Positions 1 to 64,000 of a stretch of 64,000 bases of DNA are shown in pieces (the first letter of the stretch is position 1; the number at the start of each line of letters is the position of its first letter). The notes beneath the pieces are model-generated. The model had not been told where the DNA came from, did not search any database, and was given only the letters and a program-made list of their open reading frames with translations. The stretch covers positions 3,841 through 67,840 of the forward strand of contig NZ_CAUPZT010000003.1 in the NCBI RefSeq assembly GCF_963515615.1. Reading direction: 5' to 3'. Position numbers and translations under genes: made by a program. The DNA is from an uncultured Granulicatella sp. (GTDB lineage Bacteria > Bacillota > Bacilli > Lactobacillales > Aerococcaceae).

Positions 1-608
1 GTTAGTTCTTCACGATTTTCCGCTTTTGAAATACCTACACTTGATCCCATATTAGCTGGTTTAACAAATACTGGGTAAATTAATGTTCCTTCAATTTTAT
101 TATAAATACTTTCAGGATTTTGTTTCCATTGTGTTTTATTAAATGGTACATATGGCAATTGTGGTAATCCTGCTTGTTGGAATAATTGTTTACTTGTAAT
201 TTTATCCATTCCACAAGCACTTGCTAATACGCCACATCCAACGTAAGGAACATCCATCATTTCAAACAATCCTTGAATTGTCCCATCTTCTCCATTAGGT
301 CCATGTAATACTGGGAAAACAACACATTCCTCTTCTTTTAAATCATAAGGAGTTACTAAAACACCCGTTGAAACTTCCCCTTCACTTGTTGCAAAGTGAG
401 CTTCTTGACTTGCTTCTAATCTTAAAGCTTCAGAAAAAGCTACAGGGCCTGTTAACGCTTCACCTTTCAGCCATTCTCCTTTTCGATTAATATAGACTGG
501 TTGAACTTCATAATAATCAAAATAGATTTCTTTAATAATTGAAAAAGCCGTTAAAATTGAAATATCATGTTCAGCACTTTTGCCTCCATAAACGACTATA
601 ATTTTCAT
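1..608 (-). CDS. ddl: D-alanine--D-alanine ligase, N-terminal ~200 aa (gene runs off the window start)
   Basis: Own minus-strand translation from ATG 606-608: MKIIVVYGGKSAEHDISILTAFS...PNGEDGTIQGLFEMMDVPYV, canonical Ddl N-terminus. GGAGG RBS at 616-620. Confidence 0.85.
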   Translation of the reverse strand, partial: MKIIVVYGGKSAEHDISILTAFSIIKEIYFDYYEVQPVYINRKGEWLKGEALTGPVAFSEALRLEASQEAHFATSEGEVSTGVLVTPYDLKEEECVVFPVLHGPNGEDGTIQGLFEMMDVPYVGCGVLASACGMDKITSKQLFQQAGLPQLPYVPFNKTQWKQNPESIYNKIEGTLIYPVFVKPANMGSSVGISKAENREEL

Positions 609-827
609 AAACAATCCTCCAACTAGAACTATCTTATCTAGATACTTCTTTCATAGTTCATACACTAGTATATCAAATGCACTATAAACTGACAAGGTAC
701 TCACATTTTGCCAAAACACCTTCAGAAAATATAAAAAGAGCCAAGATAACTTGACCCTTTAACAGATTTACGATTATTCCTTGGCTGGTCGATGTATCCA
801 GCATCTCAGAGCTCAAAGAATAACAGT

Positions 828-856
828 ATTGTACGACTTATTTTTGTTCATTTCAA
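828..856 (-). promoter_or_regulatory. Candidate sigma-A promoter TTGAAA-17nt-TACAAT, about 220 nt upstream of ddl
   Basis: Minus strand: -35 TTGAAA (851-856), exact 17-nt spacer, -10 TACAAT (828-833). Lies just after the radC stop. Confidence 0.4.
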
Positions 857-876
857 CTATTTAGACAACACTCTCC

Positions 877-1563
877 TTAGAAATACCCCTCTTCCTTTAA
901 AGAGCAATAGGTATGATCTCCCACAATAAAATGATCTAACAATTCAATTCCCATCATTTCTCCACATTCCGATAATCGTCTTGTAAAATCAATATCCGCT
1001 TGAGACGGGGTAACATTTCCACTTGGATGATTATGTCCGATAATAATTCTTGCTGCAGAAAAGCGAACCGCTTCTCTAAAAATTTCTCTTGGATGAACGA
1101 CTGCTTGATTGAGCCCACCGCGAAAAATAATTTTTTTCTTAATCACTTCATTTTTTGAATTTAAAAATAATGCAATTAAATGTTCTTGGTACAAATCTTT
1201 TAATTCTTCCATAATACATTCTCCCGCTTTTTGCGAGCTTGTAATATGTCCTAATTTTGTTTGCTTCGCTGTTCCTAATCGAATTCCCAATTCCATTGCA
1301 GCTTTTAATTCAATGGCTTTAGTCCGTCCAATTCCATGAATCGCCATTAATTCTTCCACTGTTGCCATTTTTAATGTAAATAAATCTTCAAACGTGTTTA
1401 ACACGACTTTCGCTAATTGCAATACATTTAATTCTCTGGATCCTGTCCGAAGCAAAATCGCTAATAATTCGTAAGTTTCTAAACTTTTAGCTCCTAATTT
1501 TTCTAACCGTTCTCTTGGCATTGACTCCAAAGGTAATTCTAATAATTGTTGATCCATTTCCAT
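877..1563 (-). CDS. radC: RadC-family JAB-domain protein (UPF0758)
   Basis: MEMDQQLLELPLESMPRERL...HNHPSGNVTPSQADIDFTRRL, the JAMM-like HxHPSG motif typical of RadC. Start moved to ATG 1563 behind the AGAGGAGG RBS. Confidence 0.85.
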   Translation of the reverse strand: MEMDQQLLELPLESMPRERLEKLGAKSLETYELLAILLRTGSRELNVLQLAKVVLNTFEDLFTLKMATVEELMAIHGIGRTKAIELKAAMELGIRLGTAKQTKLGHITSSQKAGECIMEELKDLYQEHLIALFLNSKNEVIKKKIIFRGGLNQAVVHPREIFREAVRFSAARIIIGHNHPSGNVTPSQADIDFTRRLSECGEMMGIELLDHFIVGDHTYCSLKEEGYF

Positions 1564-1590
1564 TTTATTGCCTCCTCTTGCATATAATAC

Positions 1591-1615
1591 GTTCACTTAT
1601 ATATACGCAAAAAAA
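1591..1615 (-). promoter_or_regulatory. Candidate competence (ComX/sigma-X-type) promoter box upstream of radC
   Basis: Sense strand reads TTTTTTTGCGTATATATAAGTGAAC about 28 nt before the radC start. Same box as at comFA, comEA and the two nuclease genes. Confidence 0.5.
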
Positions 1616-1628
1616 GGCAAAAAATATT

Positions 1629-2915
1629 TTATTTTACGAAAAATTTTCTTATAAAAGAAATAAAATAGAGAGAACCTGTAATCCAAAGTGTTTCTTGGTC
1701 TGACCTTTTGTTAATGTAATTCTCGATAAATTGTTGAGTATTCTCTACAAATTCAATCTCACTAGAAGGGTAGTCTGTTCTTTCAATTGCACCTGCATAA
1801 TCAAATGTTGTTACTACTAACCGAGCTTCCGGTAACTCTTTTCGTAAATAATCGACCATTTCTTTATAGTGTTTTCTCTTTAAAGCAGAAAATAAAATCG
1901 TCTGTTGAGCTTCCAGTTCTCCATGTTGTTTTACCGTTTCAACAAATCGTTTTAATGCATGAATATTATGAGCTCCATCTAATATTACTGTAGGGCTTTG
2001 ATGCACTACTTCCATTCTTCCTGGCCAAGTAACCGTTTGGAAACTTTCTTGAATGGCAGATAGTTCAATTGGAAGTTGGAATTTCTTTTCAAATCGTAAA
2101 AAGCATTCTAACGCTACTGCAGCATTTTCTAATTGATACTTCCCTTTTAAATTCAAATAAGAAATGTGAATTCGAGTATCTGCATTTGTAAAAATAAACC
2201 CATCTTCAAACGGTTCAATTTTAAACTCTCGTTCAAACGTATGTAAGTCACAGTTATAAGCTTTTCCGACTACTTCAGCTACTTGTAGTGCTTCTGTTGG
2301 TAAATTTCCTAATATGACTACTTGATTTTGTTTGAAAATTCCCGTTTTTTGAATCGCAATTTCTTCAAGCGTATTTCCTAACATTTCTTCATGATCCATC
2401 CCAATCGATGTAATCACGCTCATTGTTGAATGGATAATATTGGTTGTATCTAATAATCCACCAATCCCTACTTCTAATAAAGCAATTTCCACTTTTTTTC
2501 TAGAAAAATAGACTAACGCCATAGCCGTCATGATTTCAAAGAAACTTAATGGTTCATATTCATCTATCAATGTTGCTTCTGCTTGTTGAACGAGATTTCC
2601 AACAATTTCAAAGTCTTCTTCAGACATTACGTTACCATTGATTAAAAACCGATCCGTATAATCAATTAAATGAGGGGAAACAAATGCTCCTACCTTTTGC
2701 CCGTGATGAACAAATAAGGACGATAGCATCGCAATCGTAGAACCTTTTCCATTTGTTCCCGTTACATGAATAATCGGATAATCTTCCTGAGGATTTCCAA
2801 GAAGAGACATGACTGCTCTCATTCTTTCTAATCCGTATTTTCGTTTATATTTCATTCGATCAACTATCCACTCTCTAACTTTTTGCATGAACTTCCCTTC
2901 TTTCATTTTCATCAT
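1629..2915 (-). CDS. folC: Folylpolyglutamate synthase / dihydrofolate synthase
   Basis: HVTGTNGKGST P-loop and Mur-ligase-like layout. Start ambiguous: ATG 2915 behind GAGGGA, or ATG 2888 behind GAAGGGA. Confidence 0.85.
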   Translation of the reverse strand: MMKMKEGKFMQKVREWIVDRMKYKRKYGLERMRAVMSLLGNPQEDYPIIHVTGTNGKGSTIAMLSSLFVHHGQKVGAFVSPHLIDYTDRFLINGNVMSEEDFEIVGNLVQQAEATLIDEYEPLSFFEIMTAMALVYFSRKKVEIALLEVGIGGLLDTTNIIHSTMSVITSIGMDHEEMLGNTLEEIAIQKTGIFKQNQVVILGNLPTEALQVAEVVGKAYNCDLHTFEREFKIEPFEDGFIFTNADTRIHISYLNLKGKYQLENAAVALECFLRFEKKFQLPIELSAIQESFQTVTWPGRMEVVHQSPTVILDGAHNIHALKRFVETVKQHGELEAQQTILFSALKRKHYKEMVDYLRKELPEARLVVTTFDYAGAIERTDYPSSEIEFVENTQQFIENYINKRSDQETLWITGSLYFISFIRKFFVK

Positions 2916-2981
2916 ACAAATTCCCTCTTCAACTTGCAAGAAATTTAAAGACGTTTTCTGAGTCTACATACTTTACAAACC

Positions 2982-3017
2982 AAAAAATCCTGCTAGTGAT
3001 TTCTCACCAACAGGATT
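2982..3017 (-). terminator. Rho-independent terminator after valS
   Basis: Minus strand AATCCTG...CAGGATT stem followed by TTTTTT. Confidence 0.6.
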
Positions 3018-3041
3018 TGTCTTATTTATTTCATGACATTA

Positions 3042-5687
3042 TTATGCCAATGTTTTTAAGGTTGCAATACGTTCTAGAACTGCTTGACGTTGATCAGCGT
3101 ATTCTTTTCCTTTTGCACGTTCTGCTTCTACGACAGCTTCTGGTGCTTTAGCAACGAATTTTTCATTTGATAATTTTTTTTCTACACGATTCACTTCATC
3201 TTGTAGTTTAGTTGCTTCTTTTTCTAAACGAGCAATTTCGTCATCAATATTAATTAATCCTGCTAATGGTAAGTAGATTTCAGCTCCACTAATGACACTT
3301 GTTACAGCGTGACTTGGCGCTTCAACTTCTAAACCATATTCAAATGATTCAGGATTACAGAAACGAGCAATATAGCTTTCATTTTCTGATAAAATAGCTT
3401 GAATATCCGCACTTGAAGTTTTTGCGATAATCGCAATTGGTTTCGATAATGGTGTATTCATTTCATTTCTGCTTGTACGAACGGAACGAATAAAGTCCAT
3501 TAAGAATTCCATTTTTTCTGCTGCAGCTTCATCCATTTGACTTTCTTGTACAACTGGATATGAAGCCACTACTAATGAATCTCCAACATGAGGAACTGAT
3601 TGCCAAATTTCTTCAGTTACGAATGGCATAATTGGATGTAATAAACGTAATGTTTGATCTAATACATATACTAAAATGCTACGAGTTGTTAATTTAGCAG
3701 CTTCATCATTTCCTGCTAATGTTTCTTTAGACATTTCAATATACCAATCACAGAAATCATCCCAAATGAAGCGATACAATAGACGACCAGCTTCACCAAA
3801 TTCAAATTTCTCGAATAATTCTGTTACTTTAGCAATCACTTGGTTTAAGCGAGTTAAAATCCATTTGTCTGCTAATGTTTTTTCACCAGTAATATCTAAT
3901 TGCACTACTGTTAAATCACCAATATTCATTAACGCATAACGGCTAGCATTCCAGATTTTATTGATAAAGTTCCATGCAGCATCCATTTTATCTGTAGAAT
4001 AACGAACGTCTTGTCCAGGTGCTGAACCATTTGCTAAGAACCAACGTAACGCATCTGCTCCGTATTGTTCGATGACTTCCATTGGGTCCACACCATTACC
4101 AAGAGATTTACTCATTTTACGACCTTGGCTATCACGAATTAATCCGTGGATTAGTACATTTTTAAATGGACGTTTGCCTGTAAATTCTAATCCTTGGAAC
4201 ATCATACGGCTTACCCAGAATGTTAAAATATCATAACCTGTTACAAGTGTACTTGTTGGATAGTAACGTTTATAGTCACTAGCTTCAACATCAGGCCAAC
4301 CCATTGTTGAAAATGGCCATAATGCAGATGAGAACCATGTATCTAATACATCCACATCTTGTATCCAGTTTTCAGCATCTGCTGGAGCTTCCATTCCAAC
4401 ATATACTTCACCAGTTTCATTATGATACCATGCTGGAATTTGATGTCCCCACCATAATTGACGAGAAATTACCCAGTCATGAATGTTTTCCATCCAACGT
4501 AAGTAAGCATCATTAAAACGTGGTGGGTAGAAATTAACTGTATTATCTTCTTCTGCACGTTGCGCTTGAATCGCTTGTTCTGCTAAAGGTCCCATTTTAA
4601 CAAACCATTGTTTTGATAAACGAGGTTCTACCACTACATCTGTACGTTCAGAATGTCCCACACTATGAACATGTTTTTCGATTTTTACAAGAAGTCCTGC
4701 TTCTTCTAAATCTTTCACGATTGCTTTACGAGCTGCAAAACGATCCATTCCTTCGTATTTTCCAGCTAATTCATTCATTGTAGCATCATCATTCATCACA
4801 TTTACACGTGGTAAATTGTGACGATTACCAACTTCAAAGTCATTTGGGTCATGGGCAGGTGTAATTTTTACAACCCCTGTTCCAAAATCTTGTTCAACAT
4901 ACTCATCAGCAATAATTGGAATTTCTTTTCCAACTAATGGCAAGATAACTGTTTTTCCAATCAATGCTTGATAACGTTCATCTTCAGGGTGAACTGCAAC
5001 TGCAGTATCTCCAAGTAGCGTTTCAGGACGAGTTGTTGCAACTTCTAATACTCCACTTCCGTCTGCTAATGGATAATTCATATGGTAGAAAGCACCTTCT
5101 ACATCTTTATGAATAACTTCGATATCTGATAATGAAGTTTTTGCTTTTGGATCCCAGTTAATAATGTATTCTCCACGGTAAATTAAGCCTTTTTCATATA
5201 ACGTTACGAATACTTTTTTAACAGCATCTGATAGTCCTTGGTCTAATGTGAAACGTTCACGGCGATAGTCCACTGAAATTCCCATTTTTGCCCATTGTTC
5301 ACGGATATGGCTTGCATATTCTTCTTTCCATTCCCATGTTTGTTCTAAGAATTTTTCACGTCCTAGGTCATAACGAGATAAGCCTTCTCCACGTAATTTT
5401 TCTTCTACTTTTGCTTGAGTCGCAATTCCTGCATGGTCCATCCCTGGTAACCATAATGTATCGTATCCTTGCATACGTTTTTGACGAATAATCATATCTT
5501 GTAATGTAACGTCCCACGCATGTCCTAAGTGTAATTTACCTGTTACATTTGGTGGTGGAATAACGATTGAATAAGGTTCTGCATTTGGATCTTCATTTGG
5601 ATGGAAGACTCCTGATTCAACCCACCATTGATATTTTCCCGCTTCAACTTCTTGTGGTTGAAACTTTGGTGACATTTCTTTTGCCAT
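3042..5687 (-). CDS. valS: Valine--tRNA ligase
   Basis: 881 aa; class I HIGH ([13 protein letters not shown]) and KMSKS motifs; C-terminal coiled coil. Confidence 0.95.
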
Positions 5688-5699
5688 TCTTTTTCCTCC

Positions 5700-5960
5700 T
5701 TAATAAAATGATTTTGATACAATAAAAAAATCCTATAAAGATTTACTTCATAGGACGATTATTTTCGTGGTACCACCTAATATTCGCATCATAACTGATG
5801 CCTTTAACGTTGTTAACGAAGTCTACTCCGAGCTAAGTTACTATGATTCCCCTAGCCAACTTACAAGCTACCTTCATACAAATTTGTTAAGAAGTTTCAC
5901 CAACCCTTCTCTCTCTATCAACTAAAATTCGTATTACTCCTCTTGCGCAATGCTTTTATT
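5700..5960 (-). promoter_or_regulatory. T-box leader (tRNA-sensing riboswitch) of valS
   Basis: Minus strand carries the T-box core AATATTAGGTGGTACCACG (plus coords about 5766-5784), an AGAGA-type stem I element (GATAGAGAGAGAAGG) and a terminator TCCTAT..ATAGGA + TTTTTTT just before the valS RBS. Specifier codon not assigned with confidence. Confidence 0.8.
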
Positions 5961-6025
5961 CTATGGAATATAGTCTACCATTGTTTAACAATACTTGCAA
6001 ATGATTTTCCTTATATCTATTCTAC

Positions 6026-6913
6026 TTATTTTTTCAAGAAACGGCGCATTGAGAAAATAGAACCAAATGATCCAATTAAAATCCCAACTCCAGCCATCGC
6101 CCAAGATAAGCGATATAAGAAAGGATTTGGTGCTAATAAGCTAAAAGTTGATCCCGCAAAGAAATCACTTCCACCTTTATAAATCCATACATATAAAGCC
6201 CATAATAAAGCAATTGGTACAATTGAGCCAATTAACCCAATTAATCCACCTTCTAAGAAGAAAGGCCAACGAATATAAGCTTTTGTCGCTCCTACTAATT
6301 GCATAATTTCAATTTCTGTTCTACGAGCATGAATTGCTGCACGAATCGTATTAGAAATTAAAAATAATGCAATAATTAATAATACTAAAATTACACCGAT
6401 TCCAACATTTCTAGCTGTTGAAATAACTTTAAATAATGTATCCGCACGTGCTCCACCATAGTTAACACGAGCTACATAATCCATTTTTTCAATCACATTT
6501 GCAACTTCTTTTGTTTGTTTTGGATTTTTAGTACTGACATCAAATGCGTCTCTCAATGGATTACTATCATTTTTAAATAATTCAAATTCTTGTGCAACAC
6601 TCTTAGTGATGTCTTCTAATTCTTCGTCTTTTGAACGGAATTTCACCGTATCAACTGTATCCAGCGCTTCAATCGCAGCCTTCAATTCCGTTGTTTTTGT
6701 TTCGTCTGCTGCTAAATCAATATAGACACGAACGTTGACATCTTGTTCAACATCTGTGGCAATTTTATTCATATTAAATAATAATGAAACAAAAATCCCT
6801 ACTAGTAACAATACCATTGATACCGCAGAAATCGCACCAAATGTAGACCAACCATTTCTAAATAAACTTTTAACGGCATCACGAATATGACGCCACATTG
6901 TTCTAATCTTCAT
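6026..6913 (-). CDS. ftsX: Cell-division ABC transporter permease FtsX
   Basis: Four-TM FtsX topology with a large extracellular loop; follows ftsE with an 11-nt overlap. Start set to ATG 6913 behind GGAAGGGGA. Confidence 0.85.
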   Translation of the reverse strand: MKIRTMWRHIRDAVKSLFRNGWSTFGAISAVSMVLLLVGIFVSLLFNMNKIATDVEQDVNVRVYIDLAADETKTTELKAAIEALDTVDTVKFRSKDEELEDITKSVAQEFELFKNDSNPLRDAFDVSTKNPKQTKEVANVIEKMDYVARVNYGGARADTLFKVISTARNVGIGVILVLLIIALFLISNTIRAAIHARRTEIEIMQLVGATKAYIRWPFFLEGGLIGLIGSIVPIALLWALYVWIYKGGSDFFAGSTFSLLAPNPFLYRLSWAMAGVGILIGSFGSIFSMRRFLKK

Positions 6914-7589
6914 ATCCGTATTCCCCTTCCTCTTGGTCACGGACAATACGACCCATTTCAATAGCCAGTACACGATGTTTCTTTTCATTTACAATTTGGC
7001 TATTATGAGTTGCCATTACAATGGTTGTCCCTTGTTGATTAATTCTTTCTAAAATATCCATAATTTCCATAGAAGTTTCTGGATCTAAGTTTCCTGTTGG
7101 TTCATCTGCAATTAACACAGCAGGATTATTCACAATTGCTCTAGCAATCGCTACACGTTGTTGTTCTCCCCCTGATAATTGGTCCGGAAACATCATCATA
7201 CGATGTTTTAAGTTTACTAAAGCTAATACTTCTTCAACTTTTCGTTGAATTTCTTTTGGTGCTTTTTCAATTACTTCCATCGCATATGCAACATTTTCAT
7301 ACACTGTTAAACGAGGTAATAATTTAAAATCTTGGAACACAACTCCTACGTAACGTCTTAAATAAGGGATTTCACGTTCTCTCATTTTTGTTAAATCATA
7401 TTTCCCTACAGTAATTCTTCCTTTAGTAGCTTTTTCTTGACGATACATCATTTTTATAAATGTTGATTTCCCTGCACCTGATGGGCCAACAACATATACA
7501 AATTCTCCATCTTGAATTCTGACAGATAAATTATTTACGGCTAAAATACCTTTTCCATATTTTTTTGAAACATTCATCATTTCAATCAT
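6903..7589 (-). CDS. ftsE: Cell-division ATP-binding protein FtsE
   Basis: Walker A GPSGAGKST, signature LSGGEQQR, Walker B LIADEPTGNLD; 228 aa; paired with ftsX. Confidence 0.9.
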   Translation of the reverse strand: MIEMMNVSKKYGKGILAVNNLSVRIQDGEFVYVVGPSGAGKSTFIKMMYRQEKATKGRITVGKYDLTKMREREIPYLRRYVGVVFQDFKLLPRLTVYENVAYAMEVIEKAPKEIQRKVEEVLALVNLKHRMMMFPDQLSGGEQQRVAIARAIVNNPAVLIADEPTGNLDPETSMEIMDILERINQQGTTIVMATHNSQIVNEKKHRVLAIEMGRIVRDQEEGEYGYED

Positions 7590-7699
7590 GCGCTCACCAG
7601 CTTTCTCTATTCATAGTCTATGTCTTATCCATTATACCATTTTTATGATGACATTCTATTGATGAAATATTACAAACAGATGTCAATTTTTAGATTTTC

Positions 7700-9130
7700 T
7701 TATTGATAAACATGATTACACAACTGTGATAGATACAAAAACATATATTGTAAAGTTTCTTCTTTGATACTGTGTGGATTGATAAATTCCATATTCGGTA
7801 ACCACTGAGTTAATGTTTGACTTCTATAATGTTCCAATAATGATTTAAATGGATGGTGATACTGTGTTGTTAACATTCCCCTTTCAAAAGTAGATAAAGT
7901 AATCCCCAATTTTAAAAGTGGAATCCCTAAACCTTCTAATAGTAGTTGGAAAATTCTCAATGTTATTTCAAATTGATTAGAAGAGGTCTTTCCAAAATAC
8001 TCCTCAATCATTTCTTTCCATTTTTCAAGTAGCTCACTTGAAGAAATTTCTCCATTAAACCATTTTTCTTCCAACTCATAACTAATCATATCAACCACAA
8101 ATAGTTGAATGACATTAATATTCGTTAATGAAACAGGATTTCTTCTAAGTGCCAAAAAATTTTTCAGTAAAATATGAAAAACTTCTTCAGTAGTTCCAAT
8201 TTCAATAAAGTATTTTGAAATCATTTGGGCAATATCTTGAGAGATGATTGGAAGCAATGTCGCATAATAACGAAACGCTTCTTTTTGATAGAAAGAATAT
8301 TCTTCGTTTTTTTTATTTTTTGAATGTATATTGAAATAAACTTCTCCAAATAATTTTAAAAATTCAAATAACGAAATAGAAAATGAATGATACGGTGATA
8401 AATAGATTGAAAATTTGTGGTTCTCTTTTTTTATAAGTGCTCTTTGACTAAATTCGACAGAAATCCTATATGACTTTATAAGAGCATTCACTTGAAGTAA
8501 AAAGAAATGAAAGAATGAAATAGCTTGTTGCTGCGTAATATTCAACTCGCATACATCAGCATTTGTTGGATATTTTTTAGAAAGAAAATGAGAATGATAA
8601 AATTGAATCACTTTATCACGATGTTTTTTTATTTGACGACAACTAGAACAGACAAAGTCCTGACCATATATCTGTAATAAAATTTCTTGATAGGTTGGAG
8701 AGTGCAGATGGAATTTTTCAGAATAATAATCAAAATAAAACAATCGAAGATTGTCTAAATCTTCTTCAAATGATAATTCAAATAATTTTGGAGTCAGACA
8801 TTCTAACCATTTTACTTTGAATTCATCTTTTGCCTCTTTTAAATTTTTCGCAAAATATTTTTTGGCATATTTCTCCTTTAAATAATAATCAGAAATTTTT
8901 TGTATACCCTTTTTCTCATATAGGGTCAGTTCATCTATATGATTCATAAAATAGTGGTAGATCATCTTTGAATTTTGAGATTTCAGATGCTGATCCATAA
9001 ACTCAACTTGAAAAATATTATCACGTTGATCCAACTGATATTTATCAAAATATTCGTATTTTTGACTTAATTCTTCAATTAAATCAAGCGTATCGAATAA
9101 TCCACGAAGTTCACTAACTGTATATTGCAT
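7700..9130 (-). CDS. Hypothetical 476-aa protein; K/F/Y/E/L-rich, predicted helical, no motif recognised
   Basis: Long uninterrupted ORF; ATG 9130 behind AAGGGGG. Sits between prfB and ftsE. No recognisable catalytic motif. Confidence 0.6.
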   Translation of the reverse strand: MQYTVSELRGLFDTLDLIEELSQKYEYFDKYQLDQRDNIFQVEFMDQHLKSQNSKMIYHYFMNHIDELTLYEKKGIQKISDYYLKEKYAKKYFAKNLKEAKDEFKVKWLECLTPKLFELSFEEDLDNLRLFYFDYYSEKFHLHSPTYQEILLQIYGQDFVCSSCRQIKKHRDKVIQFYHSHFLSKKYPTNADVCELNITQQQAISFFHFFLLQVNALIKSYRISVEFSQRALIKKENHKFSIYLSPYHSFSISLFEFLKLFGEVYFNIHSKNKKNEEYSFYQKEAFRYYATLLPIISQDIAQMISKYFIEIGTTEEVFHILLKNFLALRRNPVSLTNINVIQLFVVDMISYELEEKWFNGEISSSELLEKWKEMIEEYFGKTSSNQFEITLRIFQLLLEGLGIPLLKLGITLSTFERGMLTTQYHHPFKSLLEHYRSQTLTQWLPNMEFINPHSIKEETLQYMFLYLSQLCNHVYQ

Positions 9131-9217
9131 TCCCAAAACCCCCTTTTATTTTCTATTTCTATTTTACCGCTTTCATCGTTATAAAACAAATATTTTTTGA
9201 CTTTTTTCCGAAAAAAT

Positions 9218-9320
9218 AAAAATGACTTTTTATAGTAGTATTAGCGATAGAAACCACGAGGTGTGGTTTCTATCACAGGAAGCTGACGTCCTTTACTACT
9301 ATATCCAAAAAGTCAATTTT
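9218..9320 (+). repeat. Nested-hairpin intergenic repeat, copy 1 (medium form, one inner hairpin)
   Basis: AAAATGACTTTTTATAGTAGTA...GATAGAAACCAC/GTGGTTTCTATC...GCTGACGTCC...TACTACTATATCCAAAAAGTCAATTTT. Abuts the prfB stop codon. On the minus strand the stem is followed by TTTTTATTTTTT. Confidence 0.8.
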
Positions 9321-10433
9321 TATTCCGTCTCGCCGGATAGCGTCCATTTTAAATACGCATCCATAAATGGATCTAAATCTCCATCCATAACAGCACCAAT
9401 ATTCCCCGTTTCATGACCCGAACGTAAATCTTTTACTAAAGAATACGGATGGAATACATAATTTCGAATTTGAGAACCCCAAGCAATATCTTTTTGTTCG
9501 CCACGAATTTCAGCTAACTCAGCTGCTTTCTTCTCTTCTTCTAATTGATATAACTTCGTTTTTAACATTGCCATCGCTTGATCCTTATTTTTAAATTGCG
9601 AACGTTGCGCCTGACTTTGCGTTACAATTCCAGTTGGAATATGCGTAATACGAACAGCTGATGAAGTTTTATTAATATGTTGCCCCCCAGCACCACTCGC
9701 ACGATATACATCAATTTTCAAATCATCTGGATTAATTTCGATATCAATATCCCCTTCTAATTGAGGCATAATATCAATAGAACAAAATGAAGTGTGACGT
9801 TTTCCAGCAGCATCAAATGGAGAAATTCTTACTAAACGATGTACGCCTTTTTCACTCTTCAAATAACCATAGGCATTTAATCCTTCAATAGATAACGTCA
9901 CAGACTTAATACCAGCTTCTTCTCCATCTTGATAATCAACTGTTTCAATGCGGTATCCATGTTGTTCAGCCCATCTTGTATACATTCTTAACAGCATACT
10001 ACCCCAGTCTTGTGATTCTGTTCCACCAGCTCCTGGATGAATTTCTAAAATTGCACTACATTTATCATGAGGTCCACTTAGTAACATACTTAATTCATAT
10101 TTTTCTAATTCTTTTTCAACGCTATGAACACGTTCCACTAACTCCTCATGAATTTCTTCTTCGGGATCTTCTTTATACATTTCAAATAATAGTTCCACTT
10201 CTTCTACTTGTAGTTCTAATTGATGAAAAGTGTCATAGACTGCTTTTAATTCATTACTCTTTTGAATGACCATTTGTGCTTTTTCATTATCATCCCAAAA
10301 TCCAGGTTCAGACATTTGTTGCTCATAAGAAGCAATATCTTCTTCTAAATGATCTAAGTCAAAGAGACCCCCTATAACTTGTCATCTGAGTACTCATTTT
10401 TTCTAATGCATTTCTGATTTCACTAATTTCCAT
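9320..10433 (-). CDS. prfB: Peptide chain release factor 2, made via programmed +1 frameshift
   Basis: ORF0 from ATG 10433 gives MEISEIRNALEKMSTQMTSYRGSL then TGA (10359-10361). The +1 frame continues DLDHLEEDIASYEQQMSEPGFWDD... into the 331-aa ORF with the SPF and GGQ motifs. Confidence 0.9.
10359..10373 (-). promoter_or_regulatory. prfB +1 frameshift site AGGGGG-TCT-CTT-TGA-C
   Basis: Internal SD-like AGGGGG (10368-10373), slippery CTT (10362-10364) and in-frame TGA followed by C, matching the classical RF2 autoregulatory recoding signal. Confidence 0.9.
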
Positions 10434-10454
10434 ACCATTCTCCTATCTCATTGT

Positions 10455-10486
10455 AAAAAGGTAGGCTGGACTTTTGCCCAGCCTAC
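10455..10486 (-). terminator. Hairpin plus U-tract between secA and prfB
   Basis: GTAGGCTGG...CCAGCCTAC followed by CTTTTTA on the minus strand; only about 20 nt upstream of the prfB start, so possibly a partial terminator. Confidence 0.45.
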
Positions 10487-10492
10487 TTCTTA

Positions 10493-12934
10493 TTATGCTT
10501 GTTCTGGTTCTTCAGTTGGACGATCATGCCCTTGAGCAATCACACTTCTAGCACCTTGCACTTGTTCACGTTGTAAGTTTTGACGAATTTGAGATTTCAT
10601 CAAGATACGAGTCACATCATAATCAATAGCCGCAATCATTTGTTGGAAACGATTGAATCCTTCTGTTTGATACTCTGTTAATGGGTCGATTTGTGCATAT
10701 CCACGTAACCCTACACCCTCACGTAATTGATCCATATCATCGATATGATCTGTCCATTTACGGTCAACTACTCGTAAAATAACAACTTTTTCAAACTCAA
10801 GCATTTGAGAATCCCCATTTAATTGCTCTTGTTTTTCTTTGTAAATTTCCATTGCTTTTTCATTTAATAGACCTTCAATTTCTGATGGAGTTTTTCCTTT
10901 TAAGTCTGATAATGAAATTTCATCTGGATGACAAATTGCATTAGCTGCGAAATCTACTAAGCTTTCTAAATCCCAAGTTTTCTTTTCACCTAATGTATGA
11001 TTTTCTACCATACGGTGAATTGTTCTACGAATCATTGATTTTGTTACTTTTTCTAATGAATTTTCTTCATTAATAATTTGTAATCTTTGTGAATAAATGA
11101 TTTCACGTTGTTCACGCATCACTTCGTCATATTGTAATACGTTTTTACGTGTATCATAGTTATTTCCTTCTACACGTTTTTGAGAAGATTCTACTTGACG
11201 AGATAACATTTTACTTTGAATGAAATTGTCGTCTCCATTTTCGTCAATATTTAATCTTTCCCAGATTGCTTGCATTCTTTCTCCGCCGAAACGTTTCATT
11301 AAGTCATCTTCTAATGATAGGTAGAATTGCGTTGCACCTGGATCTCCTTGACGTCCAGAACGTCCACGTAACTGGTTATCAATACGACGGCTTTCATGAC
11401 GCTCTGTTCCGATAACGCATAAACCACCTAATTCTTTAACGCCTTTACCTAACTTAATGTCTGTTCCACGACCTGCCATGTTTGTGGCAATTGTAACAGC
11501 ACCACGTTGTCCGGCCATCATAACGATTTCTGCTTCTTTAAAGTGATTTTTAGCATTTAATACTTCATGAGGAATTCCTTCTTGATGTAGCATTTGTGAA
11601 ATTAACTCACTTGTTTCTACAGCTACTGTACCCACAAGAATGGGTTGTCCTTTTTCATGACGTTCTTTAATATCACGTACTACCGCTTTAAATTTGCTCT
11701 TCAATGATGGATAAATCACATCATGAGCATCAATACGTTGAACAGGACGGTTTGTTGGAATCGTAATAACGTTCATATTATAAATTTCACGGAATTCTTC
11801 TTCTTCCGTTTTAGCAGTCCCTGTCATACCTGATAATTTACGATACATACGGAAGAAGTTTTGGTAAGTAATTGTCGCCATTGTTTTAGATTCATTTTCA
11901 ACTTCTACACCTTCTTTTGCTTCAATCGCTTGGTGTAATCCATCTGAATAACGACGACCTTCCATAATACGACCTGTAAATCCATCTACGATTTTTACTT
12001 GTCCTTCATCTACTACATAATCGATATCTCGAATCATAATGTAATTCGCACGTAAAGCTTGATCAATATGATGAACTAATGCTGAATTGTCCACATCATA
12101 TAAGTTTGGTAAACGGAAAGTTTGTTCTGCTTTATTAATACCTTCGTCTGTTAATGAAATAGATTTCGAAGTTAAATCAATCGTATAGTCTTCATCTTCT
12201 TTCAATGCTTTAACGAAGAAATCTGCACGTTGATATAAAACGGTAGATTTTTCAGCTTGACCTGAAATAATCAATGGTGTACGAGCTTCGTCAATTAAAA
12301 TTGAGTCTGTTTCGTCAACTACCGCATAGTTTAATGGACGTTGTACCATTTGTGATTTGTAAACGACCATGTTATCACGTAAGTAGTCAAATCCTAACTC
12401 ACTATTTGTACTATAAGTAATATCTGCATAATAAGCAGCACGTTTTTCTTCTGGTGATTGTCCAGTTAAGTTTACACCTACACTTAATCCTAGGAAATTA
12501 TATAATTCTCCCATTTCTTTCGCGTCACGTGTAGATAAGTATTCATTAACGGTTACTACGTGTACACCATCACCTGAAAGTGCATTTAAATATACAGGCA
12601 TTGTCGCTGTTAATGTTTTACCTTCCCCTGTACGCATCTCCGCAATATTCCCATTATGTAGAGTGATACCTCCCATAATTTGAACTTTATAAGGGAATAA
12701 GCCTAAAACACGTTTAGCACCTTCACGTACTAAAGCGAATGCTTCTGGTAATAATTTATCTAATGATTCTCCTGAAGCATATCTTGCTTTGAATTCTTCT
12801 GTTTTTACTGGAAAGTCTGCATCACTTAATGCTTCCATTTTACTTTCCAAGCTAATTACTTTATCTGCTATTTTTTCAAGTTTACGAACTTCGCGTTTGT
12901 TATTTTCAACTAATTGCTTTAAAAAATTTGCCAT
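10493..12934 (-). CDS. secA: Preprotein translocase ATPase SecA
   Basis: 813 aa; MRTGEGKTL Walker A, DEAD-like [19 protein letters not shown], and the conserved motor, PPXD and HWD order. Confidence 0.95.
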
Positions 12935-13035
12935 TCTCTGACTCCTTTATATTTTTCTTTCTAAATCATCTATCTTGCAAATGAGTATACCAGTTGCATC
13001 TTATTCATTTTACCATCATTATTCAAAATAGAAAA

Positions 13036-13075
13036 GAAAAAAAGGCAGAGTTGGAAAATTTTTTCCAACTCTACC
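13036..13075 (-). terminator. Rho-independent terminator after hpf
   Basis: 15-bp stem GGTAGAGTTGGAAAA/TTTTCCAACTCTGCC followed by TTTTTT on the minus strand. Confidence 0.7.
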
Positions 13076-13088
13076 TTAAAGAAGGATT

Positions 13089-13637
13089 TTATGCATTTGT
13101 TTCAATTAAACCATATTTACCATCTTTACGACGATAAACAATATGTGTTTCATTTGTTTCTGCATCTTGGTAAATAAAGAAGTTATGACCTAACATATTC
13201 ATTTGTAAAACCGCTTCTTCACTATCCATTGGTTTTAAATCAACACGTTTGGTACGTACAATCTCTAATACTGATTCATCTTCTTCCACTGTTTCAGATA
13301 CAACAGGGGCAACAAGCACTTCAAATCCTTTTTCACGAGATTTACGATTAATTTTTGTTTTATGTTTACGAACTTGTCTTTCTAATTTATCAATCACTAA
13401 GTCAATACTACCATATAGGTCTCCAGAAGTTTCTTCTGCACGTAAGACTAAATAAGGAAGAGGAATTGTTACTTCAACTTTTGCAGTTTTTTCAGAATAT
13501 ACTTTCAAATTAACATGAACCGTTGCATTAGCAACATCTCCAAAGTATTTTTCTAATTTTGAAAGTTTCTTTTCAGCATAATTACGAATTGCTTCAGTAA
13601 CTTCAATATTTTCTCCGCGAATATTATATTTGAACAT
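13089..13637 (-). CDS. hpf: Ribosome hibernation promoting factor (long HPF)
   Basis: [32 protein letters not shown]... plus the C-terminal dimerisation domain. Start at ATG 13637 behind GGGGAG. Confidence 0.9.
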
Positions 13638-13967
13638 AATAATCTCCCCTTTCATCTGGCTATGCCAGACTGAAGAAATCTCTTAAGGACCACTCTTAAG
13701 AATCCCTTCTTTTGATTTCTTTCTATGATTTTATTATAAACCTTTTTCTTATTTTTTACAACCGTTTTCAATTAACTTTAGGAATTCCTAAACATTTTAT
13801 TAAAACTTTTTAATAAGTTGAATTTAATCTAATTTTATTTGTTAACTTTTTCTCAATATTCATTATTTTTCCGATTTTAACAAACAAAAAGCTTATCCGT
13901 TTCATTGACAGAAACCGTTTACAGTAGTACAGTTAATATATCTTATAACACAAAGGAGTGTTGTTTT

Positions 13968-15062
13968 ATGGAAAAAGTTTTTGCAAGTCCATCTCGTTAT
14001 GTTCAAGGAAAAGATGTTTTTAAAACAGGTCTTTCCCATGTTTTAGCGTTAGGGAATCGACTACTTCTTCTATGTGACCCAATTGTTTATGATTTAGTCG
14101 GAAAAGAATTAGAAGAAAATTTAGTTGCTGCTGGAGCAACTGTTTATCATGAAAGTTTCAATGGTGAAGCTTCGAACAAAGAGGTTAGTCGTGTAGCTGA
14201 AATCGCTAAAGAACATGAATTAACAGTTATTGTCGGTTTAGGTGGTGGTAAAACAATCGACACTGCTAAAGCAATCTCAGATGACTGTCAATGTCCTGTA
14301 GCTATTTTACCAACAGTTGCTTCTACAGATGCACCAACTTCTGCTTTATCTGTTATTTATTCTCCAGAGGGTGTATTTGAACGCTATCGTTTCTATACTA
14401 AAAATCCAGAATTAGTTTTAATTGATACAAATGTTATCGCTCACTCTCCTGTTCGTTTACTTGTTTCAGGAATTGCAGATGCTCTTGCTACTTGGGTTGA
14501 AGCTCGTGCAGTAATCGAAGCTCAAGGAAAAACAATGGTAGGAGATACTCCAACCATCGCTTCAGAAGCTATTGCTCGTGCTTGCGAAGCTACTTTATTT
14601 GAAAACGGACTTCAAGCATTAGCTGCAGCCAATGCAAAAGTAGTAACTCCTGCATTAGAAAAAGTTGTTGAAGCAAACACATTATTAAGTGGTATTGGAT
14701 TTGAATCTGCTGGTTTAGCAGCTGCTCACGCCATCCACAATGGATTTACAGCTTTACATGGCGATATTCACACTCTTACTCACGGTGAAAAAGTAGCTTA
14801 TGGTACATTAACACAACTTTTATTAGAAAACCGTCCTAAAGAAGAATTAGATAAATATATTACATTCTATAAAGAATTAGGCTTACCAACGACATTAAAA
14901 GAAGTAAAATTAGATACTGTACCTTATGAAGATTTACTAAAAATCGGTCGTTTAGCTACACAAGATGGCGAAACAATCCATCAAATGGTGGTTCAATATA
15001 CTGCTGAAGATGTAGCCAATGCTCTAATCGCTCTTGATCAGTACGTGACAACTCGATTTTAA
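13968..15062 (+). CDS. gldA: Glycerol dehydrogenase (iron-containing ADH family)
   Basis: MEKVFASPSRYVQGKD..., GLGGGKTIDTAKA and the His-rich metal site AAAHAIHNG...HGEKVA. Start at ATG 13968 behind AAGGAG. Confidence 0.85.
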   Translation: MEKVFASPSRYVQGKDVFKTGLSHVLALGNRLLLLCDPIVYDLVGKELEENLVAAGATVYHESFNGEASNKEVSRVAEIAKEHELTVIVGLGGGKTIDTAKAISDDCQCPVAILPTVASTDAPTSALSVIYSPEGVFERYRFYTKNPELVLIDTNVIAHSPVRLLVSGIADALATWVEARAVIEAQGKTMVGDTPTIASEAIARACEATLFENGLQALAAANAKVVTPALEKVVEANTLLSGIGFESAGLAAAHAIHNGFTALHGDIHTLTHGEKVAYGTLTQLLLENRPKEELDKYITFYKELGLPTTLKEVKLDTVPYEDLLKIGRLATQDGETIHQMVVQYTAEDVANALIALDQYVTTRF

Positions 15063-15097
15063 TTTTTGAGGAATACACTCTTTCAAAAATCATTTCA

Positions 15098-15135
15098 ATC
15101 AGCTCAAGCAGATATCTGCTTCTGCTGATTTTTTA
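15098..15135 (+). terminator. Rho-independent terminator after gldA
   Basis: ATCAGC..AGCAGATATCTGCT..GCTGAT followed by TTTTTT. Confidence 0.65.
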
Positions 15136-15250
15136 GTTATTTCCTAAATAATTCATAGTCCCTATATAAATTTTCATCAAACATAGTATAATATAGGTGA
15201 AAAATGCGTCACACTATATCGTAATCAATAAAATTGAACGGAGGGTTATT

Positions 15251-15630
15251 ATGTTAAAAAGAATCATTGCTTCTACTACTTTGTTGTTATATCTATTATT
15301 ACCTTTTTTCAATATTCAAATGATGAACATATTTTATCCTAACTTTTAAGAGCTAATCATACTGCTCTTTTAGGAATATCCATTTTATTTATCCTGAATA
15401 TCGTATTAACAATGTTAGTCATTACTCTATCAATCAAAACTAACCTACTGGAATCTCGTATGATAATTGTTGGAATCTATCTTTTTATTGGATTACTCCT
15501 TCTTATTTTGATTATTGGTATTCCAAAAATTTTACAAACTTATATTTTTACCCAATTGATTACATCCCTTTTTTCATTCGCTTTTGTTTTTGGGGTAGTT
15601 ATTTCTTTAACTGTTTTATCAAAATTTTAA
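15251..15630 (+). CDS. Small hydrophobic membrane protein, apparently split by a frameshift near 15340
   Basis: ATG 15251 behind GGAGGG gives 32 hydrophobic aa then TAA. Another frame stays open from 15343 (LLRANHTALLGISILFILNIVLT) into the 72-aa ORF 15412-15630. Confidence 0.3.
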
Positions 15631-15651
15631 ACAGTATCTATATTTAAATTT

Positions 15652-15691
15652 AAAAGGAATTAAGTAACTTTAAATGACTTAATTCCTTTTT
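15652..15691. terminator. Bidirectional hairpin between the convergent small membrane ORF and comFC
   Basis: AAAAGGAATTAAGT...ACTTAATTCCTTTT with A and T runs on both sides. Confidence 0.6.
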
Positions 15692-15702
15692 GTTTTCTCC
15701 TG

Positions 15703-16386
15703 TTATCGAAATACCGTAAACAATTTAACATCCTCTATCCCTTTTTCCTGCAATAACTTTACAGCTAGTCGAATCGTTTTCCCAGTCGTATAAATATCAT
15801 CAAACAGTAAAACTTTATCCGGCAAGTTTACCTCTTCTTTCAATACAAAGGGTTGTTGCAATTGCATTCTCTCTTCTCTCGTCTTTTCAGATTGTTTTTT
15901 CCCTTTTCCAATATGGTAAAGGAATTGCTGATACGGAATTTTCGATAGTTCTAGAAAGTACTCAACCGATTCAAACTCTCTTTTTTCTAAACTTTGTTTA
16001 GAAGTGGGTAGTGGACAAATCGTATATCCTTGTTTGAGATATGTTTTTAACGCCCTTTTCAAATCTTCTTGGATTAAAAAAGCTACAGCACAGTCTCCCG
16101 TGAATTTATATCGTTCCATAAATTCTTTTGCCTGTTCATCATACACATATAATGCTTGATTCTTAGGGAAATAAGACTCCATCTCTTTCCAACGAACGCA
16201 GTCATAACAGAGTGCCGCTTCCTCCATTAAACGACCACATCCCGGACAAGTAGGTTCCTTTTCCAATGAGTGGAATAATTTTTGACACTGACGACAAATC
16301 GGTCTTGAATTCCACATGAATAAAGAACTAATTCCTGAATCTGCTGTTACATCATTTCCACACCATACACAACGCATTTTAGTCAC
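15703..16386 (-). CDS. comFC: Competence protein ComFC (phosphoribosyltransferase-like)
   Basis: N-terminal CxxC zinc ribbons plus the PRTase motif VLLFDDIYTTGKT; overlaps comFA by 8 nt. Confidence 0.85.
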   Translation of the reverse strand: MTKMRCVWCGNDVTADSGISSLFMWNSRPICRQCQKLFHSLEKEPTCPGCGRLMEEAALCYDCVRWKEMESYFPKNQALYVYDEQAKEFMERYKFTGDCAVAFLIQEDLKRALKTYLKQGYTICPLPTSKQSLEKREFESVEYFLELSKIPYQQFLYHIGKGKKQSEKTREERMQLQQPFVLKEEVNLPDKVLLFDDIYTTGKTIRLAVKLLQEKGIEDVKLFTVFR

Positions 16387-17719
16387 CTTCTATTAATCCT
16401 CTTTTTCTAGCTTCTTCATTCAATGATTCAATTTCTTTTTTAGCTTGTTTCATTGCTCGACTCATTCCTTCATAAAAATAGACAACTTCTCCCCCTGGAT
16501 GATCTACACTTCTACCTACTCTTCCTGCAATTTGTACTAACACTTCCCTTGTAAAAATCTCTTCTTGAGCCTCTGTTACAGCTACATCAATTCCATAAAA
16601 AGTAACTCCTCTCTCAAGAATCGTTGTTGTAATTAGAAAATCTAACTTTCCATCTCTCATTTGTTGTATTCTTTCTTGTCGCTGATCCTCTTGAGAGGAA
16701 ACACTGGAAAAACTTGCATTCGAAAAAGCTCGACTCATCATCTCTTCCACTGCACAAATTTGCCCAATCGTTGACACAAATATTAAAAACGGAGTTTTTT
16801 CATCTAGTCGCTTCTTCATCCAGAGATACAACTCTTGTGGAATTTTTTTCTTTTCTAAAGCGCTATTCCAATTTCGTAATTCCTTAAACAGAGGTACAAC
16901 AAGAGGATGCCGATGGAATCTTGCTGGTAATAAAGAGTACGATAGTTGATGATGTTGAATTTTGTACAATTCCAACTTTGAAGGTGTTGCTGTCATAAAG
17001 ACTAACCTTCCTACAGGCTTAACCGCACGATGGACAGCAAATTGTAACATGTCACTATTCGAGTAAGGAAAGGCATCTACTTCATCTACAATTAGTACAT
17101 CAAATGCATAATAAAATCGTAGCATTTGATGAGTCGTGGCAATAGTAATGGGGGTTCTTTTATAACTTTCATCCGTTAATCCATGTAAAACAGTCACCTC
17201 TTCTAAAGGAAAGGCTTCTTTAATTCTGGGAGCTACTTCGTTACAAACATCAATTCTTGGAGCTGCTAATCCAACTCTTCCTCCCTTTTCTAATACTGTT
17301 CGAATTAATTCAAAAATCATTTCAGTCTTTCCTGCTCCAGTAACTGCCCATACTAAATGTTCCTTATCCGTTACCTCTACTAATTCTTTTGATAATTTTT
17401 CCTGTTCTTTAGACATCGTATGCTTGTAATATAACTGAACGGAATGCGGTGGAAATGCCGGAGTTTGCTCCTCAACAGCTACTAGTACACAACATTCTTT
17501 TACTTTCCCCATATTTAAACATCTCAAACAATAATGGCAATTTTTCTGGCAAATGATACAAGGTCCCACCGCAAACTCTTCAACATTTTGATTGCCACAA
17601 CGATTACAAACAAATTTTCCACTTCCCTTATAAAATCCAGGCAATACTTCTCCCATTTGTTCTAATATAGAATCTCTTTGCGATTGAAACTTTACTTGAA
17701 TTCTTCCCTGTTCTTCCAT
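16379..17719 (-). CDS. comFA: Competence helicase/translocase ComFA
   Basis: N-terminal Cys-rich zinc fingers, Walker A AVTGAGKTE, DEAD-like LIVDEVDAF, and C-terminal helicase motifs QIAGRVGR. Confidence 0.9.
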   Translation of the reverse strand: MEEQGRIQVKFQSQRDSILEQMGEVLPGFYKGSGKFVCNRCGNQNVEEFAVGPCIICQKNCHYCLRCLNMGKVKECCVLVAVEEQTPAFPPHSVQLYYKHTMSKEQEKLSKELVEVTDKEHLVWAVTGAGKTEMIFELIRTVLEKGGRVGLAAPRIDVCNEVAPRIKEAFPLEEVTVLHGLTDESYKRTPITIATTHQMLRFYYAFDVLIVDEVDAFPYSNSDMLQFAVHRAVKPVGRLVFMTATPSKLELYKIQHHQLSYSLLPARFHRHPLVVPLFKELRNWNSALEKKKIPQELYLWMKKRLDEKTPFLIFVSTIGQICAVEEMMSRAFSNASFSSVSSQEDQRQERIQQMRDGKLDFLITTTILERGVTFYGIDVAVTEAQEEIFTREVLVQIAGRVGRSVDHPGGEVVYFYEGMSRAMKQAKKEIESLNEEARKRGLIEGD

Positions 17720-17730
17720 AGAACACCTCC

Positions 17731-17752
17731 TAATCTATATATACGAAAAAAG
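17731..17752 (-). promoter_or_regulatory. Candidate competence promoter box upstream of comFA
   Basis: Sense strand CTTTTTTCGTATATATAGATTAGGAGGTGTTCTATG. Its T-tract is also the U-tract of the oppA terminator. Confidence 0.55.
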
Positions 17753-17773
17753 CAGCGAAAAAATTCGCTGCTT
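17745..17773 (-). terminator. Rho-independent terminator after oppA
   Basis: AAGCAGCGAA/TTCGCTGCTT stem followed by TTTTTT on the minus strand. Confidence 0.7.
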
Positions 17774-17804
17774 AAAAAATTTTATACTATTTTTTTAATG
17801 AAGC

Positions 17805-19592
17805 TTATTTAGCAGCGACACCTTTATCCGCTACTAATTCTACTTCTTCCCAACCAGTTCCGTTTTCAACTGTAATATTCATTTTCTTCACACGTTTATT
17901 AACAGCTGTTAATTCAAATGTATTGAAACGAGGAATTGCAAATGGGTTTTCTTGAACGTATTGTTGCCATTCTAAGAATAATTGTTTTTTAACTTTTTCA
18001 TCGAATGTTTCGTCAGATGAAATACGTTGTAATAATGCTGTATGTTTTGGTTCTACAAAGTGACCAAAGTTGAAGGCAGCTTTTGGTCCATATAATCCAT
18101 CTGGAGATGGGTTAAATCCAATTGTAAATCCTCCAGTCCACATATCAAAGTCATCAGCATATTTTTGTAATTTTTCTGCATAAGTTTGGAAGTCTAATGT
18201 ACGACCATTTAATAATTGTACATTTAATCCAACTTCTTTCCACCATGTAATGTATTGTTGTAATACTGCTTCAGCAGTTTCACTACCTTTAGCTGCTAAG
18301 AAGTTAATCACTAATGGTTTTCCTTCTTTATCTTCTACAAATCCATCGCCATCAACATCTTTATAGCCAGCTTCTTTTAAGATTTCTTTAGCTTTTTCAG
18401 GGTTGTAGTCGAATCCTGGAACGACATCTTTACCTACATATAAGTCTTTGAAGAATGGAGATAATAATGTATTGGCACGAACAGATAAGCCGTGATAAGT
18501 ATCTTTCGCTACTGAATCATTGTCGATTGCATATCCAATTGCTTTACGTAAAGCCACATCATTCATTTTCTTAGAAGGATCTACTACGTGTTCCCCTTTA
18601 GCTGCATCCCAATGTCCTACATTAAAACCAGTATAGCTAATTTGGTTTGTCATTAATCCTAATAATGAAATATTATCTAAATCTTTGAATGTTTCGTATT
18701 GATCAGAAGGCATACCACTTACAAAATCATAGTGACCTGCTTTTAATTCTGAAACAATTTGCTCACTACTTACAACATCTAATTTTAAGTCAATTTTTGG
18801 TTGACCTTTATAGTAATAAGGGTTTTTCTCAAAGCTTACAGATTCACCTGGTACGATGTTTTTGATAACGAATGGTCCACTACCAACTACTTTTGTACGA
18901 GAGTAATCTGATGTAATCATTTCTTGATAAGTCATATCTTTATAAATATGTTTTGGAATCATTAAAGTATTGACAGCTTCTCCACCATACTCTAACGCTG
19001 GATAAACTTCTTTTAAGTGAAGTTTAACAGTTTGATCATCAACTTTTTCTAAACCTGAAATAGATGATGCTTTGCCTTCGTGGAATTCTTCTACTCCTTC
19101 AACATTTAAAATATCTTCAGAGAAACGAACTCCTTCATAATCTGAACGGCTTAATACTTCATATGTGAAAATGTAGTCATCAATTGTTAAAGGTTGTCCA
19201 TCTGACCATTTATAATCTCCCTTTTTCAAATGGATTGTAAAAATTTTATTTTCACGGTCTAACTTATACTCAGCCATCCCTTTGCTATTGTCAATTTTTT
19301 GATTTCCATCATATCCAAATAAATTAGTGAAAGCCAAATTAACAATATCTCCATCACCAGAGTCGATATATAAAATAGGGTTAAATAATCCTTTAAATGG
19401 TGAGTTTGATACTTGTGCATAATTTAGTGTCCCACCACTAATTGCATTACCATCATTTACCACCTCTGTTTTAAATCCGTCTTCAACAGGAGCCTGTACT
19501 GATGAAGAAGATTGTTGTTTGTTACCACATGCTGCTAATGCTAGCGCAGCAGTAACGCTAAGAAATCCTGTATATAATTTCTTGTTTTTCAT
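17805..19592 (-). CDS. oppA: Oligopeptide ABC transporter substrate-binding lipoprotein
   Basis: Signal peptide with lipobox LALAACGN; 595-aa family-5 SBP-like sequence; adjacent to oppBCDF. Confidence 0.85.
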   Translation of the reverse strand: MKNKKLYTGFLSVTAALALAACGNKQQSSSSVQAPVEDGFKTEVVNDGNAISGGTLNYAQVSNSPFKGLFNPILYIDSGDGDIVNLAFTNLFGYDGNQKIDNSKGMAEYKLDRENKIFTIHLKKGDYKWSDGQPLTIDDYIFTYEVLSRSDYEGVRFSEDILNVEGVEEFHEGKASSISGLEKVDDQTVKLHLKEVYPALEYGGEAVNTLMIPKHIYKDMTYQEMITSDYSRTKVVGSGPFVIKNIVPGESVSFEKNPYYYKGQPKIDLKLDVVSSEQIVSELKAGHYDFVSGMPSDQYETFKDLDNISLLGLMTNQISYTGFNVGHWDAAKGEHVVDPSKKMNDVALRKAIGYAIDNDSVAKDTYHGLSVRANTLLSPFFKDLYVGKDVVPGFDYNPEKAKEILKEAGYKDVDGDGFVEDKEGKPLVINFLAAKGSETAEAVLQQYITWWKEVGLNVQLLNGRTLDFQTYAEKLQKYADDFDMWTGGFTIGFNPSPDGLYGPKAAFNFGHFVEPKHTALLQRISSDETFDEKVKKQLFLEWQQYVQENPFAIPRFNTFELTAVNKRVKKMNITVENGTGWEEVELVADKGVAAK

Positions 19593-19835
19593 ATTATCCC
19601 TCCTAAGTTTTAAAAAAACTAATGAATGTCAAGATAGTAACAAAGTTTAGAAGTCATTTCAATGTTTATTGCAATTTCTAATAGATATTTCATCATTTTT
19701 TAATATTGAAAACATATCTATATATTATGATTATAACCTTTTATAGTTATAGATAATTTTTATAACGATAAAATTTACAAAAATTATGGTACACTTTATT
19801 GACTCTTCTACTCATTTTTTAATTTTAAACAACAA

Positions 19836-19921
19836 AAAAGACTTTTCGCTATAGCATAACAGGAAAATCACTTTTGCAAAACTGCTTGCATCCTTTACTA
19901 TTATAGAAAAGTTACTTTTTT
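19836..19921 (+). repeat. Nested-hairpin repeat, copy 2 (short form)
   Basis: AAAAGACTTTTCGCTATAGCA..ACAGGAAAATCACTTTTGC..CTGCTTGCATCC..TACTATTATAGAAAAGTTACTTTT. Confidence 0.75.
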
Positions 19922-19951
19922 TCGTACTCTCATAAACACCTATCCAATAAG

Positions 19952-20034
19952 AAAAGACTTTTCGCTATAGCATGACAGGAAAATCGCTTTTGCGTGGTTG
20001 CTTGCGTCCTCTGCTATTTTAGAAAAGTCTTTTC
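19952..20034 (+). repeat. Nested-hairpin repeat, copy 3 (short form, tandem to copy 2)
   Basis: AAAAGACTTTTCGCTATAGCA..ACAGGAAAATCGCTTTTGCG..TTGCTTGCGTCCTCTGCTATTTTAGAAAAGTCTTTTC. Confidence 0.75.
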
Positions 20035-20043
20035 GTAACCTTA

Positions 20044-20286
20044 TTACGCTTGTTGACTAACAATATAGTTTACAGCATCTCCAATTGTAACAATTTGTTC
20101 AGCATCTTCATCAGAAATCTGAATACCGAATGCATCTTCTAATTCCATGACTAATTCAACAACATCTAATGAATCAGCACCTAAGTCTTCTTGGAATGTT
20201 GTATCTTTTGTAATTTTTAATACATCGACACTAAAACGTTCCGAGATTAACTGAATTACTTTGTCTAATACTTCTTGCTCTGACAT
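20044..20286 (-). CDS. acpP: Acyl carrier protein
   Basis: 80 aa with the phosphopantetheine attachment motif [16 protein letters not shown]. Confidence 0.85.
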
Positions 20287-20407
20287 TTGTTATCCTCCTT
20301 GTCTAAGCGATTTCTCCCTACACTCCTAAACGGTTATACTCTTATTTTACTTAAATTTGTCTTTATTGTCTATCATTTCTTTTGAAAGCACTTTATTTTA
20401 TATAGTA

Positions 20408-21325
20408 CTATGATAAACTGTTTTTCCAAATTTCAGCTTGTTCTTTTGTAGTTAGTACAAAATGTCCCGGAGTCATTTCAAACATTTCTTCTGGTTCATT
20501 TTGAACAGTTGGCTGATAAATCACTCTTTTACGATTTCTTTCATATTGAGGATCTGGTAAAGGAATTGCTGATAATAGACTCTTCGTATACGGATGGAAT
20601 GGTTGATGATAAACAGCATCAGCAGTTCCTAATTCTACGATTTTCCCTTGATACATCACTGCAATTCGATCACTAATATATTTTACCATCGATAAATCAT
20701 GCGCAATAAATAAATATGTTAATTGTTGCTCTTTTTGCAATTTTTTTAATAAATTAACGATTTGTGCTTGAATTGATACATCTAATGCTGAAATTGGCTC
20801 ATCACAGACAATAAAACGAGGATTTACTGCTAAAGCTCTTGCAATCCCTATTCTTTGACGTTGACCACCAGAAAACTCATGTGGGTAACGATTGGCATGT
20901 TCTGGATTCAATCCTACCATTTTCAATAATTCGTTTACTTTTGCATCTCTTTCTGCACGAGTTTTAACGATACCGTGGATATCCATTCCTTCCGCAATAA
21001 TATCTCTAACTTTCATTCTACCATTTAAAGAAGCATATGGATCTTGGAAAATCATTTGTGCCTGTTTTCTAAAATCTTTTAATTCTTTTGTTTTTGTTGG
21101 AATTTCTTTTCCATCAAATAAAATTTGTCCGTCTGTTGCATCATTCAATCGCAAAATCGAACGACCTGTCGTAGATTTTCCTGAACCGGATTCTCCAACA
21201 AGACCGAAAGTCTCGCCTTCAAAAATTTCAAAACTAATATCATCGACTGCTTTTACAACTTGTTTCGAAGAAGAACCAAAGTAACACTTTAAGCCTTTAA
21301 CTTCGACTAATTTACGTTTACTCAT
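20408..21325 (-). CDS. oppF: Oligopeptide ABC transporter ATP-binding protein OppF
   Basis: Walker [10 protein letters not shown], signature FSGGQRQR, Walker [11 protein letters not shown], oligopeptide-type C-terminal extension. Confidence 0.85.
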
Positions 21326-22361
21326 TTGTCACTCTCCTACTTTCAAATTGTGTCCAGCGTTTTTGAATTTCTTCCGGTGGCTCTACTTTTGGAGCACGTT
21401 CATCTAATAACCATGTTGCTGCAGCATGTGTATTCGATACAGCAAACATTGGTGGCATTTCTTCAAAATCAATATCTAATGCATAGTCGCTTCTTAGAGC
21501 AAATGCATCTCCTTTTGGAGGATTTAATAAATCTGGCGGTGTTCCAGGAATCGTATATAAGGATTCTTCCTCTTCTAAAGAAGGCATTGAGCATAATAAT
21601 CCCCATGTATATGGATGTCTTGGATTGTAAAAAATTTCATCGACTAGTCCATATTCCACAATCTTCCCAGCATACATTACAGCCACTCTATCTGCAATAT
21701 TAGCTACAACACCTAAATCATGCGTAATAAAAATAATAGAAGTGCCCTGCTTTTGTTGAATTTCTTTTAATAATTCTAAAATTTGTGCTTGAATCGTTAC
21801 ATCCAATGCAGTCGTTGGTTCGTCTGCAATTAAAATATCTGGATGACATGCTAATGCAATTGCAATAACGATCCTTTGTCTTTGTCCACCAGAAAATTGA
21901 TGCGGATAATCATTCACTCTTTTTCCCGCATTTGGAATTCCGACTTGTTCTAATAATTGAACAGCTTGTTGCAAGGCTTCTTTTTTCGATAATTTTAAAT
22001 GCTTAATCATCGATTCCGCTACTTGCATGCCAACTTTCATCGTTGGGTCTAATGACGTCATTGGGTCTTGGAAAATCATCGCAATTTTCTTCCCACGAAT
22101 TTGTTGCATTTCAGATTCTGATTTTTCTAAAATATTTTCTTGTTCGAAAATAATTTCTCCATTTTCAACTAAAGCATTGGCAGATAATAATTGCATAATA
22201 GATCTAGTCGTAACAGATTTACCTGAACCAGACTCACCAACAATCGCTAAAGTTTCTCCTTTTTTCAAGTCAAAATCTATCCCTCGAACCGCTTGAACTT
22301 TTCCATCAAATGTTTGAAAGGATACTTGTAAATTTTTTACACTTAAAATTGTTTCACTCAT
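21318..22361 (-). CDS. oppD: Oligopeptide ABC transporter ATP-binding protein OppD
   Basis: Walker [10 protein letters not shown], signature FSGGQRQR, Walker [11 protein letters not shown]; overlaps oppF by 8 nt. Confidence 0.85.
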
Positions 22362-22370
22362 ACATTTCTC

Positions 22371-23351
22371 CTATTCTTTCATTTTTGGATCAAAGGCATC
22401 TCTTAATCCATCTGCTAATAAATTAAAACTAATCATTAAAATACATAATACAATTGCCGGGAACCACATTAAGTGTGGTAAAAATCTAAATGTTTTATAC
22501 CCATCATTAATAAGCGAACCTAATGAAGCATTTGGTACTGGAACCCCAATTCCTAAGAAACTTAAAAATGCTTCAAAGAAAATCGCTGAAGGAATTGAAA
22601 ACATCGTTTGAATAATAATAATTCCAGCAATATTTGGTAATAGGTGTTTCAATGCAATTTTCCAAAAACTTTGTCCTAATGATTTAGACGCTAGGACATA
22701 TTCTAAATTTTTTAATTTTAATGTTTGCGCGCGAACAACACGGGCCATTGTTAACCAACTCGTAACCCCAATAGCTAAAATAATCGTACCGACACCTGGT
22801 TGTAAAAATAACAACATTAACACTAAGATAACTAAGTTTGGAATAGCCGTCATAATTTCTAAAATACGTTGCATCACTGTGTCTACACGACCACCAAACC
22901 AGCCAGAAATCAAGCCATATAATACCCCTACTGTTAAATCAAACATTGCAGCAGCAAAGGCAATTAATAATGATAATCTTGTTCCATATAAAATTCGAGA
23001 TAATAAATCTCTTCCTAAACCATCTGTCCCTAAATAGTAATAAGTTCCTTCAGGAACTCCTGCTTGAGCATATGCATCTACTCCCGCTCTCATCCCTTTA
23101 AAAATACCAGGAATTTTAGCTGGTAAATTCGCAAATTGAACATTTTGTTCCAATGGATCATGCGGACTAATAAAAGGGGCTAATAAAGCAAGAATGATAA
23201 AGAGAACTACAATTCCTAACGATACAACTGCCCCTTTGTTTTTTTTCAATCGTCTCCATGCATCTTGTAAAAAACTTTGAGGAGGCAGTGAAATATTTTC
23301 CACTTGTTCAAAAGACGATGCTACACGTTTAAATGCTACTTTTTCTGTCAT
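22371..23351 (-). CDS. oppC: Oligopeptide ABC transporter permease OppC
   Basis: Six-TM BPD-type permease with an OppC-like N-terminal extension. Confidence 0.8.
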   Translation of the reverse strand: MTEKVAFKRVASSFEQVENISLPPQSFLQDAWRRLKKNKGAVVSLGIVVLFIILALLAPFISPHDPLEQNVQFANLPAKIPGIFKGMRAGVDAYAQAGVPEGTYYYLGTDGLGRDLLSRILYGTRLSLLIAFAAAMFDLTVGVLYGLISGWFGGRVDTVMQRILEIMTAIPNLVILVLMLLFLQPGVGTIILAIGVTSWLTMARVVRAQTLKLKNLEYVLASKSLGQSFWKIALKHLLPNIAGIIIIQTMFSIPSAIFFEAFLSFLGIGVPVPNASLGSLINDGYKTFRFLPHLMWFPAIVLCILMISFNLLADGLRDAFDPKMKE

Positions 23352-24295
23352 TATGAAGCTTCTCCTCCTTGTGTTAAACGAATTCTAGGATCAATAAATC
23401 CATATAGTAAATCCACAATTAAAATGGTCACAACTAGTAAAAATGAATACATCATTGTCACACCCATAATTGTTGGATAATCATTTGTTAAAATGGATTT
23501 AACAAATTGCTCCCCAATACCAGGAATGGCAAAAATATTTTCAATGACCATTGAGCCTGTCATTAAACCAACTAACATTGGACCAGCAATGGTCACTAAA
23601 GGAATCAACGCATTACGTACCCCATGTTTCATGACAACTTCCATACGGCTCAAACCTTTTGCACGTGCTAATTCCATATAATCAGACTGTAACACTTCAA
23701 CCATTTCCGTACGAATAAAACGAGCAGAATCCGCTACTGGAGAGATGGATAATGCTAAAGTCGGTAAAATCGAAGAAATAAACCCTTGATTCCATAATGC
23801 AATTGGTAATATCGGAAAAATAACGCCGAATACTAATTGTAAAACAACTGCAAATACAAAACTTGGCACTGAACGTCCAATAATCGCAAAGAAAGTAGCT
23901 CCAGTATCCACAATCGTATTTTGTTTCATCGCTGCCACTAATCCAAGCAATGTACCCATTCCCATACCGAAAATTAATGCTTGTAGCCCAATTTGGAACG
24001 ATGGGCCTACACGACTAGATAATAAATTTAAGACCGTTGAATTATATTGGAAAGACATTCCTAAATCTAATCGAACTAAACCACCTAAATAAATGAAATA
24101 TTGCATCCAAACTGGTTTATCCAACCCATATTTTGCATTCATAATTTGTAATTGAGCATCTGTTAAATTCTCTTCATTCGCATAAGGCGAACCCGGTAAT
24201 AATTTCATTAAGAAAAACGTGATTGTCGCAATTAAAAACAATGTAACAACCATGTAGAAAATCCGTTTTAAAATATATTTCGTATATTGATTCAT
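23351..24295 (-). CDS. oppB: Oligopeptide ABC transporter permease OppB
   Basis: MNQYTKYILKRIFYMVVTLFLIATITFFLMKLLPGSPY, a typical OppB/DppB N-terminus. Start at ATG 24295 behind AGGAGG. Confidence 0.85.
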   Translation of the reverse strand: MNQYTKYILKRIFYMVVTLFLIATITFFLMKLLPGSPYANEENLTDAQLQIMNAKYGLDKPVWMQYFIYLGGLVRLDLGMSFQYNSTVLNLLSSRVGPSFQIGLQALIFGMGMGTLLGLVAAMKQNTIVDTGATFFAIIGRSVPSFVFAVVLQLVFGVIFPILPIALWNQGFISSILPTLALSISPVADSARFIRTEMVEVLQSDYMELARAKGLSRMEVVMKHGVRNALIPLVTIAGPMLVGLMTGSMVIENIFAIPGIGEQFVKSILTNDYPTIMGVTMMYSFLLVVTILIVDLLYGFIDPRIRLTQGGEAS

Positions 24296-24445
24296 GTACT
24301 TCCTCCTGAAAATACTCTTCACTTTTTAATAAAGAATGTTTTATCTATCATACTATTTTTAGCTTTTATAATTCAATCATTTTGTTTGAAAAAGTTTGAG
24401 AATGTAGTGTACATTTCATTAAAACTACAATAAATGGCTGATTAT

Positions 24446-24498
24446 AAAAAGACCGACCTCCAACTGTTAGATTTTTAGTCTAACTTTTTGGGGTCGGT
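24446..24498 (-). terminator. Long hairpin terminator after the GNAT gene (CCCCAAAAAGTT family)
   Basis: Minus strand ACCGACCCCAAAAAGTTAGACTAAAAATCTAACAGTTGGAGGTCGGT followed by CTTTTTAT. Confidence 0.6.
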
Positions 24499-24508
24499 AT
24501 AGTAGATT

Positions 24509-25090
24509 TTATAATTTTATAATCATAACCTTTAATTGATTAGGAGATGTATAACCTTCTACTTGTTTAAATCCAAAATCTTGATAAAAGTTTAAAAGAT
24601 GTTCATTATTTTCACACTCAAGCCAAACATATTTAGATCCAACAATCATACATGCTTCTTGTAACTTCTTATAAGCTAATGTTAGTAAATCTTGTCCTTT
24701 AATAGTATGTTGATCATTGAAATTTCTTCCGATTTGTCCTAATAAATAACTATATATTTGTAAATCTCCATTAGAGGTTATATAACTATGATTTCTCAAA
24801 ATCTTCTTTTGTGTTTTAGAAAGCTTTTCTACATACTTTTTTGGCATAGTTAAAGGTTTATTTGCTAGAGAAAAATAACCTAATAAATTTATCGTTTGAT
24901 CAAACACCAAATACGTCGTAGAAGCTCCTACTTTCTCTAAATGAATTGCCTTATTATGTAAAAAGTATTCCACATCATTTGATTTTCCATCTTGTTGCGA
25001 AATACTTTTAAATCTATTAATTATTTCAGTCAGTTCATGCTCAAATAATTCTTCCATTAATTGTCGTAAAGTTAAAATTTGATATTTCAC
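24509..25090 (-). CDS. GNAT-fold acetyltransferase resembling TacT/AtaT/KacT-type toxins
   Basis: DVEYFLHNKAIHLEKVGASTTYLVFDQ..LLGYFSL and ..LLGQIGRN...GQDLL...LLNFYQDFGFKQV follow the pattern of GNAT toxins. GTG start overlaps the stop of the upstream small ORF (GTGA). Confidence 0.6.
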   Translation of the reverse strand: MKYQILTLRQLMEELFEHELTEIINRFKSISQQDGKSNDVEYFLHNKAIHLEKVGASTTYLVFDQTINLLGYFSLANKPLTMPKKYVEKLSKTQKKILRNHSYITSNGDLQIYSYLLGQIGRNFNDQHTIKGQDLLTLAYKKLQEACMIVGSKYVWLECENNEHLLNFYQDFGFKQVEGYTSPNQLKVMIIKL

Positions 25091-25263
25091 TTTTTAGACT
25101 CCTTTAACTGGCGAACAAAATTTGATACTTCTTCTTTTCCTCTTAAAGTCTCAGCAGAAACTTCGGTTAAATTAGGCTTTTGATTATTTTTCAGCGCTTT
25201 AACCAATGCATCTGTATGATTATGATTAAATATAATATTAGTTGTAAAACTTTCTGTTGCCAT
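25087..25263 (-). CDS. 58-aa partner ORF (putative antitoxin), absent from the ORF track
   Basis: ATG 25263 behind GAAGGAGG; MATESFTTNIIFNHNHTDALVKALKNNQKPNLTEVSAETLRGKEEVSNFVRQLKESKK. Its TGA overlaps the GTG start of the GNAT gene by 4 nt. Confidence 0.5.
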   Translation of the reverse strand: MATESFTTNIIFNHNHTDALVKALKNNQKPNLTEVSAETLRGKEEVSNFVRQLKESKK

Positions 25264-25377
25264 AACATAACCTCCTTCTCACTCTACAAGCATAGCATAC
25301 AGTACCATCTTAAATTTTACAATCTAACAGGTTGACAAATACAACAAAATACCCATCAATTTATTAATCAAAAACCT

Positions 25378-26976
25378 TTACTTAATTGACAACTTTCCAT
25401 CTTCCAACACATAAATCTTGTGATAATCTTCTGGATGTTTTGGCATACGATGGGAAATTTCTATAAAACTCATTTGTCTTTCTTTTAATAAGTCTCGAAT
25501 AAAAGTAGTTGTTTCTTCATCAACTGCAGAAGAAAATTCATCTATTAATAATACTTCATAAGAACGAAGCAATAATCGAGCTAAACATAATCGGGCTTTT
25601 TCTCCTCCAGATAAATTGTCAACTAAATTTACAGTTTCATCCATTAAATTATATCGTTCAAGTAAATAAGACAAATGCACTTCTTTTAGAACATTCTCCA
25701 TCTGTTCTACAGAATATTCTTCACCAAGAGTTAGATTAAACGCTAATGAATTCATAAAAATTGTAGATTCTTGCATAAAATAACCAATCTTAGCTTTTTG
25801 AAAAGCATTATTTGTCTCAGATGCCTCGACTCCTGCAAAGCTTATTTGCCCAGCTTGTGGATGGATATCTCCATAAATACAATCTAATAAAGTTGTTTTC
25901 CCACTTCCTGAAGGCCCCATTAATAAAATCCGTTCTCCTTTATTCATCATCAAGTGTAACTCATTTAAAATCGTATGTTCTTTTACTTTTAAATGAATAT
26001 TCGTTAATTGAATAGGAAAAACTTCTGTGACAAGTACTTCTTCTTCCTTCATCGGTTCAAATTCTAAATATTTATTCATTCGCTGAACCATTGGAATCGT
26101 TGTATTCATTTTTTGATAAAAATCCATCGCATTTAATAATGGACTAATAATACGATCACTTGCTAAATAAATCGCCATGACAACGGATAATTTCAAATCA
26201 CCCTGAATAGAAAAATAAACACCAATTGCTAAAGGAAGAAAAGAACTAATTCCGGATACTAAATTCGCTAAGATTTTTGAAAGAAAACGTAAATGATTCA
26301 TCTGATAATAATCTTCTTCCGTTGCACGAATTTTACAACCTAAATTCGAAATGGCAATTGATTCTACTCGAAAATTTTTAATCACACGCTTATAATCAAT
26401 GAACTCATGTTGTCTTGCAATATACTGTTGATTATTCTGCGACCACTCTTGCGCCTTCACTTTAATTTTCTTCGTAAACAAATGCGGAATTAACAAAGGT
26501 AAAATCGCAAAAGCTAAGAAAATAATCGTCATTTTCAAATCTAAAATAGTTATATAAATAAAAGTAACAAACGAAAAAGTCAGACAATATACAAAACTAA
26601 TAAATGAAACAATTCCTTGTTGTTGAATGACATTCCACTCCGTTAATAGAATGGACTCTACTTCACTTTGTTCGAAGTCCCCTTCATAATAATTCGTAAT
26701 CAGTTTTTCCTTCGTTTGAATCGATAATAATTTTAATAGTCGTTGTTGAAATTCATCCCAAATAAACACTCCAAAACGAACAAAACCATACCCTAATATC
26801 CCAACAATCGAAATAAGTACTAAATCCGTAACATTTTTAGAAGTTCCCACTTCGATTAAATTGGAAATAAAATAAGGAATTACAATTCCATCCAATGCCG
26901 TAATACCCATTCCAATAACAATGAGCAAAAGAATTTTCTTTGGAATCGATTGGAATAATTTTAATAAACTCAGCAT
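25378..26976 (-). CDS. ABC exporter, fused permease/ATPase half-transporter
   Basis: 532 aa; 6 predicted TM helices then Walker A GPSGSGKTT, signature LSGGEKARL, Walker B LLIDEFSSAVD. Confidence 0.8.
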   Translation of the reverse strand: MLSLLKLFQSIPKKILLLIVIGMGITALDGIVIPYFISNLIEVGTSKNVTDLVLISIVGILGYGFVRFGVFIWDEFQQRLLKLLSIQTKEKLITNYYEGDFEQSEVESILLTEWNVIQQQGIVSFISFVYCLTFSFVTFIYITILDLKMTIIFLAFAILPLLIPHLFTKKIKVKAQEWSQNNQQYIARQHEFIDYKRVIKNFRVESIAISNLGCKIRATEEDYYQMNHLRFLSKILANLVSGISSFLPLAIGVYFSIQGDLKLSVVMAIYLASDRIISPLLNAMDFYQKMNTTIPMVQRMNKYLEFEPMKEEEVLVTEVFPIQLTNIHLKVKEHTILNELHLMMNKGERILLMGPSGSGKTTLLDCIYGDIHPQAGQISFAGVEASETNNAFQKAKIGYFMQESTIFMNSLAFNLTLGEEYSVEQMENVLKEVHLSYLLERYNLMDETVNLVDNLSGGEKARLCLARLLLRSYEVLLIDEFSSAVDEETTTFIRDLLKERQMSFIEISHRMPKHPEDYHKIYVLEDGKLSIK

Positions 26977-27056
26977 ATTTCATTGCTCCTTTTTTTAAGT
27001 ATTATTGTTCACTATATCGCAAAGTAGTGTTTTAGTAAATAGTATTCTAAAAGAAT

Positions 27057-27199
27057 ATGACTTTTCATAGTAGCAGTAGTATTAGAAGTCGCTTCGACTT
27101 CTAATACTGGAAACTTTGAGACCCTAGGCTCAAAGTTTAGCAATGAGACTCGCTTTGCGAGGCTGCTTGCGTCCTTTCTGCTACTATAAATAAAGTCAT
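27057..27199 (+). repeat. Nested-hairpin repeat, copy 4 (long form, three inner hairpins)
   Basis: ATGACTTTTCATAGTAGCAG..[TATTAGAAGTCG/CGACTTCTAATA]..[AAACTTTGAG/CTCAAAGTTT]..[CTCGC/GCGAG]..GCTGCTTGCGTCC..CTGCTACTATAAATAAAGTCAT. Separates two ABC half-transporter genes. Confidence 0.85.
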
Positions 27200-28819
27200 T
27201 TACGCATTTATCTCCCTTATCATAATGCTTCCATCTTGTATTTCTAAACAATAATCAAATTGTTGCATAAATTCTTCATCATATTGGTGTGTACTATAAA
27301 CGATTAATTTATTTTCTAACTGTTTCACTACTTCTTCTACTTTCAAGCGATTCTGAACATCCAAGCCAGCAGTCGGTTCATCAAATAATAAAATTTCTCT
27401 ATCAAAGAATAATAACCTCGCCAAATCAATTCTTCTCTTTTCACCACCTGATGCAGTCGAAAGAATACTATTAAACTCCGTTGACTGATCCGCCCATTTT
27501 TCTAATCCAACTTGCTTACATAACGCTTGAAACTGAGAATCAGTAATTGAATTTTGTAAGCTAATATTCTCTTTTAATGATAATTGAAAGATTGAAGTTT
27601 CTTGCCCAATATAAGAAATTTGATGAGAAATTTTTTCTAATTCAGAACTATCCAATAATTTCCCATTTTCCAATTGAAATTTCAATGACTGATTTTCAAC
27701 AGCGATTGAACCAATCAATGATTTTAAAAAGGTTGATTTTCCACTACCACTTTCACCAATCAAAAGATACTTCTTCCCTTTTTCTAATTGAAGATTCAAC
27801 TGTTGAAATATTAGTTTTTCATCAAAATTTACCGAAAAATCTTCAAAAATAATTTTTTGAATATTAGATTCTTCTTTTACGACGTTAATTTTTCTTTGAT
27901 CAATAATTTCAAACACTTTATCTTTTACACTTTTAGCAGCGACTACTTCCGTATAACTCGCTCCAAACCCTTGAATAGGATATGCTACATATTGTGTTAA
28001 TTGTTTAATTGTAAAAAATACTGCTAAAGTAACCGAATAATTTAATACAAAATAGCCTCCTAATACCCAAGAGAATACATTTACAAACATTCTCAATCCA
28101 TAAGAAATTGCATAAACAAATTTATTAGTATGTGTTACGTATACCTTTGCTTCTACTAAATCACGACTTTTACTTCTTAAGCGTTTATTAAATAACGGAA
28201 AAACATCATATACTTTTAAAGTTGTAAAAGAATCGAATATTTCTGTTAATAACGATAAATATTTTTCATTAATTTGAGATAAATTTAATTTTGCATTTCC
28301 TAAAATTTTTCTTGAAAAATATGGCAACGCAAATGGTAACGAACTTAATCCAATCATTAAAATAGCAAACAAAGGACTAATGACTATGGCAGATACGAAT
28401 CCTAAAATAAATACCCATACATCATTGTACATACTTAACAATTCTTTAATATAATCACTTTCAATAGTTTCTAAATCTTTTGTGTACATATTTAAGTAGT
28501 AATCTCTACCTAATTTTTCAAACTCCACAATGGATTGGCTTTCAATTTATTCGAGTAAATCTTCTCGAATGTGATACATTAATTCCTGCGTTAGTCTTTC
28601 ATTTACAACATCTACTGCATAATCTAAATATGAATCAATCAATACATAAACAAAGGATAAAACTGCAATCCATATAAAATTTTCAAATTTTCCTTCTGTA
28701 ATAGTTTCCACTAATAAATTAATAATATAAGCCATAAAAACAACAGATACTGCCCCAAGCATACTAACGAAAGAAAAGGCAATAAATGGTTTCATACTTT
28801 TACGAATATAACGATACAT
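27200..28819 (-). pseudogene. ABC exporter half-transporter interrupted by one in-frame TAA (28547-28549)
   Basis: ORFs 28547-28819 (90 aa, N-terminal TM segment) and 27200-28528 (442 aa; Walker [29 protein letters not shown]) share one frame (...DLLE*IESQSIVEFEKLG...). The final stop TAA lies inside repeat copy 4. Confidence 0.6.
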
Positions 28820-28839
28820 TAAAATTCCTCCATAAAAAT

Positions 28840-28872
28840 CTAAAATACAAACATTACTCGATATAAAAACAT
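28840..28872 (-). CDS. 10-codon upstream ORF MFLYRVMFVF with a strong RBS
   Basis: AAGGAGGTAACATC-ATG TTT TTA TAT CGA GTA ATG TTT GTA TTT TAG, ending 20 nt before the ABC pseudogene start. Confidence 0.2.
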   Translation of the reverse strand: MFLYRVMFVF

Positions 28873-29011
28873 GATGTTACCTCCTTCACATTAAATTTTA
28901 GAAGATTAAACCACTTCCAATTCAGATTATAGTTTAATTAAAAAATAAAAACAATATGATTAGAAAATTTCTCAATAGAACTTTTACATCAGACATATTT
29001 TGACAATGGGC

Positions 29012-29088
29012 AATGACTTTTCATGGTAGCAGTAGCAATGAAACCGAAGGTTTGCTGCCGCCCTTTGCTACTATAGATAAAGTTATTT
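29012..29088 (+). repeat. Nested-hairpin repeat, copy 5 (short form)
   Basis: AATGACTTTTCATGGTAGCAGTAGCAATGAAACCGAAGGTTTGCTGCCGCCCTTTGCTACTATAGATAAAGTTATTTACGC. Confidence 0.75.
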
Positions 29089-29092
29089 ACGC

Positions 29093-29137
29093 AAAAATGA
29101 AGTGACCCCAAAAAGTTAAACTTTTTGGGGCCACTTC
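29093..29137 (-). terminator. 19-bp near-perfect hairpin terminator after the 536-aa ABC gene (CCCCAAAAAGTT family)
   Basis: GAAGTGGCCCCAAAAAGTT-TA-AACTTTTTGGGGTCACTTC followed by ATTTTTG on the minus strand. Confidence 0.7.
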
Positions 29138-29225
29138 AGAAAACATGCTGATATGAAATACTCCACTATTTGTTCTACACATTAAGTCTCAGTGTAATAT
29201 TTCGTAATAAAAGAAAGTTATTCAG

Positions 29226-30836
29226 TTACAAAACATATTGTTTAGTTAATCTTTGAATCACATACTCTGACAGATGATGAGTTACCATTACTACAGTAAG
29301 CGTGTCATTATCGAATAACAATTTTTCTATTTCTAGTGCAGATTGATTATCTAGCGATGAAGTAATTTCATCTAATAACACGACTTTTTTATTTCTCAAC
29401 AAACCTCTTGCTAATATTATTTTTTGTTTCTGTCCGCCAGAAATATTTTTTGCTTGATAATCAATAATTGTTTCTAACCCTAGTTCCAAAGAATCAATCC
29501 AGTCGCTAAGACCAACCTGTTTTAAAATATTTTCTAATCTACCTTCCTCTATCGATTCATTTAAAATAATATTTTCACGTATCGTTGCATTAAATAAATG
29601 TGGATTTTGATCAATGTAGATTATAGAATTATGTAAACTAGTAATGTCTAAGTCTTTATAAGAAATATTATCCCAGTAGATATTACCTTTAGTTGGTTCT
29701 AGACGACGATTCATAATATTTAACAGTGTTGATTTCCCTTTTCCTGATTCAGCAGTAATCACTACCTTATCTCCCTTTTTAATTTCCATGTTCATATTTT
29801 CTAAAACAACACGTTCAGTATTAGGATAACTAAAATGAATATTTTGCAATCGGATACTATTTGTTAGCTCATTGACGACTTTCCCATCATTTCTTTCACA
29901 ATTACTTTTTAATTTCTTACTATATTTCTCAAACACAGGTTGAACGGTTTTCAGTTCCGCATAATTAGCATTAAACCCTGTTAGGCTCGAGAAAATTGTT
30001 GCAGCGAAAAACTGCACTCCACCTATAGCTCCTATAGGGACATACCCTTCTACATATAAATACCCTGTAAATACCAATAAGATAATTTGACTAAATAAAC
30101 TTAATCCATTTGTGGCAGATATCATTTTCCCAGAATCAACAGCGTATTGTACCTTTACTTTTTTTAATCTGTACGATCCAAATAAGATTTTACCCTTAAA
30201 ATAATCTCCTAAATTCATACTTGATAAATCATTAAATCCATGCAGTACATCTGTAAAAGTACTCGTCACCTCATCACTGACTTTGGTCATAATTTCCATA
30301 CTACTTGTCATTTTGGTGCTAAATTTTTTTGGAACTAACACCATTGCTATAAATAATAACACTATTACGACAATAATTGAATAATGAAAATAAACTATAG
30401 CCGATACACTCAAAGCAATCCCCACAGCCTGATTAATCATCATCTCTAAGTTGTTAAAACCGTGTTGATTAATCGTCATGATGTCATTCGTCAACCAAGA
30501 CAAATAAACACCCTGTTCATTTTCATTAAAAGAAAGGTAATCTGTTGTCACTAATTCTTGCGCAATATCCTCTCGTATTCTGCAATCCATACTTTGAACT
30601 GCATCTGTTAGTAATTTTCTCTCAAAAAATAGTTGAAACATCCATACCATGAAGATAACAAGCAATTGAACACTTAATAACTTTGCTGTTTCAATTTCCA
30701 ACTTGGCTAAAGCCGTCACTAAATTAGCTATACTAACTCCCCACAATACTAAACAAGCTTGCCCTACAATAATTGTCAATAACACATAACTATTCTTTTT
30801 CCATTCTCTTTTTATATATTTCATTAAACTTTTCAT
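29226..30836 (-). CDS. ABC exporter, fused permease/ATPase half-transporter
   Basis: 536 aa; TM domain then Walker A AESGKGKST, signature ISGGQKQK, Walker B VLLDEITSSLD. Confidence 0.8.
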   Translation of the reverse strand: MKSLMKYIKREWKKNSYVLLTIIVGQACLVLWGVSIANLVTALAKLEIETAKLLSVQLLVIFMVWMFQLFFERKLLTDAVQSMDCRIREDIAQELVTTDYLSFNENEQGVYLSWLTNDIMTINQHGFNNLEMMINQAVGIALSVSAIVYFHYSIIVVIVLLFIAMVLVPKKFSTKMTSSMEIMTKVSDEVTSTFTDVLHGFNDLSSMNLGDYFKGKILFGSYRLKKVKVQYAVDSGKMISATNGLSLFSQIILLVFTGYLYVEGYVPIGAIGGVQFFAATIFSSLTGFNANYAELKTVQPVFEKYSKKLKSNCERNDGKVVNELTNSIRLQNIHFSYPNTERVVLENMNMEIKKGDKVVITAESGKGKSTLLNIMNRRLEPTKGNIYWDNISYKDLDITSLHNSIIYIDQNPHLFNATIRENIILNESIEEGRLENILKQVGLSDWIDSLELGLETIIDYQAKNISGGQKQKIILARGLLRNKKVVLLDEITSSLDNQSALEIEKLLFDNDTLTVVMVTHHLSEYVIQRLTKQYVL

Positions 30837-30882
30837 ATTAATCTCCTAACTATATCCTAATAGAATATCTCCTTTGAATTGT

Positions 30883-31068
30883 TTATTCATGTGTAATGCT
30901 AACATAACCAATAACATACCCCTCTAGAATTCGAAAATCTTGGTTTGGTTCGATAAATAGGCGCTCATAATATCGATTCAATAATCTTAAGATATTATGA
31001 CTACACTCTAAACAACCCTCACGCCAGAGATAATATATAATCCCTGCTATGCCATGGCACAAACAAAC
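30883..31068 (-). pseudogene. Remnant of the C-terminus of a LanC/LanM-type lanthionine cyclase (61 codons, no start)
   Basis: Own translation: VCLCHGIAGIIYYLWREGCLECSHNILRLLNRYYERLFIEPNQDFRILEGYVIGYVSITHE*. CHGxAG is the Cys-His zinc-ligand motif and LEGxxG the terminal LanC repeat. Bounded upstream by TAA; frame offset by one nt from the adjacent 75-aa ORF. Confidence 0.5.
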
Positions 31069-31075
31069 TTAATGA

Positions 31076-31300
31076 TTATTTATAGGTAGAAAATCCATAA
31101 TTATCAACTTGGCAAGCGAATTGGTCATATAATGTTGCATTTCCTAATGATTCAACTTTATTATTTCCTAATATATTAATATTATTTAGTGCATCGTAAG
31201 TATCTATACTAGCAATAGCTAATAAACTTAAAATCTTTATATTTTTCGATAGTTCTTGTAATATGCTTTTTTTACTTTGTATATCATCTGCTTTTCTCAT
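31076..31300 (-). CDS. 74-75 aa ORF of unknown function, possibly an upstream out-of-frame piece of the decayed cyclase gene
   Basis: ORF-track entry; no clear RBS, no signal peptide, no recognised motif. Confidence 0.2.
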   Translation of the reverse strand: MRKADDIQSKKSILQELSKNIKILSLLAIASIDTYDALNNINILGNNKVESLGNATLYDQFACQVDNYGFSTYK

Positions 31301-31402
31301 CAATTAAATATATGTAAGTATTTCATTATAGCCATAATTGGATATTCTAGTTACCACCTTTTGTCAATATAACAATTCATAAAACCCTCCACATTTCATA
31401 AA

Positions 31403-31446
31403 CATAAAAAGCTGTAACATAGCTTCGGTAATCTATGTTACAGCTT
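31403..31446 (-). terminator. Strong rho-independent terminator after the 63-aa gene
   Basis: 14-bp perfect stem AAGCTGTAACATAG/CTATGTTACAGCTT followed by TTTTTAT on the minus strand. Confidence 0.8.
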
Positions 31447-31473
31447 AAATGTACTGTTAAAATAGTAACAAAA

Positions 31474-31665
31474 TTAAAACATCACAATACTTGGTTCTGA
31501 AGAAGATGGTGTAGATGAAGAAGTCCCTCCACCTGTATGCGCATTCATAACTTTTAATTTTTCTTGTTCTTTCATTACTTGTTCATTGTACCCAATTTCT
31601 TTTTTAAACAATCCTGATGTTGTTTCTTTTATTACTTGATTACCATTCCATTTTATATTAAACAT
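31474..31665 (-). CDS. 63-aa small protein with a Gly/Ser/Thr/Pro-rich C-terminal tail
   Basis: MFNIKWNGNQVIKETTSGLFKKEIGYNEQVMKEQEKLKVMNAHTGGGTSSSTPSSSEPSIVMF; GGGGAG RBS 7 nt upstream; own consensus promoter and terminator. Confidence 0.6.
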   Translation of the reverse strand: MFNIKWNGNQVIKETTSGLFKKEIGYNEQVMKEQEKLKVMNAHTGGGTSSSTPSSSEPSIVMF

Positions 31666-31691
31666 ATGCCATCTCCCCTTTCATAATCAAA

Positions 31692-31707
31692 TTAGTTAAT
31701 TAACTAA
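31692..31707. promoter_or_regulatory. Perfect 16-bp palindrome TTAGTTAATTAACTAA over the predicted transcription start (candidate operator)
   Basis: TTAGTTAA|TTAACTAA, starting 4 nt downstream of the -10 hexamer of the 63-aa gene promoter. Confidence 0.5.
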
Positions 31708-31711
31708 CTTG

Positions 31712-31740
31712 ATTGTAATTCTAAATCAACTATCTGTCAA
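31712..31740 (-). promoter_or_regulatory. Consensus sigma-A promoter TTGACA-17nt-TACAAT of the 63-aa gene
   Basis: Minus strand -35 TTGACA (31735-31740), 17-nt spacer, -10 TACAAT (31712-31717). Confidence 0.7.
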
Positions 31741-31801
31741 CAGAATCATTTACGCTTCACGTACTCCACATCAAATCGTTATTACCTTCCATCAAACAAG
31801 T

Positions 31802-31948
31802 AATGACTTTTCATAGTAGCAGTAGTAATAGAAGTCGCTCCGACTTCTATTACAGGAAACTTTGAGACCCTAGGCTCAAAGTTTAGCAATGAGACTCGCT
31901 TTTGCGAGGCTGCTTGCGTCCTCTCTGCTACTATAAGATAAAGTCATT
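31802..31948 (+). repeat. Nested-hairpin repeat, copy 6 (long form)
   Basis: Near-identical to copy 4 but hairpin 1 is TAATAGAAGTCG/CGACTTCTATTA (compensatory pair swap). Lies between the rex stop and the 63-aa gene promoter. Confidence 0.85.
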
Positions 31949-32003
31949 TACGACAAAAAAACATCTCATAAATGCTCTCCACATTTACAAGATGTTTCTA
32001 CAA

Positions 32004-32639
32004 TTAGTTATTATTGTTATTGTCTAAGAAATAAATCAAAGTTTGCAATTCATTTGTTAAGTCAACATTTTGAACACGAATATGATCCGGTGCAGTTAAA
32101 CGAAGCGGTGTAAAGTTTAAAATACCACGAACATCAGCTTCGATTAATAAATTAGCAGTTTCTTGAGCAACCTCTTGAGGAACTGTTAAAATCGCCACTT
32201 GAATTTGTTGTACACGAATTTGTTCAACCAAATCGTCCATAGAATAAACAGGTACTCCACTCACGATTTTACCTACCATACCTTCGTCTACTTCAAATGC
32301 AGCACTAATTCTCACATGATTACTTTGATGGAAATTATAGTTTAATAAAGCTTGACCTAAATTACCCACTCCAACTAAAGCAACATTTGTTAAACGATCA
32401 TGATTTAATTGTTGACTGAAGAAGTCTAATAAATACTCCACATCATAACCATAACCACGCTTTCCTAACGCTCCAAAATATGAGAAGTCACGACGAATTG
32501 TTGCACTATCAACTTTTACTGCTTCACTTAATTCTGTTGAAGAAATACGACGTTTCCCTGCATCATGTAAAAATCTTAAATAACGATGATAAATTGCCAA
32601 GCGCTTTGCTGTAGCTTTTGGAATTTCAACTTTTTTCAT
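32004..32639 (-). CDS. rex: Redox-sensing transcriptional repressor Rex
   Basis: [17 protein letters not shown] winged-helix N-terminus, then the Rossmann motif [12 protein letters not shown]. Confidence 0.9.
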
Positions 32640-32894
32640 TTTTCAATCTCCTTTGTATCAATTTTCATAGACATTTTAGCATAAGTTTCATAATTTTCAC
32701 AAACAATATGCTTGTTTTTACATAAATTATTACATTTGTAAAATTTATTATACATAATGTTCAGAATTTATACTTTTCGTGAACATTGTGATTTTTTCTC
32801 AATCTTACATTTTACAAAAAAACATTAAAAACTTTTGTACTTACCATATGTATGATAGAATAAATTTGAAACTGCATAGAAAGAGGATTATGAC

Positions 32895-34838
32895 ATGATT
32901 TTATTACAAGGACAAGGGCTAGCGAGACATTTTGGCCCAGATGTACTATTTGAAAATATTTCCCTTGAAGTCCAAGAACGTTCTCGTATTGCATTAGTGG
33001 GAAGAAACGGAACAGGAAAATCAACATTATTAAAAATTTTAGCAGGAATTGAAGAACCTAGTTTAGGAATGGTGAGTAAGAAAAAAGACCTTTCCATTGG
33101 TTACTTAGATCAATATGCTTCAGTCGATTCTGAAAATACCATTTGGGAAGAAATGATTGAATTATTTAACGGAGTCGAAGCTCTAAAAAAAGAAGCTCTT
33201 TTAATAGCTGATAAATTAGGAAATCCAGATATATTAGCCAATGAATCACTCTACCAACAAACATTAGCTCGCTATGACGATTTACAAGAACAATTAAATA
33301 AGATAAATGCCTATGGCTATGAAGGAGAAATCCGATCTGTCTTACATGGATTCCAATTTTATCCTGAAGATTATGATAAACCTATTCAACAATTATCCGG
33401 TGGACAAAGAACTCGTTTAGCCTTAGCTAAAATTTTATTAGAAAAACATGATCTCTTAATTTTAGACGAACCAACCAACCATTTAGATATTGAAACATTA
33501 ACATGGTTAGAAGATTACTTAAAATCTTCACCTGTATCACTACTGATTGTCAGTCACGATCAATACTTTTTAGATAAAGTCTGTCAAGAAGTATATGAAA
33601 TTCATCATCACACTTGTGAATATTATAAGGGCAATTATTCATACTATGTAACTGAACGTGAAAATCGTTTCTTACTACAACAGAAAGCTTATGAAAAACA
33701 ACAAGAGAAAATTCAAAAATTAGAAGAATTTGTTGCGAAAAATATTGTTCGTGCCTCTACTACGAAACGAGCACAGTCTCGTAGAAAACAATTAGAAAAA
33801 ATGGAACGAATCGAAAAACCACAGTCAGATTCACGATCTGCTCGTTTTTCATTTTCTGTTCAAAAAGAATCTGGGAATCAAGTTTTAAATGTGCAAGATG
33901 CTTTTATTGGATATGACGGGCGAACGCTAGCGGGGCCAATTAATTTAAACATCCGCAAACAAGAAGCAATTGCGATTGTGGGTCCAAATGGAATCGGAAA
34001 ATCAACTTTATTAAAATCTCTAATACAAGAAATTCCATGGATTGCAGGAGAAAGTTCATTTGGAGCTAATGTTCAAGTAGGTTACTATGATCAAAATTTA
34101 ACTGGTCTAAATTCTAAAACAACCGTTTTAGAAGAGCTTTGGAGCCGACATACGACGATGCCCGAAAAAGATATTCGTACGATTTTAGGAAGTTTCCTAT
34201 TTTCAGGAAAAGATGTAGAAAAATCCACTGCTCAATTAAGTGGGGGAGAAAAAGCAAGACTTGCTTTAGCAAAACTTTCATTAGAACATGATAATTTCTT
34301 ATTACTCGACGAACCAACCAACCACTTAGATATCGACAGTAAGGAAGTTCTTGAACAAGCACTCATTGAATATGATGGAACAATTTGCTTTGTTTCACAC
34401 GACCGTTATTTCATTAATCAAGTGGCAACTTCTATTTTAGAAATCACTCCTGAAGGAAGTACTTTGTATTTAGGAGATTACGATTACTATATTGAAAAGA
34501 AACAAGAGCTTGAAGCCTTAAAACAAGAAGAATCCACTCCTGTCGTTCAAACAAAAGTAGCTTTAACCGATACTAAGAAAAATTACTTAAGTTCAAAAGA
34601 AGAACAAAAACAACTTCGTACTCTGACAAGACAAGTAGAACAACTAGAAGAAAAACTTCATCAAATCGAACAAGAAATTTCTTCCGTTCACGAAGAATTA
34701 ACATTAGAAGAAGTTTATACGAATCCTACTCGTTCTAGTGAACTTCAACAAACTTTACAAACATTAAATGAATCATTAGAAGAAGTAATGATGGAATGGG
34801 AAGAAGCAAGCTTAGCTTTAGAAGAATTCCAATCTTAA
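32895..34838 (+). CDS. ABC-F family ATPase (two ABC cassettes, no TM domain, C-terminal coiled coil)
   Basis: Two Walker A sites (GRNGTGKST, GPNGIGKST), two LSGG signatures, Q/E/K-rich linker and C-terminal extension; 647 aa. Confidence 0.85.
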   Translation: MILLQGQGLARHFGPDVLFENISLEVQERSRIALVGRNGTGKSTLLKILAGIEEPSLGMVSKKKDLSIGYLDQYASVDSENTIWEEMIELFNGVEALKKEALLIADKLGNPDILANESLYQQTLARYDDLQEQLNKINAYGYEGEIRSVLHGFQFYPEDYDKPIQQLSGGQRTRLALAKILLEKHDLLILDEPTNHLDIETLTWLEDYLKSSPVSLLIVSHDQYFLDKVCQEVYEIHHHTCEYYKGNYSYYVTERENRFLLQQKAYEKQQEKIQKLEEFVAKNIVRASTTKRAQSRRKQLEKMERIEKPQSDSRSARFSFSVQKESGNQVLNVQDAFIGYDGRTLAGPINLNIRKQEAIAIVGPNGIGKSTLLKSLIQEIPWIAGESSFGANVQVGYYDQNLTGLNSKTTVLEELWSRHTTMPEKDIRTILGSFLFSGKDVEKSTAQLSGGEKARLALAKLSLEHDNFLLLDEPTNHLDIDSKEVLEQALIEYDGTICFVSHDRYFINQVATSILEITPEGSTLYLGDYDYYIEKKQELEALKQEESTPVVQTKVALTDTKKNYLSSKEEQKQLRTLTRQVEQLEEKLHQIEQEISSVHEELTLEEVYTNPTRSSELQQTLQTLNESLEEVMMEWEEASLALEEFQS

Positions 34839-34860
34839 TGACTTCTCTCAAATAAAAATC

Positions 34861-34915
34861 AAAAGACTTTTCCTCGTAGCTTACGACATGTCTGCTACTG
34901 AAGAAAAGTCTTTTT
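34861..34915 (+). repeat. Nested-hairpin repeat, copy 7 (minimal form, closing stem only)
   Basis: AAAAGACTTTTCCTCGTAGC..TTACGACATGT..CTGCTACTGAAGAAAAGTCTTTTT. T-runs on both strands, between convergent genes. Confidence 0.65.
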
Positions 34916-34930
34916 GGTTAACATGAAATC

Positions 34931-35158
34931 TTAATATTCAAAACCCATTTCATTGGCGAATGATTCAAAATCAACAAATTCCATATCGCCCTCTTCATAT
35001 TTATGAATAGTATTTAATTCTTCTTTGGTAGGAATGACACTATCTTGGAATAAAGAAATAAGCGAAACCAAAGCATTTGCTTGTTCATCATCTAACTCAT
35101 CGACATTTAGATGGTTTAAAATCCTTTTTAGTTCTTCTTTCACCGTCATCACAGTCAT
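34931..35158 (-). CDS. Small acidic protein (72-75 aa), unknown function
   Basis: MTVMTVKEELKRILNHLNVDELDDEQANALVSL...EEGDMEFVDFESFANEMGFEY. Lies 62 nt downstream of an ABC exporter pair. Confidence 0.45.
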   Translation of the reverse strand: MTVMTVKEELKRILNHLNVDELDDEQANALVSLISLFQDSVIPTKEELNTIHKYEEGDMEFVDFESFANEMGFEY

Positions 35159-35220
35159 TTCCTTTCTTTTAAATTTCTATTTATATTCATTGTATAAAAT
35201 TATTCTATTAAAATAAACTC

Positions 35221-36966
35221 TTACTCATTCATCCATTGACTTTGATAAAGATGTTGGTAAAACCCTTGCCTTGCAATCAATTCTTCATGTGTTCCTTGTT
35301 CAATGACTTGTCCATCTTTCAACACTAATATTTTATCTGCATTTTGAATCGTTGAAAGTCTATGAGCCACAATGAAACTTGTTTTCCCTTTCATTAATGT
35401 TTGGAAAGCTTGTTGAATTTTCAACTCTGTTCTTGTATCAATGGAAGAAGTCGCTTCATCAAGAATGAGCATCGATGGCTGGCTTAGCATTACTCTAGCA
35501 ATGGACAAGAGTTGTCGCTGTCCTTGTGAGAAGTCTTCTCCTTGTCGTTGAAGAGGTGTTTCTAATCCTTGTGGTAGCTTTTCAATCATTTTATCTAATT
35601 GACATTGCATTAATACTTGTTGAATTTCTTCATCAGTTGCATTAGGATTTCCTAATAATAAATTTTCTCGAATGGTCCCCGATTGCAACCATGTTTCTTG
35701 TAACACCATTCCAAATAATTGTCTCAATTGCTGTCTGCTCATGTCTTTTATGGATATGCCATCAATTGTAATATTTCCATTATCAACTTCATAAAATCGC
35801 ATTAATAAGTTAAGCAATGTACTCTTACCACTTCCAGTTGGTCCAACAATCGCAATTTTTTCTCCAGGTTTTACTTCTAAAGAAAAATCCTCAATCAGCG
35901 ATTGGTCTTTTTGGTAAGAAAATGACACCTGTTCAAATAAAACTTCTCCTTTAATCATTTCTGGTAAATCTATTTCTTTTCCTTCTTCAGATTCAACAGG
36001 CTCTTCCATCAATTCAAATACACGGCTTGCACACGAAATTGAATTTTGAAACTCAGTCATCACACCTGAAATTTCATTAAAAGGTTTTGTATACTGATTC
36101 GCATACGTTAAAAATGCTGCCAATTGTCCAATACTTAGCTGAGCTTTCAACACAAAAAATGCTCCCACTAATCCTACTACTGTGTACACTAAGCTGTTCA
36201 CAAAACGAGTTGCTGGATTCGTAATCGAAGAATAAAAAATGGCTTTTAAAGAACGGTTCGCCAAATTTTCATTCATCTTATCAAAAGTTTCTAATACATT
36301 TTTTTCTTGACTATACGCTTGAACTACTTTTATTCCAGTAATCGTTTCATGAGTAAAGGCTGTTTGTTCCGCTCTTAATGTTGATTGGTCATGAAATAAA
36401 TCATATGTTTTTTTAGCAATAAAGGAGGCAACAACAAAGGAAATAGGTGTTAAAAGAAGCACAACGATTGTCATTGTTAGTTGAATACTAAACATCCAAA
36501 ATAATGTACTGATAATCGTTAAGATTCCTGTAAATAATTGAGAAAATCCTAATAACAATCCATCTGCCATTTGTTCTGTATCCGAAATAACAATACTTTG
36601 AAGAGAACCATGGGCTTTTAAATCTAAATAACTTAAGGGCATTTTAGATAAATGAATAAAAATATCATCCCTCAATGACTTCACCATACCATAAGCAATA
36701 TGATTATGACACAAACTCATCACATATTGACTCACCATACTAATGAGTGCTAGCACAAAAATCCATAATAAGCCATTTGTTACAATGGAAAATTGTACTT
36801 CTCCCACTCCTATCATCGCATCAATTGTTTGACCGATGACTTTTGGAATCCATACACTAGATAACACACTCACCATTGCTAAAAAGAGAGAAAATAGTAA
36901 GAGAACACTATAGTTTTTTAAATAAGGAAATAATTTTTTATACACTTCCATTTTTTCATGCTTCAT
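35221..36966 (-). CDS. ABC multidrug-type exporter, permease/ATPase subunit B of a heterodimer
   Basis: 581 aa; Walker A GPTGSGKST, signature FSQGQRQLL, Walker B LILDEATSSID. Confidence 0.85.
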   Translation of the reverse strand: MKHEKMEVYKKLFPYLKNYSVLLLFSLFLAMVSVLSSVWIPKVIGQTIDAMIGVGEVQFSIVTNGLLWIFVLALISMVSQYVMSLCHNHIAYGMVKSLRDDIFIHLSKMPLSYLDLKAHGSLQSIVISDTEQMADGLLLGFSQLFTGILTIISTLFWMFSIQLTMTIVVLLLTPISFVVASFIAKKTYDLFHDQSTLRAEQTAFTHETITGIKVVQAYSQEKNVLETFDKMNENLANRSLKAIFYSSITNPATRFVNSLVYTVVGLVGAFFVLKAQLSIGQLAAFLTYANQYTKPFNEISGVMTEFQNSISCASRVFELMEEPVESEEGKEIDLPEMIKGEVLFEQVSFSYQKDQSLIEDFSLEVKPGEKIAIVGPTGSGKSTLLNLLMRFYEVDNGNITIDGISIKDMSRQQLRQLFGMVLQETWLQSGTIRENLLLGNPNATDEEIQQVLMQCQLDKMIEKLPQGLETPLQRQGEDFSQGQRQLLSIARVMLSQPSMLILDEATSSIDTRTELKIQQAFQTLMKGKTSFIVAHRLSTIQNADKILVLKDGQVIEQGTHEELIARQGFYQHLYQSQWMNE

Positions 36967-36967
36967 A

Positions 36968-38701
36968 CTACTGTTCCTCCTTTTGAAATTGTGAGGCCGT
37001 TATTTCTTGATAAATCGCATTTGTTTCTAGTAACTCTTCATGAGTTCCAATTCCTACGATTTTTCCTTTTTCCATCACAATGATTTGATGAGCTTGCATC
37101 ACTGAAGCCGCTCTTTGAGAGACAATAATAGTTGTTTGTTTAAACGGAGCTTTTGAAATGGCTTTTCTTAAGGCTGCATCCGTTGCATAATCTAAAGCAG
37201 AAAAACTATCATCTAATATTAAAATCTCTGGTCTTCTAACAATTGCTCTCGCAATCGTCAAGCGTTGTTTTTGTCCACCGGATAGATTTCTTCCTTCTTG
37301 TTCTAATACATACTCTAATTGGTTTGGTTTTTGTTCAACCATTTCTTTTGCTTGGGCTATTTCTAAGGCTTCATATAATTCTTGAGTTGTAGCATCAGAT
37401 TTTCCCCATCTTAAATTTTCAGCAATCGTTCCTCTAAATAAAGCTACTTTTTGAGGAACAATTCCTATTTTCTGTCTTAATTCTTCTGTTGGAATCGTTT
37501 CTATGGGTTGACCATTTATACGAATCGTTCCATTGGTTGGTCGATAAAATTTAGGAATCAATGAAATTAGTGAAGTTTTCCCACTTCCTGTTCCACCAAT
37601 AATACCTAAAGTTTCGCCTTTTTTTAGAGAAAACGTTAAATTTTCTAACACTTCATGACTATCTCCTTCATATTTAAGCGAAACATTTTCAAATGAAAGT
37701 ACAATATCTGTCTCTTCTTTTGAAGAGAAGCTGTCCATTTTTTCTGCAAACTCATCAGGTTGTTCAATCGTCAATATTGCTTCAATTCGCTTACCACTTG
37801 CAATGGAACGTGTCACTTGAATGGTTAAATTTGCTAATTTAATAAGCTCTAATAAAATTTGCGACATATAATTGACTAAGGCAATCACTTGTCCCTTTGT
37901 TAGGATTCCTGTATCAATTTGTACTGCTCCTAATTGTAATAACACAATAATCGCAATATTAATGATAATCATTGTAATCGGATTGGTTAAACTCGATAGA
38001 TGACTCACGAATTTTTGTTGATTCGCTAATGCATCTGTCTCAGCTTGAAAAGTATTTTGTTCAATTTCTACTCGATTAAACGCACGAAGAACTCTCACTC
38101 CTGTTAAATTTTCCATTGTTTTTTGAGTGATACGATCCATTCCTTCTTGTACTTTTGTAAATAGGGGAATCGTTTTTAATAAAATCGTATAAATAATGAT
38201 GGATAAAACAGGAATTGTCACAACAAATACCCAAGCTGCTTGTACATTTACAATAAACGCCATTATCATTGCACCTAAAACTACAAAAGGTGAGCGAAGT
38301 AATAAGCGTAAAAATAAATTCCAACCTATTTGAACTTGTTGAATATCACTTGTCATTTTTGTAATAAGTGAATCCGTTCCAAGTTGGTCAATGGTTGAAA
38401 AATCTAATGTTGTAATTTTTTCTAATAAAGCATAACGTAATTTCTTAGCAAAACCAGTCGCTGATTTAGCAGCAAAATACTGTGCAGTAATCGAAACGAT
38501 TAAACCTATCATCGCAAGAAGAATTAACAAACCGCACATTGTTAAAATATAGGACGGGCGATTTTGAGCAATTCCAACATCCATTAATTGCGCCATCACT
38601 AAGGGTACAAATAATTCAAAACTCGCTTCTAACAATTTAAATAAAGGTGCTAGCAAACTTTCTTTTTTATAATAGCTAGCATATTTCCATAATGTCTTCA
38701 A
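36968..38701 (-). CDS. ABC multidrug-type exporter, permease/ATPase subunit A of a heterodimer
   Basis: Walker A GGTGSGKTS, signature LSGGQKQRL, Walker B LILDDSFSALD (degenerate-site type). Start set to TTG 38701 behind AAGGAG. Confidence 0.8.
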   Translation of the reverse strand: MKTLWKYASYYKKESLLAPLFKLLEASFELFVPLVMAQLMDVGIAQNRPSYILTMCGLLILLAMIGLIVSITAQYFAAKSATGFAKKLRYALLEKITTLDFSTIDQLGTDSLITKMTSDIQQVQIGWNLFLRLLLRSPFVVLGAMIMAFIVNVQAAWVFVVTIPVLSIIIYTILLKTIPLFTKVQEGMDRITQKTMENLTGVRVLRAFNRVEIEQNTFQAETDALANQQKFVSHLSSLTNPITMIIINIAIIVLLQLGAVQIDTGILTKGQVIALVNYMSQILLELIKLANLTIQVTRSIASGKRIEAILTIEQPDEFAEKMDSFSSKEETDIVLSFENVSLKYEGDSHEVLENLTFSLKKGETLGIIGGTGSGKTSLISLIPKFYRPTNGTIRINGQPIETIPTEELRQKIGIVPQKVALFRGTIAENLRWGKSDATTQELYEALEIAQAKEMVEQKPNQLEYVLEQEGRNLSGGQKQRLTIARAIVRRPEILILDDSFSALDYATDAALRKAISKAPFKQTTIIVSQRAASVMQAHQIIVMEKGKIVGIGTHEELLETNAIYQEITASQFQKEEQ

Positions 38702-38773
38702 AAACTTACTCCTTAAATTGAAATTTCTCAATTAAATTGTAACAAAGTCTATAAAAAATGCAAATGAGGACAT

Positions 38774-38817
38774 AAAAAAACTTTCGGAAAATAGCAAATG
38801 ATACTATTTCCCGAAAG
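38774..38817 (-). terminator. Rho-independent terminator downstream of asd and repeat copy 8
   Basis: CTTTCGGGAAATAG/CTATTTTCCGAAAG stem followed by TTTTTTTA on the minus strand. Confidence 0.7.
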
Positions 38818-38863
38818 ACCCTACTTCCAAACGTCTCCCCATTACAACACGTCCCAAGTAAAA

Positions 38864-39002
38864 AATGACTTTTCACAGTAGCACGAGTACTAGAAGCCAA
38901 CTCGGCTTCTAGTACAGGGAAAATTGAGACCCAGGCTCAATTTTTAGCCAAGAGACCCGAAAGGGGCTTCTGGCGTCCTAGTGCTACCTCAGAAAAGTCA
39001 TT
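38864..39002 (+). repeat. Nested-hairpin repeat, copy 8 (long form, most diverged)
   Basis: All three inner hairpins are kept with different sequences (TACTAGAAGCC/GGCTTCTAGTA; AAAATTGAG/CTCAATTTT; CCC-GAAA-GGG). Its right arm contains the asd stop codon. Confidence 0.85.
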
Positions 39003-39993
39003 TTCTACGTAGTTCTTTCTCTTCAATTAACTCCGCAATTTGTACTGCATTACTTGCTGCACCTTTACGAATATTATCCCCCACACACCAAATATGGAAA
39101 CTATTTGGTTGAGAAATATCACGACGAATTCTTCCAACAAACACTTCATCATGACCAGTTGCCATTAAAGGTGTTGGATATTCATTATTAGCAGGATTAT
39201 CCACTACTACAACACCAGGAGCTTTCGATAAAATTTCACGAATTTCTTCTGGAGTAGTATCTTTTTCAAAAGTAACATTTATCTCTACTGAATGTGAATT
39301 CATAACAGGCACACGCACACAAGTTGCAGTAATTGCCACTGATTCATCTAACCCTAAAATTTTACGAGTTTCTTGAATCATTTTCATTTCTTCTTTTGTA
39401 TAACCATTTTCTAAGAAAACATCAATATGCGGTAATACATTATTATAAATTGGATGAGGATAATTTGTTGGCGCTAATCCTTTTTCTCCATTGACTAAAT
39501 CATTAATCCCTGCTTGTCCTGAACCAGATACTGCTTGATAAGTTGTGTAAGCGACTCTCTTCAAGCCAAACGCTTCATTTAGTGGTTTTAATGGCACTAC
39601 TGATTGGATTGTAGAACAGTTTGGATTCGCAATAATTTTTCTTTCTAATGTTGGTGCATTACACTCTGGAACTACTAAGTCAATCTCAGGATCCATTCTC
39701 CATGCACTTGAATTATCAATGACAATTACGCCATCTTTTTCTGCAATTGGAGCAAATTTTAATGAAGTTCCTCCACCAGCTGAGAAAATCGCATAATCAA
39801 TATCACGTTTAAAAGAATTTTCTGTTAATTCTTCAACAACATAATCTTTTCCTCTAAATTGTAATACTTTCCCTGCTGAACGTGCAGAAGCTAATAAGTA
39901 TAAATTTTCCACTGGAAGGTTACTTTCTGCTAATCTTTCAATCATTTTTGTACCTACAACACCTGTTGCACCTACAATTGCAATATTTACCAT
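38998..39993 (-). CDS. asd: Aspartate-semialdehyde dehydrogenase
   Basis: MVNIAIVGATGVVGTKM NAD(P) motif and active-site NPNCSTI. Confidence 0.9.
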   Translation of the reverse strand: MVNIAIVGATGVVGTKMIERLAESNLPVENLYLLASARSAGKVLQFRGKDYVVEELTENSFKRDIDYAIFSAGGGTSLKFAPIAEKDGVIVIDNSSAWRMDPEIDLVVPECNAPTLERKIIANPNCSTIQSVVPLKPLNEAFGLKRVAYTTYQAVSGSGQAGINDLVNGEKGLAPTNYPHPIYNNVLPHIDVFLENGYTKEEMKMIQETRKILGLDESVAITATCVRVPVMNSHSVEINVTFEKDTTPEEIREILSKAPGVVVVDNPANNEYPTPLMATGHDEVFVGRIRRDISQPNSFHIWCVGDNIRKGAASNAVQIAELIEEKELRRK

Positions 39994-40072
39994 AATGAAT
40001 CTCCTCTTTACTATAAGTCTATGTGATGAAAATTATATCGAATGTTTCTAAAAATGTAAAGAATTTGTCCTT

Positions 40073-40678
40073 CTAACAAACACATTTGTAACTGTTTTCG
40101 ATACACTTTCGAATGAATGCTTCATCCTTACAAACATTCAATGCAATCGAAATCCAATGCTTTTTGTTCATATGATATGCTTCAAACACTCCCTCTTTTT
40201 GAAGGAGAGTCTCCTTTTCTTCTGGAGAAATCTTCACATTCAAAATCAGTACAGTTTCATCACTTGTAATTCCCAATTTACTAAATGGCATTTCCATCAT
40301 TAATGCATACCATTTTCCGTTTTCTTTCACATTGTATACTGTAGCTGCTGATTTTTTAAAGGGCATTGCTGAATAAGGCGTAACATTCTCCAATATCCAA
40401 TGATTCCATTTTTCTTTTAAAGCTACTAAAGATGTATCCACTGAATAACACCATTGAAATACCATCTCTTCCGCTTCTTGCCTTAATTGTTGTACAATTT
40501 TACTATTTGTAGTTGTCACATCAAATAAAGAATATCGTTCATGAAATTCATCTTTTACAATGATTTCTAAACCTTTTTCAACCGAAGTACTCACAATATA
40601 AAAATAAAACCCATCTATTTTGCTAGGAATTATTTTCCCTTCATATTCTTTTAAATCAGAAGTTAATGTCCATTTCAT
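40073..40678 (-). CDS. MmcQ/YjbR-family domain protein with a ~95-aa unknown N-terminal domain
   Basis: C-terminal half (..NGKWYALMMEM...LNVKISPEE...FEAYHMNKKHWISIAL..) matches the YjbR pattern. Starts 15 nt after the uvrB stop. Confidence 0.55.
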   Translation of the reverse strand: MKWTLTSDLKEYEGKIIPSKIDGFYFYIVSTSVEKGLEIIVKDEFHERYSLFDVTTTNSKIVQQLRQEAEEMVFQWCYSVDTSLVALKEKWNHWILENVTPYSAMPFKKSAATVYNVKENGKWYALMMEMPFSKLGITSDETVLILNVKISPEEKETLLQKEGVFEAYHMNKKHWISIALNVCKDEAFIRKCIENSYKCVC

Positions 40679-40693
40679 TTTTTATCCTTATTC

Positions 40694-42670
40694 CTATAAT
40701 TTATATTGCGCTCGAAGTTCTAATATCATATCTCGAAGTTGTGCCGCTTTTTCAAAGTTCAAGTCTTTCGCTGCAGCACGCATTTCTAATTCCATCACTT
40801 CAATGGCTTCTCTTCTTTGTTGAGCCGTCATTTGTTTGAAATCAGTCTTAGGTGTTTCTTCTTTTTCAACTGCATGAGTAATTGCAATTAAATCACGAAT
40901 ATTTTTATGAATCGTTTTTGGAGTGATTCCATGTTCTTTATTATAAGCTTCTTGAATAGTTCTACGGCGATTGGTTTCATCAATAGCATATTTCATAGAA
41001 TCTGTAATCTTATCAGCATACATAATCACTCGTCCATTCGCATTTCTTGCGGCACGTCCAATTGTTTGAACTAAGGAACGTTCACTTCTTAAAAATCCTT
41101 CCTTATCCGCATCTAAAATGGCAACAAGAGATACTTCCGGAACATCTAACCCTTCTCTTAATAGGTTAATGCCGACTAATACATCAAATTCGCCCAGACG
41201 TAAATTTCGAATAATTTCTGTTCTTTCTAATGTTTTAATATCACTATGAAGATATTTCACACGAATGCCGACTTCTTTTAAGTAATCCGTTAAATCTTCT
41301 GACATTTTCTTCGTTAATGTCGTAATAAATACACGTTCATTTTTTTCGATTCGGTCATGAATTTCACGAATTAAGTCATCAATTTGTCCATTAATTGGTC
41401 GAACTTCAATTAATGGATCTAACAAACCTGTTGGTCGAATAATTTGTTCTGTAACGGTTGGAGTATGAGCCATTTCATAAGGCCCTGGTGTTGCAGAAAC
41501 ATAAATCATTTGTGGAATTCTTTCTTCAAATTCTTCAAATCGTAATGGTCGATTATCCAAAGCACTCGGTAATCGGAATCCATATTGAATTAATTGTTCT
41601 TTACGAGCTCGGTCTCCATTAAACATACCTCTAATTTGTGACATGGTAATATGCGACTCATCCACAACATATAATGCATCTTCAGGGAAGAAGTCTAATA
41701 AGGTATACGGTGCTTCACCAGGTTTTCTTCCATCCATATGTCTTGAGTAATTTTCAATTCCGTTACAATAACCCATTTCTAGTAACATCTCAATATCATA
41801 GTTCGTGCGTTGTTCTAATCGTTGTGCTTCTAATAATTGGTTATTTTCTCTTAATTCATCTAAACGTTCTTTCAATTCTGCTTTGATCGTAGCAACTGCC
41901 CGACTAATTTCATCTTCATTCGATACAAAGTGGGCAGCTGGGAAAATAGGTACATGTTCTACGGTAGCTTTCACTTCTCCTGTTAAAACATCAATTTCTT
42001 TTAACGCTTCAATTTCATCGCCAAAAAATTCCACACGAATGGCAGAAGAATCGTGACCTGGAGGGAAAATATCTACAACATCTCCTCTCACTCGAAAACT
42101 ACCTCTTCGGAAATCAATATCATTTCGCTCAAATTGCATTTCTACTAATCGAGTTAATAACTGATTCCGTTCTACTTCCATTCCTTCTCGTAAAGATAAT
42201 ACATGTTCACGGTAGTTTTCAGGGTTTACTAATCCATAAATACATGAAACAGATGCCACTACAATAACATCTCTTCTTTCAAGCAAAGCACTTGTAGCAG
42301 AATGGCGTAATTTGTCAATTTCATCATTGACACTAGATTCTTTTTCAATATACGTATCACTAGAAGGAACATAGGCTTCAGGTTGGTAATAATCATAATA
42401 TGATACAAAATATTCTACGGCATTATTCGGGAAGAATTCTTTTAATTCTCCATACAACTGCCCCGCTAATGTTTTGTTGTGAGCTAATACTAAAGTAGGC
42501 TTATTCACTTCTTTAATAACATTAGCAATCGTAAAAGTTTTACCCGTTCCAGTTGCTCCTAATAAGGTTTGTTCATGTTTTCCTTCTAAAATTCCAGAGA
42601 CTAATTCTTTAATCGCTTGTGGTTGATCTCCCTGCGGTTGATAGGGAGAATGTAATTCAAAATGATCCAT
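40694..42670 (-). CDS. uvrB: Excinuclease ABC subunit B
   Basis: 658 aa; GATGTGKTF Walker A, helicase motifs, C-terminal UVR domain (..[15 protein letters not shown]..). Confidence 0.95.
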
Positions 42671-42752
42671 TCTTCCACTCCTTTTTCTATATTCCTAATT
42701 AGTATAGCATGCTCGATATGGAAAACAAACCAGAGTAACTTCTCTATCTAGA

Positions 42753-43676
42753 TTATGGTTCTATCGGAAGCTCCACTTGAAAATATTCCAACAGACGTTT
42801 CATCGTATCTTGTCCATCATAACAAGTATCGATTAAGTAATTCGGATTATCGAGAAATTCTTTTAATCCTCGATAGTAATAAAATTTCTTTTTATCTTCA
42901 ATAATAAATGGAATCAATGAATGTTTCAGACATTCTTTAAAGGCAATCAATCGTCCTACTCGACCATTTCCATCTTGAAATGGATGAATTTTTTCAAATT
43001 GAAAATGAAATTCTACGATATCTTCAAAACTAATCTGTTTTTTCTCATGATATTTTTTTAGTAACTGTTGAATATCATTTACTACATTATTCGGAGATGA
43101 AGTTCCAATTCCCCCTACTACATTTGGACGTATTTTATACTCTCCAACATTGAACCAAGAAAGTGTTTCATCTTTTGTTCTACTTTTCAACAAATAGTGT
43201 AACCGTTTGATGATTTCTTCTGTTAATGCTTCTTCTGCCATCTCAATACAGTAATCTATTGCTCGAAAGTGATTCACTGTTTCAATAATGTCATCTACAC
43301 TGACAGCCTCTTCACTAAACAGGGTATTCGTTTCAAATATATGCCTCGTTTGTTCTTCATTTAAACGACTTCCCTCAATATGATTCGAGTTATAAGTCAT
43401 ACGTATTTGTAACTCATGATAAATCCCTCCAGAAATCCCAAAATCCTTCTCTTCCCTTAACTGTCTAAGAATTGGATTGTTAGGAACAACAGTGTAAAGA
43501 GTTTCTTCCGCACAATCAAAATAGTCACAAAGTTTTCGAATGACTCTTGGAGAAAGTTTTTCCCCTTTTGAAATTTTTGCAATTGTTCTAGAAGAAATAT
43601 GAAGAATTTTTGTCAACTCTGATTTATTTAATTGCTTTTGCTTTAATAATTGTAATAAGCCGTTATATTGATACAT
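42753..43676 (-). CDS. Fic-domain protein with an N-terminal XRE-type HTH
   Basis: HTH LNKSELTKILHISSRTIAKISKGE; inhibitory-type motif SNHIEG; canonical Fic motif HPFQDGNGRVGR. Confidence 0.8.
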   Translation of the reverse strand: MYQYNGLLQLLKQKQLNKSELTKILHISSRTIAKISKGEKLSPRVIRKLCDYFDCAEETLYTVVPNNPILRQLREEKDFGISGGIYHELQIRMTYNSNHIEGSRLNEEQTRHIFETNTLFSEEAVSVDDIIETVNHFRAIDYCIEMAEEALTEEIIKRLHYLLKSRTKDETLSWFNVGEYKIRPNVVGGIGTSSPNNVVNDIQQLLKKYHEKKQISFEDIVEFHFQFEKIHPFQDGNGRVGRLIAFKECLKHSLIPFIIEDKKKFYYYRGLKEFLDNPNYLIDTCYDGQDTMKRLLEYFQVELPIEP

Positions 43677-43810
43677 ATTTCACCTCTAATTTCTTTACTT
43701 ATTATTTCAAAAAATATTTAAAAAGTAAAGATTTTATAAGCGATAACTTCAATCTTTTTAACATTTATACAATAAATGTCACATGAAAATATTCTATTTC
43801 ATCGCAAGAC

Positions 43811-43839
43811 TTGCATTTTTATAAGGACTTTTGTATAAT
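43811..43839 (+). promoter_or_regulatory. Sigma-A promoter TTGCAT-17nt-TATAAT of rpsT
   Basis: -35 at 43811-43816, 17-nt spacer, -10 at 43834-43839. Confidence 0.65.
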
Positions 43840-43900
43840 AATTCCTGTTGGAGACAACTGATCAGTGATTATATAAATGTAAGAAAGAGGGGTGAACCCA

Positions 43901-44155
43901 TTGCCAAATATCGCATCACAAATCAAACGTGTTCGTACAAACAAAAAGTCAACACTAGCAAATAACTCACAAACTTCTGCTATGCGTACTGCTATCAAAA
44001 AATTTGAAGCTGCATTAGCTGAAGGTGCTGAAAATGCTGAAGAATTATTACGTGCTGCTCACAAAGCAATCGACGGAGCTGCTTCTAAAGGATTAATCCA
44101 CAAAAACAAAGCTTCTCGTGATAAATCACGTCTTGCTTCAAAATTAAGCAAATAA
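43901..44155 (+). CDS. rpsT: 30S ribosomal protein S20
   Basis: (M)[15 protein letters not shown]... typical S20. TTG start at 43901 behind AGAGGGG. Confidence 0.9.
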
Positions 44156-44161
44156 TAAAAA

Positions 44162-44190
44162 GCCTGAGAAATGATTCTCGGGCCTTTTTT
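44162..44190 (+). terminator. Rho-independent terminator after rpsT
   Basis: GCCTGAGA/TCTCGGGC stem followed by CTTTTTTG. Confidence 0.65.
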
Positions 44191-44221
44191 GTACTTTTTT
44201 ATTTTCATTTCAATCTGCTTG

Positions 44222-45250
44222 CTATGCACTCTTTTGACAAAACTTCAAAATAAATATTTCTAATTGCAATTCTTTTATTCCAAGTCCTGTTTTCAATGCA
44301 TACTCCGTTTCTACTAATGAACGGTACGCTACTTCTAATAAAGCAATCGAAAATTTTCTAGATTGTCCTAGAGCGAGTTTTACACGGTATGGATGGATCC
44401 CTAATACCTTTTGCATTTCAGGTTCGTGATAGCCTTCTTTTTGTAAGTAGCTTACTTGTAATAACAAGCGAAATTGCCCTAATAAAATGGCATTCATTTT
44501 AATCGGATCTTCTTTTTGTAATAATAAATCTCGATAAATTTCAATCGCTACTTTACTATCTTTTCGAAGGACGGCTTCTCCTAGTTCAAAAATATTTTGT
44601 TCTAAACTTTTTGGAACTAATGTTGCCACTAAGTCACTATCAATCACTTTCGTATCCATGGCTGATAAGATTAACTTATCAATTTCTCTCATCGCATCAG
44701 TTAGAGAATAGTGTAATTTTTCTAAAAATAACTGTAATACAGAAGTTTCCATCGAAACGCCCTGTTCTTGTACTTTATGTTGAACCATCGCTCTTACATC
44801 TTTTTCTTCTAAAGAAGAAGCATCTAATAAGACCGCTACTTTTTTTAATTGCTTCACGATTTTTTTACGAGAGTCTAACTTTTCATATGGTGCAAAAAAT
44901 ACAACGACAGAAGAGTCTAATGGATTTTCTAAATAAAACTGTAATCTTTCAAGTTGATGATCGATTTTTGTTTTTTCTTTTTCACCTGTTAAAAAATATG
45001 GTTTGTCAATCATCACTAGACGTCTATCTCCAAAAAATGGGACAGATTCTGCATCTTCAACAGCTGTTTGAACAGAAATTTCTTCCATAATAAATCGAGC
45101 AACATTTAATTCTTGATCTTCAGGAGCCACTACGGATTCTAAAAACACTTGCCTTGCCCAATTTTGTAAATACTCTTCTTTTCCTTGAACTATATAAATG
45201 GGCGACAATTTCCCCGATTTAATTTCTTCTATTTTCTTTTGAAATTCCAT
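44222..45250 (-). CDS. holA: DNA polymerase III delta subunit
   Basis: 342 aa, N-terminus ..LSPIYIVQGKEEYL.., position between comEC and rpsT as in Bacilli. Confidence 0.8.
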   Translation of the reverse strand: MEFQKKIEEIKSGKLSPIYIVQGKEEYLQNWARQVFLESVVAPEDQELNVARFIMEEISVQTAVEDAESVPFFGDRRLVMIDKPYFLTGEKEKTKIDHQLERLQFYLENPLDSSVVVFFAPYEKLDSRKKIVKQLKKVAVLLDASSLEEKDVRAMVQHKVQEQGVSMETSVLQLFLEKLHYSLTDAMREIDKLILSAMDTKVIDSDLVATLVPKSLEQNIFELGEAVLRKDSKVAIEIYRDLLLQKEDPIKMNAILLGQFRLLLQVSYLQKEGYHEPEMQKVLGIHPYRVKLALGQSRKFSIALLEVAYRSLVETEYALKTGLGIKELQLEIFILKFCQKSA

Positions 45251-45309
45251 TCATGACTCCCCTTTCTCTTAGTCTAGTGTATCGTGAAGTGTTCTTTTTG
45301 TCCATGGTT

Positions 45310-47556
45310 TCACTCGTCTTTATAACTTTTTATCGTATGGAATTTTCGTACGCCTTTTTCTTGCATCATATGAACTGCTCCATCTTCTTGTGAGATCCAT
45401 ATATGTGAAACTTGTTGTTCTAACTGTTCTAAAAAGTGTGAACTAATATGCGATTTAACTGTCTCCTTTCCTTTTTCTAACATTAAACTATTCGTTTGCA
45501 TTTGTGTAAATCCATTTATTTTTGCTATTTCTTCTGCATTTTTCTTTGAAGCAATCACAAAGTCCGCTTTATTAGGTAAAGTTTTCACCTTATCTTCTAC
45601 TATAAGTATTCGTTCTCCTTGGATTGTAAACATAGAACTTTGAACTTCTTTCTTACTGCCATTCGCTAGAATCAATTCCCATTTCACTCCAGAAAGTAAC
45701 TGTCTCTCTCCTACTTCATGATACCGTGTCGAAACGCCCAACTCTGCAAATTCTCTTTTTTCGGATGGATTTTTAGAAACCACTACCTCACTTACTGAAA
45801 AATTTTGGATTAACTCTTTCAAATCATCACTATCTTCCACACTAGCATTCGTTAGTACAATAGAATCCAACTGAGAAATTCCTTCTACTAAAATATTATT
45901 TGTAATAGCTTTAGAAAAAGATTGTTTACGAAAGACATTCCCCTTAGAATCTGTGAACGAATTTTCTCCCCTCACTATTAAAGTAGCATGATTGAATCCT
46001 TTTGGAATATACAATACTGAAACTTGTGAACCCGTACTTAAAAAGATGATTTGCTCATGTAGATGATAAGGAATGCTAAGTGCAATGATAAAAGAACAAA
46101 ACGCAAAAACGATACTTGAATAAGGACGAAACCAAGATTTTTCATAACAAACAAGAGCTACATAAATCATAATCCAATACAATATCCAGGCTACTGTTGA
46201 CCATGTTCCAAATGTAAATCGTAAAAACAAAAATTGTTCACAAAAAGAAAAAATTTGATTCAATCCATTTAATAATGTATCTAAAAAGAAAACTATGCCA
46301 TTAGAAATCCATACCCAATTTAATACTACTGCTAAAGCGTAAAGTAAAATCCCTGGAATAAGGATACTTTCAAACAGTAAAACTACTAAACCAGCTAACA
46401 AAATACTTAGCATATTCCACGTAAAAAAATAGTGACAAATTAATGGCAAGGCAATGATAGGAGTTAAAAAAGCAATACAAATTGTTTTCTTCCATTTTCC
46501 TTTAAGATTATGTTCGACAAAATAACTCGTCAATAATAAAATTGCCGTTAATCCGTAACTAAGTTGAAAAGCTACATTTTCAATAATACTTGTTCGATAA
46601 AACAGTGACAGCAAAAATATAATTCCCAAACAATCCTCTGTTGTCAGTTTCCAATGAAACTTCTTAGACATTTGTGCTAAAATATACATTAAAATCGCTC
46701 GTGTACCACTAATATTCCAATGAATAAAGTAACCATAAATGACTAATCCAACGATAATGACAGCAACACTTGTTTCTCGAGTCATTTTCCATTTCCATAA
46801 TACTTTTTCAAGTAGATGAATAAATAATGTAATATGAAGTCCTGAAATAGCTAAAACATGCATGATTCCCAGTCTCTTATAATGCCCTATCACTGTTGCA
46901 TCTGCATCTTTCGTTTTTCCGAACAGTAATAATAAAGCATAGGTACGAACAAAACTTTCTGGCTGTTTATCAATTTTCAAATAGAATTTTCTACGCCAAT
47001 TTTGAAAGAGTGACATCCATGAAGGAGCATTTGCCATTTGTTTAAATCCTTTGACTTCAAACACACGCAAAATCCCAATGCTCCGATAATAACTTGGTGC
47101 ATTAAAATCCCCTCTATTTTTAGGTTCATTCACAGGCTTACTCTTTCCTATTACGGATAAAGTGAGATTCGCCTCATCTTCTTCAAATAGAGCTCTCTCT
47201 TTTTCAGAATGCATGTTATATTGGAATAACACTTGATGTTTAGAAGAAGTCAACTCTAATTCAGCAATTCCCGTTACAAAGTCTCCATTGATTTTCAAAT
47301 CATCCCTATTCAATCTTATAATTCCAACCAACTCCCCTTCAGGAACAATTGTAGGATGATAAACTTGATAAAAATGTAATCCAACAGAAATGAGTAAAAT
47401 AAAGACCCAGAACATCTGTTGTTTAGATTGAAAATGAAGAATGAACGTCCATATTCCTATCAAAACATAAATCCCTTTTAGAAAAAGCAAAGATTCAGAA
47501 AAGATTAAACTTCCTACTATAATCTCTAAGACCGTTATCCAAATCCACTTTTTCAT
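45310..47556 (-). CDS. comEC: DNA internalisation channel protein ComEC; C-terminal metallo-beta-lactamase motifs degenerate
   Basis: 748 aa polytopic protein with the Competence-domain motif AISGLHITLF. The C-terminal region aligns by eye to the MBL domain but reads FLSTGSQVS and LTNASVEDSDD where FLDVGQGD and THxHxDHxGG are expected. Confidence 0.85.
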   Translation of the reverse strand: MKKWIWITVLEIIVGSLIFSESLLFLKGIYVLIGIWTFILHFQSKQQMFWVFILLISVGLHFYQVYHPTIVPEGELVGIIRLNRDDLKINGDFVTGIAELELTSSKHQVLFQYNMHSEKERALFEEDEANLTLSVIGKSKPVNEPKNRGDFNAPSYYRSIGILRVFEVKGFKQMANAPSWMSLFQNWRRKFYLKIDKQPESFVRTYALLLLFGKTKDADATVIGHYKRLGIMHVLAISGLHITLFIHLLEKVLWKWKMTRETSVAVIIVGLVIYGYFIHWNISGTRAILMYILAQMSKKFHWKLTTEDCLGIIFLLSLFYRTSIIENVAFQLSYGLTAILLLTSYFVEHNLKGKWKKTICIAFLTPIIALPLICHYFFTWNMLSILLAGLVVLLFESILIPGILLYALAVVLNWVWISNGIVFFLDTLLNGLNQIFSFCEQFLFLRFTFGTWSTVAWILYWIMIYVALVCYEKSWFRPYSSIVFAFCSFIIALSIPYHLHEQIIFLSTGSQVSVLYIPKGFNHATLIVRGENSFTDSKGNVFRKQSFSKAITNNILVEGISQLDSIVLTNASVEDSDDLKELIQNFSVSEVVVSKNPSEKREFAELGVSTRYHEVGERQLLSGVKWELILANGSKKEVQSSMFTIQGERILIVEDKVKTLPNKADFVIASKKNAEEIAKINGFTQMQTNSLMLEKGKETVKSHISSHFLEQLEQQVSHIWISQEDGAVHMMQEKGVRKFHTIKSYKDE

Positions 47557-48215
47557 TGGAAAGTCACTTGGCTTTCAATCGCTTCTAAAGCTTTCTTTCC
47601 AATTCCTTTCACTTGTAATAAGTCTTCCTTTGTACGAAAGGCTCCATGTTCTTTTCGATATTGTAGAATGGCTTCTGCTTTTTTCTTTCCGATTCCTTTT
47701 ATCGTTTGTAATTCTTCCAGAGTTGCCGTATTAATATTAACCGTTCCTTTTTTTGAATTGGATGAATTCGTATTAGTCGAACTTCCTTTTCCAGAATTTT
47801 CCTCTGTGACGCTACCTTCTTGTTTAGAATGTACATTAGGAACAACAATTTGCATTTGATCGGTAATTTTTTGTGCTAAATTAATTTTTGTTTTATCTGC
47901 ATCTTCTGTAAATCCTCCTGCCTTTTTAATCACTTCTTGTATGCGACTCTCACAAGAAAACTCGTACACTCCCGGCCTTAGAACTTCCCCTTTAACATCC
48001 ACATAACAATTTTGTGGCATCATCACCGTTGTTTCTTCTACTCTTGTTGTATTGACCGCATTTGTTACCATCACTTTTTCTTTTGTAGAAGAAGCCATCA
48101 TCCCTCTTCCTACAAGAATAATAACGATAACTGCTAATACACCTCCAATTATTGACAGAACTTTTTTATATTCCATCAATAAACGTCTTACTTGCATAAA
48201 AAAATAAAACATCAT
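47553..48215 (-). CDS. comEA: DNA receptor ComEA
   Basis: N-terminal TM anchor, SLBB-like middle, C-terminal tandem helix-hairpin-helix (INTATLEELQTIKGIGKKKAEAIL...LLQVKGIGKKALEAI). AGAGGAGGG RBS before ATG 48215. Confidence 0.9.
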   Translation of the reverse strand: MMFYFFMQVRRLLMEYKKVLSIIGGVLAVIVIILVGRGMMASSTKEKVMVTNAVNTTRVEETTVMMPQNCYVDVKGEVLRPGVYEFSCESRIQEVIKKAGGFTEDADKTKINLAQKITDQMQIVVPNVHSKQEGSVTEENSGKGSSTNTNSSNSKKGTVNINTATLEELQTIKGIGKKKAEAILQYRKEHGAFRTKEDLLQVKGIGKKALEAIESQVTFQ

Positions 48216-48228
48216 TTTTCCCTCCTCT

Positions 48229-48246
48229 AACTATAGATACGAAAAA
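48229..48246 (-). promoter_or_regulatory. Candidate competence promoter box upstream of comEA
   Basis: Sense strand TTTTTTTCGTATCTATAGTTAGAGGAGGGAAAAATG. Confidence 0.55.
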
Positions 48247-48262
48247 AATGACGTTTTGTATT

Positions 48263-49297
48263 TTATTTTTGTAAAATTTTTACTGCATCTTCAAAATTTT
48301 TTACTGGATACACTTGAATGTTGGATTTTATCTTCTCAGCGGTTCGTTTAGCTTCTTCATAATTCGATAAAATATTAGGATTTTTTTCTCTCATTTCATC
48401 CGTAATTTCATCATCAGGTGCTAGGAAAATAGTTGCTCCAGCTCGAACAGCTGCCACTAATTTCTTATCTACTCCACCAATTCGTCCAATTTCTCCTTTT
48501 TCATTCATAGTCCCTGTACCAGCAACGATTCTACCTTGTTTTAAATTATTATCTGTTAACTGGTTATAAATTTCTAATGTAAACATGAGACCTGCTGATG
48601 GCCCACTAACCCCATGTGGATCAAAATCGACTTTAGGTGATTCATGCAATTTCGAATGAGTCACTAATTGAATGCCTAGCATTGGTTTACCTGTATCCGG
48701 ATTTTCTACTAAGACTCCAGTTTTTTCAATAGTCTCTTGATTACGATTAATTTCAATCGTAACCTGATCACCAATTTTTTTAGAACTAATCGCTTGAATC
48801 ATTTCTTGTGCGGATGAAAATGATTCTCCGTCCACTTTTGTCACAATATCTCCTACTTGAATCTTCTCTTTAAAATCAGATTCAGGGACAACTGTCATAA
48901 CATATACGCCTAAAAATTCTTCTTCAACAGATTTGCCTGCTGCCTTATACGCTACTGAAACGGCAGCATTTCTAGCTTGTTGCATATAATATTCCTGAAT
49001 TTTATTGTATTCCTTACTAGGAGTTGTTCCATAAACTTTTTCTTTTGGAATCATCTCAACATGAGGAAGCAATGTTTGAAGGGCTAATAAAGGGGTTGCT
49101 TGTTGTGAAAATACCGTCATTACTCGAAACGATCCTTCCTTCTTCTCATTAACTCCTTCAATTGTAATAAAATCCTCTACTTTTTCAGCACTTCCTGGCA
49201 TTTCTAACACATAAGGTAAAGGATAAAATGCGAGGATTCCTAAAATGAATAAACTAACGAGCGCAATCACAATCGTTCGTAAAGAAATTTTCTTCAT
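48263..49297 (-). CDS. YlbL/SepM-family PDZ plus Lon-like (S16) protease
   Basis: N-terminal TM, PDZ segment (..GDIVTKVDGESF..), Lon C-terminal catalytic motif GVSGPSAGLMF. Confidence 0.8.
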   Translation of the reverse strand: MKKISLRTIVIALVSLFILGILAFYPLPYVLEMPGSAEKVEDFITIEGVNEKKEGSFRVMTVFSQQATPLLALQTLLPHVEMIPKEKVYGTTPSKEYNKIQEYYMQQARNAAVSVAYKAAGKSVEEEFLGVYVMTVVPESDFKEKIQVGDIVTKVDGESFSSAQEMIQAISSKKIGDQVTIEINRNQETIEKTGVLVENPDTGKPMLGIQLVTHSKLHESPKVDFDPHGVSGPSAGLMFTLEIYNQLTDNNLKQGRIVAGTGTMNEKGEIGRIGGVDKKLVAAVRAGATIFLAPDDEITDEMREKNPNILSNYEEAKRTAEKIKSNIQVYPVKNFEDAVKILQK

Positions 49298-49299
49298 TC

Positions 49300-49821
49300 T
49301 TACTCACTTCTTTCTTGAAGCTTCATTTGTTGAAACTCTTGTTCCGCATATATTTTTTTCAAAATTCCAGCGACACTCTCTGGAACTAAAGACTCAAATT
49401 CTCCGCCAAATTTAGCTAATTCTTTCACCATTGTTGAACTAACATATTCATAGGCTGGTTCACTCATAAGTAGGACAGTTTCAATCTTTTCATCTAATCG
49501 ATGATTATGATATGCTAATGTCTTTTCTAATTCTAAATCTTGACTATTGCGAACGCCTCTTAAAAGAACGGTTGCTCCTAATTGTTTTGCAGCTTCGACT
49601 GTTAACCCACCGTCCTGTACAACAACTCGAACATTTTTCCAGTTTGATACAGCTTCCTGAACCGTTTGAACTCTCTCTTCTTTTGTTAAAGTATACTGCT
49701 TTTGATGATTATGAGAGATTAACACAATCACTTCATCAAATAATACTGTCGCACGTTGAATTAAATGAAGATGCCCCTTTGTAATGGGGTCAAAACTTCC
49801 TGCGTAAATTGCTTTTACCAT
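49300..49821 (-). CDS. coaD: Phosphopantetheine adenylyltransferase
   Basis: AIYAGSFDPITKGHLHLI nucleotidyltransferase motif. Confidence 0.9.
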   Translation of the reverse strand: MVKAIYAGSFDPITKGHLHLIQRATVLFDEVIVLISHNHQKQYTLTKEERVQTVQEAVSNWKNVRVVVQDGGLTVEAAKQLGATVLLRGVRNSQDLELEKTLAYHNHRLDEKIETVLLMSEPAYEYVSSTMVKELAKFGGEFESLVPESVAGILKKIYAEQEFQQMKLQERSE

Positions 49822-49830
49822 ACAAATCTC

Positions 49831-50388
49831 CTATTCAAATTCAAAGAAAATTAATGCTGTAATGCCATACTCTACTCGTTTCCATTGAGTAAATCGTCCA
49901 ATTTTTTCTGGTAATTGAACTGCTTTATCTACTTCTGCTACAACTACAGCATCTTCTGCTACTAATGATAGCTTTTCCAATTGCTCGATATCATTGATAA
50001 TTTCTTGCAGTCGATACGGCGGATCCATAAACACTAAAGAAACAGGTTCAAAGTCTTCTCTTGTCGCTAATGTTTTCAATCCATGCTTCACATTTTGTTT
50101 TAATAATGTAAATTGCTCCGGACTTTTTGTAATTTCAATATTTTGTTCAATGGTCTGAATCGCTTGTCGATTATTTTCAAATAAAAATGCATGTTCCATT
50201 CCTCTAGAAACAGCTTCAATCGCTACTCCTCCACTGCCTGCATACATATCCAACATCACACCACCATCAAAATATCCTCCTAAAATATTAAATAAGGATT
50301 CTTTAATTTTATCAGTTGTAGGTCTTGTGTTCTTTCCTGGAACAGCACGAAGATGTCTTCCACCAAATTCGCCAGAAATAATTCTCAT
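49831..50388 (-). CDS. rsmD: 16S rRNA (guanine966-N2)-methyltransferase
   Basis: MRIISGEFGGRHL..., SAM motif DMYAGSGG, catalytic FMDPPY. Start at ATG 50388 behind AAAGGAGG. Confidence 0.85.
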   Translation of the reverse strand: MRIISGEFGGRHLRAVPGKNTRPTTDKIKESLFNILGGYFDGGVMLDMYAGSGGVAIEAVSRGMEHAFLFENNRQAIQTIEQNIEITKSPEQFTLLKQNVKHGLKTLATREDFEPVSLVFMDPPYRLQEIINDIEQLEKLSLVAEDAVVVAEVDKAVQLPEKIGRFTQWKRVEYGITALIFFEFE

Positions 50389-50534
50389 CTGTGTTCCTCC
50401 TTTAATATGATTCTCTTTATTATATACGCTCAAAAAAAGAATAACAACTCACAAGAAGTAGAAGAAATCTCACAAAACAGAAGTAGGTAGAACTATGAAT
50501 TTTAATTCGGTCGAATTCGACTGAATTAAATCTT

Positions 50535-50579
50535 CTAAAAAAGTCATGACCACCTGTCTAACAGATAGTCATGACTTTT
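50535..50579 (-). terminator. Terminator after ylbG built from AAAAGTCATGAC/GTCATGACTTTT arms
   Basis: 12-bp stem followed by TTTTTT on the minus strand. The arms share the GTCAT/ATGAC plus A/T-run ends of the nested-hairpin repeat family. Confidence 0.65.
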
Positions 50580-50590
50580 ACAAATAAACA

Positions 50591-50884
50591 TTACGCTTCT
50601 GTAGCCAATGCTCGTTTTTCTAATTCAATTTCCTCACGCAATTCTGGTAAGATTTGTGTAAAATCCATTCGAACTTCATGGCGAGGAGAGACTTCAACTT
50701 TTCGAACAAAATGGAATTTGCTAACTTTATCCATTACACTTTCCACTTCATCTTCATTGACATACAAGTAAATATATTTTAGACGTTTGGAAATATAATG
50801 AATATTGCCGAAACGTTTTAATTGTTTAATTGGTTTTAATGTATAGAGCCATACAATAATTGCTCTTCTTTCTACTTGTTCCAT
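50591..50884 (-). CDS. YlbG/UPF0298 (DUF2129) family protein
   Basis: RRAIIVWLYTLKPIKQLKRFGNIHYISKRLKYIYLYVNEDE is the typical pattern; conserved position next to rsmD. Confidence 0.75.
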   Translation of the reverse strand: MEQVERRAIIVWLYTLKPIKQLKRFGNIHYISKRLKYIYLYVNEDEVESVMDKVSKFHFVRKVEVSPRHEVRMDFTQILPELREEIELEKRALATEA

Positions 50885-50901
50885 GTTTACTCCTCTCTTT
50901 A

Positions 50902-53900
50902 TTATTTTTTACGAATTGTTAATAGTAAATCACTAACATCAATCATGTCTTGTTCTTTAACAGCAATGGTCTCAACAACGCCATCAAATGGTGCTTGAAT
51001 CGTTGTTTCCATCTTCATTGCTTCTGTTACAAGTAGCACTTGTCCTTTACGAACTGCTTCACCTTTTGTAACAAATACTTTTAGGACACTACCTGGCATT
51101 GTTGCCCCAATTTGACCAAAGTCATTCACATCTGCTTTTTGACGTTTGACAGTTGTCATTGTTGCACTCGCATCATGCACAATAATTTCTCGACTTTGTC
51201 CATTGAATCGATAGAACATAATTCGGTTGCCATCCTGGTCAGGTTCCCCAATTTGAACTAATGTAATCATGAAGACTTTACCTGGAGCATATTCCATTTG
51301 AATCGTCTCACCCATACGCATTCCATAGAAGAAGGTTTGCGTATCTAATTTACTTAAATCTCCATATAATTCTTTTCTCTCTTGGTATTCTTTATAAACT
51401 TTTGGATACATCAGATAACTTAGTACTTGTTGGTCTTTTGGTTTATGTCCTAGTAAATCTTCTAATTCTTTACGAACTTCTTCAAAATCTACTTCAGGTG
51501 CTAATAATCCTGGTCGAACCGTAATTGGTTGGATCTCTTTTAACACAACTTTTTGAAGTTTTTCATTAAAGCCTCCAACTGGTTGTCCTAAATCCCCTCT
51601 AAAGAATTGAATCACAGACTCTGGGAAGGATAATGTTAGTCCTTTTTCATAAATGTTTTCTTCATTGAGTTCATTTTGAATACAGAATAATGCCATATCT
51701 CCAACAACTTTAGAAGAAGGGGTTACTTTAATAATATCTCCAAATAATTGGTTCACACGGTGATACATATCTTTTACTTCTTCAAAACGTTCTCCTAAAC
51801 CAACTGATTTAGCTTGTTGGTATAAATTCGTATATTGTCCACCTGGCATTTCATGATAATAAACTTCAGGACTTGGAGAAACTTGTACTTGATCAAATGC
51901 ATGATAAGATTTGCGAATTGTTCCCCAATAACGGTTTAATTTTGCTACATTTTCCATCTCTAATTCAGGTTGACGAGTCGTACCTTCTAAACCATGATAT
52001 AGAGTTTCCATGCTTGGGTTAGAAGTTCCACCTGCTAAAGCACTAAAGGCTACATCCACAACATCTACTCCAGCATCAATTGCTGTTGCCAATGTTAAAA
52101 TACCATTTCCACTTGTATCATGAGTGTGTAAATGAATTGGAATATCCACTGATTCTTTTAAAGTTGTAATCAATTGTTTAGCTGCTTGAGGTTTTAATAA
52201 TCCTGCCATATCTTTAATGGCAATCATATGCGCACCTGCTTTTTCTAAATCTTTTGCAAACTGTTTATAATATTCTAATGTATATTTTGTTTGCATTGGA
52301 TTTAATACATCACCTGTATAACACATTGTCGCTTCTGCAATTTTCCCTGCTTCACGAACGGCTTGAATACTCACTTCCATTTGAGGCAACCAGTTTAAGC
52401 TATCAAAAATTCTGAACACATCAATACCTGCTGCAGCTGCTTCTAAAATAAACGCACGAATGATCGCATCTGGATAATTCGAATAGCCTACTGCGTTAGA
52501 ACCACGTAATAACATTTGTAATAGTGTATTTGGCATTGCTTTACGAATTTTTTCTAATCGATTCCAAGGATTTTCTGTTAAGAAACGATACGCTGTATCA
52601 AAAGTTGCCCCACCCCAAACTTCTGCCGAGAATAACTGAGGTACCGCAGCTTCATATTGTTGTGCTGCTTGAATTAAATCAATCGAACGCATTCTTGTAG
52701 CCATCAAACTTTGATGCGCATCTCTAAAACTTGTATCGGTTAAAAGAACTTTTTCTTGTTCTAATACCCATTTAGAAACTGCATCCGCACCTTTTTCATC
52801 TAATAATTGCTTAGCTGTTTGTTGTGGTTTTGAAACAGGATTCAATGTTTCGATATAAGTCGGTCTCTCAAATGCCTTTGTTTCTTGCGGAATTCCTGGA
52901 TATCCATTCACAGTAATTTCTGAAATATATTTTAAAATTTTATTTCCACGATTACTTTCCTTTGGAAACTTAAATAATTCAGGTGTTGTATCGATAAAAG
53001 TTGTTTTTGCAGTTCCTGTTAAGAAATCATCATGATGAATCACATTTTTTAAAAATGGAATATTTGTTTTAACACCACGAATTCTAAATTCTTTTAATGC
53101 ACGTTGCATCGTTGTAACTGCTTGAGAAAAATCACGACCATACGTACATACTTTTACTAATAGCGAGTCAAAATATGGCGTAACCACATTTCCTTGGAAT
53201 GCATTTCCTGCATCTAAACGAATACCCAATCCACCTGGTGAACGATACGTATTAATTTTACCAGTATCTGGCAAGAAGTTATTTTCAGGATTTTCGGTAG
53301 TAATACGGCATTGAATCGCAGCACCACTAAAAGTTAAGTTTTCTTGTGTAGGAATGCCAATTTCTTGATGCAAATCCAACCCTTGAGCAATTTTTAATTG
53401 TGCTTGAACAATATCAATTCCTGTAATTAATTCTGTTATCGTATGCTCTACTTGAACTCTCGGATTTACTTCAATAAAGTAAAATTGATTTCCATCTAAT
53501 AAAAACTCAACTGTCCCTGCATTGACATAACCAATTTCTTTCATAAAGCTAGCGGCAGCATTACAAATTTTGGAACGCATCTCTTCTGAAAGAGAAACAC
53601 ATGGAGCTACTTCAATCACTTTTTGGTGACGTCTTTGAACAGAACAATCTCGTTCAAACAAATGAACAACATTTCCATGTTCATCCCCTAAAATTTGCAC
53701 TTCAATATGTTGTGGATTCTCAATATATTTCTCTACATAACATTCTCCAGCACCAAAAGCTTTGATCGCTTCTCCTACAGCACGGTCATAGCTATCTTGA
53801 ACCTCTTCTTTGCGATAAACGACACGCATCCCACGACCGCCGCCACCAAGGGCAGCTTTAATCATAATCGGATAGCCAAATTGTTCTCCAAACTCATAAA

Positions 53901-54330
53901 TTTCTTGAACAGAAGATACTGTACCATCTGTTCCAGGAATCGATTGTAAGCCCGCCTTATGTGCAGCAGTTTTTGCTTTTAATTTATCGCCTAACATATC
54001 TAAATGTTCTAAATGAGGCCCAACAAAAATTAGTCCTGCTTCTTGACATTTTCTAGCAAAATCAATATTTTCAGATAAAAAACCATAACCAGGATGAACA
54101 GCATCTACCCCAGATTGTTTCGCAATACGAATAATATCATCCATATCTAGATAGGCTTCTGTTGGCTTCTTACCTTCTCCAACTAAATAGGCTTCATCAG
54201 CTTTAAAACGATGCAATGAATGATCATCTTCCTTGGCAAAAATACCAACCGTTTCAATCCCTAATTCCGAAGCGGCACGAAATACACGAATCGCAATTTC
54301 TCCACGATTAGCCACCAGTAATTTCTTCAT
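50902..54330 (-). CDS. pyc: Pyruvate carboxylase
   Basis: About 1142 aa: biotin carboxylase N-terminus (KLLVANRGEIAIRVFRA), carboxyltransferase TIM domain, C-terminal biotinyl motif EAMKME. Start at the second ATG (54330) behind GGAGG. Confidence 0.95.
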   Translation of the reverse strand: MKKLLVANRGEIAIRVFRAASELGIETVGIFAKEDDHSLHRFKADEAYLVGEGKKPTEAYLDMDDIIRIAKQSGVDAVHPGYGFLSENIDFARKCQEAGLIFVGPHLEHLDMLGDKLKAKTAAHKAGLQSIPGTDGTVSSVQEIYEFGEQFGYPIMIKAALGGGGRGMRVVYRKEEVQDSYDRAVGEAIKAFGAGECYVEKYIENPQHIEVQILGDEHGNVVHLFERDCSVQRRHQKVIEVAPCVSLSEEMRSKICNAAASFMKEIGYVNAGTVEFLLDGNQFYFIEVNPRVQVEHTITELITGIDIVQAQLKIAQGLDLHQEIGIPTQENLTFSGAAIQCRITTENPENNFLPDTGKINTYRSPGGLGIRLDAGNAFQGNVVTPYFDSLLVKVCTYGRDFSQAVTTMQRALKEFRIRGVKTNIPFLKNVIHHDDFLTGTAKTTFIDTTPELFKFPKESNRGNKILKYISEITVNGYPGIPQETKAFERPTYIETLNPVSKPQQTAKQLLDEKGADAVSKWVLEQEKVLLTDTSFRDAHQSLMATRMRSIDLIQAAQQYEAAVPQLFSAEVWGGATFDTAYRFLTENPWNRLEKIRKAMPNTLLQMLLRGSNAVGYSNYPDAIIRAFILEAAAAGIDVFRIFDSLNWLPQMEVSIQAVREAGKIAEATMCYTGDVLNPMQTKYTLEYYKQFAKDLEKAGAHMIAIKDMAGLLKPQAAKQLITTLKESVDIPIHLHTHDTSGNGILTLATAIDAGVDVVDVAFSALAGGTSNPSMETLYHGLEGTTRQPELEMENVAKLNRYWGTIRKSYHAFDQVQVSPSPEVYYHEMPGGQYTNLYQQAKSVGLGERFEEVKDMYHRVNQLFGDIIKVTPSSKVVGDMALFCIQNELNEENIYEKGLTLSFPESVIQFFRGDLGQPVGGFNEKLQKVVLKEIQPITVRPGLLAPEVDFEEVRKELEDLLGHKPKDQQVLSYLMYPKVYKEYQERKELYGDLSKLDTQTFFYGMRMGETIQMEYAPGKVFMITLVQIGEPDQDGNRIMFYRFNGQSREIIVHDASATMTTVKRQKADVNDFGQIGATMPGSVLKVFVTKGEAVRKGQVLLVTEAMKMETTIQAPFDGVVETIAVKEQDMIDVSDLLLTIRKK

Positions 54331-55609
54331 GCTCATCCTCCTTTATCTCTTCGTTCTTTGTTAAAGCTTCTTTCTCATTACTATCAAGAGTAATCTCTTC
54401 TTTTTCATCCTGATTTTCATGTTCTTCAATTTCTGTTTCAAATAATCTAATTTGATACATTTTTTCTGCTTGATACTCTTTATCATATTTTAATGCAAAT
54501 AAAACCATCCCAATGGCGATACTTGAAACAACAAAACTAGATCCCCCATAACTTAAAAATGGTAATGGAACCCCCGTAATAGGAGCTAATCCAAGTAAAG
54601 CTCCAATATTAATACTACTTTGAACTAAAAAGAAAATGCCCACTCCTAGACAAATATATTTCGAAAAAGCAGAACGACATTTTTGAGTTCTCCAAAAAAT
54701 ATAAAAAATTAAGAAAAATAGCACTGCTAACACTAGCCATACTACAAAAAATCCTAATTCTTCTCCTACAATTGCCATAATAAAATCAGTATGAGCTTCT
54801 GGTAAAAATCCAGTTTTTTGTATCGAACTCGATAATCCTGTCCCTGTTAATCCACCTCTAGCTAAAGCTAAAAAACCTTGAATCGATTGATACCCTGTAC
54901 CACTTATATCGTCCCATGGATTATGAAATGATAAAAATCGTCCTAATTGATAAGCTTTAAAAGGTAAATATTGAAGAATAGATACTGGTAAAAAAGTAAA
55001 TAAATACCCTAAAACAAATAAGATACCTGAAACACCTAGTGCTTTTCTTGAATATCCAGTCGTTAATGCTAATAACCACATCATTAGAAAAATAATCGCC
55101 ATCGTACCAAAGTCCGGTTGCATCAAAACTAGAACGCAGACAAATAATGCCATTCCCAGTGGATATCTAAATAATACTTTCCAATCTTTGACCTCTTTAA
55201 ACTTGTCGTAATAAAATGCACTCGCCCATATTAAAATAACTTTTCCAAATTCAGATGGTTGTAAATTGAATAGTCGTAAATTAATCCAACTTTTTGCTCC
55301 TTTAATTCCTGTTTGAGTTAAAACATAAAAGAGTAATAGAATTAATAAAACATATACCCCTTGCAAATATCGTTCCTTAAAAAAGAACCTTTTACCATTA
55401 TTTGCTATGCTAATCGCTATAATAATTCCTGCTACTACAAATATAAATTGACGAATAATGAAATATTCTGAATTTCCAACAGAAGATAACGAAAAATAAC
55501 TACTAGCACTATAAACCATAATAAGACCAAAAGCTGACAATATTATAAATATCATCAAAATGATTTGATCTACTTGAAATAAATTTTTGATTTTACTTTT
55601 TAATTTCAA
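54308..55609 (-). CDS. ftsW: SEDS-family peptidoglycan polymerase FtsW with an acidic C-terminal tail
   Basis: 10-TM FtsW/RodA/SpoVE pattern (..LPEAHTDFI.., ..GVPLPFLSYGGSS..); ylaN-ftsW-pyc order as in Bacillus. Overlaps pyc by about 23 nt. Confidence 0.75.
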   Translation of the reverse strand: MKLKSKIKNLFQVDQIILMIFIILSAFGLIMVYSASSYFSLSSVGNSEYFIIRQFIFVVAGIIIAISIANNGKRFFFKERYLQGVYVLLILLLFYVLTQTGIKGAKSWINLRLFNLQPSEFGKVILIWASAFYYDKFKEVKDWKVLFRYPLGMALFVCVLVLMQPDFGTMAIIFLMMWLLALTTGYSRKALGVSGILFVLGYLFTFLPVSILQYLPFKAYQLGRFLSFHNPWDDISGTGYQSIQGFLALARGGLTGTGLSSSIQKTGFLPEAHTDFIMAIVGEELGFFVVWLVLAVLFFLIFYIFWRTQKCRSAFSKYICLGVGIFFLVQSSINIGALLGLAPITGVPLPFLSYGGSSFVVSSIAIGMVLFALKYDKEYQAEKMYQIRLFETEIEEHENQDEKEEITLDSNEKEALTKNEEIKEDEHEEITGG

Positions 55610-55632
55610 ATCACTATTTCCTCTTACTTTCT

Positions 55633-55914
55633 TTAAGATTGCCAGTTTTTCTCATATACATCACTATATACTTCATTTAATGCATATTCTAAATCTGCCA
55701 TTAATTGATGCCCTTCATTTGCTTCAACTACCCCAATTGAAACTGCAAATTCTACTTGTTTAGATAAACCAAATAATTGAGTATCAACTACTTCTTCAAA
55801 TGCTGGACATTTTGCAATACATAAATGATTTTTTTGCTGATGAATTAATTGATAAATTTTATTAGCATTTTCTTTTAATTGCTCTAATGCTTGATTTTGC
55901 TTTGTATTTGACAT
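55633..55914 (-). CDS. YlaN/UPF0358 family protein
   Basis: 93 aa; ..CPAFEEVVDTQLFGLSKQVEFAV..G.. pattern; conserved position upstream of ftsW. Confidence 0.75.
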   Translation of the reverse strand: MSNTKQNQALEQLKENANKIYQLIHQQKNHLCIAKCPAFEEVVDTQLFGLSKQVEFAVSIGVVEANEGHQLMADLEYALNEVYSDVYEKNWQS

Positions 55915-55988
55915 ACACTTTCTCCTTTTGAATAAAATAACTCAAAATGATTATACCACAAAGAGTCAGCTTTTCTAAATAATGATTC

Positions 55989-56028
55989 AAAAAAACTCTA
56001 TTTGTGACTAAATCGCACAAATAGAGTT
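55989..56028 (-). terminator. Rho-independent terminator after tex
   Basis: AACTCTATTTGTG/CACAAATAGAGTT stem followed by TTTTTTG on the minus strand. Confidence 0.7.
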
Positions 56029-56047
56029 GTATACATACTAATTTTAT

Positions 56048-58237
56048 TTATTTATTTGGAGGAAGCATCGATAAGCCTACTCTTCCTTTTTTAGAATCTA
56101 TTTCAATAACCCATACTGTTACAATATCCCCAACTGCAACAACATCACTTGGATGTTTCACAAATCCTTGTTTCATTCTAGAAATATGAACTAAGCCATC
56201 TTGTTTTACGCCAATATCAACAAATGCACCAAAGTCAACTACATTACGAATCGTACCTTGTAATTCCATTCCGACTTGAATATCTTCCATTGATAAAACA
56301 TCACTTCTTAAAATTGGAGGATCAATTTCCTCACGAGGATCTCTTCCAGGTTTTGTTAATCCTGCAAAAATCATATCCAAAGTTTCAAATCCAATTCCTA
56401 ACTCTTCAGATAATGAGTCTTTATCAAGAATAGACAGCGCTTGTCCTACTTTTTCTGTCCCTATTTCTAATTTTGTTGCTTGAATTTTTTCTAAAATCTT
56501 TTCAGCAATTTCATATGATTCTGGGTGAATATCTGTTCCATCTAGTGGATTTTTCCCATCCACAATTCTTAAAAATCCTACTGCTTGTTCAAAAGCCTTT
56601 GGTCCTAAGCGAGGCACTTTTTTCAATTGAGAACGATTCGTAAATTTGCCATTTTCATCACGATAAGCAACTACATTTGCGGCAGTTGTTTTTGTTAATC
56701 CTGCAATATGTTCTAGTAAAGCTGCACTCGCTGTATTGACATTCACTCCAACTTTATTCACGGCAGTTTCTACAACAATATCTAATCTCTCATCCAATTG
56801 TTTTTGACTAACATCATGTTGATATTGACCTACTCCTACTGCTTTTGGATCAATTTTCACTAATTCTGCTAATGGATCTTGCAAGCGACGAGCAATACTT
56901 ACTGCAGAACGTTCTTCAACTTGATAATCTGGGAATTCTTTTCGTGCAATCTCACTAGCTGAATAAACAGATGCACCCGCTTCACTCACAATCGTATAAT
57001 AAATTTTACGATTGATTCCCTTAATCTGTTCACTGACAAATGCTTCCGATTCACGGCTTGCAGTACCATTTCCGATTGCGATTAAAGTAACCTGATAATC
57101 TTCTAATAATTTTTTAAAACTTTCTCCTGCCTGAGCTCGTTTAAAATCACTCGCTCCTTGGTGCGGATATATAACTGCTTTGTCTAAAACTTTGCCTGTT
57201 TCATCAATAATCGCTAGTTTACAACCTGTTCTATATGCTGGGTCTAATCCTAAAATTACATGTCCTTTCATTGGAGCTTGTAATAATAAATTTTGTAAAT
57301 TTTCTCCGAAAATCTCTATTGCCTGTGTTTGAGCTTTTTCTGTTAATTCCGAACGAATTTCACGTTCAATCGCAGGTGCAATGAAACGTTTATAACTATC
57401 CTCAATTGCTGCTTTTATATAAATCGCAGATGGAGAATCTGTTTTTGAAATTTCTTTCTTTATGATTTTTTCTAATGGAATCGTTGCATCAACTTCCAAG
57501 CTAACTTTTAACACACCTTCTTTTTCAGCACGATTCACCGCTAAAATTCTGTGTGGCACAATTGTTTTAACGAGTTCCTGATAGTCGTAATACATTTCGT
57601 ATACGTGTTTTTCGTCTTTTTCCTCGTCTTTAAGACTTGTGACAAGCATAGCTTTTTTCAAAGTATTTTCTCGAACTAGTTTTCTATAAAATGCATTATC
57701 TGAAATTCTTTCTGCTATAATTTCTAAAGCACCTTTTAAAGCATCTTCAATCGTTAAAATGTCTTTTTCTGGATTTATAAATGTCGTTGCTTTACTTTCA
57801 ATTTCTTCCATCGTACAAGCAGATAAAAATTCAGCAAGTGGTTCTAATCCTGCTTCTTTAGCAATAGTAGCTTTTGTATGTTTCTTTTGTTTAAATGGTC
57901 GATAAATATCTTCTAAAGCAGTTAATGTTTTAGCTTTCATTAAGTCAGATAAGATTTCATCTGTTAATTTTTCTTGTTCATCAATTAATCGAATGACTTC
58001 ATCTTTTCTTTTTTCAAAATTAACTAAATAGCGATATCTTTCTTCAATTTCACGAATTTGAACTTCGTCCAAACTCCCAGTTTGATCTTTACGATAACGT
58101 GCTATAAATGGAACGGTATTCCCATCTTCTAATAAAGCTAGAACTGTATCAATTTGTTTTGAAGTATAGTGACTTAATTCTTGCTTCAATATCTCCAAAG
58201 CACGATACTCAATTGTTAATTCTTTTTGTTCCATCAT
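56048..58237 (-). CDS. tex: Tex-like transcription accessory protein (YqgF/HhH/S1 domains)
   Basis: 729 aa; N-terminus ..NTVPFIARYRKD.., C-terminal S1 domain (GTIRNVVDFGAFVDIG..DGLVHIS). Confidence 0.9.
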   Translation of the reverse strand: MMEQKELTIEYRALEILKQELSHYTSKQIDTVLALLEDGNTVPFIARYRKDQTGSLDEVQIREIEERYRYLVNFEKRKDEVIRLIDEQEKLTDEILSDLMKAKTLTALEDIYRPFKQKKHTKATIAKEAGLEPLAEFLSACTMEEIESKATTFINPEKDILTIEDALKGALEIIAERISDNAFYRKLVRENTLKKAMLVTSLKDEEKDEKHVYEMYYDYQELVKTIVPHRILAVNRAEKEGVLKVSLEVDATIPLEKIIKKEISKTDSPSAIYIKAAIEDSYKRFIAPAIEREIRSELTEKAQTQAIEIFGENLQNLLLQAPMKGHVILGLDPAYRTGCKLAIIDETGKVLDKAVIYPHQGASDFKRAQAGESFKKLLEDYQVTLIAIGNGTASRESEAFVSEQIKGINRKIYYTIVSEAGASVYSASEIARKEFPDYQVEERSAVSIARRLQDPLAELVKIDPKAVGVGQYQHDVSQKQLDERLDIVVETAVNKVGVNVNTASAALLEHIAGLTKTTAANVVAYRDENGKFTNRSQLKKVPRLGPKAFEQAVGFLRIVDGKNPLDGTDIHPESYEIAEKILEKIQATKLEIGTEKVGQALSILDKDSLSEELGIGFETLDMIFAGLTKPGRDPREEIDPPILRSDVLSMEDIQVGMELQGTIRNVVDFGAFVDIGVKQDGLVHISRMKQGFVKHPSDVVAVGDIVTVWVIEIDSKKGRVGLSMLPPNK

Positions 58238-58295
58238 ACCCCTCCATTCGATTTTATCCTAACATAAAATTTATTCTATTGAAAGTATTTTCAAT

Positions 58296-58378
58296 TTTCC
58301 TAAAAAAGATAAAATTCTCACAATAAAAAAATTTTTTTTTAAGATTTTTTCGTATCTATAAGTAAAGAGACAATAGTC
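58296..58378 (+). repeat. Direct repeat A1 (promoter module) upstream of the DUF1016 nuclease gene
   Basis: TTTTCCTAAAAAAG..ATAAAAAAATTTTTTTTTAAGATTTTTTCGTATCTATAAGTAAAGAGACAATAGT; near-identical second copy at 59587-59659. Confidence 0.8.
58345..58362 (+). promoter_or_regulatory. Competence-type box inside repeat A1
   Basis: TTTTTTCGTATCTATAAG; identical core to the comEA box. Confidence 0.5.
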
Positions 58379-58455
58379 GTATTCAAAATAAAATTAAGGG
58401 ATAATAAAAATGAAAGAACAGATAAACATACAAAATCTAAAAGAGATGAAACTAA

Positions 58456-59481
58456 ATGAAGCATGAAATAGATAACATTCATCAAGATATTTATAACAAT
58501 ATTAAACAATTAATGAATCAAGCAAGGAATAAGGTATCCAGAGAAGTCAATAATATTCTTGTTCAAACCTATTGGGAAATTGGACGAATTATCGTAGAAG
58601 ATGAACAGGAAAACTTAAATAGAGCTGAGTATGGGAAAAAATTAATAGCAGATTTATCAAAGAGACTTACAAAAGAATATGGCAAAGGATTTTCAAGGTC
58701 TAATTTACAAAATATGAGGAATTTTTATTTGTTGTATCCAATTTGCCAGACACTGTCTGGCAAATTAAGTTGGTCACATTATTGTGAATTACTGTCTGTC
58801 AGTGATGAAAAGAAACGAAGTTTTTACGAAAAAGAAACCATTCAAGCAAATTGGTCGGTAAGAGAGTTGAAACGGCAAATTAAAACCTCGCTTTTTGAAA
58901 GGTTACTACTCTCATCGGGAGAAGAGAATAAAGAAAAAGTATTAGACTTAGCTCTAAAAGGAAATGAAATTAATAAGGCAAGTGATCTTGTAAAAGATCC
59001 TTATGTATTTGAATTTTTAGGATTACCTGAAGAAAAGCTTATGATGGAAAGTGATTTAGAAAAATCTTTAATGACTCACATTGAAAAATTCTTACTTGAA
59101 CTAGGCAAAGGCTTTATGTATGTGGGAACACAACAAAGAATAACACTTGGAAACACTCATTATTATGTGGATATGGTATTTTACAATAAACTATTAAAAA
59201 GTTATGTTTTGATTGAATTAAAAACCGGAAAACTAATGCCAGAAGCTGTTGGACAACTCAATATGTATTTGAACTACTACAAAACAGAAGTAAATGATGA
59301 AACGGATCATGAACCAATTGGAATTATCCTTTGTACCGATAAGGATAGTATTCAAGCAGAATATGCTCTTGGAAATTTATCTAATCAAATATTTGCATCT
59401 AAATACACTTTGTATATTCCAGATAGAGAAGTACTTGAGGAACAAGTTGAGAGAGTGTTAAGGGATTATAACGGGAAATAA
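58456..59481 (+). CDS. YhcG/DUF1016-family PD-(D/E)XK nuclease
   Basis: N-terminal ..VNNILVQTYWEIGRIIVE.. and ..KGFSRSNLQNMRNFY.. are typical of DUF1016. C-terminal restriction-like core YYVDMVFYN...YVLIELKTGK (D..ExK) is intact. Confidence 0.75.
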   Translation: MKHEIDNIHQDIYNNIKQLMNQARNKVSREVNNILVQTYWEIGRIIVEDEQENLNRAEYGKKLIADLSKRLTKEYGKGFSRSNLQNMRNFYLLYPICQTLSGKLSWSHYCELLSVSDEKKRSFYEKETIQANWSVRELKRQIKTSLFERLLLSSGEENKEKVLDLALKGNEINKASDLVKDPYVFEFLGLPEEKLMMESDLEKSLMTHIEKFLLELGKGFMYVGTQQRITLGNTHYYVDMVFYNKLLKSYVLIELKTGKLMPEAVGQLNMYLNYYKTEVNDETDHEPIGIILCTDKDSIQAEYALGNLSNQIFASKYTLYIPDREVLEEQVERVLRDYNGK

Positions 59482-59586
59482 ACTAGCGTTAAATAAAAAT
59501 TGAAAGCTACTTATTCAAAAAATAAAGGACGATTACGGGAATACAAATAGTAAAATCCAAAAAATAAAGTGAACATCCCGACTTAA

Positions 59587-59659
59587 TTTTTCTAAAAAAG
59601 TTACCATAAAAAAATTTTTTTTAAGATTTTTTTCGTATCTATAAGTGAAGAGACAATAC
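59587..59659 (+). repeat. Direct repeat A2 (promoter module) upstream of the Rpn-like gene
   Basis: TTTTTCTAAAAAAG..ATAAAAAAATTTTTTTTAAGATTTTTTTCGTATCTATAAGTGAAGAGACAATACT. Confidence 0.8.
59627..59645 (+). promoter_or_regulatory. Competence-type box inside repeat A2
   Basis: TTTTTTTCGTATCTATAAG. Confidence 0.5.
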
Positions 59660-59715
59660 TAAAAATAATTTACTAGTATTCTCCTTCAAAAATAAAATAG
59701 AGAGGATGTTATCCG

Positions 59716-60369
59716 ATGGAAAAACGTACGAACCAAGCACAAACAATGACAAATGTCCTAGCACAGAAAGTTTTCAGTAATCCTGAAATAACGGCACAAT
59801 TTATGAGTGATATACTAGAACTACCCGTTCATGAAGTAAAATTACTGAATCCTTTTGAGAATCTGGATCATAATAAAGCAAGCATCACTGCCTTAGCACA
59901 ATTAGCCAGTAGATCCGAAATGATAATAGAAATTCAAATAGTGGAGGAAGTTAATATCAACGAATCCTATTATTTATATCTTTCAAACTATTTCACTAAA
60001 AATAAAGAGTTATTTGAAGCAAAAGAACTTAATCCAATGTACTTTGTCAATGAAGTACTACCATTTTATACCATTTACATCACACAAAAACGATGTTTCG
60101 ATGATGAAAGAATGTTCCATTCATTCACTTTATTAAGTGATGCTTCAAACGAATCACTAAAAGTAGATTTCAAAGGATTCGATGAACCACAAAATCTTGC
60201 TGAAATGAAATTTTTAGAATTGGATAAATATCATACAGAATATACACAAGATTACAGTAAAGTACGTTGGATTGAATTGTTCACTAATAACCCATTTACA
60301 CAAGCACCAGACCCTATACTCAAACAAGTAGAACAAATTCGAAAAACACTTGAAGACAGAAAAGAGTAA
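59716..60369 (+). CDS. Short Rpn/YhgA-like PD-(D/E)XK family protein (possibly degenerate)
   Basis: 217 aa; N-terminal ..NVLAQKVFSNPEITAQFMSDILELPV.. and ..EMIIEIQ.. resemble the PD-(D/E)XK transposase_31 family. The usual upstream Asp is not evident and the protein is shorter than the typical ~300 aa. Confidence 0.4.
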   Translation: MEKRTNQAQTMTNVLAQKVFSNPEITAQFMSDILELPVHEVKLLNPFENLDHNKASITALAQLASRSEMIIEIQIVEEVNINESYYLYLSNYFTKNKELFEAKELNPMYFVNEVLPFYTIYITQKRCFDDERMFHSFTLLSDASNESLKVDFKGFDEPQNLAEMKFLELDKYHTEYTQDYSKVRWIELFTNNPFTQAPDPILKQVEQIRKTLEDRKE

Positions 60370-60477
60370 TGCTCATTTTACAGTAAAACACTATGATAAC
60401 GACTCGATAAAAAAAGGGCAGCTGTAATAACGGCTGCCCTTTTTATCCATAAAACACCAAAAACTCTCCTATCATCC

Positions 60478-60559
60478 AAAAAGACTTCGCATAGTAGCTC
60501 AAGGCATGAAACACCGAAGCTGGTTGCTGCCGTCCCTAGCTACTATATAGCAAAGTCTA
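60478..60559 (+). repeat. Nested-hairpin repeat, copy 9 (short form)
   Basis: AAAAGACTTCGCATAGTAGCT..GAAACACCGAAGCTGGTTGCTGCCGTCCCTAGCTACTATATAGCAAAGTCT; between convergent genes. Confidence 0.7.
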
Positions 60560-60571
60560 TTTCTAAATTTA

Positions 60572-62380
60572 TCAGTCTAAATCAAGCTGCCCCGTATACA
60601 ATTGATAGTACACACCTTGTTTTTCCATTAAACTTTCATGGTTCCCACGCTCAATAATCTCACCATGGTCCATAACCATAATCACATCCGCATTACGAAT
60701 CGTCGATAAACGATGGGCAATTACAAACGAAGTTCTACCTTCCATCAATTGGTCCATCCCTTTACTAATCAACGCTTCCGTATGACTATCAATCGAACTA
60801 GTCGCTTCATCCAAAATTAACACCTTCGGATTTGCTACTGCAGCCCTAGCAATCGCTAATAACTGTCTTTGCCCTTGAGAAAGACCTTCACCATCACCAG
60901 TAATCTCCGTTTGATACCCATGAGGCAAACGTTTAATGAACCCATGCGCATTCGCTAATTTCGCAGCTTTTACCACTTCATCATCTGTCGCATCTAAATT
61001 CCCATAACGAATATTATCTGCAATCGAACCCGTAAACAAATGCGTATCTTGTAATACAATCGAAATGGTTTTACGTAAATCATCTTTCTTAATTTCCGTA
61101 ATCGGAATTGTATCAAACGTAATTTCTCCATTATCAATTTCATAAAATCGATTAATTAAATTCGTAATCGTAGTTTTCCCAGCACCTGTTGCACCCACAA
61201 AAGCTACTTTCAATCCTGGTTCAGCCCAAACATTGATTTTTTTCAAAATTGGTACATCTGAAACATAACTAAAGTCCACTTCATTCAATTGAATATTCCC
61301 AACAACAGGGATTCTCTCTTCTCCTTTTACCCAATACCATTGTTTTGAATCTGTTTGATCTAAAGTTACAGTTCCTTCATCCACTTCAGATTCTTCTTTT
61401 AATATCGCAAAAATTCGTTCTGCCCCAGCCATTGCAGCTAATAAGACATTTGTTTGTTGTGACATTTGTGCTAATGGTTGTGCAAATGTTCTTGAATATT
61501 GTAAAAATGAAGCTAACGCCCCAACGTCCATTCCTTGAAATACGACTAAATATCCACCAACTGAAGCGGTTAAAGCATAATTAATATAACTAATATTGCC
61601 TAAAATAGGAAACATGATATTTGAATTAAATTGTGCTTGATTCGCAGCTTCTCTTAATTGAGAATTTAAAGTTTCAAATTCTTTTAAGACTAATGTTTCA
61701 TGATTGAATACTTTAACGACTTTTTGCCCTTCAATATGTTCTTCTACAAAGCCATTCACTTGCCCTAGAACTTTTTGTTGTTCAGCAAAGAATTTACCCG
61801 AACGACCTGCTACTACTCTAACAATCGCAAACATAATCAAGACCATAACAATCAACATTACTGTTAAAATTGGAGATAAAATAATCATCATCACAAAAGT
61901 TAGCACCAATTGTAATAAAGAGCTGACAATCATCAACATACTATTATTAAACGCTTGTTGGATATTTTCAAAATCATTTGTAAAACGAGACATTAAATCC
62001 CCATGTTTATTTGTATCAAAGAAACGAATTGGCAATGTTTGAATATGGTCGAATAAATCTTTTCTCATCGTTTCAATCGTTTGTTGACCAATCGTAATCA
62101 TAATTTTCCCAGAGAAATAATTCGCAATCGCCCCAATAATATAAATCAACCCAATGACTCCTAGCATTTTTGCTAGACCTACTACATCTTTTGTCGCAAT
62201 AAAATCATTAATTAATGGTCGAATAAAGTAAGTCCCTACAATTCCTGCAGCACTACCTAACACAACTAATAAAAGAACAGCGAAAAGACTCCACTTACTT
62301 TTCCATAAATAGCTCCATAAGTCAGCTAATGTTTGCTTTAAATTTTCAGGACGTTTTGATCCGATTTTTTTAACGCTCAT
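60572..62380 (-). CDS. ABC multidrug-type exporter, permease/ATPase subunit B of a heterodimer
   Basis: 602 aa; Walker A GATGAGKTT, signature LSQGQRQLL, Walker B LILDEATSSID. Confidence 0.85.
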   Translation of the reverse strand: MSVKKIGSKRPENLKQTLADLWSYLWKSKWSLFAVLLLVVLGSAAGIVGTYFIRPLINDFIATKDVVGLAKMLGVIGLIYIIGAIANYFSGKIMITIGQQTIETMRKDLFDHIQTLPIRFFDTNKHGDLMSRFTNDFENIQQAFNNSMLMIVSSLLQLVLTFVMMIILSPILTVMLIVMVLIMFAIVRVVAGRSGKFFAEQQKVLGQVNGFVEEHIEGQKVVKVFNHETLVLKEFETLNSQLREAANQAQFNSNIMFPILGNISYINYALTASVGGYLVVFQGMDVGALASFLQYSRTFAQPLAQMSQQTNVLLAAMAGAERIFAILKEESEVDEGTVTLDQTDSKQWYWVKGEERIPVVGNIQLNEVDFSYVSDVPILKKINVWAEPGLKVAFVGATGAGKTTITNLINRFYEIDNGEITFDTIPITEIKKDDLRKTISIVLQDTHLFTGSIADNIRYGNLDATDDEVVKAAKLANAHGFIKRLPHGYQTEITGDGEGLSQGQRQLLAIARAAVANPKVLILDEATSSIDSHTEALISKGMDQLMEGRTSFVIAHRLSTIRNADVIMVMDHGEIIERGNHESLMEKQGVYYQLYTGQLDLD

Positions 62381-64000
62381 CTACTTTCGCTCCTTCCATT
62401 TGAGTTTCATAAATTTCACGATACAGTTCGTTATTTTCCATTAATGTTTCGTGTGTTCCAATTCCATTCATTTTTCCATCTTCTAACACAACAATCTTAT
62501 CTGCACCTTGGATAGATGAAATTCTTTGCGCAATAATAATAACAGTTGTATCTGGTAAATGATTAAAGAACGCTTCACGAATTAATGAATCTGTTGATGT
62601 GTCCACCGCAGAAGTTGAATCGTCTAAAATTAAAACAGCTGGTTTTCTCAACATTGCTCTTGCAATACATAAACGTTGTTTTTGACCCCCAGAGAAATTT
62701 CTTCCACCTTGTTCAACTTTTGTATCATACCCTTCTGGCATTTCCATAATAAACTGATGTGCCTGGGCATATTTAGCAACTTGAATCATTTCTTCTTCGG
62801 TTGCATGAGGATTTCCCCATAATAAGTTTTCTCGAATCGTTCCAGAAAACAGTGTATTTTTTTGAAGAACCATCGCTACTTGACTTCTTAAATCAGAAAA
62901 TGCATAATCACGAACATCTTTCCCTGCAACTCGAACACTTCCTGCCGTTGCATCATACAATCGAGGAATTAACTGAACTAGTGATGTTTTACCAGAACCG
63001 GTTGGCCCAATAATTCCAAGAATTTGTCCACTTTTCACTGAAAAATGAATATCATTTAACACTTCTTCTTGTTGATCTTTTCCGTATGAGAAATGAACAT
63101 GATCAAACTCAATATCGCCACGAGTAATTTCTGTTGGAATCACTTGCTCAGGTTCTACAATATCCACTTCTGTGTCAATCACTTCAAAAATACGATCCAT
63201 TGAAGCTTTTGTCATCGTTAACATGACAAAAACAAAGGAAATCATCATTAAGGACATTAAAATTTGTGTAATATAAGAAATGAAACTAATTAATTCTCCA
63301 GTCGTCATTTCTCCATGCATTACAAATTTTCCACCAAACCACATCACAGCAATTGTACAAGCGTAAACCGTTAATTGCATGATAGGGTTATTCCATACGA
63401 TGACATACATCGCATGTAAAGCACGTGTTTTAAAGTTTGTATTTTCAACACCAAACTTCACACGTTCGAAAGGCTCACGAACAAAAGATTTCACTACTCG
63501 AATTCCAATAAAATTTTCTTGAAGAATGCGGTTAATACCATCTGTTGCTTGTTGTAATAATCTAAAACGAGGAAACGCTGTTGAAATAATAAGCGCCAAG
63601 CTTACTACTAAAAATGGAACTGCAACTACAAAGACTAATGACAATTGTGCATTTAATGACACCGCAAAGAAGAATGCAAATAAGAACATCATTGGCGCAC
63701 GTGCTAAAATACGCATCGTCATAATCGCTGTATTTTGAACATTTGTCACATCACTCGTCATACGTGTAATTAAAGACGCATTTGAAAAGAAATCCAAATT
63801 CTTAAATGAAAATTCTTGAATTTTCTTCATTTGCGCACTTCTTAATTCACTTGCAACACCGGTTCCTGCAATAGATGCAAATTTTGCACCTAACACCCCT
63901 GCCCCAAGAGAAATCATTGCAACGATAATCATTAAAATTCCATACCATAAAATCATAGTAGTATCTCGATTTGGAATTCCTTCGTCAATAATTTTTAACA
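62370..64000 (-). CDS. ABC multidrug-type exporter subunit A (5' end outside the window)
   Basis: Walker A GPTGSGKTS, signature FSGGQKQRL, Walker B LILDDSTSAVD. The frame stays open upstream of the listed Met to the window end (..KIIDEGIPNRDTTMILWYG). Confidence 0.85.
   Translation of the reverse strand, partial: LKIIDEGIPNRDTTMILWYGILMIIVAMISLGAGVLGAKFASIAGTGVASELRSAQMKKIQEFSFKNLDFFSNASLITRMTSDVTNVQNTAIMTMRILARAPMMFLFAFFFAVSLNAQLSLVFVVAVPFLVVSLALIISTAFPRFRLLQQATDGINRILQENFIGIRVVKSFVREPFERVKFGVENTNFKTRALHAMYVIVWNNPIMQLTVYACTIAVMWFGGKFVMHGEMTTGELISFISYITQILMSLMMISFVFVMLTMTKASMDRIFEVIDTEVDIVEPEQVIPTEITRGDIEFDHVHFSYGKDQQEEVLNDIHFSVKSGQILGIIGPTGSGKTSLVQLIPRLYDATAGSVRVAGKDVRDYAFSDLRSQVAMVLQKNTLFSGTIRENLLWGNPHATEEEMIQVAKYAQAHQFIMEMPEGYDTKVEQGGRNFSGGQKQRLCIARAMLRKPAVLILDDSTSAVDTSTDSLIREAFFNHLPDTTVIIIAQRISSIQGADKIVVLEDGKMNGIGTHETLMENNELYREIYETQMEGAKVDER

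Follow-up and report, generated by a model that had tools for sequence, protein, structure and literature searches.

The nine copies of a structured repeat in the window, a 64,000-nt stretch of Granulicatella DNA analysed here at its full length, raise a question about why they are there. Their strict orientation, their contact with stop codons, their stops in all three frames and their invariant loops ask whether the repeat is kept for termination or stabilization of transcripts, and which enzyme moved it. Granulicatella is an endocarditis agent whose RNA biology is hardly studied, and the window is 93–97% identical to the corresponding loci of G. elegans-type genomes. If the density of the window were typical, one structured element would make up 1–2% of the Granulicatella genome and lie behind hundreds of genes with nothing in common, and its influence would extend to transcript 3′ ends, operon boundaries and the stability of mRNAs. 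We found nothing on Granulicatella repeats in the literature, and the sequence of the conserved hairpin is absent from the literature searched.

The repeat family and its four-way-junction fold

A reading made from the sequence alone had listed nine copies in a single orientation, and all nine are present in the window sequence. A covariance model trained on 22 non-redundant full-length copies from related genomes, run over the whole window without filters, returned exactly these nine at E<0.01 and zero extra. All nine lie on the minus strand when the model is built in transcript sense, with scores of 169, 159, 154, 86, 53, 39, 38, 34 and 34 bits, compared with 14–44 bits on the opposite strand. 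The 23-nt left arm occurs five times with up to three mismatches (≤3), against none expected from shuffles. The density is about one copy per 7 kb, and extrapolation of nine copies per 64 kb would give ~200–250 copies per genome. Density in this one genus is far above that in its relatives. The TIR pattern, among 185,579 species genomes, is found in Granulicatella only, single chance hits aside. Plasmid and phage collections gave zero matches to the repeat (blastn, distant mode). The viral contig matches obtained with a BOX primer and the conserved hairpin as queries are chance matches in unrelated high-GC DNA.

We describe the anatomy on the strand that is transcribed with the upstream gene, which is the minus strand of the window. 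The full element (~150 nt) folds in RNAalifold as a four-way junction, with an outer stem closing three hairpins. At the 5′ end is an A-rich lead-in with stop codons in all three frames, namely TAA/TAG, the TGA of ATGAC/TTGAC and the TAGTAG of TATAGTAG. The outer stem of ~20 bp follows; A-rich and T-rich flanks prolong it by about 10 bp, and its most conserved part reads GTAG…CTAC in Granulicatella and GTGG/GTGA…CCAC/TCAC in streptococcal copies. Inside it, a covarying 4-bp stem carries a small hairpin, with the conserved internal loops GCAGC and UCUCAU. Next comes a hairpin with an almost invariant loop region, GAGCCUAGGGUCUC, and then one of 13 bp that is perfectly paired yet hypervariable in sequence. 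The 3′ end consists of the closing arm, a U-rich tract and often a ACGGAUAUUUAUGAGAGUACGU-like tail of 25–45 nt; on the plus-strand left side, many copies have such a tail or spacer, of 25–46 nt. The right-hand core GCTGCTTGCGTCC, noticed earlier as a sequence motif, turns out to be paired. Its GC[NN] part is the covarying 4-bp stem, whose partner is the strand 5′ of hairpin 3, and the variants of this stem are GCCA/TGGC, GCAA/TTGC, GGCA/TGCC, GCTA/TAGC and GGAA/TTCC.

The repeat is modular, as had been proposed. Copies measure 55–147 nt in the window and 55–160 nt overall, have no ORF and are AT-rich (30–45% GC); all keep the outer stem, the reduced forms being without one to three of the inner hairpins, and module indels of 53–82 nt occur at orthologous sites. 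The small size, the non-coding nature and the complementary ~20-nt outer arms are traits of a MITE. Compared with dinucleotide shuffles, seven of the nine window copies fold with z scores of −4.3 to −10.2; the two others, decayed short copies at 19836 (z −1.1) and 29012 (z −1.4), have no significant structure.

The base changes on which the proposal of a conserved structure rested are present in the sequence: T-A / A-T / C-G in hairpin 1, AAACTTTGAG to AAAATTGAG in hairpin 2, CTCGC to CCC in hairpin 3, and GCAG/CTGC to GCAC/GTGC in the closing stem. In alignments fitted to the structure, in which many copies share a common ancestry, double changes occur at 31 of 51 pairs among 22 copies (RNAalifold) and both-side changes at 49 of 51 pairs among 149 distinct aligned copies; in the latter set, 94.9% of cells are paired, compared with 74.2% in shuffles, and the covariation score is 0.467, compared with 0.143 in shuffles and 0.04–0.065 for slid partners. 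When copies more than 85% alike are removed, 92% of the stem cells in the remaining 103 copies are Watson–Crick, and G-U/U-G combinations exceed A-C/C-A on the transcript-sense strand (146 versus 65). Compensatory change maintains the four-way-junction fold; structure is conserved rather than sequence in the stems. Outside the covarying stems, ~35 nucleotides that are unpaired or lie in loops hardly differ between Granulicatella and streptococcal copies.

Other readings of the fold were rejected. A hammerhead-like junction (GAAA…AUGAGA) does not fit by eye in the order of its elements, and Rfam gave zero ribozyme matches. A pseudoknot between the tail hexamer AUGAGA and the internal loop UCUCAU, although the hexamers are complementary, is without covariation support because the loop variants UUUCAU and UCUCUU are unmatched by tail variants. 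A tRNA or cloverleaf shares only the four-way shape, with no tRNA or kindred family at the copies at Rfam gathering scores, and a mini-ORF in the tail is unconserved.

Stop codons, orientation and transcript ends

All nine copies (9/9) are intergenic and downstream of a minus-strand gene, in agreement with the sequence-only reading. Pfam-based assignments give these flanking genes no common function (prfB, an opp-type ATPase, ABC exporters, rex and asd). The full-length copy at 31802..31948 (minus strand; CM 169.4 bits; MFE −66.4 kcal/mol, z −8.8), a predicted four-way junction, lies 51 nt past the stop of a rex-like gene (32004..32639) and immediately follows the terminator belonging to it. 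Its 46-nt tail or spacer (31756..31801, minus strand) carries the family-wide tail motif ACGTACTCC…. A second full-length copy at 27057..27199 (minus strand; CM 158.9 bits, z −10.2) is directly abutted by the TAA stop of an ABC-transporter ORF, 27200..28528, the sequence …GCG TAA running straight into ATGACTTT. The full-length copy at 38864..39002 (minus strand; CM 153.9 bits, z −8.1) belongs to a diverged subfamily, and the asd ORF (38998..39993) terminates at a TGA within its terminal ATGAC. Its 46-nt tail (38818..38863, minus strand; …AACGTCTCCCCAT…) is followed by a canonical terminator at 38781–38817; thus, this copy lies within the asd 3′ UTR.

The shorter copies show the same contacts. 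The medium copy at 9218..9320 (minus strand; CM 85.8 bits, z −8.9) comprises the outer stem, the variable hairpin and a core remnant, and is without hairpins 2 and 3, both of which are present in its orthologous copies of 151–160 nt (L010, L040, L003). The TAA stop of prfB sits at its plus-strand right edge, where the ORF end at 9320 coincides with the copy's final base, 4 nt ahead of the ATTGAC arm. Behind an acyl-carrier-protein gene stands a tandem pair: an outer stem with a degenerate core hairpin at 19952..20034 (minus strand; CM 37.9 bits, z −4.3) and then a short decayed copy at 19836..19921 (minus strand; CM 34.2 bits), whose transcript-sense end is GAAAAGTCTTTTTTGTTGTTT. The 30-nt spacer between them (19922..19951, minus strand) carries the tail motif CGTACTCTCAT. 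The copy at 29012..29088 (minus strand; CM 33.9 bits), an outer stem with core hairpin, directly follows the canonical terminator (29098–29138) of an ABC-transporter gene, 29226..30836. A copy of the same build at 60478..60559 (minus strand; CM 52.9 bits, z −4.8) lies between convergent genes, 7–13 nt past the stop of the ABC-transporter gene 60572..62380. The minimal copy at 34861..34915 (minus strand; CM 39.3 bits, z −8.2) consists of nothing but the outer stem, with an A-tract on one side and a T-tract on the other; it too lies between convergent genes and has the form of a bidirectional terminator.

These relations hold beyond the window. The gene on one fixed side reads into the repeat in 87 of 87 copies from the window and the genome loci, as expected from the earlier proposal that the adjacent gene transcribes the reverse complement. 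Among 56 distinct low-GC sites, 50 have the adjacent gene running into the repeat at the same end (50 to 6); relative to replication direction, inferred from GC skew, the ratio is 46 to 12. At L033/L072 both absolute orientations occur within 8 kb, each copy following its adjacent gene. The stop codon lies −22 to +17 nt from the repeat at 36 of 50 sites. The opposite strand is transcribed in streptococcal contigs and at five to six (5–6) low-GC sites.

The 10 nt past the stem contain 6.6 T on average in the sense direction, and a T-run of at least four (≥4) is found in 63% of copies, compared with 27% in the other sense. Behind the acyl-carrier-protein gene, the two tandem copies stand where the related locus L102 has a canonical intrinsic terminator. 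A consensus terminator scan did not call the repeats themselves as terminators, and canonical terminators flank three copies, those at 29012 and 31802 lying behind one and that at 38864 in front of one; thus, the repeat is not consistently the terminator. The stem is AT-rich and branched, unlike typical terminators, which argues against such a role, and the strong conservation of the hairpin loop and internal loops across genera exceeds what a terminator would need. We consider that the repeat probably serves as a transcript end or a stabilizer. If copies took over the 3′ end of their genes, this would account for the bias in orientation, for the surplus of G-U relative to A-C on the transcribed strand and for their conservation at orthologous sites.

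Streptococcal relatives and known repeats

The same architecture occurs as single copies in streptococcal contigs, where both orientations are found; metagenome contigs of this kind score 58–99 bits with the family model. Each contig retrieved has no copy beyond the one that seeded its retrieval, so copy number in streptococci appears low. We take the repeat to be native to oral Lactobacillales, with relatives in streptococci.

A match to an Rfam family had been named at the outset as something that would count against a new repeat. The full model is unmatched at the gathering score; screened against Rfam at gathering scores, the window yields just a T-box, away from the copies. The core, however, partly falls under this objection. 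Hairpins 2 and 3 with the short surrounding stem match part of RF02616 (SSRC8_2) at 30–44 bits (E 1e-5 to 4e-9), all matches lying below the gathering score of 72 bits. Window copies reach 30.6–33.9 bits over model positions 152–209 of 281, the best Granulicatella copy 43.7 bits and the best streptococcal metagenome contig 69.4 bits. Positions ~140–240 of RF02616 share this core: a short stem encloses the hairpin uuGAGACCCUAGGCUCaa and another hairpin that sits on a covarying stem ending …GCUGCCGU. The differences are that only 60–100 nt of the 281-nt model match, the remainder being absent from the Granulicatella repeat, that the modelled strand is the opposite of that co-transcribed in Granulicatella, and that the Rfam entry represents a single sRNA gene and not a repeat. 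SSRC8 is Streptococcus pyogenes small RNA candidate 8, a transcript that both Northern blot and circular RACE revealed; the conservation reported across many streptococci covers only the 60–100-nt part (Tesorero et al. 2013, PMC3675131, Table 4). SSRC8 contains a copy of the repeat, the core of which is thus already in Rfam as a piece of an sRNA, unrecognized there as a repeat. RF02616 and similar sRNA candidates should then be reread, since a published streptococcal 'sRNA' holds a copy of a dispersed element.

The likeness to BOX (Martin 1992) had been drawn in the sequence-only reading; it stands for build, as an architectural analogy only, and falls for sequence. BOX elements located via the BOXA1R/BOXB1/BOXC1 primer sequences in five mitis-group contigs (L105, L111, L155, L192, L195) were unmatched by the family model with filters off at E≤1, while the repeat's own copy in those contigs scored 88–90 bits, or 34.8 bits where the contig end cuts one. 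Nothing resembling boxA, boxB or boxC is found in the window sequence. We know of no orientation or stop-codon rule for BOX comparable to that of the Granulicatella repeat. BOX (boxA-boxB(n)-boxC; Croucher et al. 2011, PMC3049150) resembles the repeat in its pairing terminal modules and variable number of inner hairpins, its length below 200 bp, intergenic position, stable predicted RNA fold and low current mobility, and its origin in oral and nasopharyngeal Lactobacillales. BOX repeats one inner module (boxB), whereas the Granulicatella repeat has three different hairpins, each present or absent.

Other families share some of these traits. SPRITE, described in 2011 as biased to gene 3′ ends and a proposed terminator, likewise consists of an extended duplex with a U-rich tract behind it and A/T-tract ends, and the minimal copy at 34861 is its look-alike in the window. 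In build, SPRITE is a simple 18-bp duplex, in contrast to the branched interior and conserved loops of the repeat. The REP/BIME and REPIN sequences of proteobacteria, which are associated with RAYT transposases, are also high-copy extragenic palindromes at gene 3′ ends, are co-transcribed, are known stabilizers of upstream mRNA and are recognized by structure. REPs carry a GT(A/G)G head, a conserved GTAG-type motif. They are ~35 nt long and GC-rich (REPINs ~100 nt), without an inner junction, whereas the repeat reaches ~160 nt and is AT-rich with a three-hairpin interior. EFAR is a repeat family of Enterococcus faecalis, ~170 bp long with a multi-hairpin fold and near stop codons, and it may be a relative; a literature search on 'EFAR' gave only unrelated acronyms and the EfaR regulator. 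The bcr1 repeat has another host group and probably a sequence different from that of the Granulicatella repeat; it is co-transcribed with adjacent genes, and its predicted RNA structure is conserved. It is a non-autonomous Firmicute repeat of ~155 bp in the Bacillus cereus group, variably present between strains and flanked by short direct repeats, of 5 bp compared with ~10 nt here (Okstad 2004; Klevan 2007; cited in PMC3184786).

Arrays, recombination and competing explanations

Units occur in tandem arrays of one to three with a conserved spacer between them; at the locus of copy 31802, L048 has three tandem units with the spacer. New units sit exactly behind the arm of a resident copy. The one clean insertion polymorphism, a 182-nt unit, comes from a streptococcal contig (L122 versus L184/L178) and has a direct repeat of 10 nt at its flanks. 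The same geometry is seen at copy 31802, where the direct repeat TCATTTACGC (31746..31755) is 9/10 identical to TCATTTACGA at the other end of the unit (31944–31953); this pair may represent a target-site duplication or else what is left of a lost copy. Both direct repeats, AAAAGTATAA at L122 (10 nt) and TCATTTACG at 31802 (9 nt), overlap the outer arm and are identical to the end of the repeat's own arm, and no others were found; they may belong to the element itself or result from recombination rather than from duplication on insertion. An empty-site search at relaxed identity gave only three candidates, of which L102 was useful and L122 clean. Within Granulicatella, no clean pair of filled and empty sites turned up, and the polymorphism seen there consists of copy-number and module changes and one replacement between terminator and element. 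The indels at 31145 (154 nt), 29103 (94 nt) and 25287 (88 nt) are not members of the family. A survey of 1.2 Mb of related sequence revealed no autonomous partner and no transposase or IS whose ends match, and orphan terminal arms, considered as marks of a full-length IS, proved to be noise in AT-rich sequence. A RAYT/IS200-type gene, which the sequence-only reading had suggested looking for, is absent from the window (tblastn with an approximate IS200 TnpA query); with the same type of query, IS200-like ORFs appear in two of 148 loci (L191, L132), not beside repeats.

We favour, with modest confidence, a MITE- or REP-like structured repeat that was massively amplified in Granulicatella and retained at the 3′ ends of genes, where it would terminate or stabilize transcripts; the two earlier proposals that this joins, a REP/BOX-like MITE and a 3′-UTR module, are both still the best candidates and do not exclude each other. 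A trans-acting enzyme would once have dispersed the copies, which landed at or just after gene ends, often by resident copies or sequences resembling their own terminal arm. Those that assumed the 3′-end role of a gene would have persisted, the long outer stem and U-tract acting as an intrinsic terminator and/or a barrier to 3′-to-5′ exonucleases, and mobility at present would be low.

The invariance of ~35 loop nucleotides across genera, set against covarying stems, could instead reflect a host-functional RNA module that is not selfish: its core (the GAGCCUAGGGUCUC hairpin and the GCAGC/UCUCAU loop) would bind a protein or RNase or signal processing, and it would have been put at many mRNA ends and multiplied by duplication and recombination. 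We regard this as unlikely. The surplus of G-U on the transcribed strand, the fixation of copies at orthologous sites in genomes 93–97% identical, the tight tie to stop codons and the accumulation of a copy-containing transcript in S. pyogenes (PMC3675131) agree with it. It fits less well with the disparate functions of the adjacent genes, with the dispensability of modules in many copies, the conserved hairpin included, and the decay of two copies, with the two orientations in streptococci, and with the de novo 182-nt insertion and its flanking repeat; moreover, the much higher density in one genus is the pattern of an expanding repeat. Independent transcription as a family of small RNAs, as Rfam annotates SSRC8, is highly improbable, and of the options raised at the outset it is the weakest in Granulicatella. 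Stable predicted folds and the partial match to an sRNA family speak for it; against it, copies start at or inside the upstream stop codon, leaving no room for a promoter, and a promoter scan at the copies found neither enrichment nor a conserved promoter. The Rfam strand, moreover, opposes the co-transcribed one, and the match is limited to 60–100 nt of 281.

Two further explanations concern the manner of movement, and we hold each to be distinctly doubtful. In one, a REP/REPIN-like element would work as ssDNA: a Y1 transposase of RAYT/IS200 type, present in single copy, or some other recombinase specific for structure would recognize its hairpin, and insertion at sites resembling its own terminal arm would build the tandem arrays. 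Arms that conserve structure rather than sequence, direct repeats at L122 and 31802 that equal the end of the arm, new units placed exactly behind a resident arm and a strand asymmetry of G-T mismatches that would also suit a folded DNA strand are consistent with this, and the GTAG…CTAC part of the stem recalls the REP head as a lead only. Yet the window has no Y1 transposase and the two IS200-like loci, found with an approximate query, lie away from repeats; orientation tracks the adjacent gene slightly better than replication (50:6 versus 46:12); and the repeat is four to five times the size of a REP, AT-rich and branched in its interior, unlike REP/REPIN. In the other, the conserved three-way core would go beyond a hairpin barrier and serve as the recognition module of a system for mobility or recombination, as yet undescribed, in oral Firmicutes; a unit of ~180 nt (tail plus four-way junction) would insert wherever the sequence equals that of its own terminal arm. 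Such targeting would place units behind resident copies and at terminator positions after stops; intrinsic terminators would be replaced genome-wide, and units transferred among Streptococcus, Granulicatella and other low-GC oral bacteria.

The repeat amplified and kept at gene ends, as we favour it, is also a substrate of rearrangement. Orthologous sites are occupied across genomes of 93–97% identity, and L067 and L029 are without the 2.7-kb, gene-containing segment between copies 29012 and 31802, the junction lying within the shared arm. Comparison of these loci shows that copies recombine with each other and are thus recombination substrates, and the length polymorphism that they generate is useful in strain typing.

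Census, fold and covariation

Nine copies of a structured repeat had been described from the sequence alone, and the sequences at 9218, 19836, 19952, 27057, 29012, 31802, 34861, 38864 and 60478 (copies are named by their start in the window) match that description; every detail we checked is correct. The 23-nt left arm, with ≤3 mismatches, occurs five times in the window and never in 100 shuffles. We trained a family covariance model, R1, on 22 non-redundant full-length copies drawn from related genomes as well as the window. An unfiltered search of the entire window with R1 returned exactly these nine copies (169, 159, 154, 86, 53, 39, 38, 34 and 34 bits), all on the minus strand, and no further copy at E<0.01. 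The same loci score 14–44 bits on the other strand. Seven of the nine have folding z values of −4.3 to −10.2 relative to dinucleotide shuffles; the short copies 19836 (z −1.1) and 29012 (z −1.4) do not fold significantly better than such shuffles and look decayed.

In transcript sense, i.e. on the strand co-transcribed with the upstream gene and opposite (reverse complement) to the one first described, the consensus is …AAUAnAAAUUGACUUUUUnnUAUAGUAGCAaUAGGACGCCAGCAGC[CUCGC…GCGAG]UCUCAUGGCUAAA[nUUUGAGCCUAnGGUCUCAAAn]UUUCCUGU[AAUAGAAGCCG…GGCUUCUAUUAC]UnnUGCUACUAUAAAAAGUCAUUUUUAUUUU. RNAalifold folds it into a four-way junction, in which an outer stem of ~20 bp with an asymmetric bulge encloses three hairpins. 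The outer stem extends ~10 bp more into A-rich and U-rich flanks (AAUAGAAAU / AUUUCUAUU). The right-hand core described earlier exists, and part of it is a stem, in which GC[NN]A is paired to U[NN]GC in five complementary versions (GCCA/UGGC, GCAA/UUGC, GGCA/UGCC, GCUA/UAGC and GGAA/UUCC). The folding energy is about equal on the two strands (−66.7 and −67.4 kcal/mol). Many copies carry a ACGGAUAUUUAUGAGAGUACGU-like tail 3′ of the closing arm, and this sequence doubles as the spacer of tandem arrays. The tail motif AUGAGA(G) (e.g. in the tail at window 38818–38863 and the spacers of the comparison loci L010, L072 and L041) and the conserved internal loop UCUCAU are complementary to each other; a tail–loop pseudoknot is not supported, because loop variants occur without matching tail variants.

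In a model-based alignment of 150 matches, 149 of them distinct, standard pairs fill 94.9% of stem cells versus 74.2% after partner shuffling, 49 of the 51 pairs show changes on both sides, and the covariation score is 0.467 versus 0.143 for shuffles and 0.04–0.065 for partners slid by 1–3 columns; although the alignment was made to fit the structure and the copies share ancestry, the effect is still far outside both controls. The earlier proposal of a conserved structure rather than a conserved sequence is strongly confirmed. In a reduced set of 103 copies, from which opposite-strand duplicates and copies >85% alike were dropped, Watson–Crick pairs make up 92% of stem cells, and G-U/U-G outnumber A-C/C-A by 146 to 65 on the transcript-sense strand. 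As G-U on this strand is A-C on the other, pairing is protected on the strand transcribed with the upstream gene, be it in the RNA or, in principle, in single-stranded DNA.

Position at gene ends and relation to terminators

A position 3′ of genes in a single orientation, as the sequence-only reading had it, holds well beyond the window: in the window and 27 Granulicatella genome loci, all 87 copies with a callable neighbour have the fixed-side gene reading into the element. When orthologues were collapsed and Granulicatella-like metagenome contigs added, 50 distinct sites were gene-co-oriented versus 6, and at 36 of these 50 the gene's stop codon ends between −22 and +17 nt relative to the element. 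The leading end of the element carries stops in all three frames. The TAA of prfB lies at the edge of copy 9218, 4 nt ahead of the ATTGAC arm, the TAA of the ABC-transporter gene 27200..28528 abuts ATGAC of copy 27057, and the asd stop is the TGA inside ATGAC of copy 38864. This near-absolute orientation and stop-codon contact in Granulicatella is a notable feature. Relative to the replication direction, taken from GC skew, the count is 46 to 12, which is about what gene co-orientation with replication leads one to expect; the gene rule is still obeyed in 6 of the 12 minority cases, and in L033/L072 both absolute orientations occur within 8 kb, each copy following its adjacent gene. The upstream genes (prfB, an opp-type ATPase, ABC exporters, rex, asd and the acyl-carrier-protein gene) are functionally unrelated, which rules out a gene-specific cis-regulator.

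Several genes and leaders of the window have features of their own. prfB (ORF 9320..10315) has a classical programmed +1 frameshift site at ~10355–10375 (−), AGGGGGTCTCTTTGAC, composed of an SD-like AGGGGG and then CUU UGA C, because of which the RF-2 ORF apparently lacks its N-terminus. The ABC-transporter ORF 27200..28528 (−) matches its membrane-domain profile from position 101 only and may, together with the 90-aa ORF 28547..28819 (−) just upstream, be a split or frameshifted gene. A full-length T-box leader (129 bits) at 5748–5959 (−) lies upstream of the 881-aa ORF 3042..5687, and T-box leaders also adjoin element copies in L041 and L024. Two plus-strand genes, 58456..59481 and 59716..60369, follow the two copies of an AT-rich 66-nt direct repeat (58310–58375 and 59593–59658; 85% identity, ending …CGTATCTATAAGTRAAGAGACAATA), perhaps a promoter or operator region that has been duplicated.

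Downstream of the closing arm, in transcript sense, comes a T-rich tract with 6.6 T per 10 nt, and a run of ≥4 T occurs in 63% of copies versus 27% in the other sense. Downstream of the acyl-carrier-protein gene, L102 has a textbook terminator, AAAAAAACGAGCTTAGGCTCGTTTTT, and its window counterpart consists of the two short copies 19836 and 19952 within the same flanks and the same A-tract…T-tract frame; that copies replace a canonical terminator at this one locus is notable. Canonical terminators directly precede copies 29012 and 31802. Copy 38864 with its tail comes after the asd stop codon and before a canonical terminator, hence inside a 3′ UTR, and the minimal copy 34861 is a 55-nt bidirectional-terminator-like hairpin between convergent genes. 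A simple terminator scan did not call the elements as terminators. A terminator or stabiliser role is suggested by where the copies lie, by their flanks, by the replacement case and by the strand asymmetry.

Some segments beside copies also vary between genomes. A 298-nt segment (34916–35214) directly beside copy 34861 is present in L048 and absent from L005, L006, L057 and L067; it contains a putative small minus-strand ORF of roughly 75 aa, judged by eye. A 94-nt segment (29103–29198) with a strong canonical terminator at 29098–29138 is also found in L004, L007 and L059 and is precisely missing from L026; it lies outside the repeat family. The ~1 kb between an ABC-transporter gene and copy 31802 (30836–31800) lacks a long ORF and may be a decaying gene; L007 and L004 have an extra 154 nt at window position 31145.

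Modules, arrays and mobility

The family is modular, as first described, with one to three inner hairpins absent from short copies. Orthologous copies differ between genomes by precise module indels of 53–82 nt, for example window copy 27057 compared with L026, L028 and L013. The number of units at the 31802 locus ranges from one (window) through two (L006 and L057) to three (L048), with a 40–46-nt spacer between tandem units. L067 and L029 lack the 2.7 kb that separate copy 29012 from copy 31802 (window 29021–31802) and hold the ABC-transporter gene 29226..30836; the junction lies inside the arm shared by the two copies, which indicates deletion via recombination between them.

One clean filled/empty pair was found. 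In L122, a 182-nt unit, composed of a 51-nt extension and a complete element, lies between a stop codon and a clearly different resident copy, and it is absent from the otherwise 95–98% identical L184 and L178. A 10-nt direct repeat, AAAAGTATAA, borders the insert on both sides and occurs once in the empty site; its right-hand copy coincides with the distal portion of the element's closing arm. The repeat may have arisen as a target-site duplication of about 10 bp. Alternatively, integration of the unit may take place at sites with the sequence of the element's own terminal arm, which would also explain new units exactly behind resident copies. Window copy 31802 has an L122-like geometry, TCATTTACG(C) – 46-nt spacer – element ending …AAAGTCATTTACG(A). 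Within Granulicatella, the compared loci contain no clean empty site, which argues that present-day mobility is low, and no autonomous partner was seen in 1.2 Mb of related loci. An approximate query sequence picked out IS200-like Y1 transposase ORFs, both split over two frames, in L191 (6022–6455) and L132 (2858–3290); they lie several kb from copies and have no evident link to them. Plasmid and phage collections gave no match, and an origin as plasmid or phage DNA was rejected. As the most likely mechanism we favour, on balance, past amplification by a trans-acting enzyme, after which copies serving as transcript 3′ ends, as terminator and/or exonuclease barrier, would have been retained.

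Relatives and class of the element

Across 185,579 species, each represented by one genome, the degenerate left arm matched Granulicatella alone (G. elegans ATCC 700633 and many oral metagenome-assembled genomes), scattered single chance matches aside. The window (33% G+C) is 93–97% identical to the matching Granulicatella loci. A metagenome scan with the 18-nt conserved hairpin yielded at least 120 loci of two kinds. The first are low-GC contigs with Granulicatella-type copies and several more subfamilies with other outer arms; the second are contigs of 40–45% G+C with one copy apiece, the same four-way architecture and a related but different outer stem (…CUUUCCGCUGUGAG…/…CUCACCUAAGGAAAG). 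Some of these higher-GC contigs contain genuine BOX elements and are therefore from mitis-group streptococci. Streptococcal copies score 58–99 bits under R1 and occur in both orientations relative to genes. The low-GC loci hold 271 matches in 831 kb, whereas 392 kb of higher-GC loci hold essentially just the seeding copy of each locus.

No Rfam family is found at the copies at curated thresholds. With permissive thresholds, the element core, i.e. hairpins 2 and 3 with the short stem around them, resembles RF02616 SSRC8_2 at positions of about 140–240 with 30–44 bits, short of the gathering score of 72. SSRC8 was detected as an RNA of Streptococcus pyogenes on Northern blots and by circular RACE, and the authors' table shows conservation across many streptococci for a 60–100-nt piece alone (PMC3675131). 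This piece is the same part that the element core matches. The Streptococcus relatives are already represented, unknowingly, in Rfam as part of an sRNA. The likeness to BOX that had been suggested is not a sequence relationship: in five contigs, R1 with filters off misses every BOX and matches the family's copy in each. The element joins the known class of small structured intergenic repeats, which includes MITE, REP, BOX, SPRITE and bcr1, and is itself new; its conserved four-way junction with invariant loops and its tail that is also the array spacer are notable.

The same core with quite different outer arms occurs in subfamilies in metagenome contigs of 28–36% G+C (L082/L088/L108, L080/L158/L160, L096/L162/L171, L092/L172 and L078/L110/L177), which may represent other oral low-GC genera. 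In the streptococcal-type contig L113, a copy (1775–1932) lies ~80 nt upstream of an M-box (magnesium) riboswitch (2014–2167) on the same strand.

Follow-up and report, generated by a model that had tools for sequence, protein, structure and literature searches.

The window which we have analysed is a stretch of 64,000 nt from an uncultured Granulicatella. Towards its end, between tex and a convergent ABC exporter gene, there are two plus-strand genes of nuclease families: the first one codes for a DUF1016/YhcG protein, the second one (orf217) for a truncated protein of the Rpn family (PDDEXK_2). Each gene is preceded by a copy of a repeated module which contains a short box, also found in front of the three com operons of the window. 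The features are the following:

1598-1611, minus strand: box upstream of radC (RadC gene 877-1596)
17736-17749, minus strand: box upstream of comFA-comFC (ComFA 16379-17719, ComFC 15703-16386)
48232-48245, minus strand: box upstream of comEA-comEC (ComEA 47553-48215, ComEC 45310-47556)
58293-58375, plus strand: module A, putative promoter of an Rpn cassette, direct repeat of module B, homologous to the Rpn-like promoters of L014 and L016
58347-58360, plus strand: box upstream of the DUF1016 gene, core CGTATCTATA at 58351-58360
58376-58439, plus strand: apparent vestige of an Rpn gene, with its leader, ribosome-binding site, start codon ATG at 58410 and initial 10 codons, aligned with the Rpn 5'UTR and start of L014 and L016
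58410-58466, plus strand: uORF of 18 codons, apparently a chimera of the 10 Rpn codons and incoming DNA up to the first stop
58440-59502, plus strand: probable segment of a conjugative or mobilisable element, 1,063 bp, with DUF1016 and its own ribosome-binding site, without sigma-A promoter
58456-59481, plus strand: gene of a DUF1016/YhcG PD-(D/E)XK nuclease, 341 aa (PF17761, PF06250; PADLOC PDC-S02)
59503-59584, plus strand: spacer, found only in loci with DUF1016, no terminator detected
59585-59658, plus strand: module B, putative promoter of an Rpn cassette, conserved before the homologues of orf217 and the 45%-identical L014 paralogue
59630-59643, plus strand: box upstream of orf217, core CGTATCTATA at 59634-59643
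59647-59687, plus strand: hairpin GAAG...CTTC predicted by folding at the 5' end of the orf217 transcript
59716-60369, plus strand: orf217, truncated N-terminal domain of the Rpn family (PDDEXK_2)
60409-60445, no strand assigned: GC-rich hairpin between an A-run and a T-run, read from the sequence, with weak Rfam matches on both strands

An earlier note on this DNA had described the first gene as a DUF1016 nuclease with an intact active site, and this is the case. The protein matches PF17761 with 172.3 bits and PF06250 with 195.4 bits, for cut-offs of about 32.5, and its catalytic motif D...(D/E)xK is complete (D239, E254, K256). It also matches PDC-S02 of PADLOC with 461 bits; this is a candidate defence system, whose activity is a database prediction. 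A search of the protein against the PDB gave no match. Its dN/dS values of 0.06-0.17 indicate purifying selection.

The second gene gives no Pfam or NCBIfam match above threshold by itself. Its homologues P0012 (82% identical) and P0046 (77%) match PF12784 with 38 and 37 bits, for a cut-off of 27.4; P0012 reaches 19.8 in TIGR01784, where the threshold is 52.1. L014, which is 45% identical to orf217 over its full length, passes both PF12784 and TIGR01784. The description of orf217 as an Rpn/YhgA-like protein with the motif IIEIQ and no catalytic Asp is thus confirmed: E72 and Q74 are kept, N13 and T58 are found in the positions of the two catalytic Asp. By motif alignment these four residues would correspond to D11, D63, E82 and Q84 of RpnA, in which either D11A or D63A abolishes all activity. 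The protein ends just before the C-terminal region with 4-aa repeats and the RpnS antitoxin, and its dN/dS of 0.2-0.4 also indicates purifying selection. Two structure predictions, with 21 and 44 sequences, have a low confidence (mean pLDDT 51-52); Foldseek found nothing below E = 0.04 in the PDB for the model, and sequence and profile searches of the PDB with orf217 and with the Rpn alignment gave no match. Since the two catalytic Asp residues are missing, orf217 should be unable to supply nuclease activity; it may be a nuclease-dead remnant with a DNA-binding or regulatory character.

The modules in front of both genes had been taken as near-identical direct repeats of about 75 bp. They are found at those positions and their promoter parts are alike, with 85% identity and no gaps between 58310-58375 and 59593-59658, 89% identity between 58293-58311 and 59585-59603, and an indel of 9 bp between the two blocks. 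Their leaders are different and belong to two Rpn subfamilies. The leader hairpin of orf217 has a minimum free energy of -10.6 kcal/mol and z = -4.3 with respect to mononucleotide shuffles. Other Rpn subfamilies have a hairpin with a different sequence at the same place, as judged from folds of single sequences and mononucleotide shuffles only, and RNAalifold on a MAFFT alignment of the Rpn leaders gave zero consensus pairs. We have discarded the module as a transposon or MITE: no terminal inverted repeats or target-site duplications were found for the modules and the insert, nor any transposase or recombinase.

The box is rare in the window. A search with TTTNCGTATMTATA and up to one mismatch gives five sites when 0.30 are expected; with TTTTTTNCGTATMTATAR and up to two mismatches there are five matches when 0.28 are expected, and 0 shuffles gave five. 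Both searches find the same sites, three of them before radC, comFA and comEA, just where they had been reported, and two before the nuclease-family genes. None of the about 30 other ORFs in the window, which are housekeeping, transport or uncharacterised genes in a Pfam scan, has the box in front. In the cassettes the element is TTTTTTCGTAT(A/C)TA(T/G)A, preceded by an A/T-tract; in one strain box B reads CATAT. The promoter layout in Granulicatella is TTTTT(C/T)G-N2-6-TTTTT(T)CGTAT(A/C)TA(T/G)A and, compared with TTTTTNHNNNYTHTTMCGAATADWNWRRD of the ComX/sigma-X regulon, it differs by one core base. The box is similar to TTNCGAATAA, the cin-box, and to the ComX motif of pneumococcus in its extended form. 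No promoter of sigma-70 type was found above chance in 58150-60650.

A metagenome scan with the extended box, in a pattern for which the promoters of radC, comFA and Rpn genes served as models, detected 7 coiA, 5 radC, one comGA-like gene and at least 29 Rpn-like genes, a majority which is partly built in because Rpn promoters shaped the pattern. In the coiA cluster one member bears the name competence protein CoiA and comes from Granulicatella elegans; the comGA-like gene is found in a single contig of unknown origin. Two matches outside the com and Rpn genes were looked up, a Fervidobacterium GAF-domain protein and a marine protein of 144 aa, and were rejected as chance; the remaining singletons, in contigs with a higher GC content, were also judged to be due to chance.

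Very probably we have here the late-competence promoter (ComX/sigma-X-type) of this organism: a single base separates the box from the cin-box, the T-tract layout is shared, all three com operons of the window have the box in front, and independent Granulicatella contigs carry it before coiA and radC. Transcription of DUF1016 and orf217 together with the com genes is therefore predicted, in agreement with the late-competence regulon that had been proposed for both of them. Motif similarity and gene association suggest the sigma factor and the start sites; these would lie near 58364 in module A and 59647 in module B, since in pneumococcus transcription starts 8 nt after CGAATA. No comX/sigH-like gene is present among the ORFs of the window and its short flanks.

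One could also think that what recognises the box, be it a regulator or a sigma factor, is not specific for competence, for example a stress-responsive factor similar to sigma-H, which would control com genes together with defence or toxin genes. The label competence-timed would then be wrong. The core CGTATA is not the canonical CGAATA, outside streptococci and lactococci the counterpart is a sigma-H-like factor with a poorly defined regulon, and most genes linked to the box are Rpn-like rather than com genes. However, all the identifiable genes with a box in Granulicatella contigs which are neither Rpn nor captured belong to late competence (radC, comFA/FC, comEA/EC, coiA), and the layout is that of the pneumococcal ComX motif. 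This makes a non-specific factor very improbable.

The box is found again when the same region is compared in other Granulicatella. The interval between tex and the ABC exporter appears to be a variable slot for Rpn cassettes: elsewhere in the genus it is occupied by an Rpn gene of 307 aa, by one that is split or by just orf217, and the box is present in every one. The module is also found before a 45%-identical paralogue of 314 aa at a different locus. Full-length Rpn paralogues have 307 to 347 aa, with a C-terminus that varies in steps of 4 aa; they pass PF12784 and keep D...D...ExQ. Tandem cassettes are found in L043. Since the module is kept before paralogues with only 45% identity, it seems to be the native promoter and leader of these multi-copy Rpn (PDDEXK_2) genes. 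The promoter copies A and B have been partly homogenised in this lineage. Frameshifts in the BNJT/BNJS contigs were not accepted as evidence of pseudogenes: radC is frameshifted there too and they may be assembly errors.

The DUF1016 gene has close relatives outside the genus. The segment 58440-59502 matches L142 and L145 (Johnsonella ignava) along precisely this stretch, with 84% nucleotide identity and junctions at 58439/58440 and near 59502. Homologues with 84-87% identity are found in records of Johnsonella, S. pyogenes and Peptoanaerobacter, which are oral Firmicutes as well, inside an element with a relaxase and a serine recombinase; in L145 and L142 the gene is placed between the relaxase and the replication genes. 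The element copy has a sigma-A promoter (TTGAAT-17-TGgTATAAT) and no box. More distant relatives are present in 533 plasmid records. Sister Granulicatella with the same slot do not have DUF1016. In L023 and L026 a unit with module, remnant and DUF1016 is found at a second locus, bracketed each time by module copies. All this points to a lineage-specific capture from a conjugative or mobilisable element, with the junction at codon 10 of an Rpn gene. Since DUF1016 arrived without its sigma-A promoter, it would now depend on the box promoter. We infer that its product is an active cytoplasmic nuclease of a defence-candidate type, which has become competence-timed.

The remnant of the replaced Rpn gene is apparent in front of the segment, where blastn detects Rpn homology at 58200-58439. 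The leader hairpin of this gene, which was of the full-length type, has been deleted in this lineage (58376-58439). The uORF of 18 codons that had been noticed at 58410-58466 is indeed present and overlaps the ATG of DUF1016 at 58456. It is a leftover of the Rpn 5' end, a vestige rather than a regulator, and it is not conserved: in L136 its position reads ATG TAA. A role of the uORF as translational coupler was rejected for two reasons, its destruction in L136 and the fact that the Shine-Dalgarno sequence of DUF1016 (AAGAGGTG in relatives) came along with that gene.

A second fusion is found in L075 and L089, where an AbiEi/AbiEii pair follows the first 3-5 codons of an Rpn cassette. Upstream of this insert there is a TATAAT-like hexamer, so that it may have its own promoter. 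The 5' end of the Rpn cassette might be a landing pad, used repeatedly by promoterless defence genes and somewhat similar to an integron, with Rpn as one of several cargoes. Two unrelated cargoes have been joined within the first 3-10 codons, in two Rpn subfamilies; the DUF1016 unit is present at two loci between module copies, and cassettes may be found in tandem. But there are only two types of cargo for dozens of Rpn genes, one of them with a possible promoter of its own, and neither a recombinase nor an attachment-site repeat nor a target duplication was found. The movement is accounted for just as well by transformation followed by homologous recombination between copies of the module. 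A landing pad is thus unlikely, and we prefer to consider the slot as one of Rpn cassettes in which a foreign gene has been captured.

ComEC in the window has a 'Competence' domain alone, with no recognisable metallo-beta-lactamase motif (HxHxDH), which could mean that a part of the regulon is defunct. The modules would be in this case inert scars of Rpn cassette shuffling and DUF1016 insertion, left after the loss of competence: the box would drive nothing, and the genes would be silent or expressed by read-through or weak sigma-A promoters. Besides the lack of the ComEC motif, this agrees with the fact that competence is unreported for the genus, with the split Rpn genes in three Illumina assemblies and with the CATAT variant of box B. 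On the other hand the box is invariant among species and among cassettes with proteins that are just 45% identical, and is equally conserved before radC, comFA, comEA and coiA. DUF1016 and orf217 are under purifying selection, although DUF1016 has lost its own sigma-A promoter and no above-chance sigma-70-like promoter is present. We consider inert scars quite unlikely, and the late-competence promoter is still the preferred explanation.

The absence of the ComEC motif had also suggested that both genes form a pair for the processing of incoming DNA, which would provide in trans the nuclease activity lost by ComEC. The intact D..ExK site of DUF1016 and the box in front of its gene agree with this idea. 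It is hardly credible: sister Granulicatella with the same locus do not have DUF1016, which is not conserved in the genus and appears to be a recent import, driven by a sigma-A promoter in its conjugative element. orf217 lacks both catalytic Asp, and the equivalent RpnA D63A is inactive. The nuclease domain of ComEC is thought to act outside the membrane, and the degradation of a strand during uptake is external (ComEC, EndA); by eye, with no predictor used, no obvious N-terminal signal sequence is found in either protein.

With a probability of about two thirds, we consider that the whole locus is explained by a slot of Rpn cassettes with a competence-type promoter, by the capture of DUF1016 and by the degeneration of orf217. 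Each cassette would begin with a promoter module of about 75-85 bp, followed by a short leader with a hairpin and then by the Rpn-family (PDDEXK_2) gene itself. Once the cell produces its competence sigma factor, transcription by RNA polymerase would begin at a distance of about 8 nt downstream from every box. Sequence comparison shows that cassette A was formerly a full-length Rpn gene, to which a 1,063-bp piece of an element with DUF1016 was joined at codon 10. Cassette B is orf217, which has neither the two catalytic Asp nor the C-terminal repeat/antitoxin region and is still under purifying selection. Both genes would be accessory, lineage-specific members of the late-competence regulon and not parts of the uptake machine. 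They do not look like a nuclease pair by design: DUF1016 is apparently a lineage-specific insertion, orf217 has no catalytic Asp and the module is probably the ancestral Rpn promoter. Transcript A probably runs on into orf217, and both transcripts may end at the hairpin 60409-60445, which is likely to be a bidirectional terminator common to the convergent ABC exporter gene. These claims on transcript ends are weak, because a simple terminator scan, which found none between the two genes, also missed this obvious hairpin; Rfam searches of 58150-60650 gave only sub-threshold matches, to terminator-like small RNAs at the same place.

Several known systems share some of these features. Streptococcal SigX promoters have the -10 element after T-tracts and short leaders, and are found before comFA, comEA, radC, coiA and comGA; the accessory, species-specific members of their regulon include restriction-related genes, such as dpnA and SMU.505/506 (Khan 2016, PMC5069739). 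Granulicatella differs by one base in the core (CGTATA) and is a genus of Carnobacteriaceae, for which natural competence has not been described in the literature. In S. pneumoniae D39V SPV_2082 and SPV_2340, both Rpn-like pseudogenes, are regulated by ComX, as is the locus downstream of prs1 in INV200. Such genes are annotated as 'recombination-promoting nuclease or transposase', with a ComX-type box directly upstream, and where the gene is intact a relevance to horizontal transfer has been suspected (Slager 2019, PMC6560143). They are also multi-copy, decaying and rearranged, as in Granulicatella; the link between the two groups is a shared NCBI family name. In Granulicatella, however, intact full-length copies with variable 4-aa repeats are numerous, CGTATA takes the place of CGAATA in the box, and one cassette has been overwritten by a foreign nuclease gene.

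The Rpn proteins of E. coli (YhgA-like; Kingston 2017, PMC5350276; Zhong 2023, PMC10400941) have the same D...D...ExQ motif and a C-terminal length that varies by 4 aa, a reported feature of the RpnS antitoxin/oligomerisation helix. L014 passes TIGR01784, but the Granulicatella family is PF12784 and E. coli Rpn is PF04754. No regulation by a competence-type promoter has been reported for the rpn genes of E. coli; orf217 differs from their products by the absence of the catalytic Asp residues and of the whole RpnS region. A part of Zhong 2023 (PMC10400941) describes Rpn proteins as not being conventional transposases. Finally, PDC-S02 on conjugative elements and plasmids has the same two-domain architecture and an intact D..ExK, whereas the DUF1016 gene described here is chromosomal and, after the loss of its sigma-A promoter, has become fused downstream of an Rpn promoter of competence type.

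What Rpn proteins do in the cell is unsettled; the promotion of RecA-independent horizontal transfer and a defence against phages as toxin-antitoxin systems have both been proposed. Their link with competence promoters was limited so far to pneumococcal pseudogenes; it now includes, in a second family of Lactobacillales, genes which are intact and variable in their repeats. One may speculate that Rpn nucleases are long-standing accessories of competence across Lactobacillales (Streptococcus, Granulicatella), with the Rpn cassette as a competence-timed platform for the capture of defence genes and the DUF1016 and AbiE fusions as footprints of Rpn activity. We find this rather doubtful; if it were true, Rpn would act in transformation, for example by making breaks that join non-homologous DNA, or would guard the cell during uptake. 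The locus illustrates a way in which a nuclease of defence type, coming from a conjugative element, may exchange its constitutive promoter for one of competence type by insertion into an existing cassette. For Granulicatella, which is common in the mouth and for which no transformation system has been described, it also defines a probable competence box of CGTATA type; the genus would be a natural setting for testing the action of Rpn on incoming and resident DNA.

The two open reading frames (ORFs) are found on the plus strand between tex, which is divergent from them, and two ABC exporter genes that run convergent to them. We will call this interval the slot.

Features of the locus in the window
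56048–58237, minus strand: tex
58293–58311 and 59585–59603: direct repeat, second block, 89% identity
58310–58375 and 59593–59658: direct repeat, one copy 5' of each ORF, 85% identity, ungapped
58456–59481, plus strand: DUF1016/YhcG gene, 341 aa (Pfam: DUF1016_N 172 bits, YhcG_C 195 bits)
59716–60369, plus strand: orf217, 217 aa

The DUF1016 protein carries the catalytic residues D239, E254 and K256; orf217 itself has no match in Pfam or NCBIfam. A 9-bp indel parts the two blocks of the repeat, whose copies before the DUF1016 gene and orf217 are called modules A and B. The repeat carries a box, TTTTTT(T)CGTATCTATAA. With at most one mismatch, TTTNCGTATMTATA is found at 5 sites in the 64 kb, as compared with 0.30 expected, and a longer pattern agrees. 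The three remaining sites face radC, comFA-comFC and comEA-comEC. The box is absent before about 30 other ORFs of the window scanned with Pfam, which are housekeeping and transport genes (among them valS, ftsEX, prfB, secA, hpf, opp, rex, asd, uvrB, holA, coaD, pyc, ftsW, tex), together with two ORFs which have no Pfam match. The ORFs, the repeats and the box shared with competence genes had been described in the earlier note, and this observation is therefore confirmed. No sigma-70-type promoter above chance is found in 58150–60650, and no sigma factor gene was seen in the window.

The T-tract upstream of the comFA box belongs to a GC-rich hairpin (GCAGCGAATTTTTTCGCTGC) at 17752–17790 on the minus strand. 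It resembles a terminator serving the preceding oppA-like gene, so that terminator and comFA competence promoter would overlap. The ORFs without a Pfam match at E <= 1e-5 are both on the minus strand, at 7700–9136 (478 aa, between ftsE and prfB) and 24509–25090 (193 aa, adjoining the opp operon). Between uvrB and holA, a minus-strand gene (42753–43676) codes for a protein of the Fic/DOC family that has an HTH domain at its N-terminus; it could be toxin-like or regulatory, amid otherwise housekeeping genes.

The streptococcal cin-box is TTNCGAATAA (PMC9300618); in the pneumococcus the extended ComX motif reads TTTTTNHNNNYTHTTMCGAATADWNWRRD, and the start site comes after it (PMC6560143). The Granulicatella promoters have the form TTTTT(C/T)G-N2-6-TTTTT(T)CGTAT(A/C)TA(T/G)A: the layout is shared, but the core differs by one base. 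Public metagenome contigs were scanned with TTTTTYGN{2,6}TTTTNCGTATMTAKA, which gave at least 120 loci, and the first downstream ORF was classed.

First ORF downstream of the box, among the loci listed
Rpn-like (PDDEXK_2): at least 29, by clustering; matches partly built into the pattern
CoiA: at least 7, by PF06054; independent of pattern design
RadC: at least 5, by clustering; partly built in
ComGA-like T2SSE ATPase: at least 1, by PF00437; independent of pattern design, on a 1-kb contig piece whose host may not be Granulicatella
DUF1016 plus orf217 locus: at least 1 (L136)

One member of the CoiA cluster bears the name 'competence protein CoiA [Granulicatella elegans]'. Two of the singletons, a protein of Fervidobacterium and a sequence of marine origin, belong to unrelated organisms and match by chance; the remaining singletons are judged to be chance matches as well. 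Very probably, then, the box is the promoter that the competence sigma factor uses in Granulicatella; dependence on that factor we infer from motif similarity and from the genes with which the box is associated. A literature search found no published description of competence in this genus. Judged by their promoters, the two genes are best placed in the late-competence regulon, as the earlier note proposed. In one MAG the box of orf217 has CATAT rather than CGTAT (L010, 5912–5940), a natural point variant which could be used as a promoter-down control.

Relatives of orf217 are found only in contigs named 'uncultured Granulicatella sp.' and in many metagenome assemblies. Two homologous proteins, P0012 and P0046 (82% and 77% identical to it), exceed the threshold of PF12784 (PDDEXK_2). 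A paralogue of 314 aa in another Granulicatella locus (L014) scores 75 bits with PF12784 and 61 bits, against a cut-off of 52, with TIGR01784 ('Rpn family recombination-promoting nuclease/putative transposase'). Across all its 217 residues, orf217 shares 45% identity with this paralogue. Orf217 appears to be a diverged member of the Rpn family. The upstream region of the L014 gene aligns with module B over promoter, leader and start codon, and the farther flanks are unrelated. The module belongs to the Rpn-family genes, with which it forms a cassette of promoter module, short leader and gene. The slot has a different content in different loci.

Content of the slot
L016–L018: full-length Rpn gene, 307 aa
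L019–L021: Rpn gene split, 92 + 220 aa
L012, L013: orf217 alone
Window, L001–L010, L136: DUF1016 plus orf217

Every slot type, in other Granulicatella and in the window, carries the box. The full-length Rpn proteins of Granulicatella have 307–347 aa in steps of 4 (P0100–P0179; alignment columns 255–310), because the number of C-terminal xEGx repeats varies. The same property, at the level of strains, is described for E. coli Rpn proteins, in their RpnS antitoxin/oligomerisation domain (PMC10400941). Homopolymer frameshifts are abundant in the BNJT/BNJS contigs (L036, L041, L098, L106, L116), where they hit Rpn genes and radC. Errors of long-read assembly are their probable cause, which makes the contigs unfit for counting pseudogenes.

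RpnA requires D11, D63, E82 and Q84, and its D63A mutant has no activity either in vivo or in vitro (PMC5350276). The full-length Granulicatella proteins retain all four residues at the corresponding positions. In orf217 both Asp are replaced, by N13 and T58, while E72 and Q74 are retained, and the protein stops just short of the C-terminal repeat region. Its dN/dS against orthologues is 0.2–0.4, so it is still constrained. Orf217 has the features of a degenerate Rpn N-domain; we infer that it is nuclease-dead and retains some role, for example in binding DNA or in interfering with its paralogues. It is a matter of speculation that loss of the antitoxin-like region was perhaps tolerable only after the active site was gone. 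Structure prediction gave no usable model.

Records named Johnsonella ignava, Streptococcus pyogenes and Peptoanaerobacter stomatis contain proteins 84–87% identical to the DUF1016 protein. Their contigs have the gene flanked by a MobA/MobL relaxase gene on one side and replication-organiser genes on the other; beyond these come a large serine recombinase, a TrbL-like gene and a methylase. The source is a conjugative or mobilisable element, in which the gene has TTGAAT-17-TGgTATAAT upstream and no box. By blastn, window positions 58440–59502 have 84% nucleotide identity with the element, from 16 nt 5' of the ATG, and 58200–58439 match the end of tex and then an Rpn cassette, from its module through the leader and ATG to codon 10. 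The DUF1016 gene was captured from a mobile element. It is under strong purifying selection (dN/dS 0.06–0.17) and matches PDC-S02, a candidate defence system of PADLOC, with 461 bits. More distant relatives are found in 533 plasmid records.

Since the blastn junction falls between the Rpn start and the element DNA, the 18-codon uORF (58410–58466), which overlaps the DUF1016 ATG at 58456, is a chimera of both. It is unlikely to have a regulatory role, because in L136 its position reads ATG TAA and the DUF1016 gene has its own Shine-Dalgarno sequence. The Rpn leader is predicted to form a hairpin (GAAG...CTTC) which begins at the predicted +1 in the window (59647–59687), L012–L014, L040, L050, L061, L062 and others; its inner sequence varies among subfamilies. 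It is deleted from module A of the window and present in L136. This hairpin, which comes from single-sequence folds only, might act in mRNA stabilisation or translation control.

The unit formed by module, Rpn remnant and DUF1016 is also present at a second locus (in the reverse complements, L023 639–3881 and L026 2977–5641), with 87.6% nucleotide identity to window 58327–59482, and has therefore moved. It adjoins a phage-type lysin (Amidase_2 + CW_7), and behind the unit come a gene for a class-I SAM methyltransferase and a further box-Rpn cassette. The move plausibly took place by recombination between module copies. The promoter parts of both modules of the window carry the variant TTTTTTTTAAGA, which strain L001 has in copy A only; this suggests gene conversion between module copies. 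A parallel case is found in L075 (minus strand, where the box is at 247 in reverse-complement numbering) and L089 (890–2546): an AbiEi/AbiEii abortive-infection pair (PADLOC, 229 and 282 bits) comes directly after the box, the Rpn leader and the first 3–5 codons. Thus two unrelated defence-type cargoes have been joined to Rpn genes at their very 5' end, which may reflect either a mechanism or chance plus selection.

ComEC (45310–47556, minus strand, 748 aa) has a match to a single domain, 'Competence' (residues 210–472), and no HxHxDH metallo-beta-lactamase motif is found in its C-terminal ~280 residues, in agreement with the separate finding, mentioned in the earlier note, that its nuclease appears to have been lost. 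The further idea of the earlier note, that the nuclease pair supplies the activity lost by ComEC, is unsupported, because DUF1016 is a recent import absent from sister lineages, orf217 has no catalytic Asp residues, and by eye no export signal is obvious in either protein.

Rpn genes are missing from the core SigX regulon of streptococci as quoted from Khan et al. (PMC5069739); restriction-related accessory genes are part of that regulon. The locus is best described as an accessory cassette of the competence regulon, of the Rpn type. It has intact relatives, a variant box and a captured foreign nuclease.
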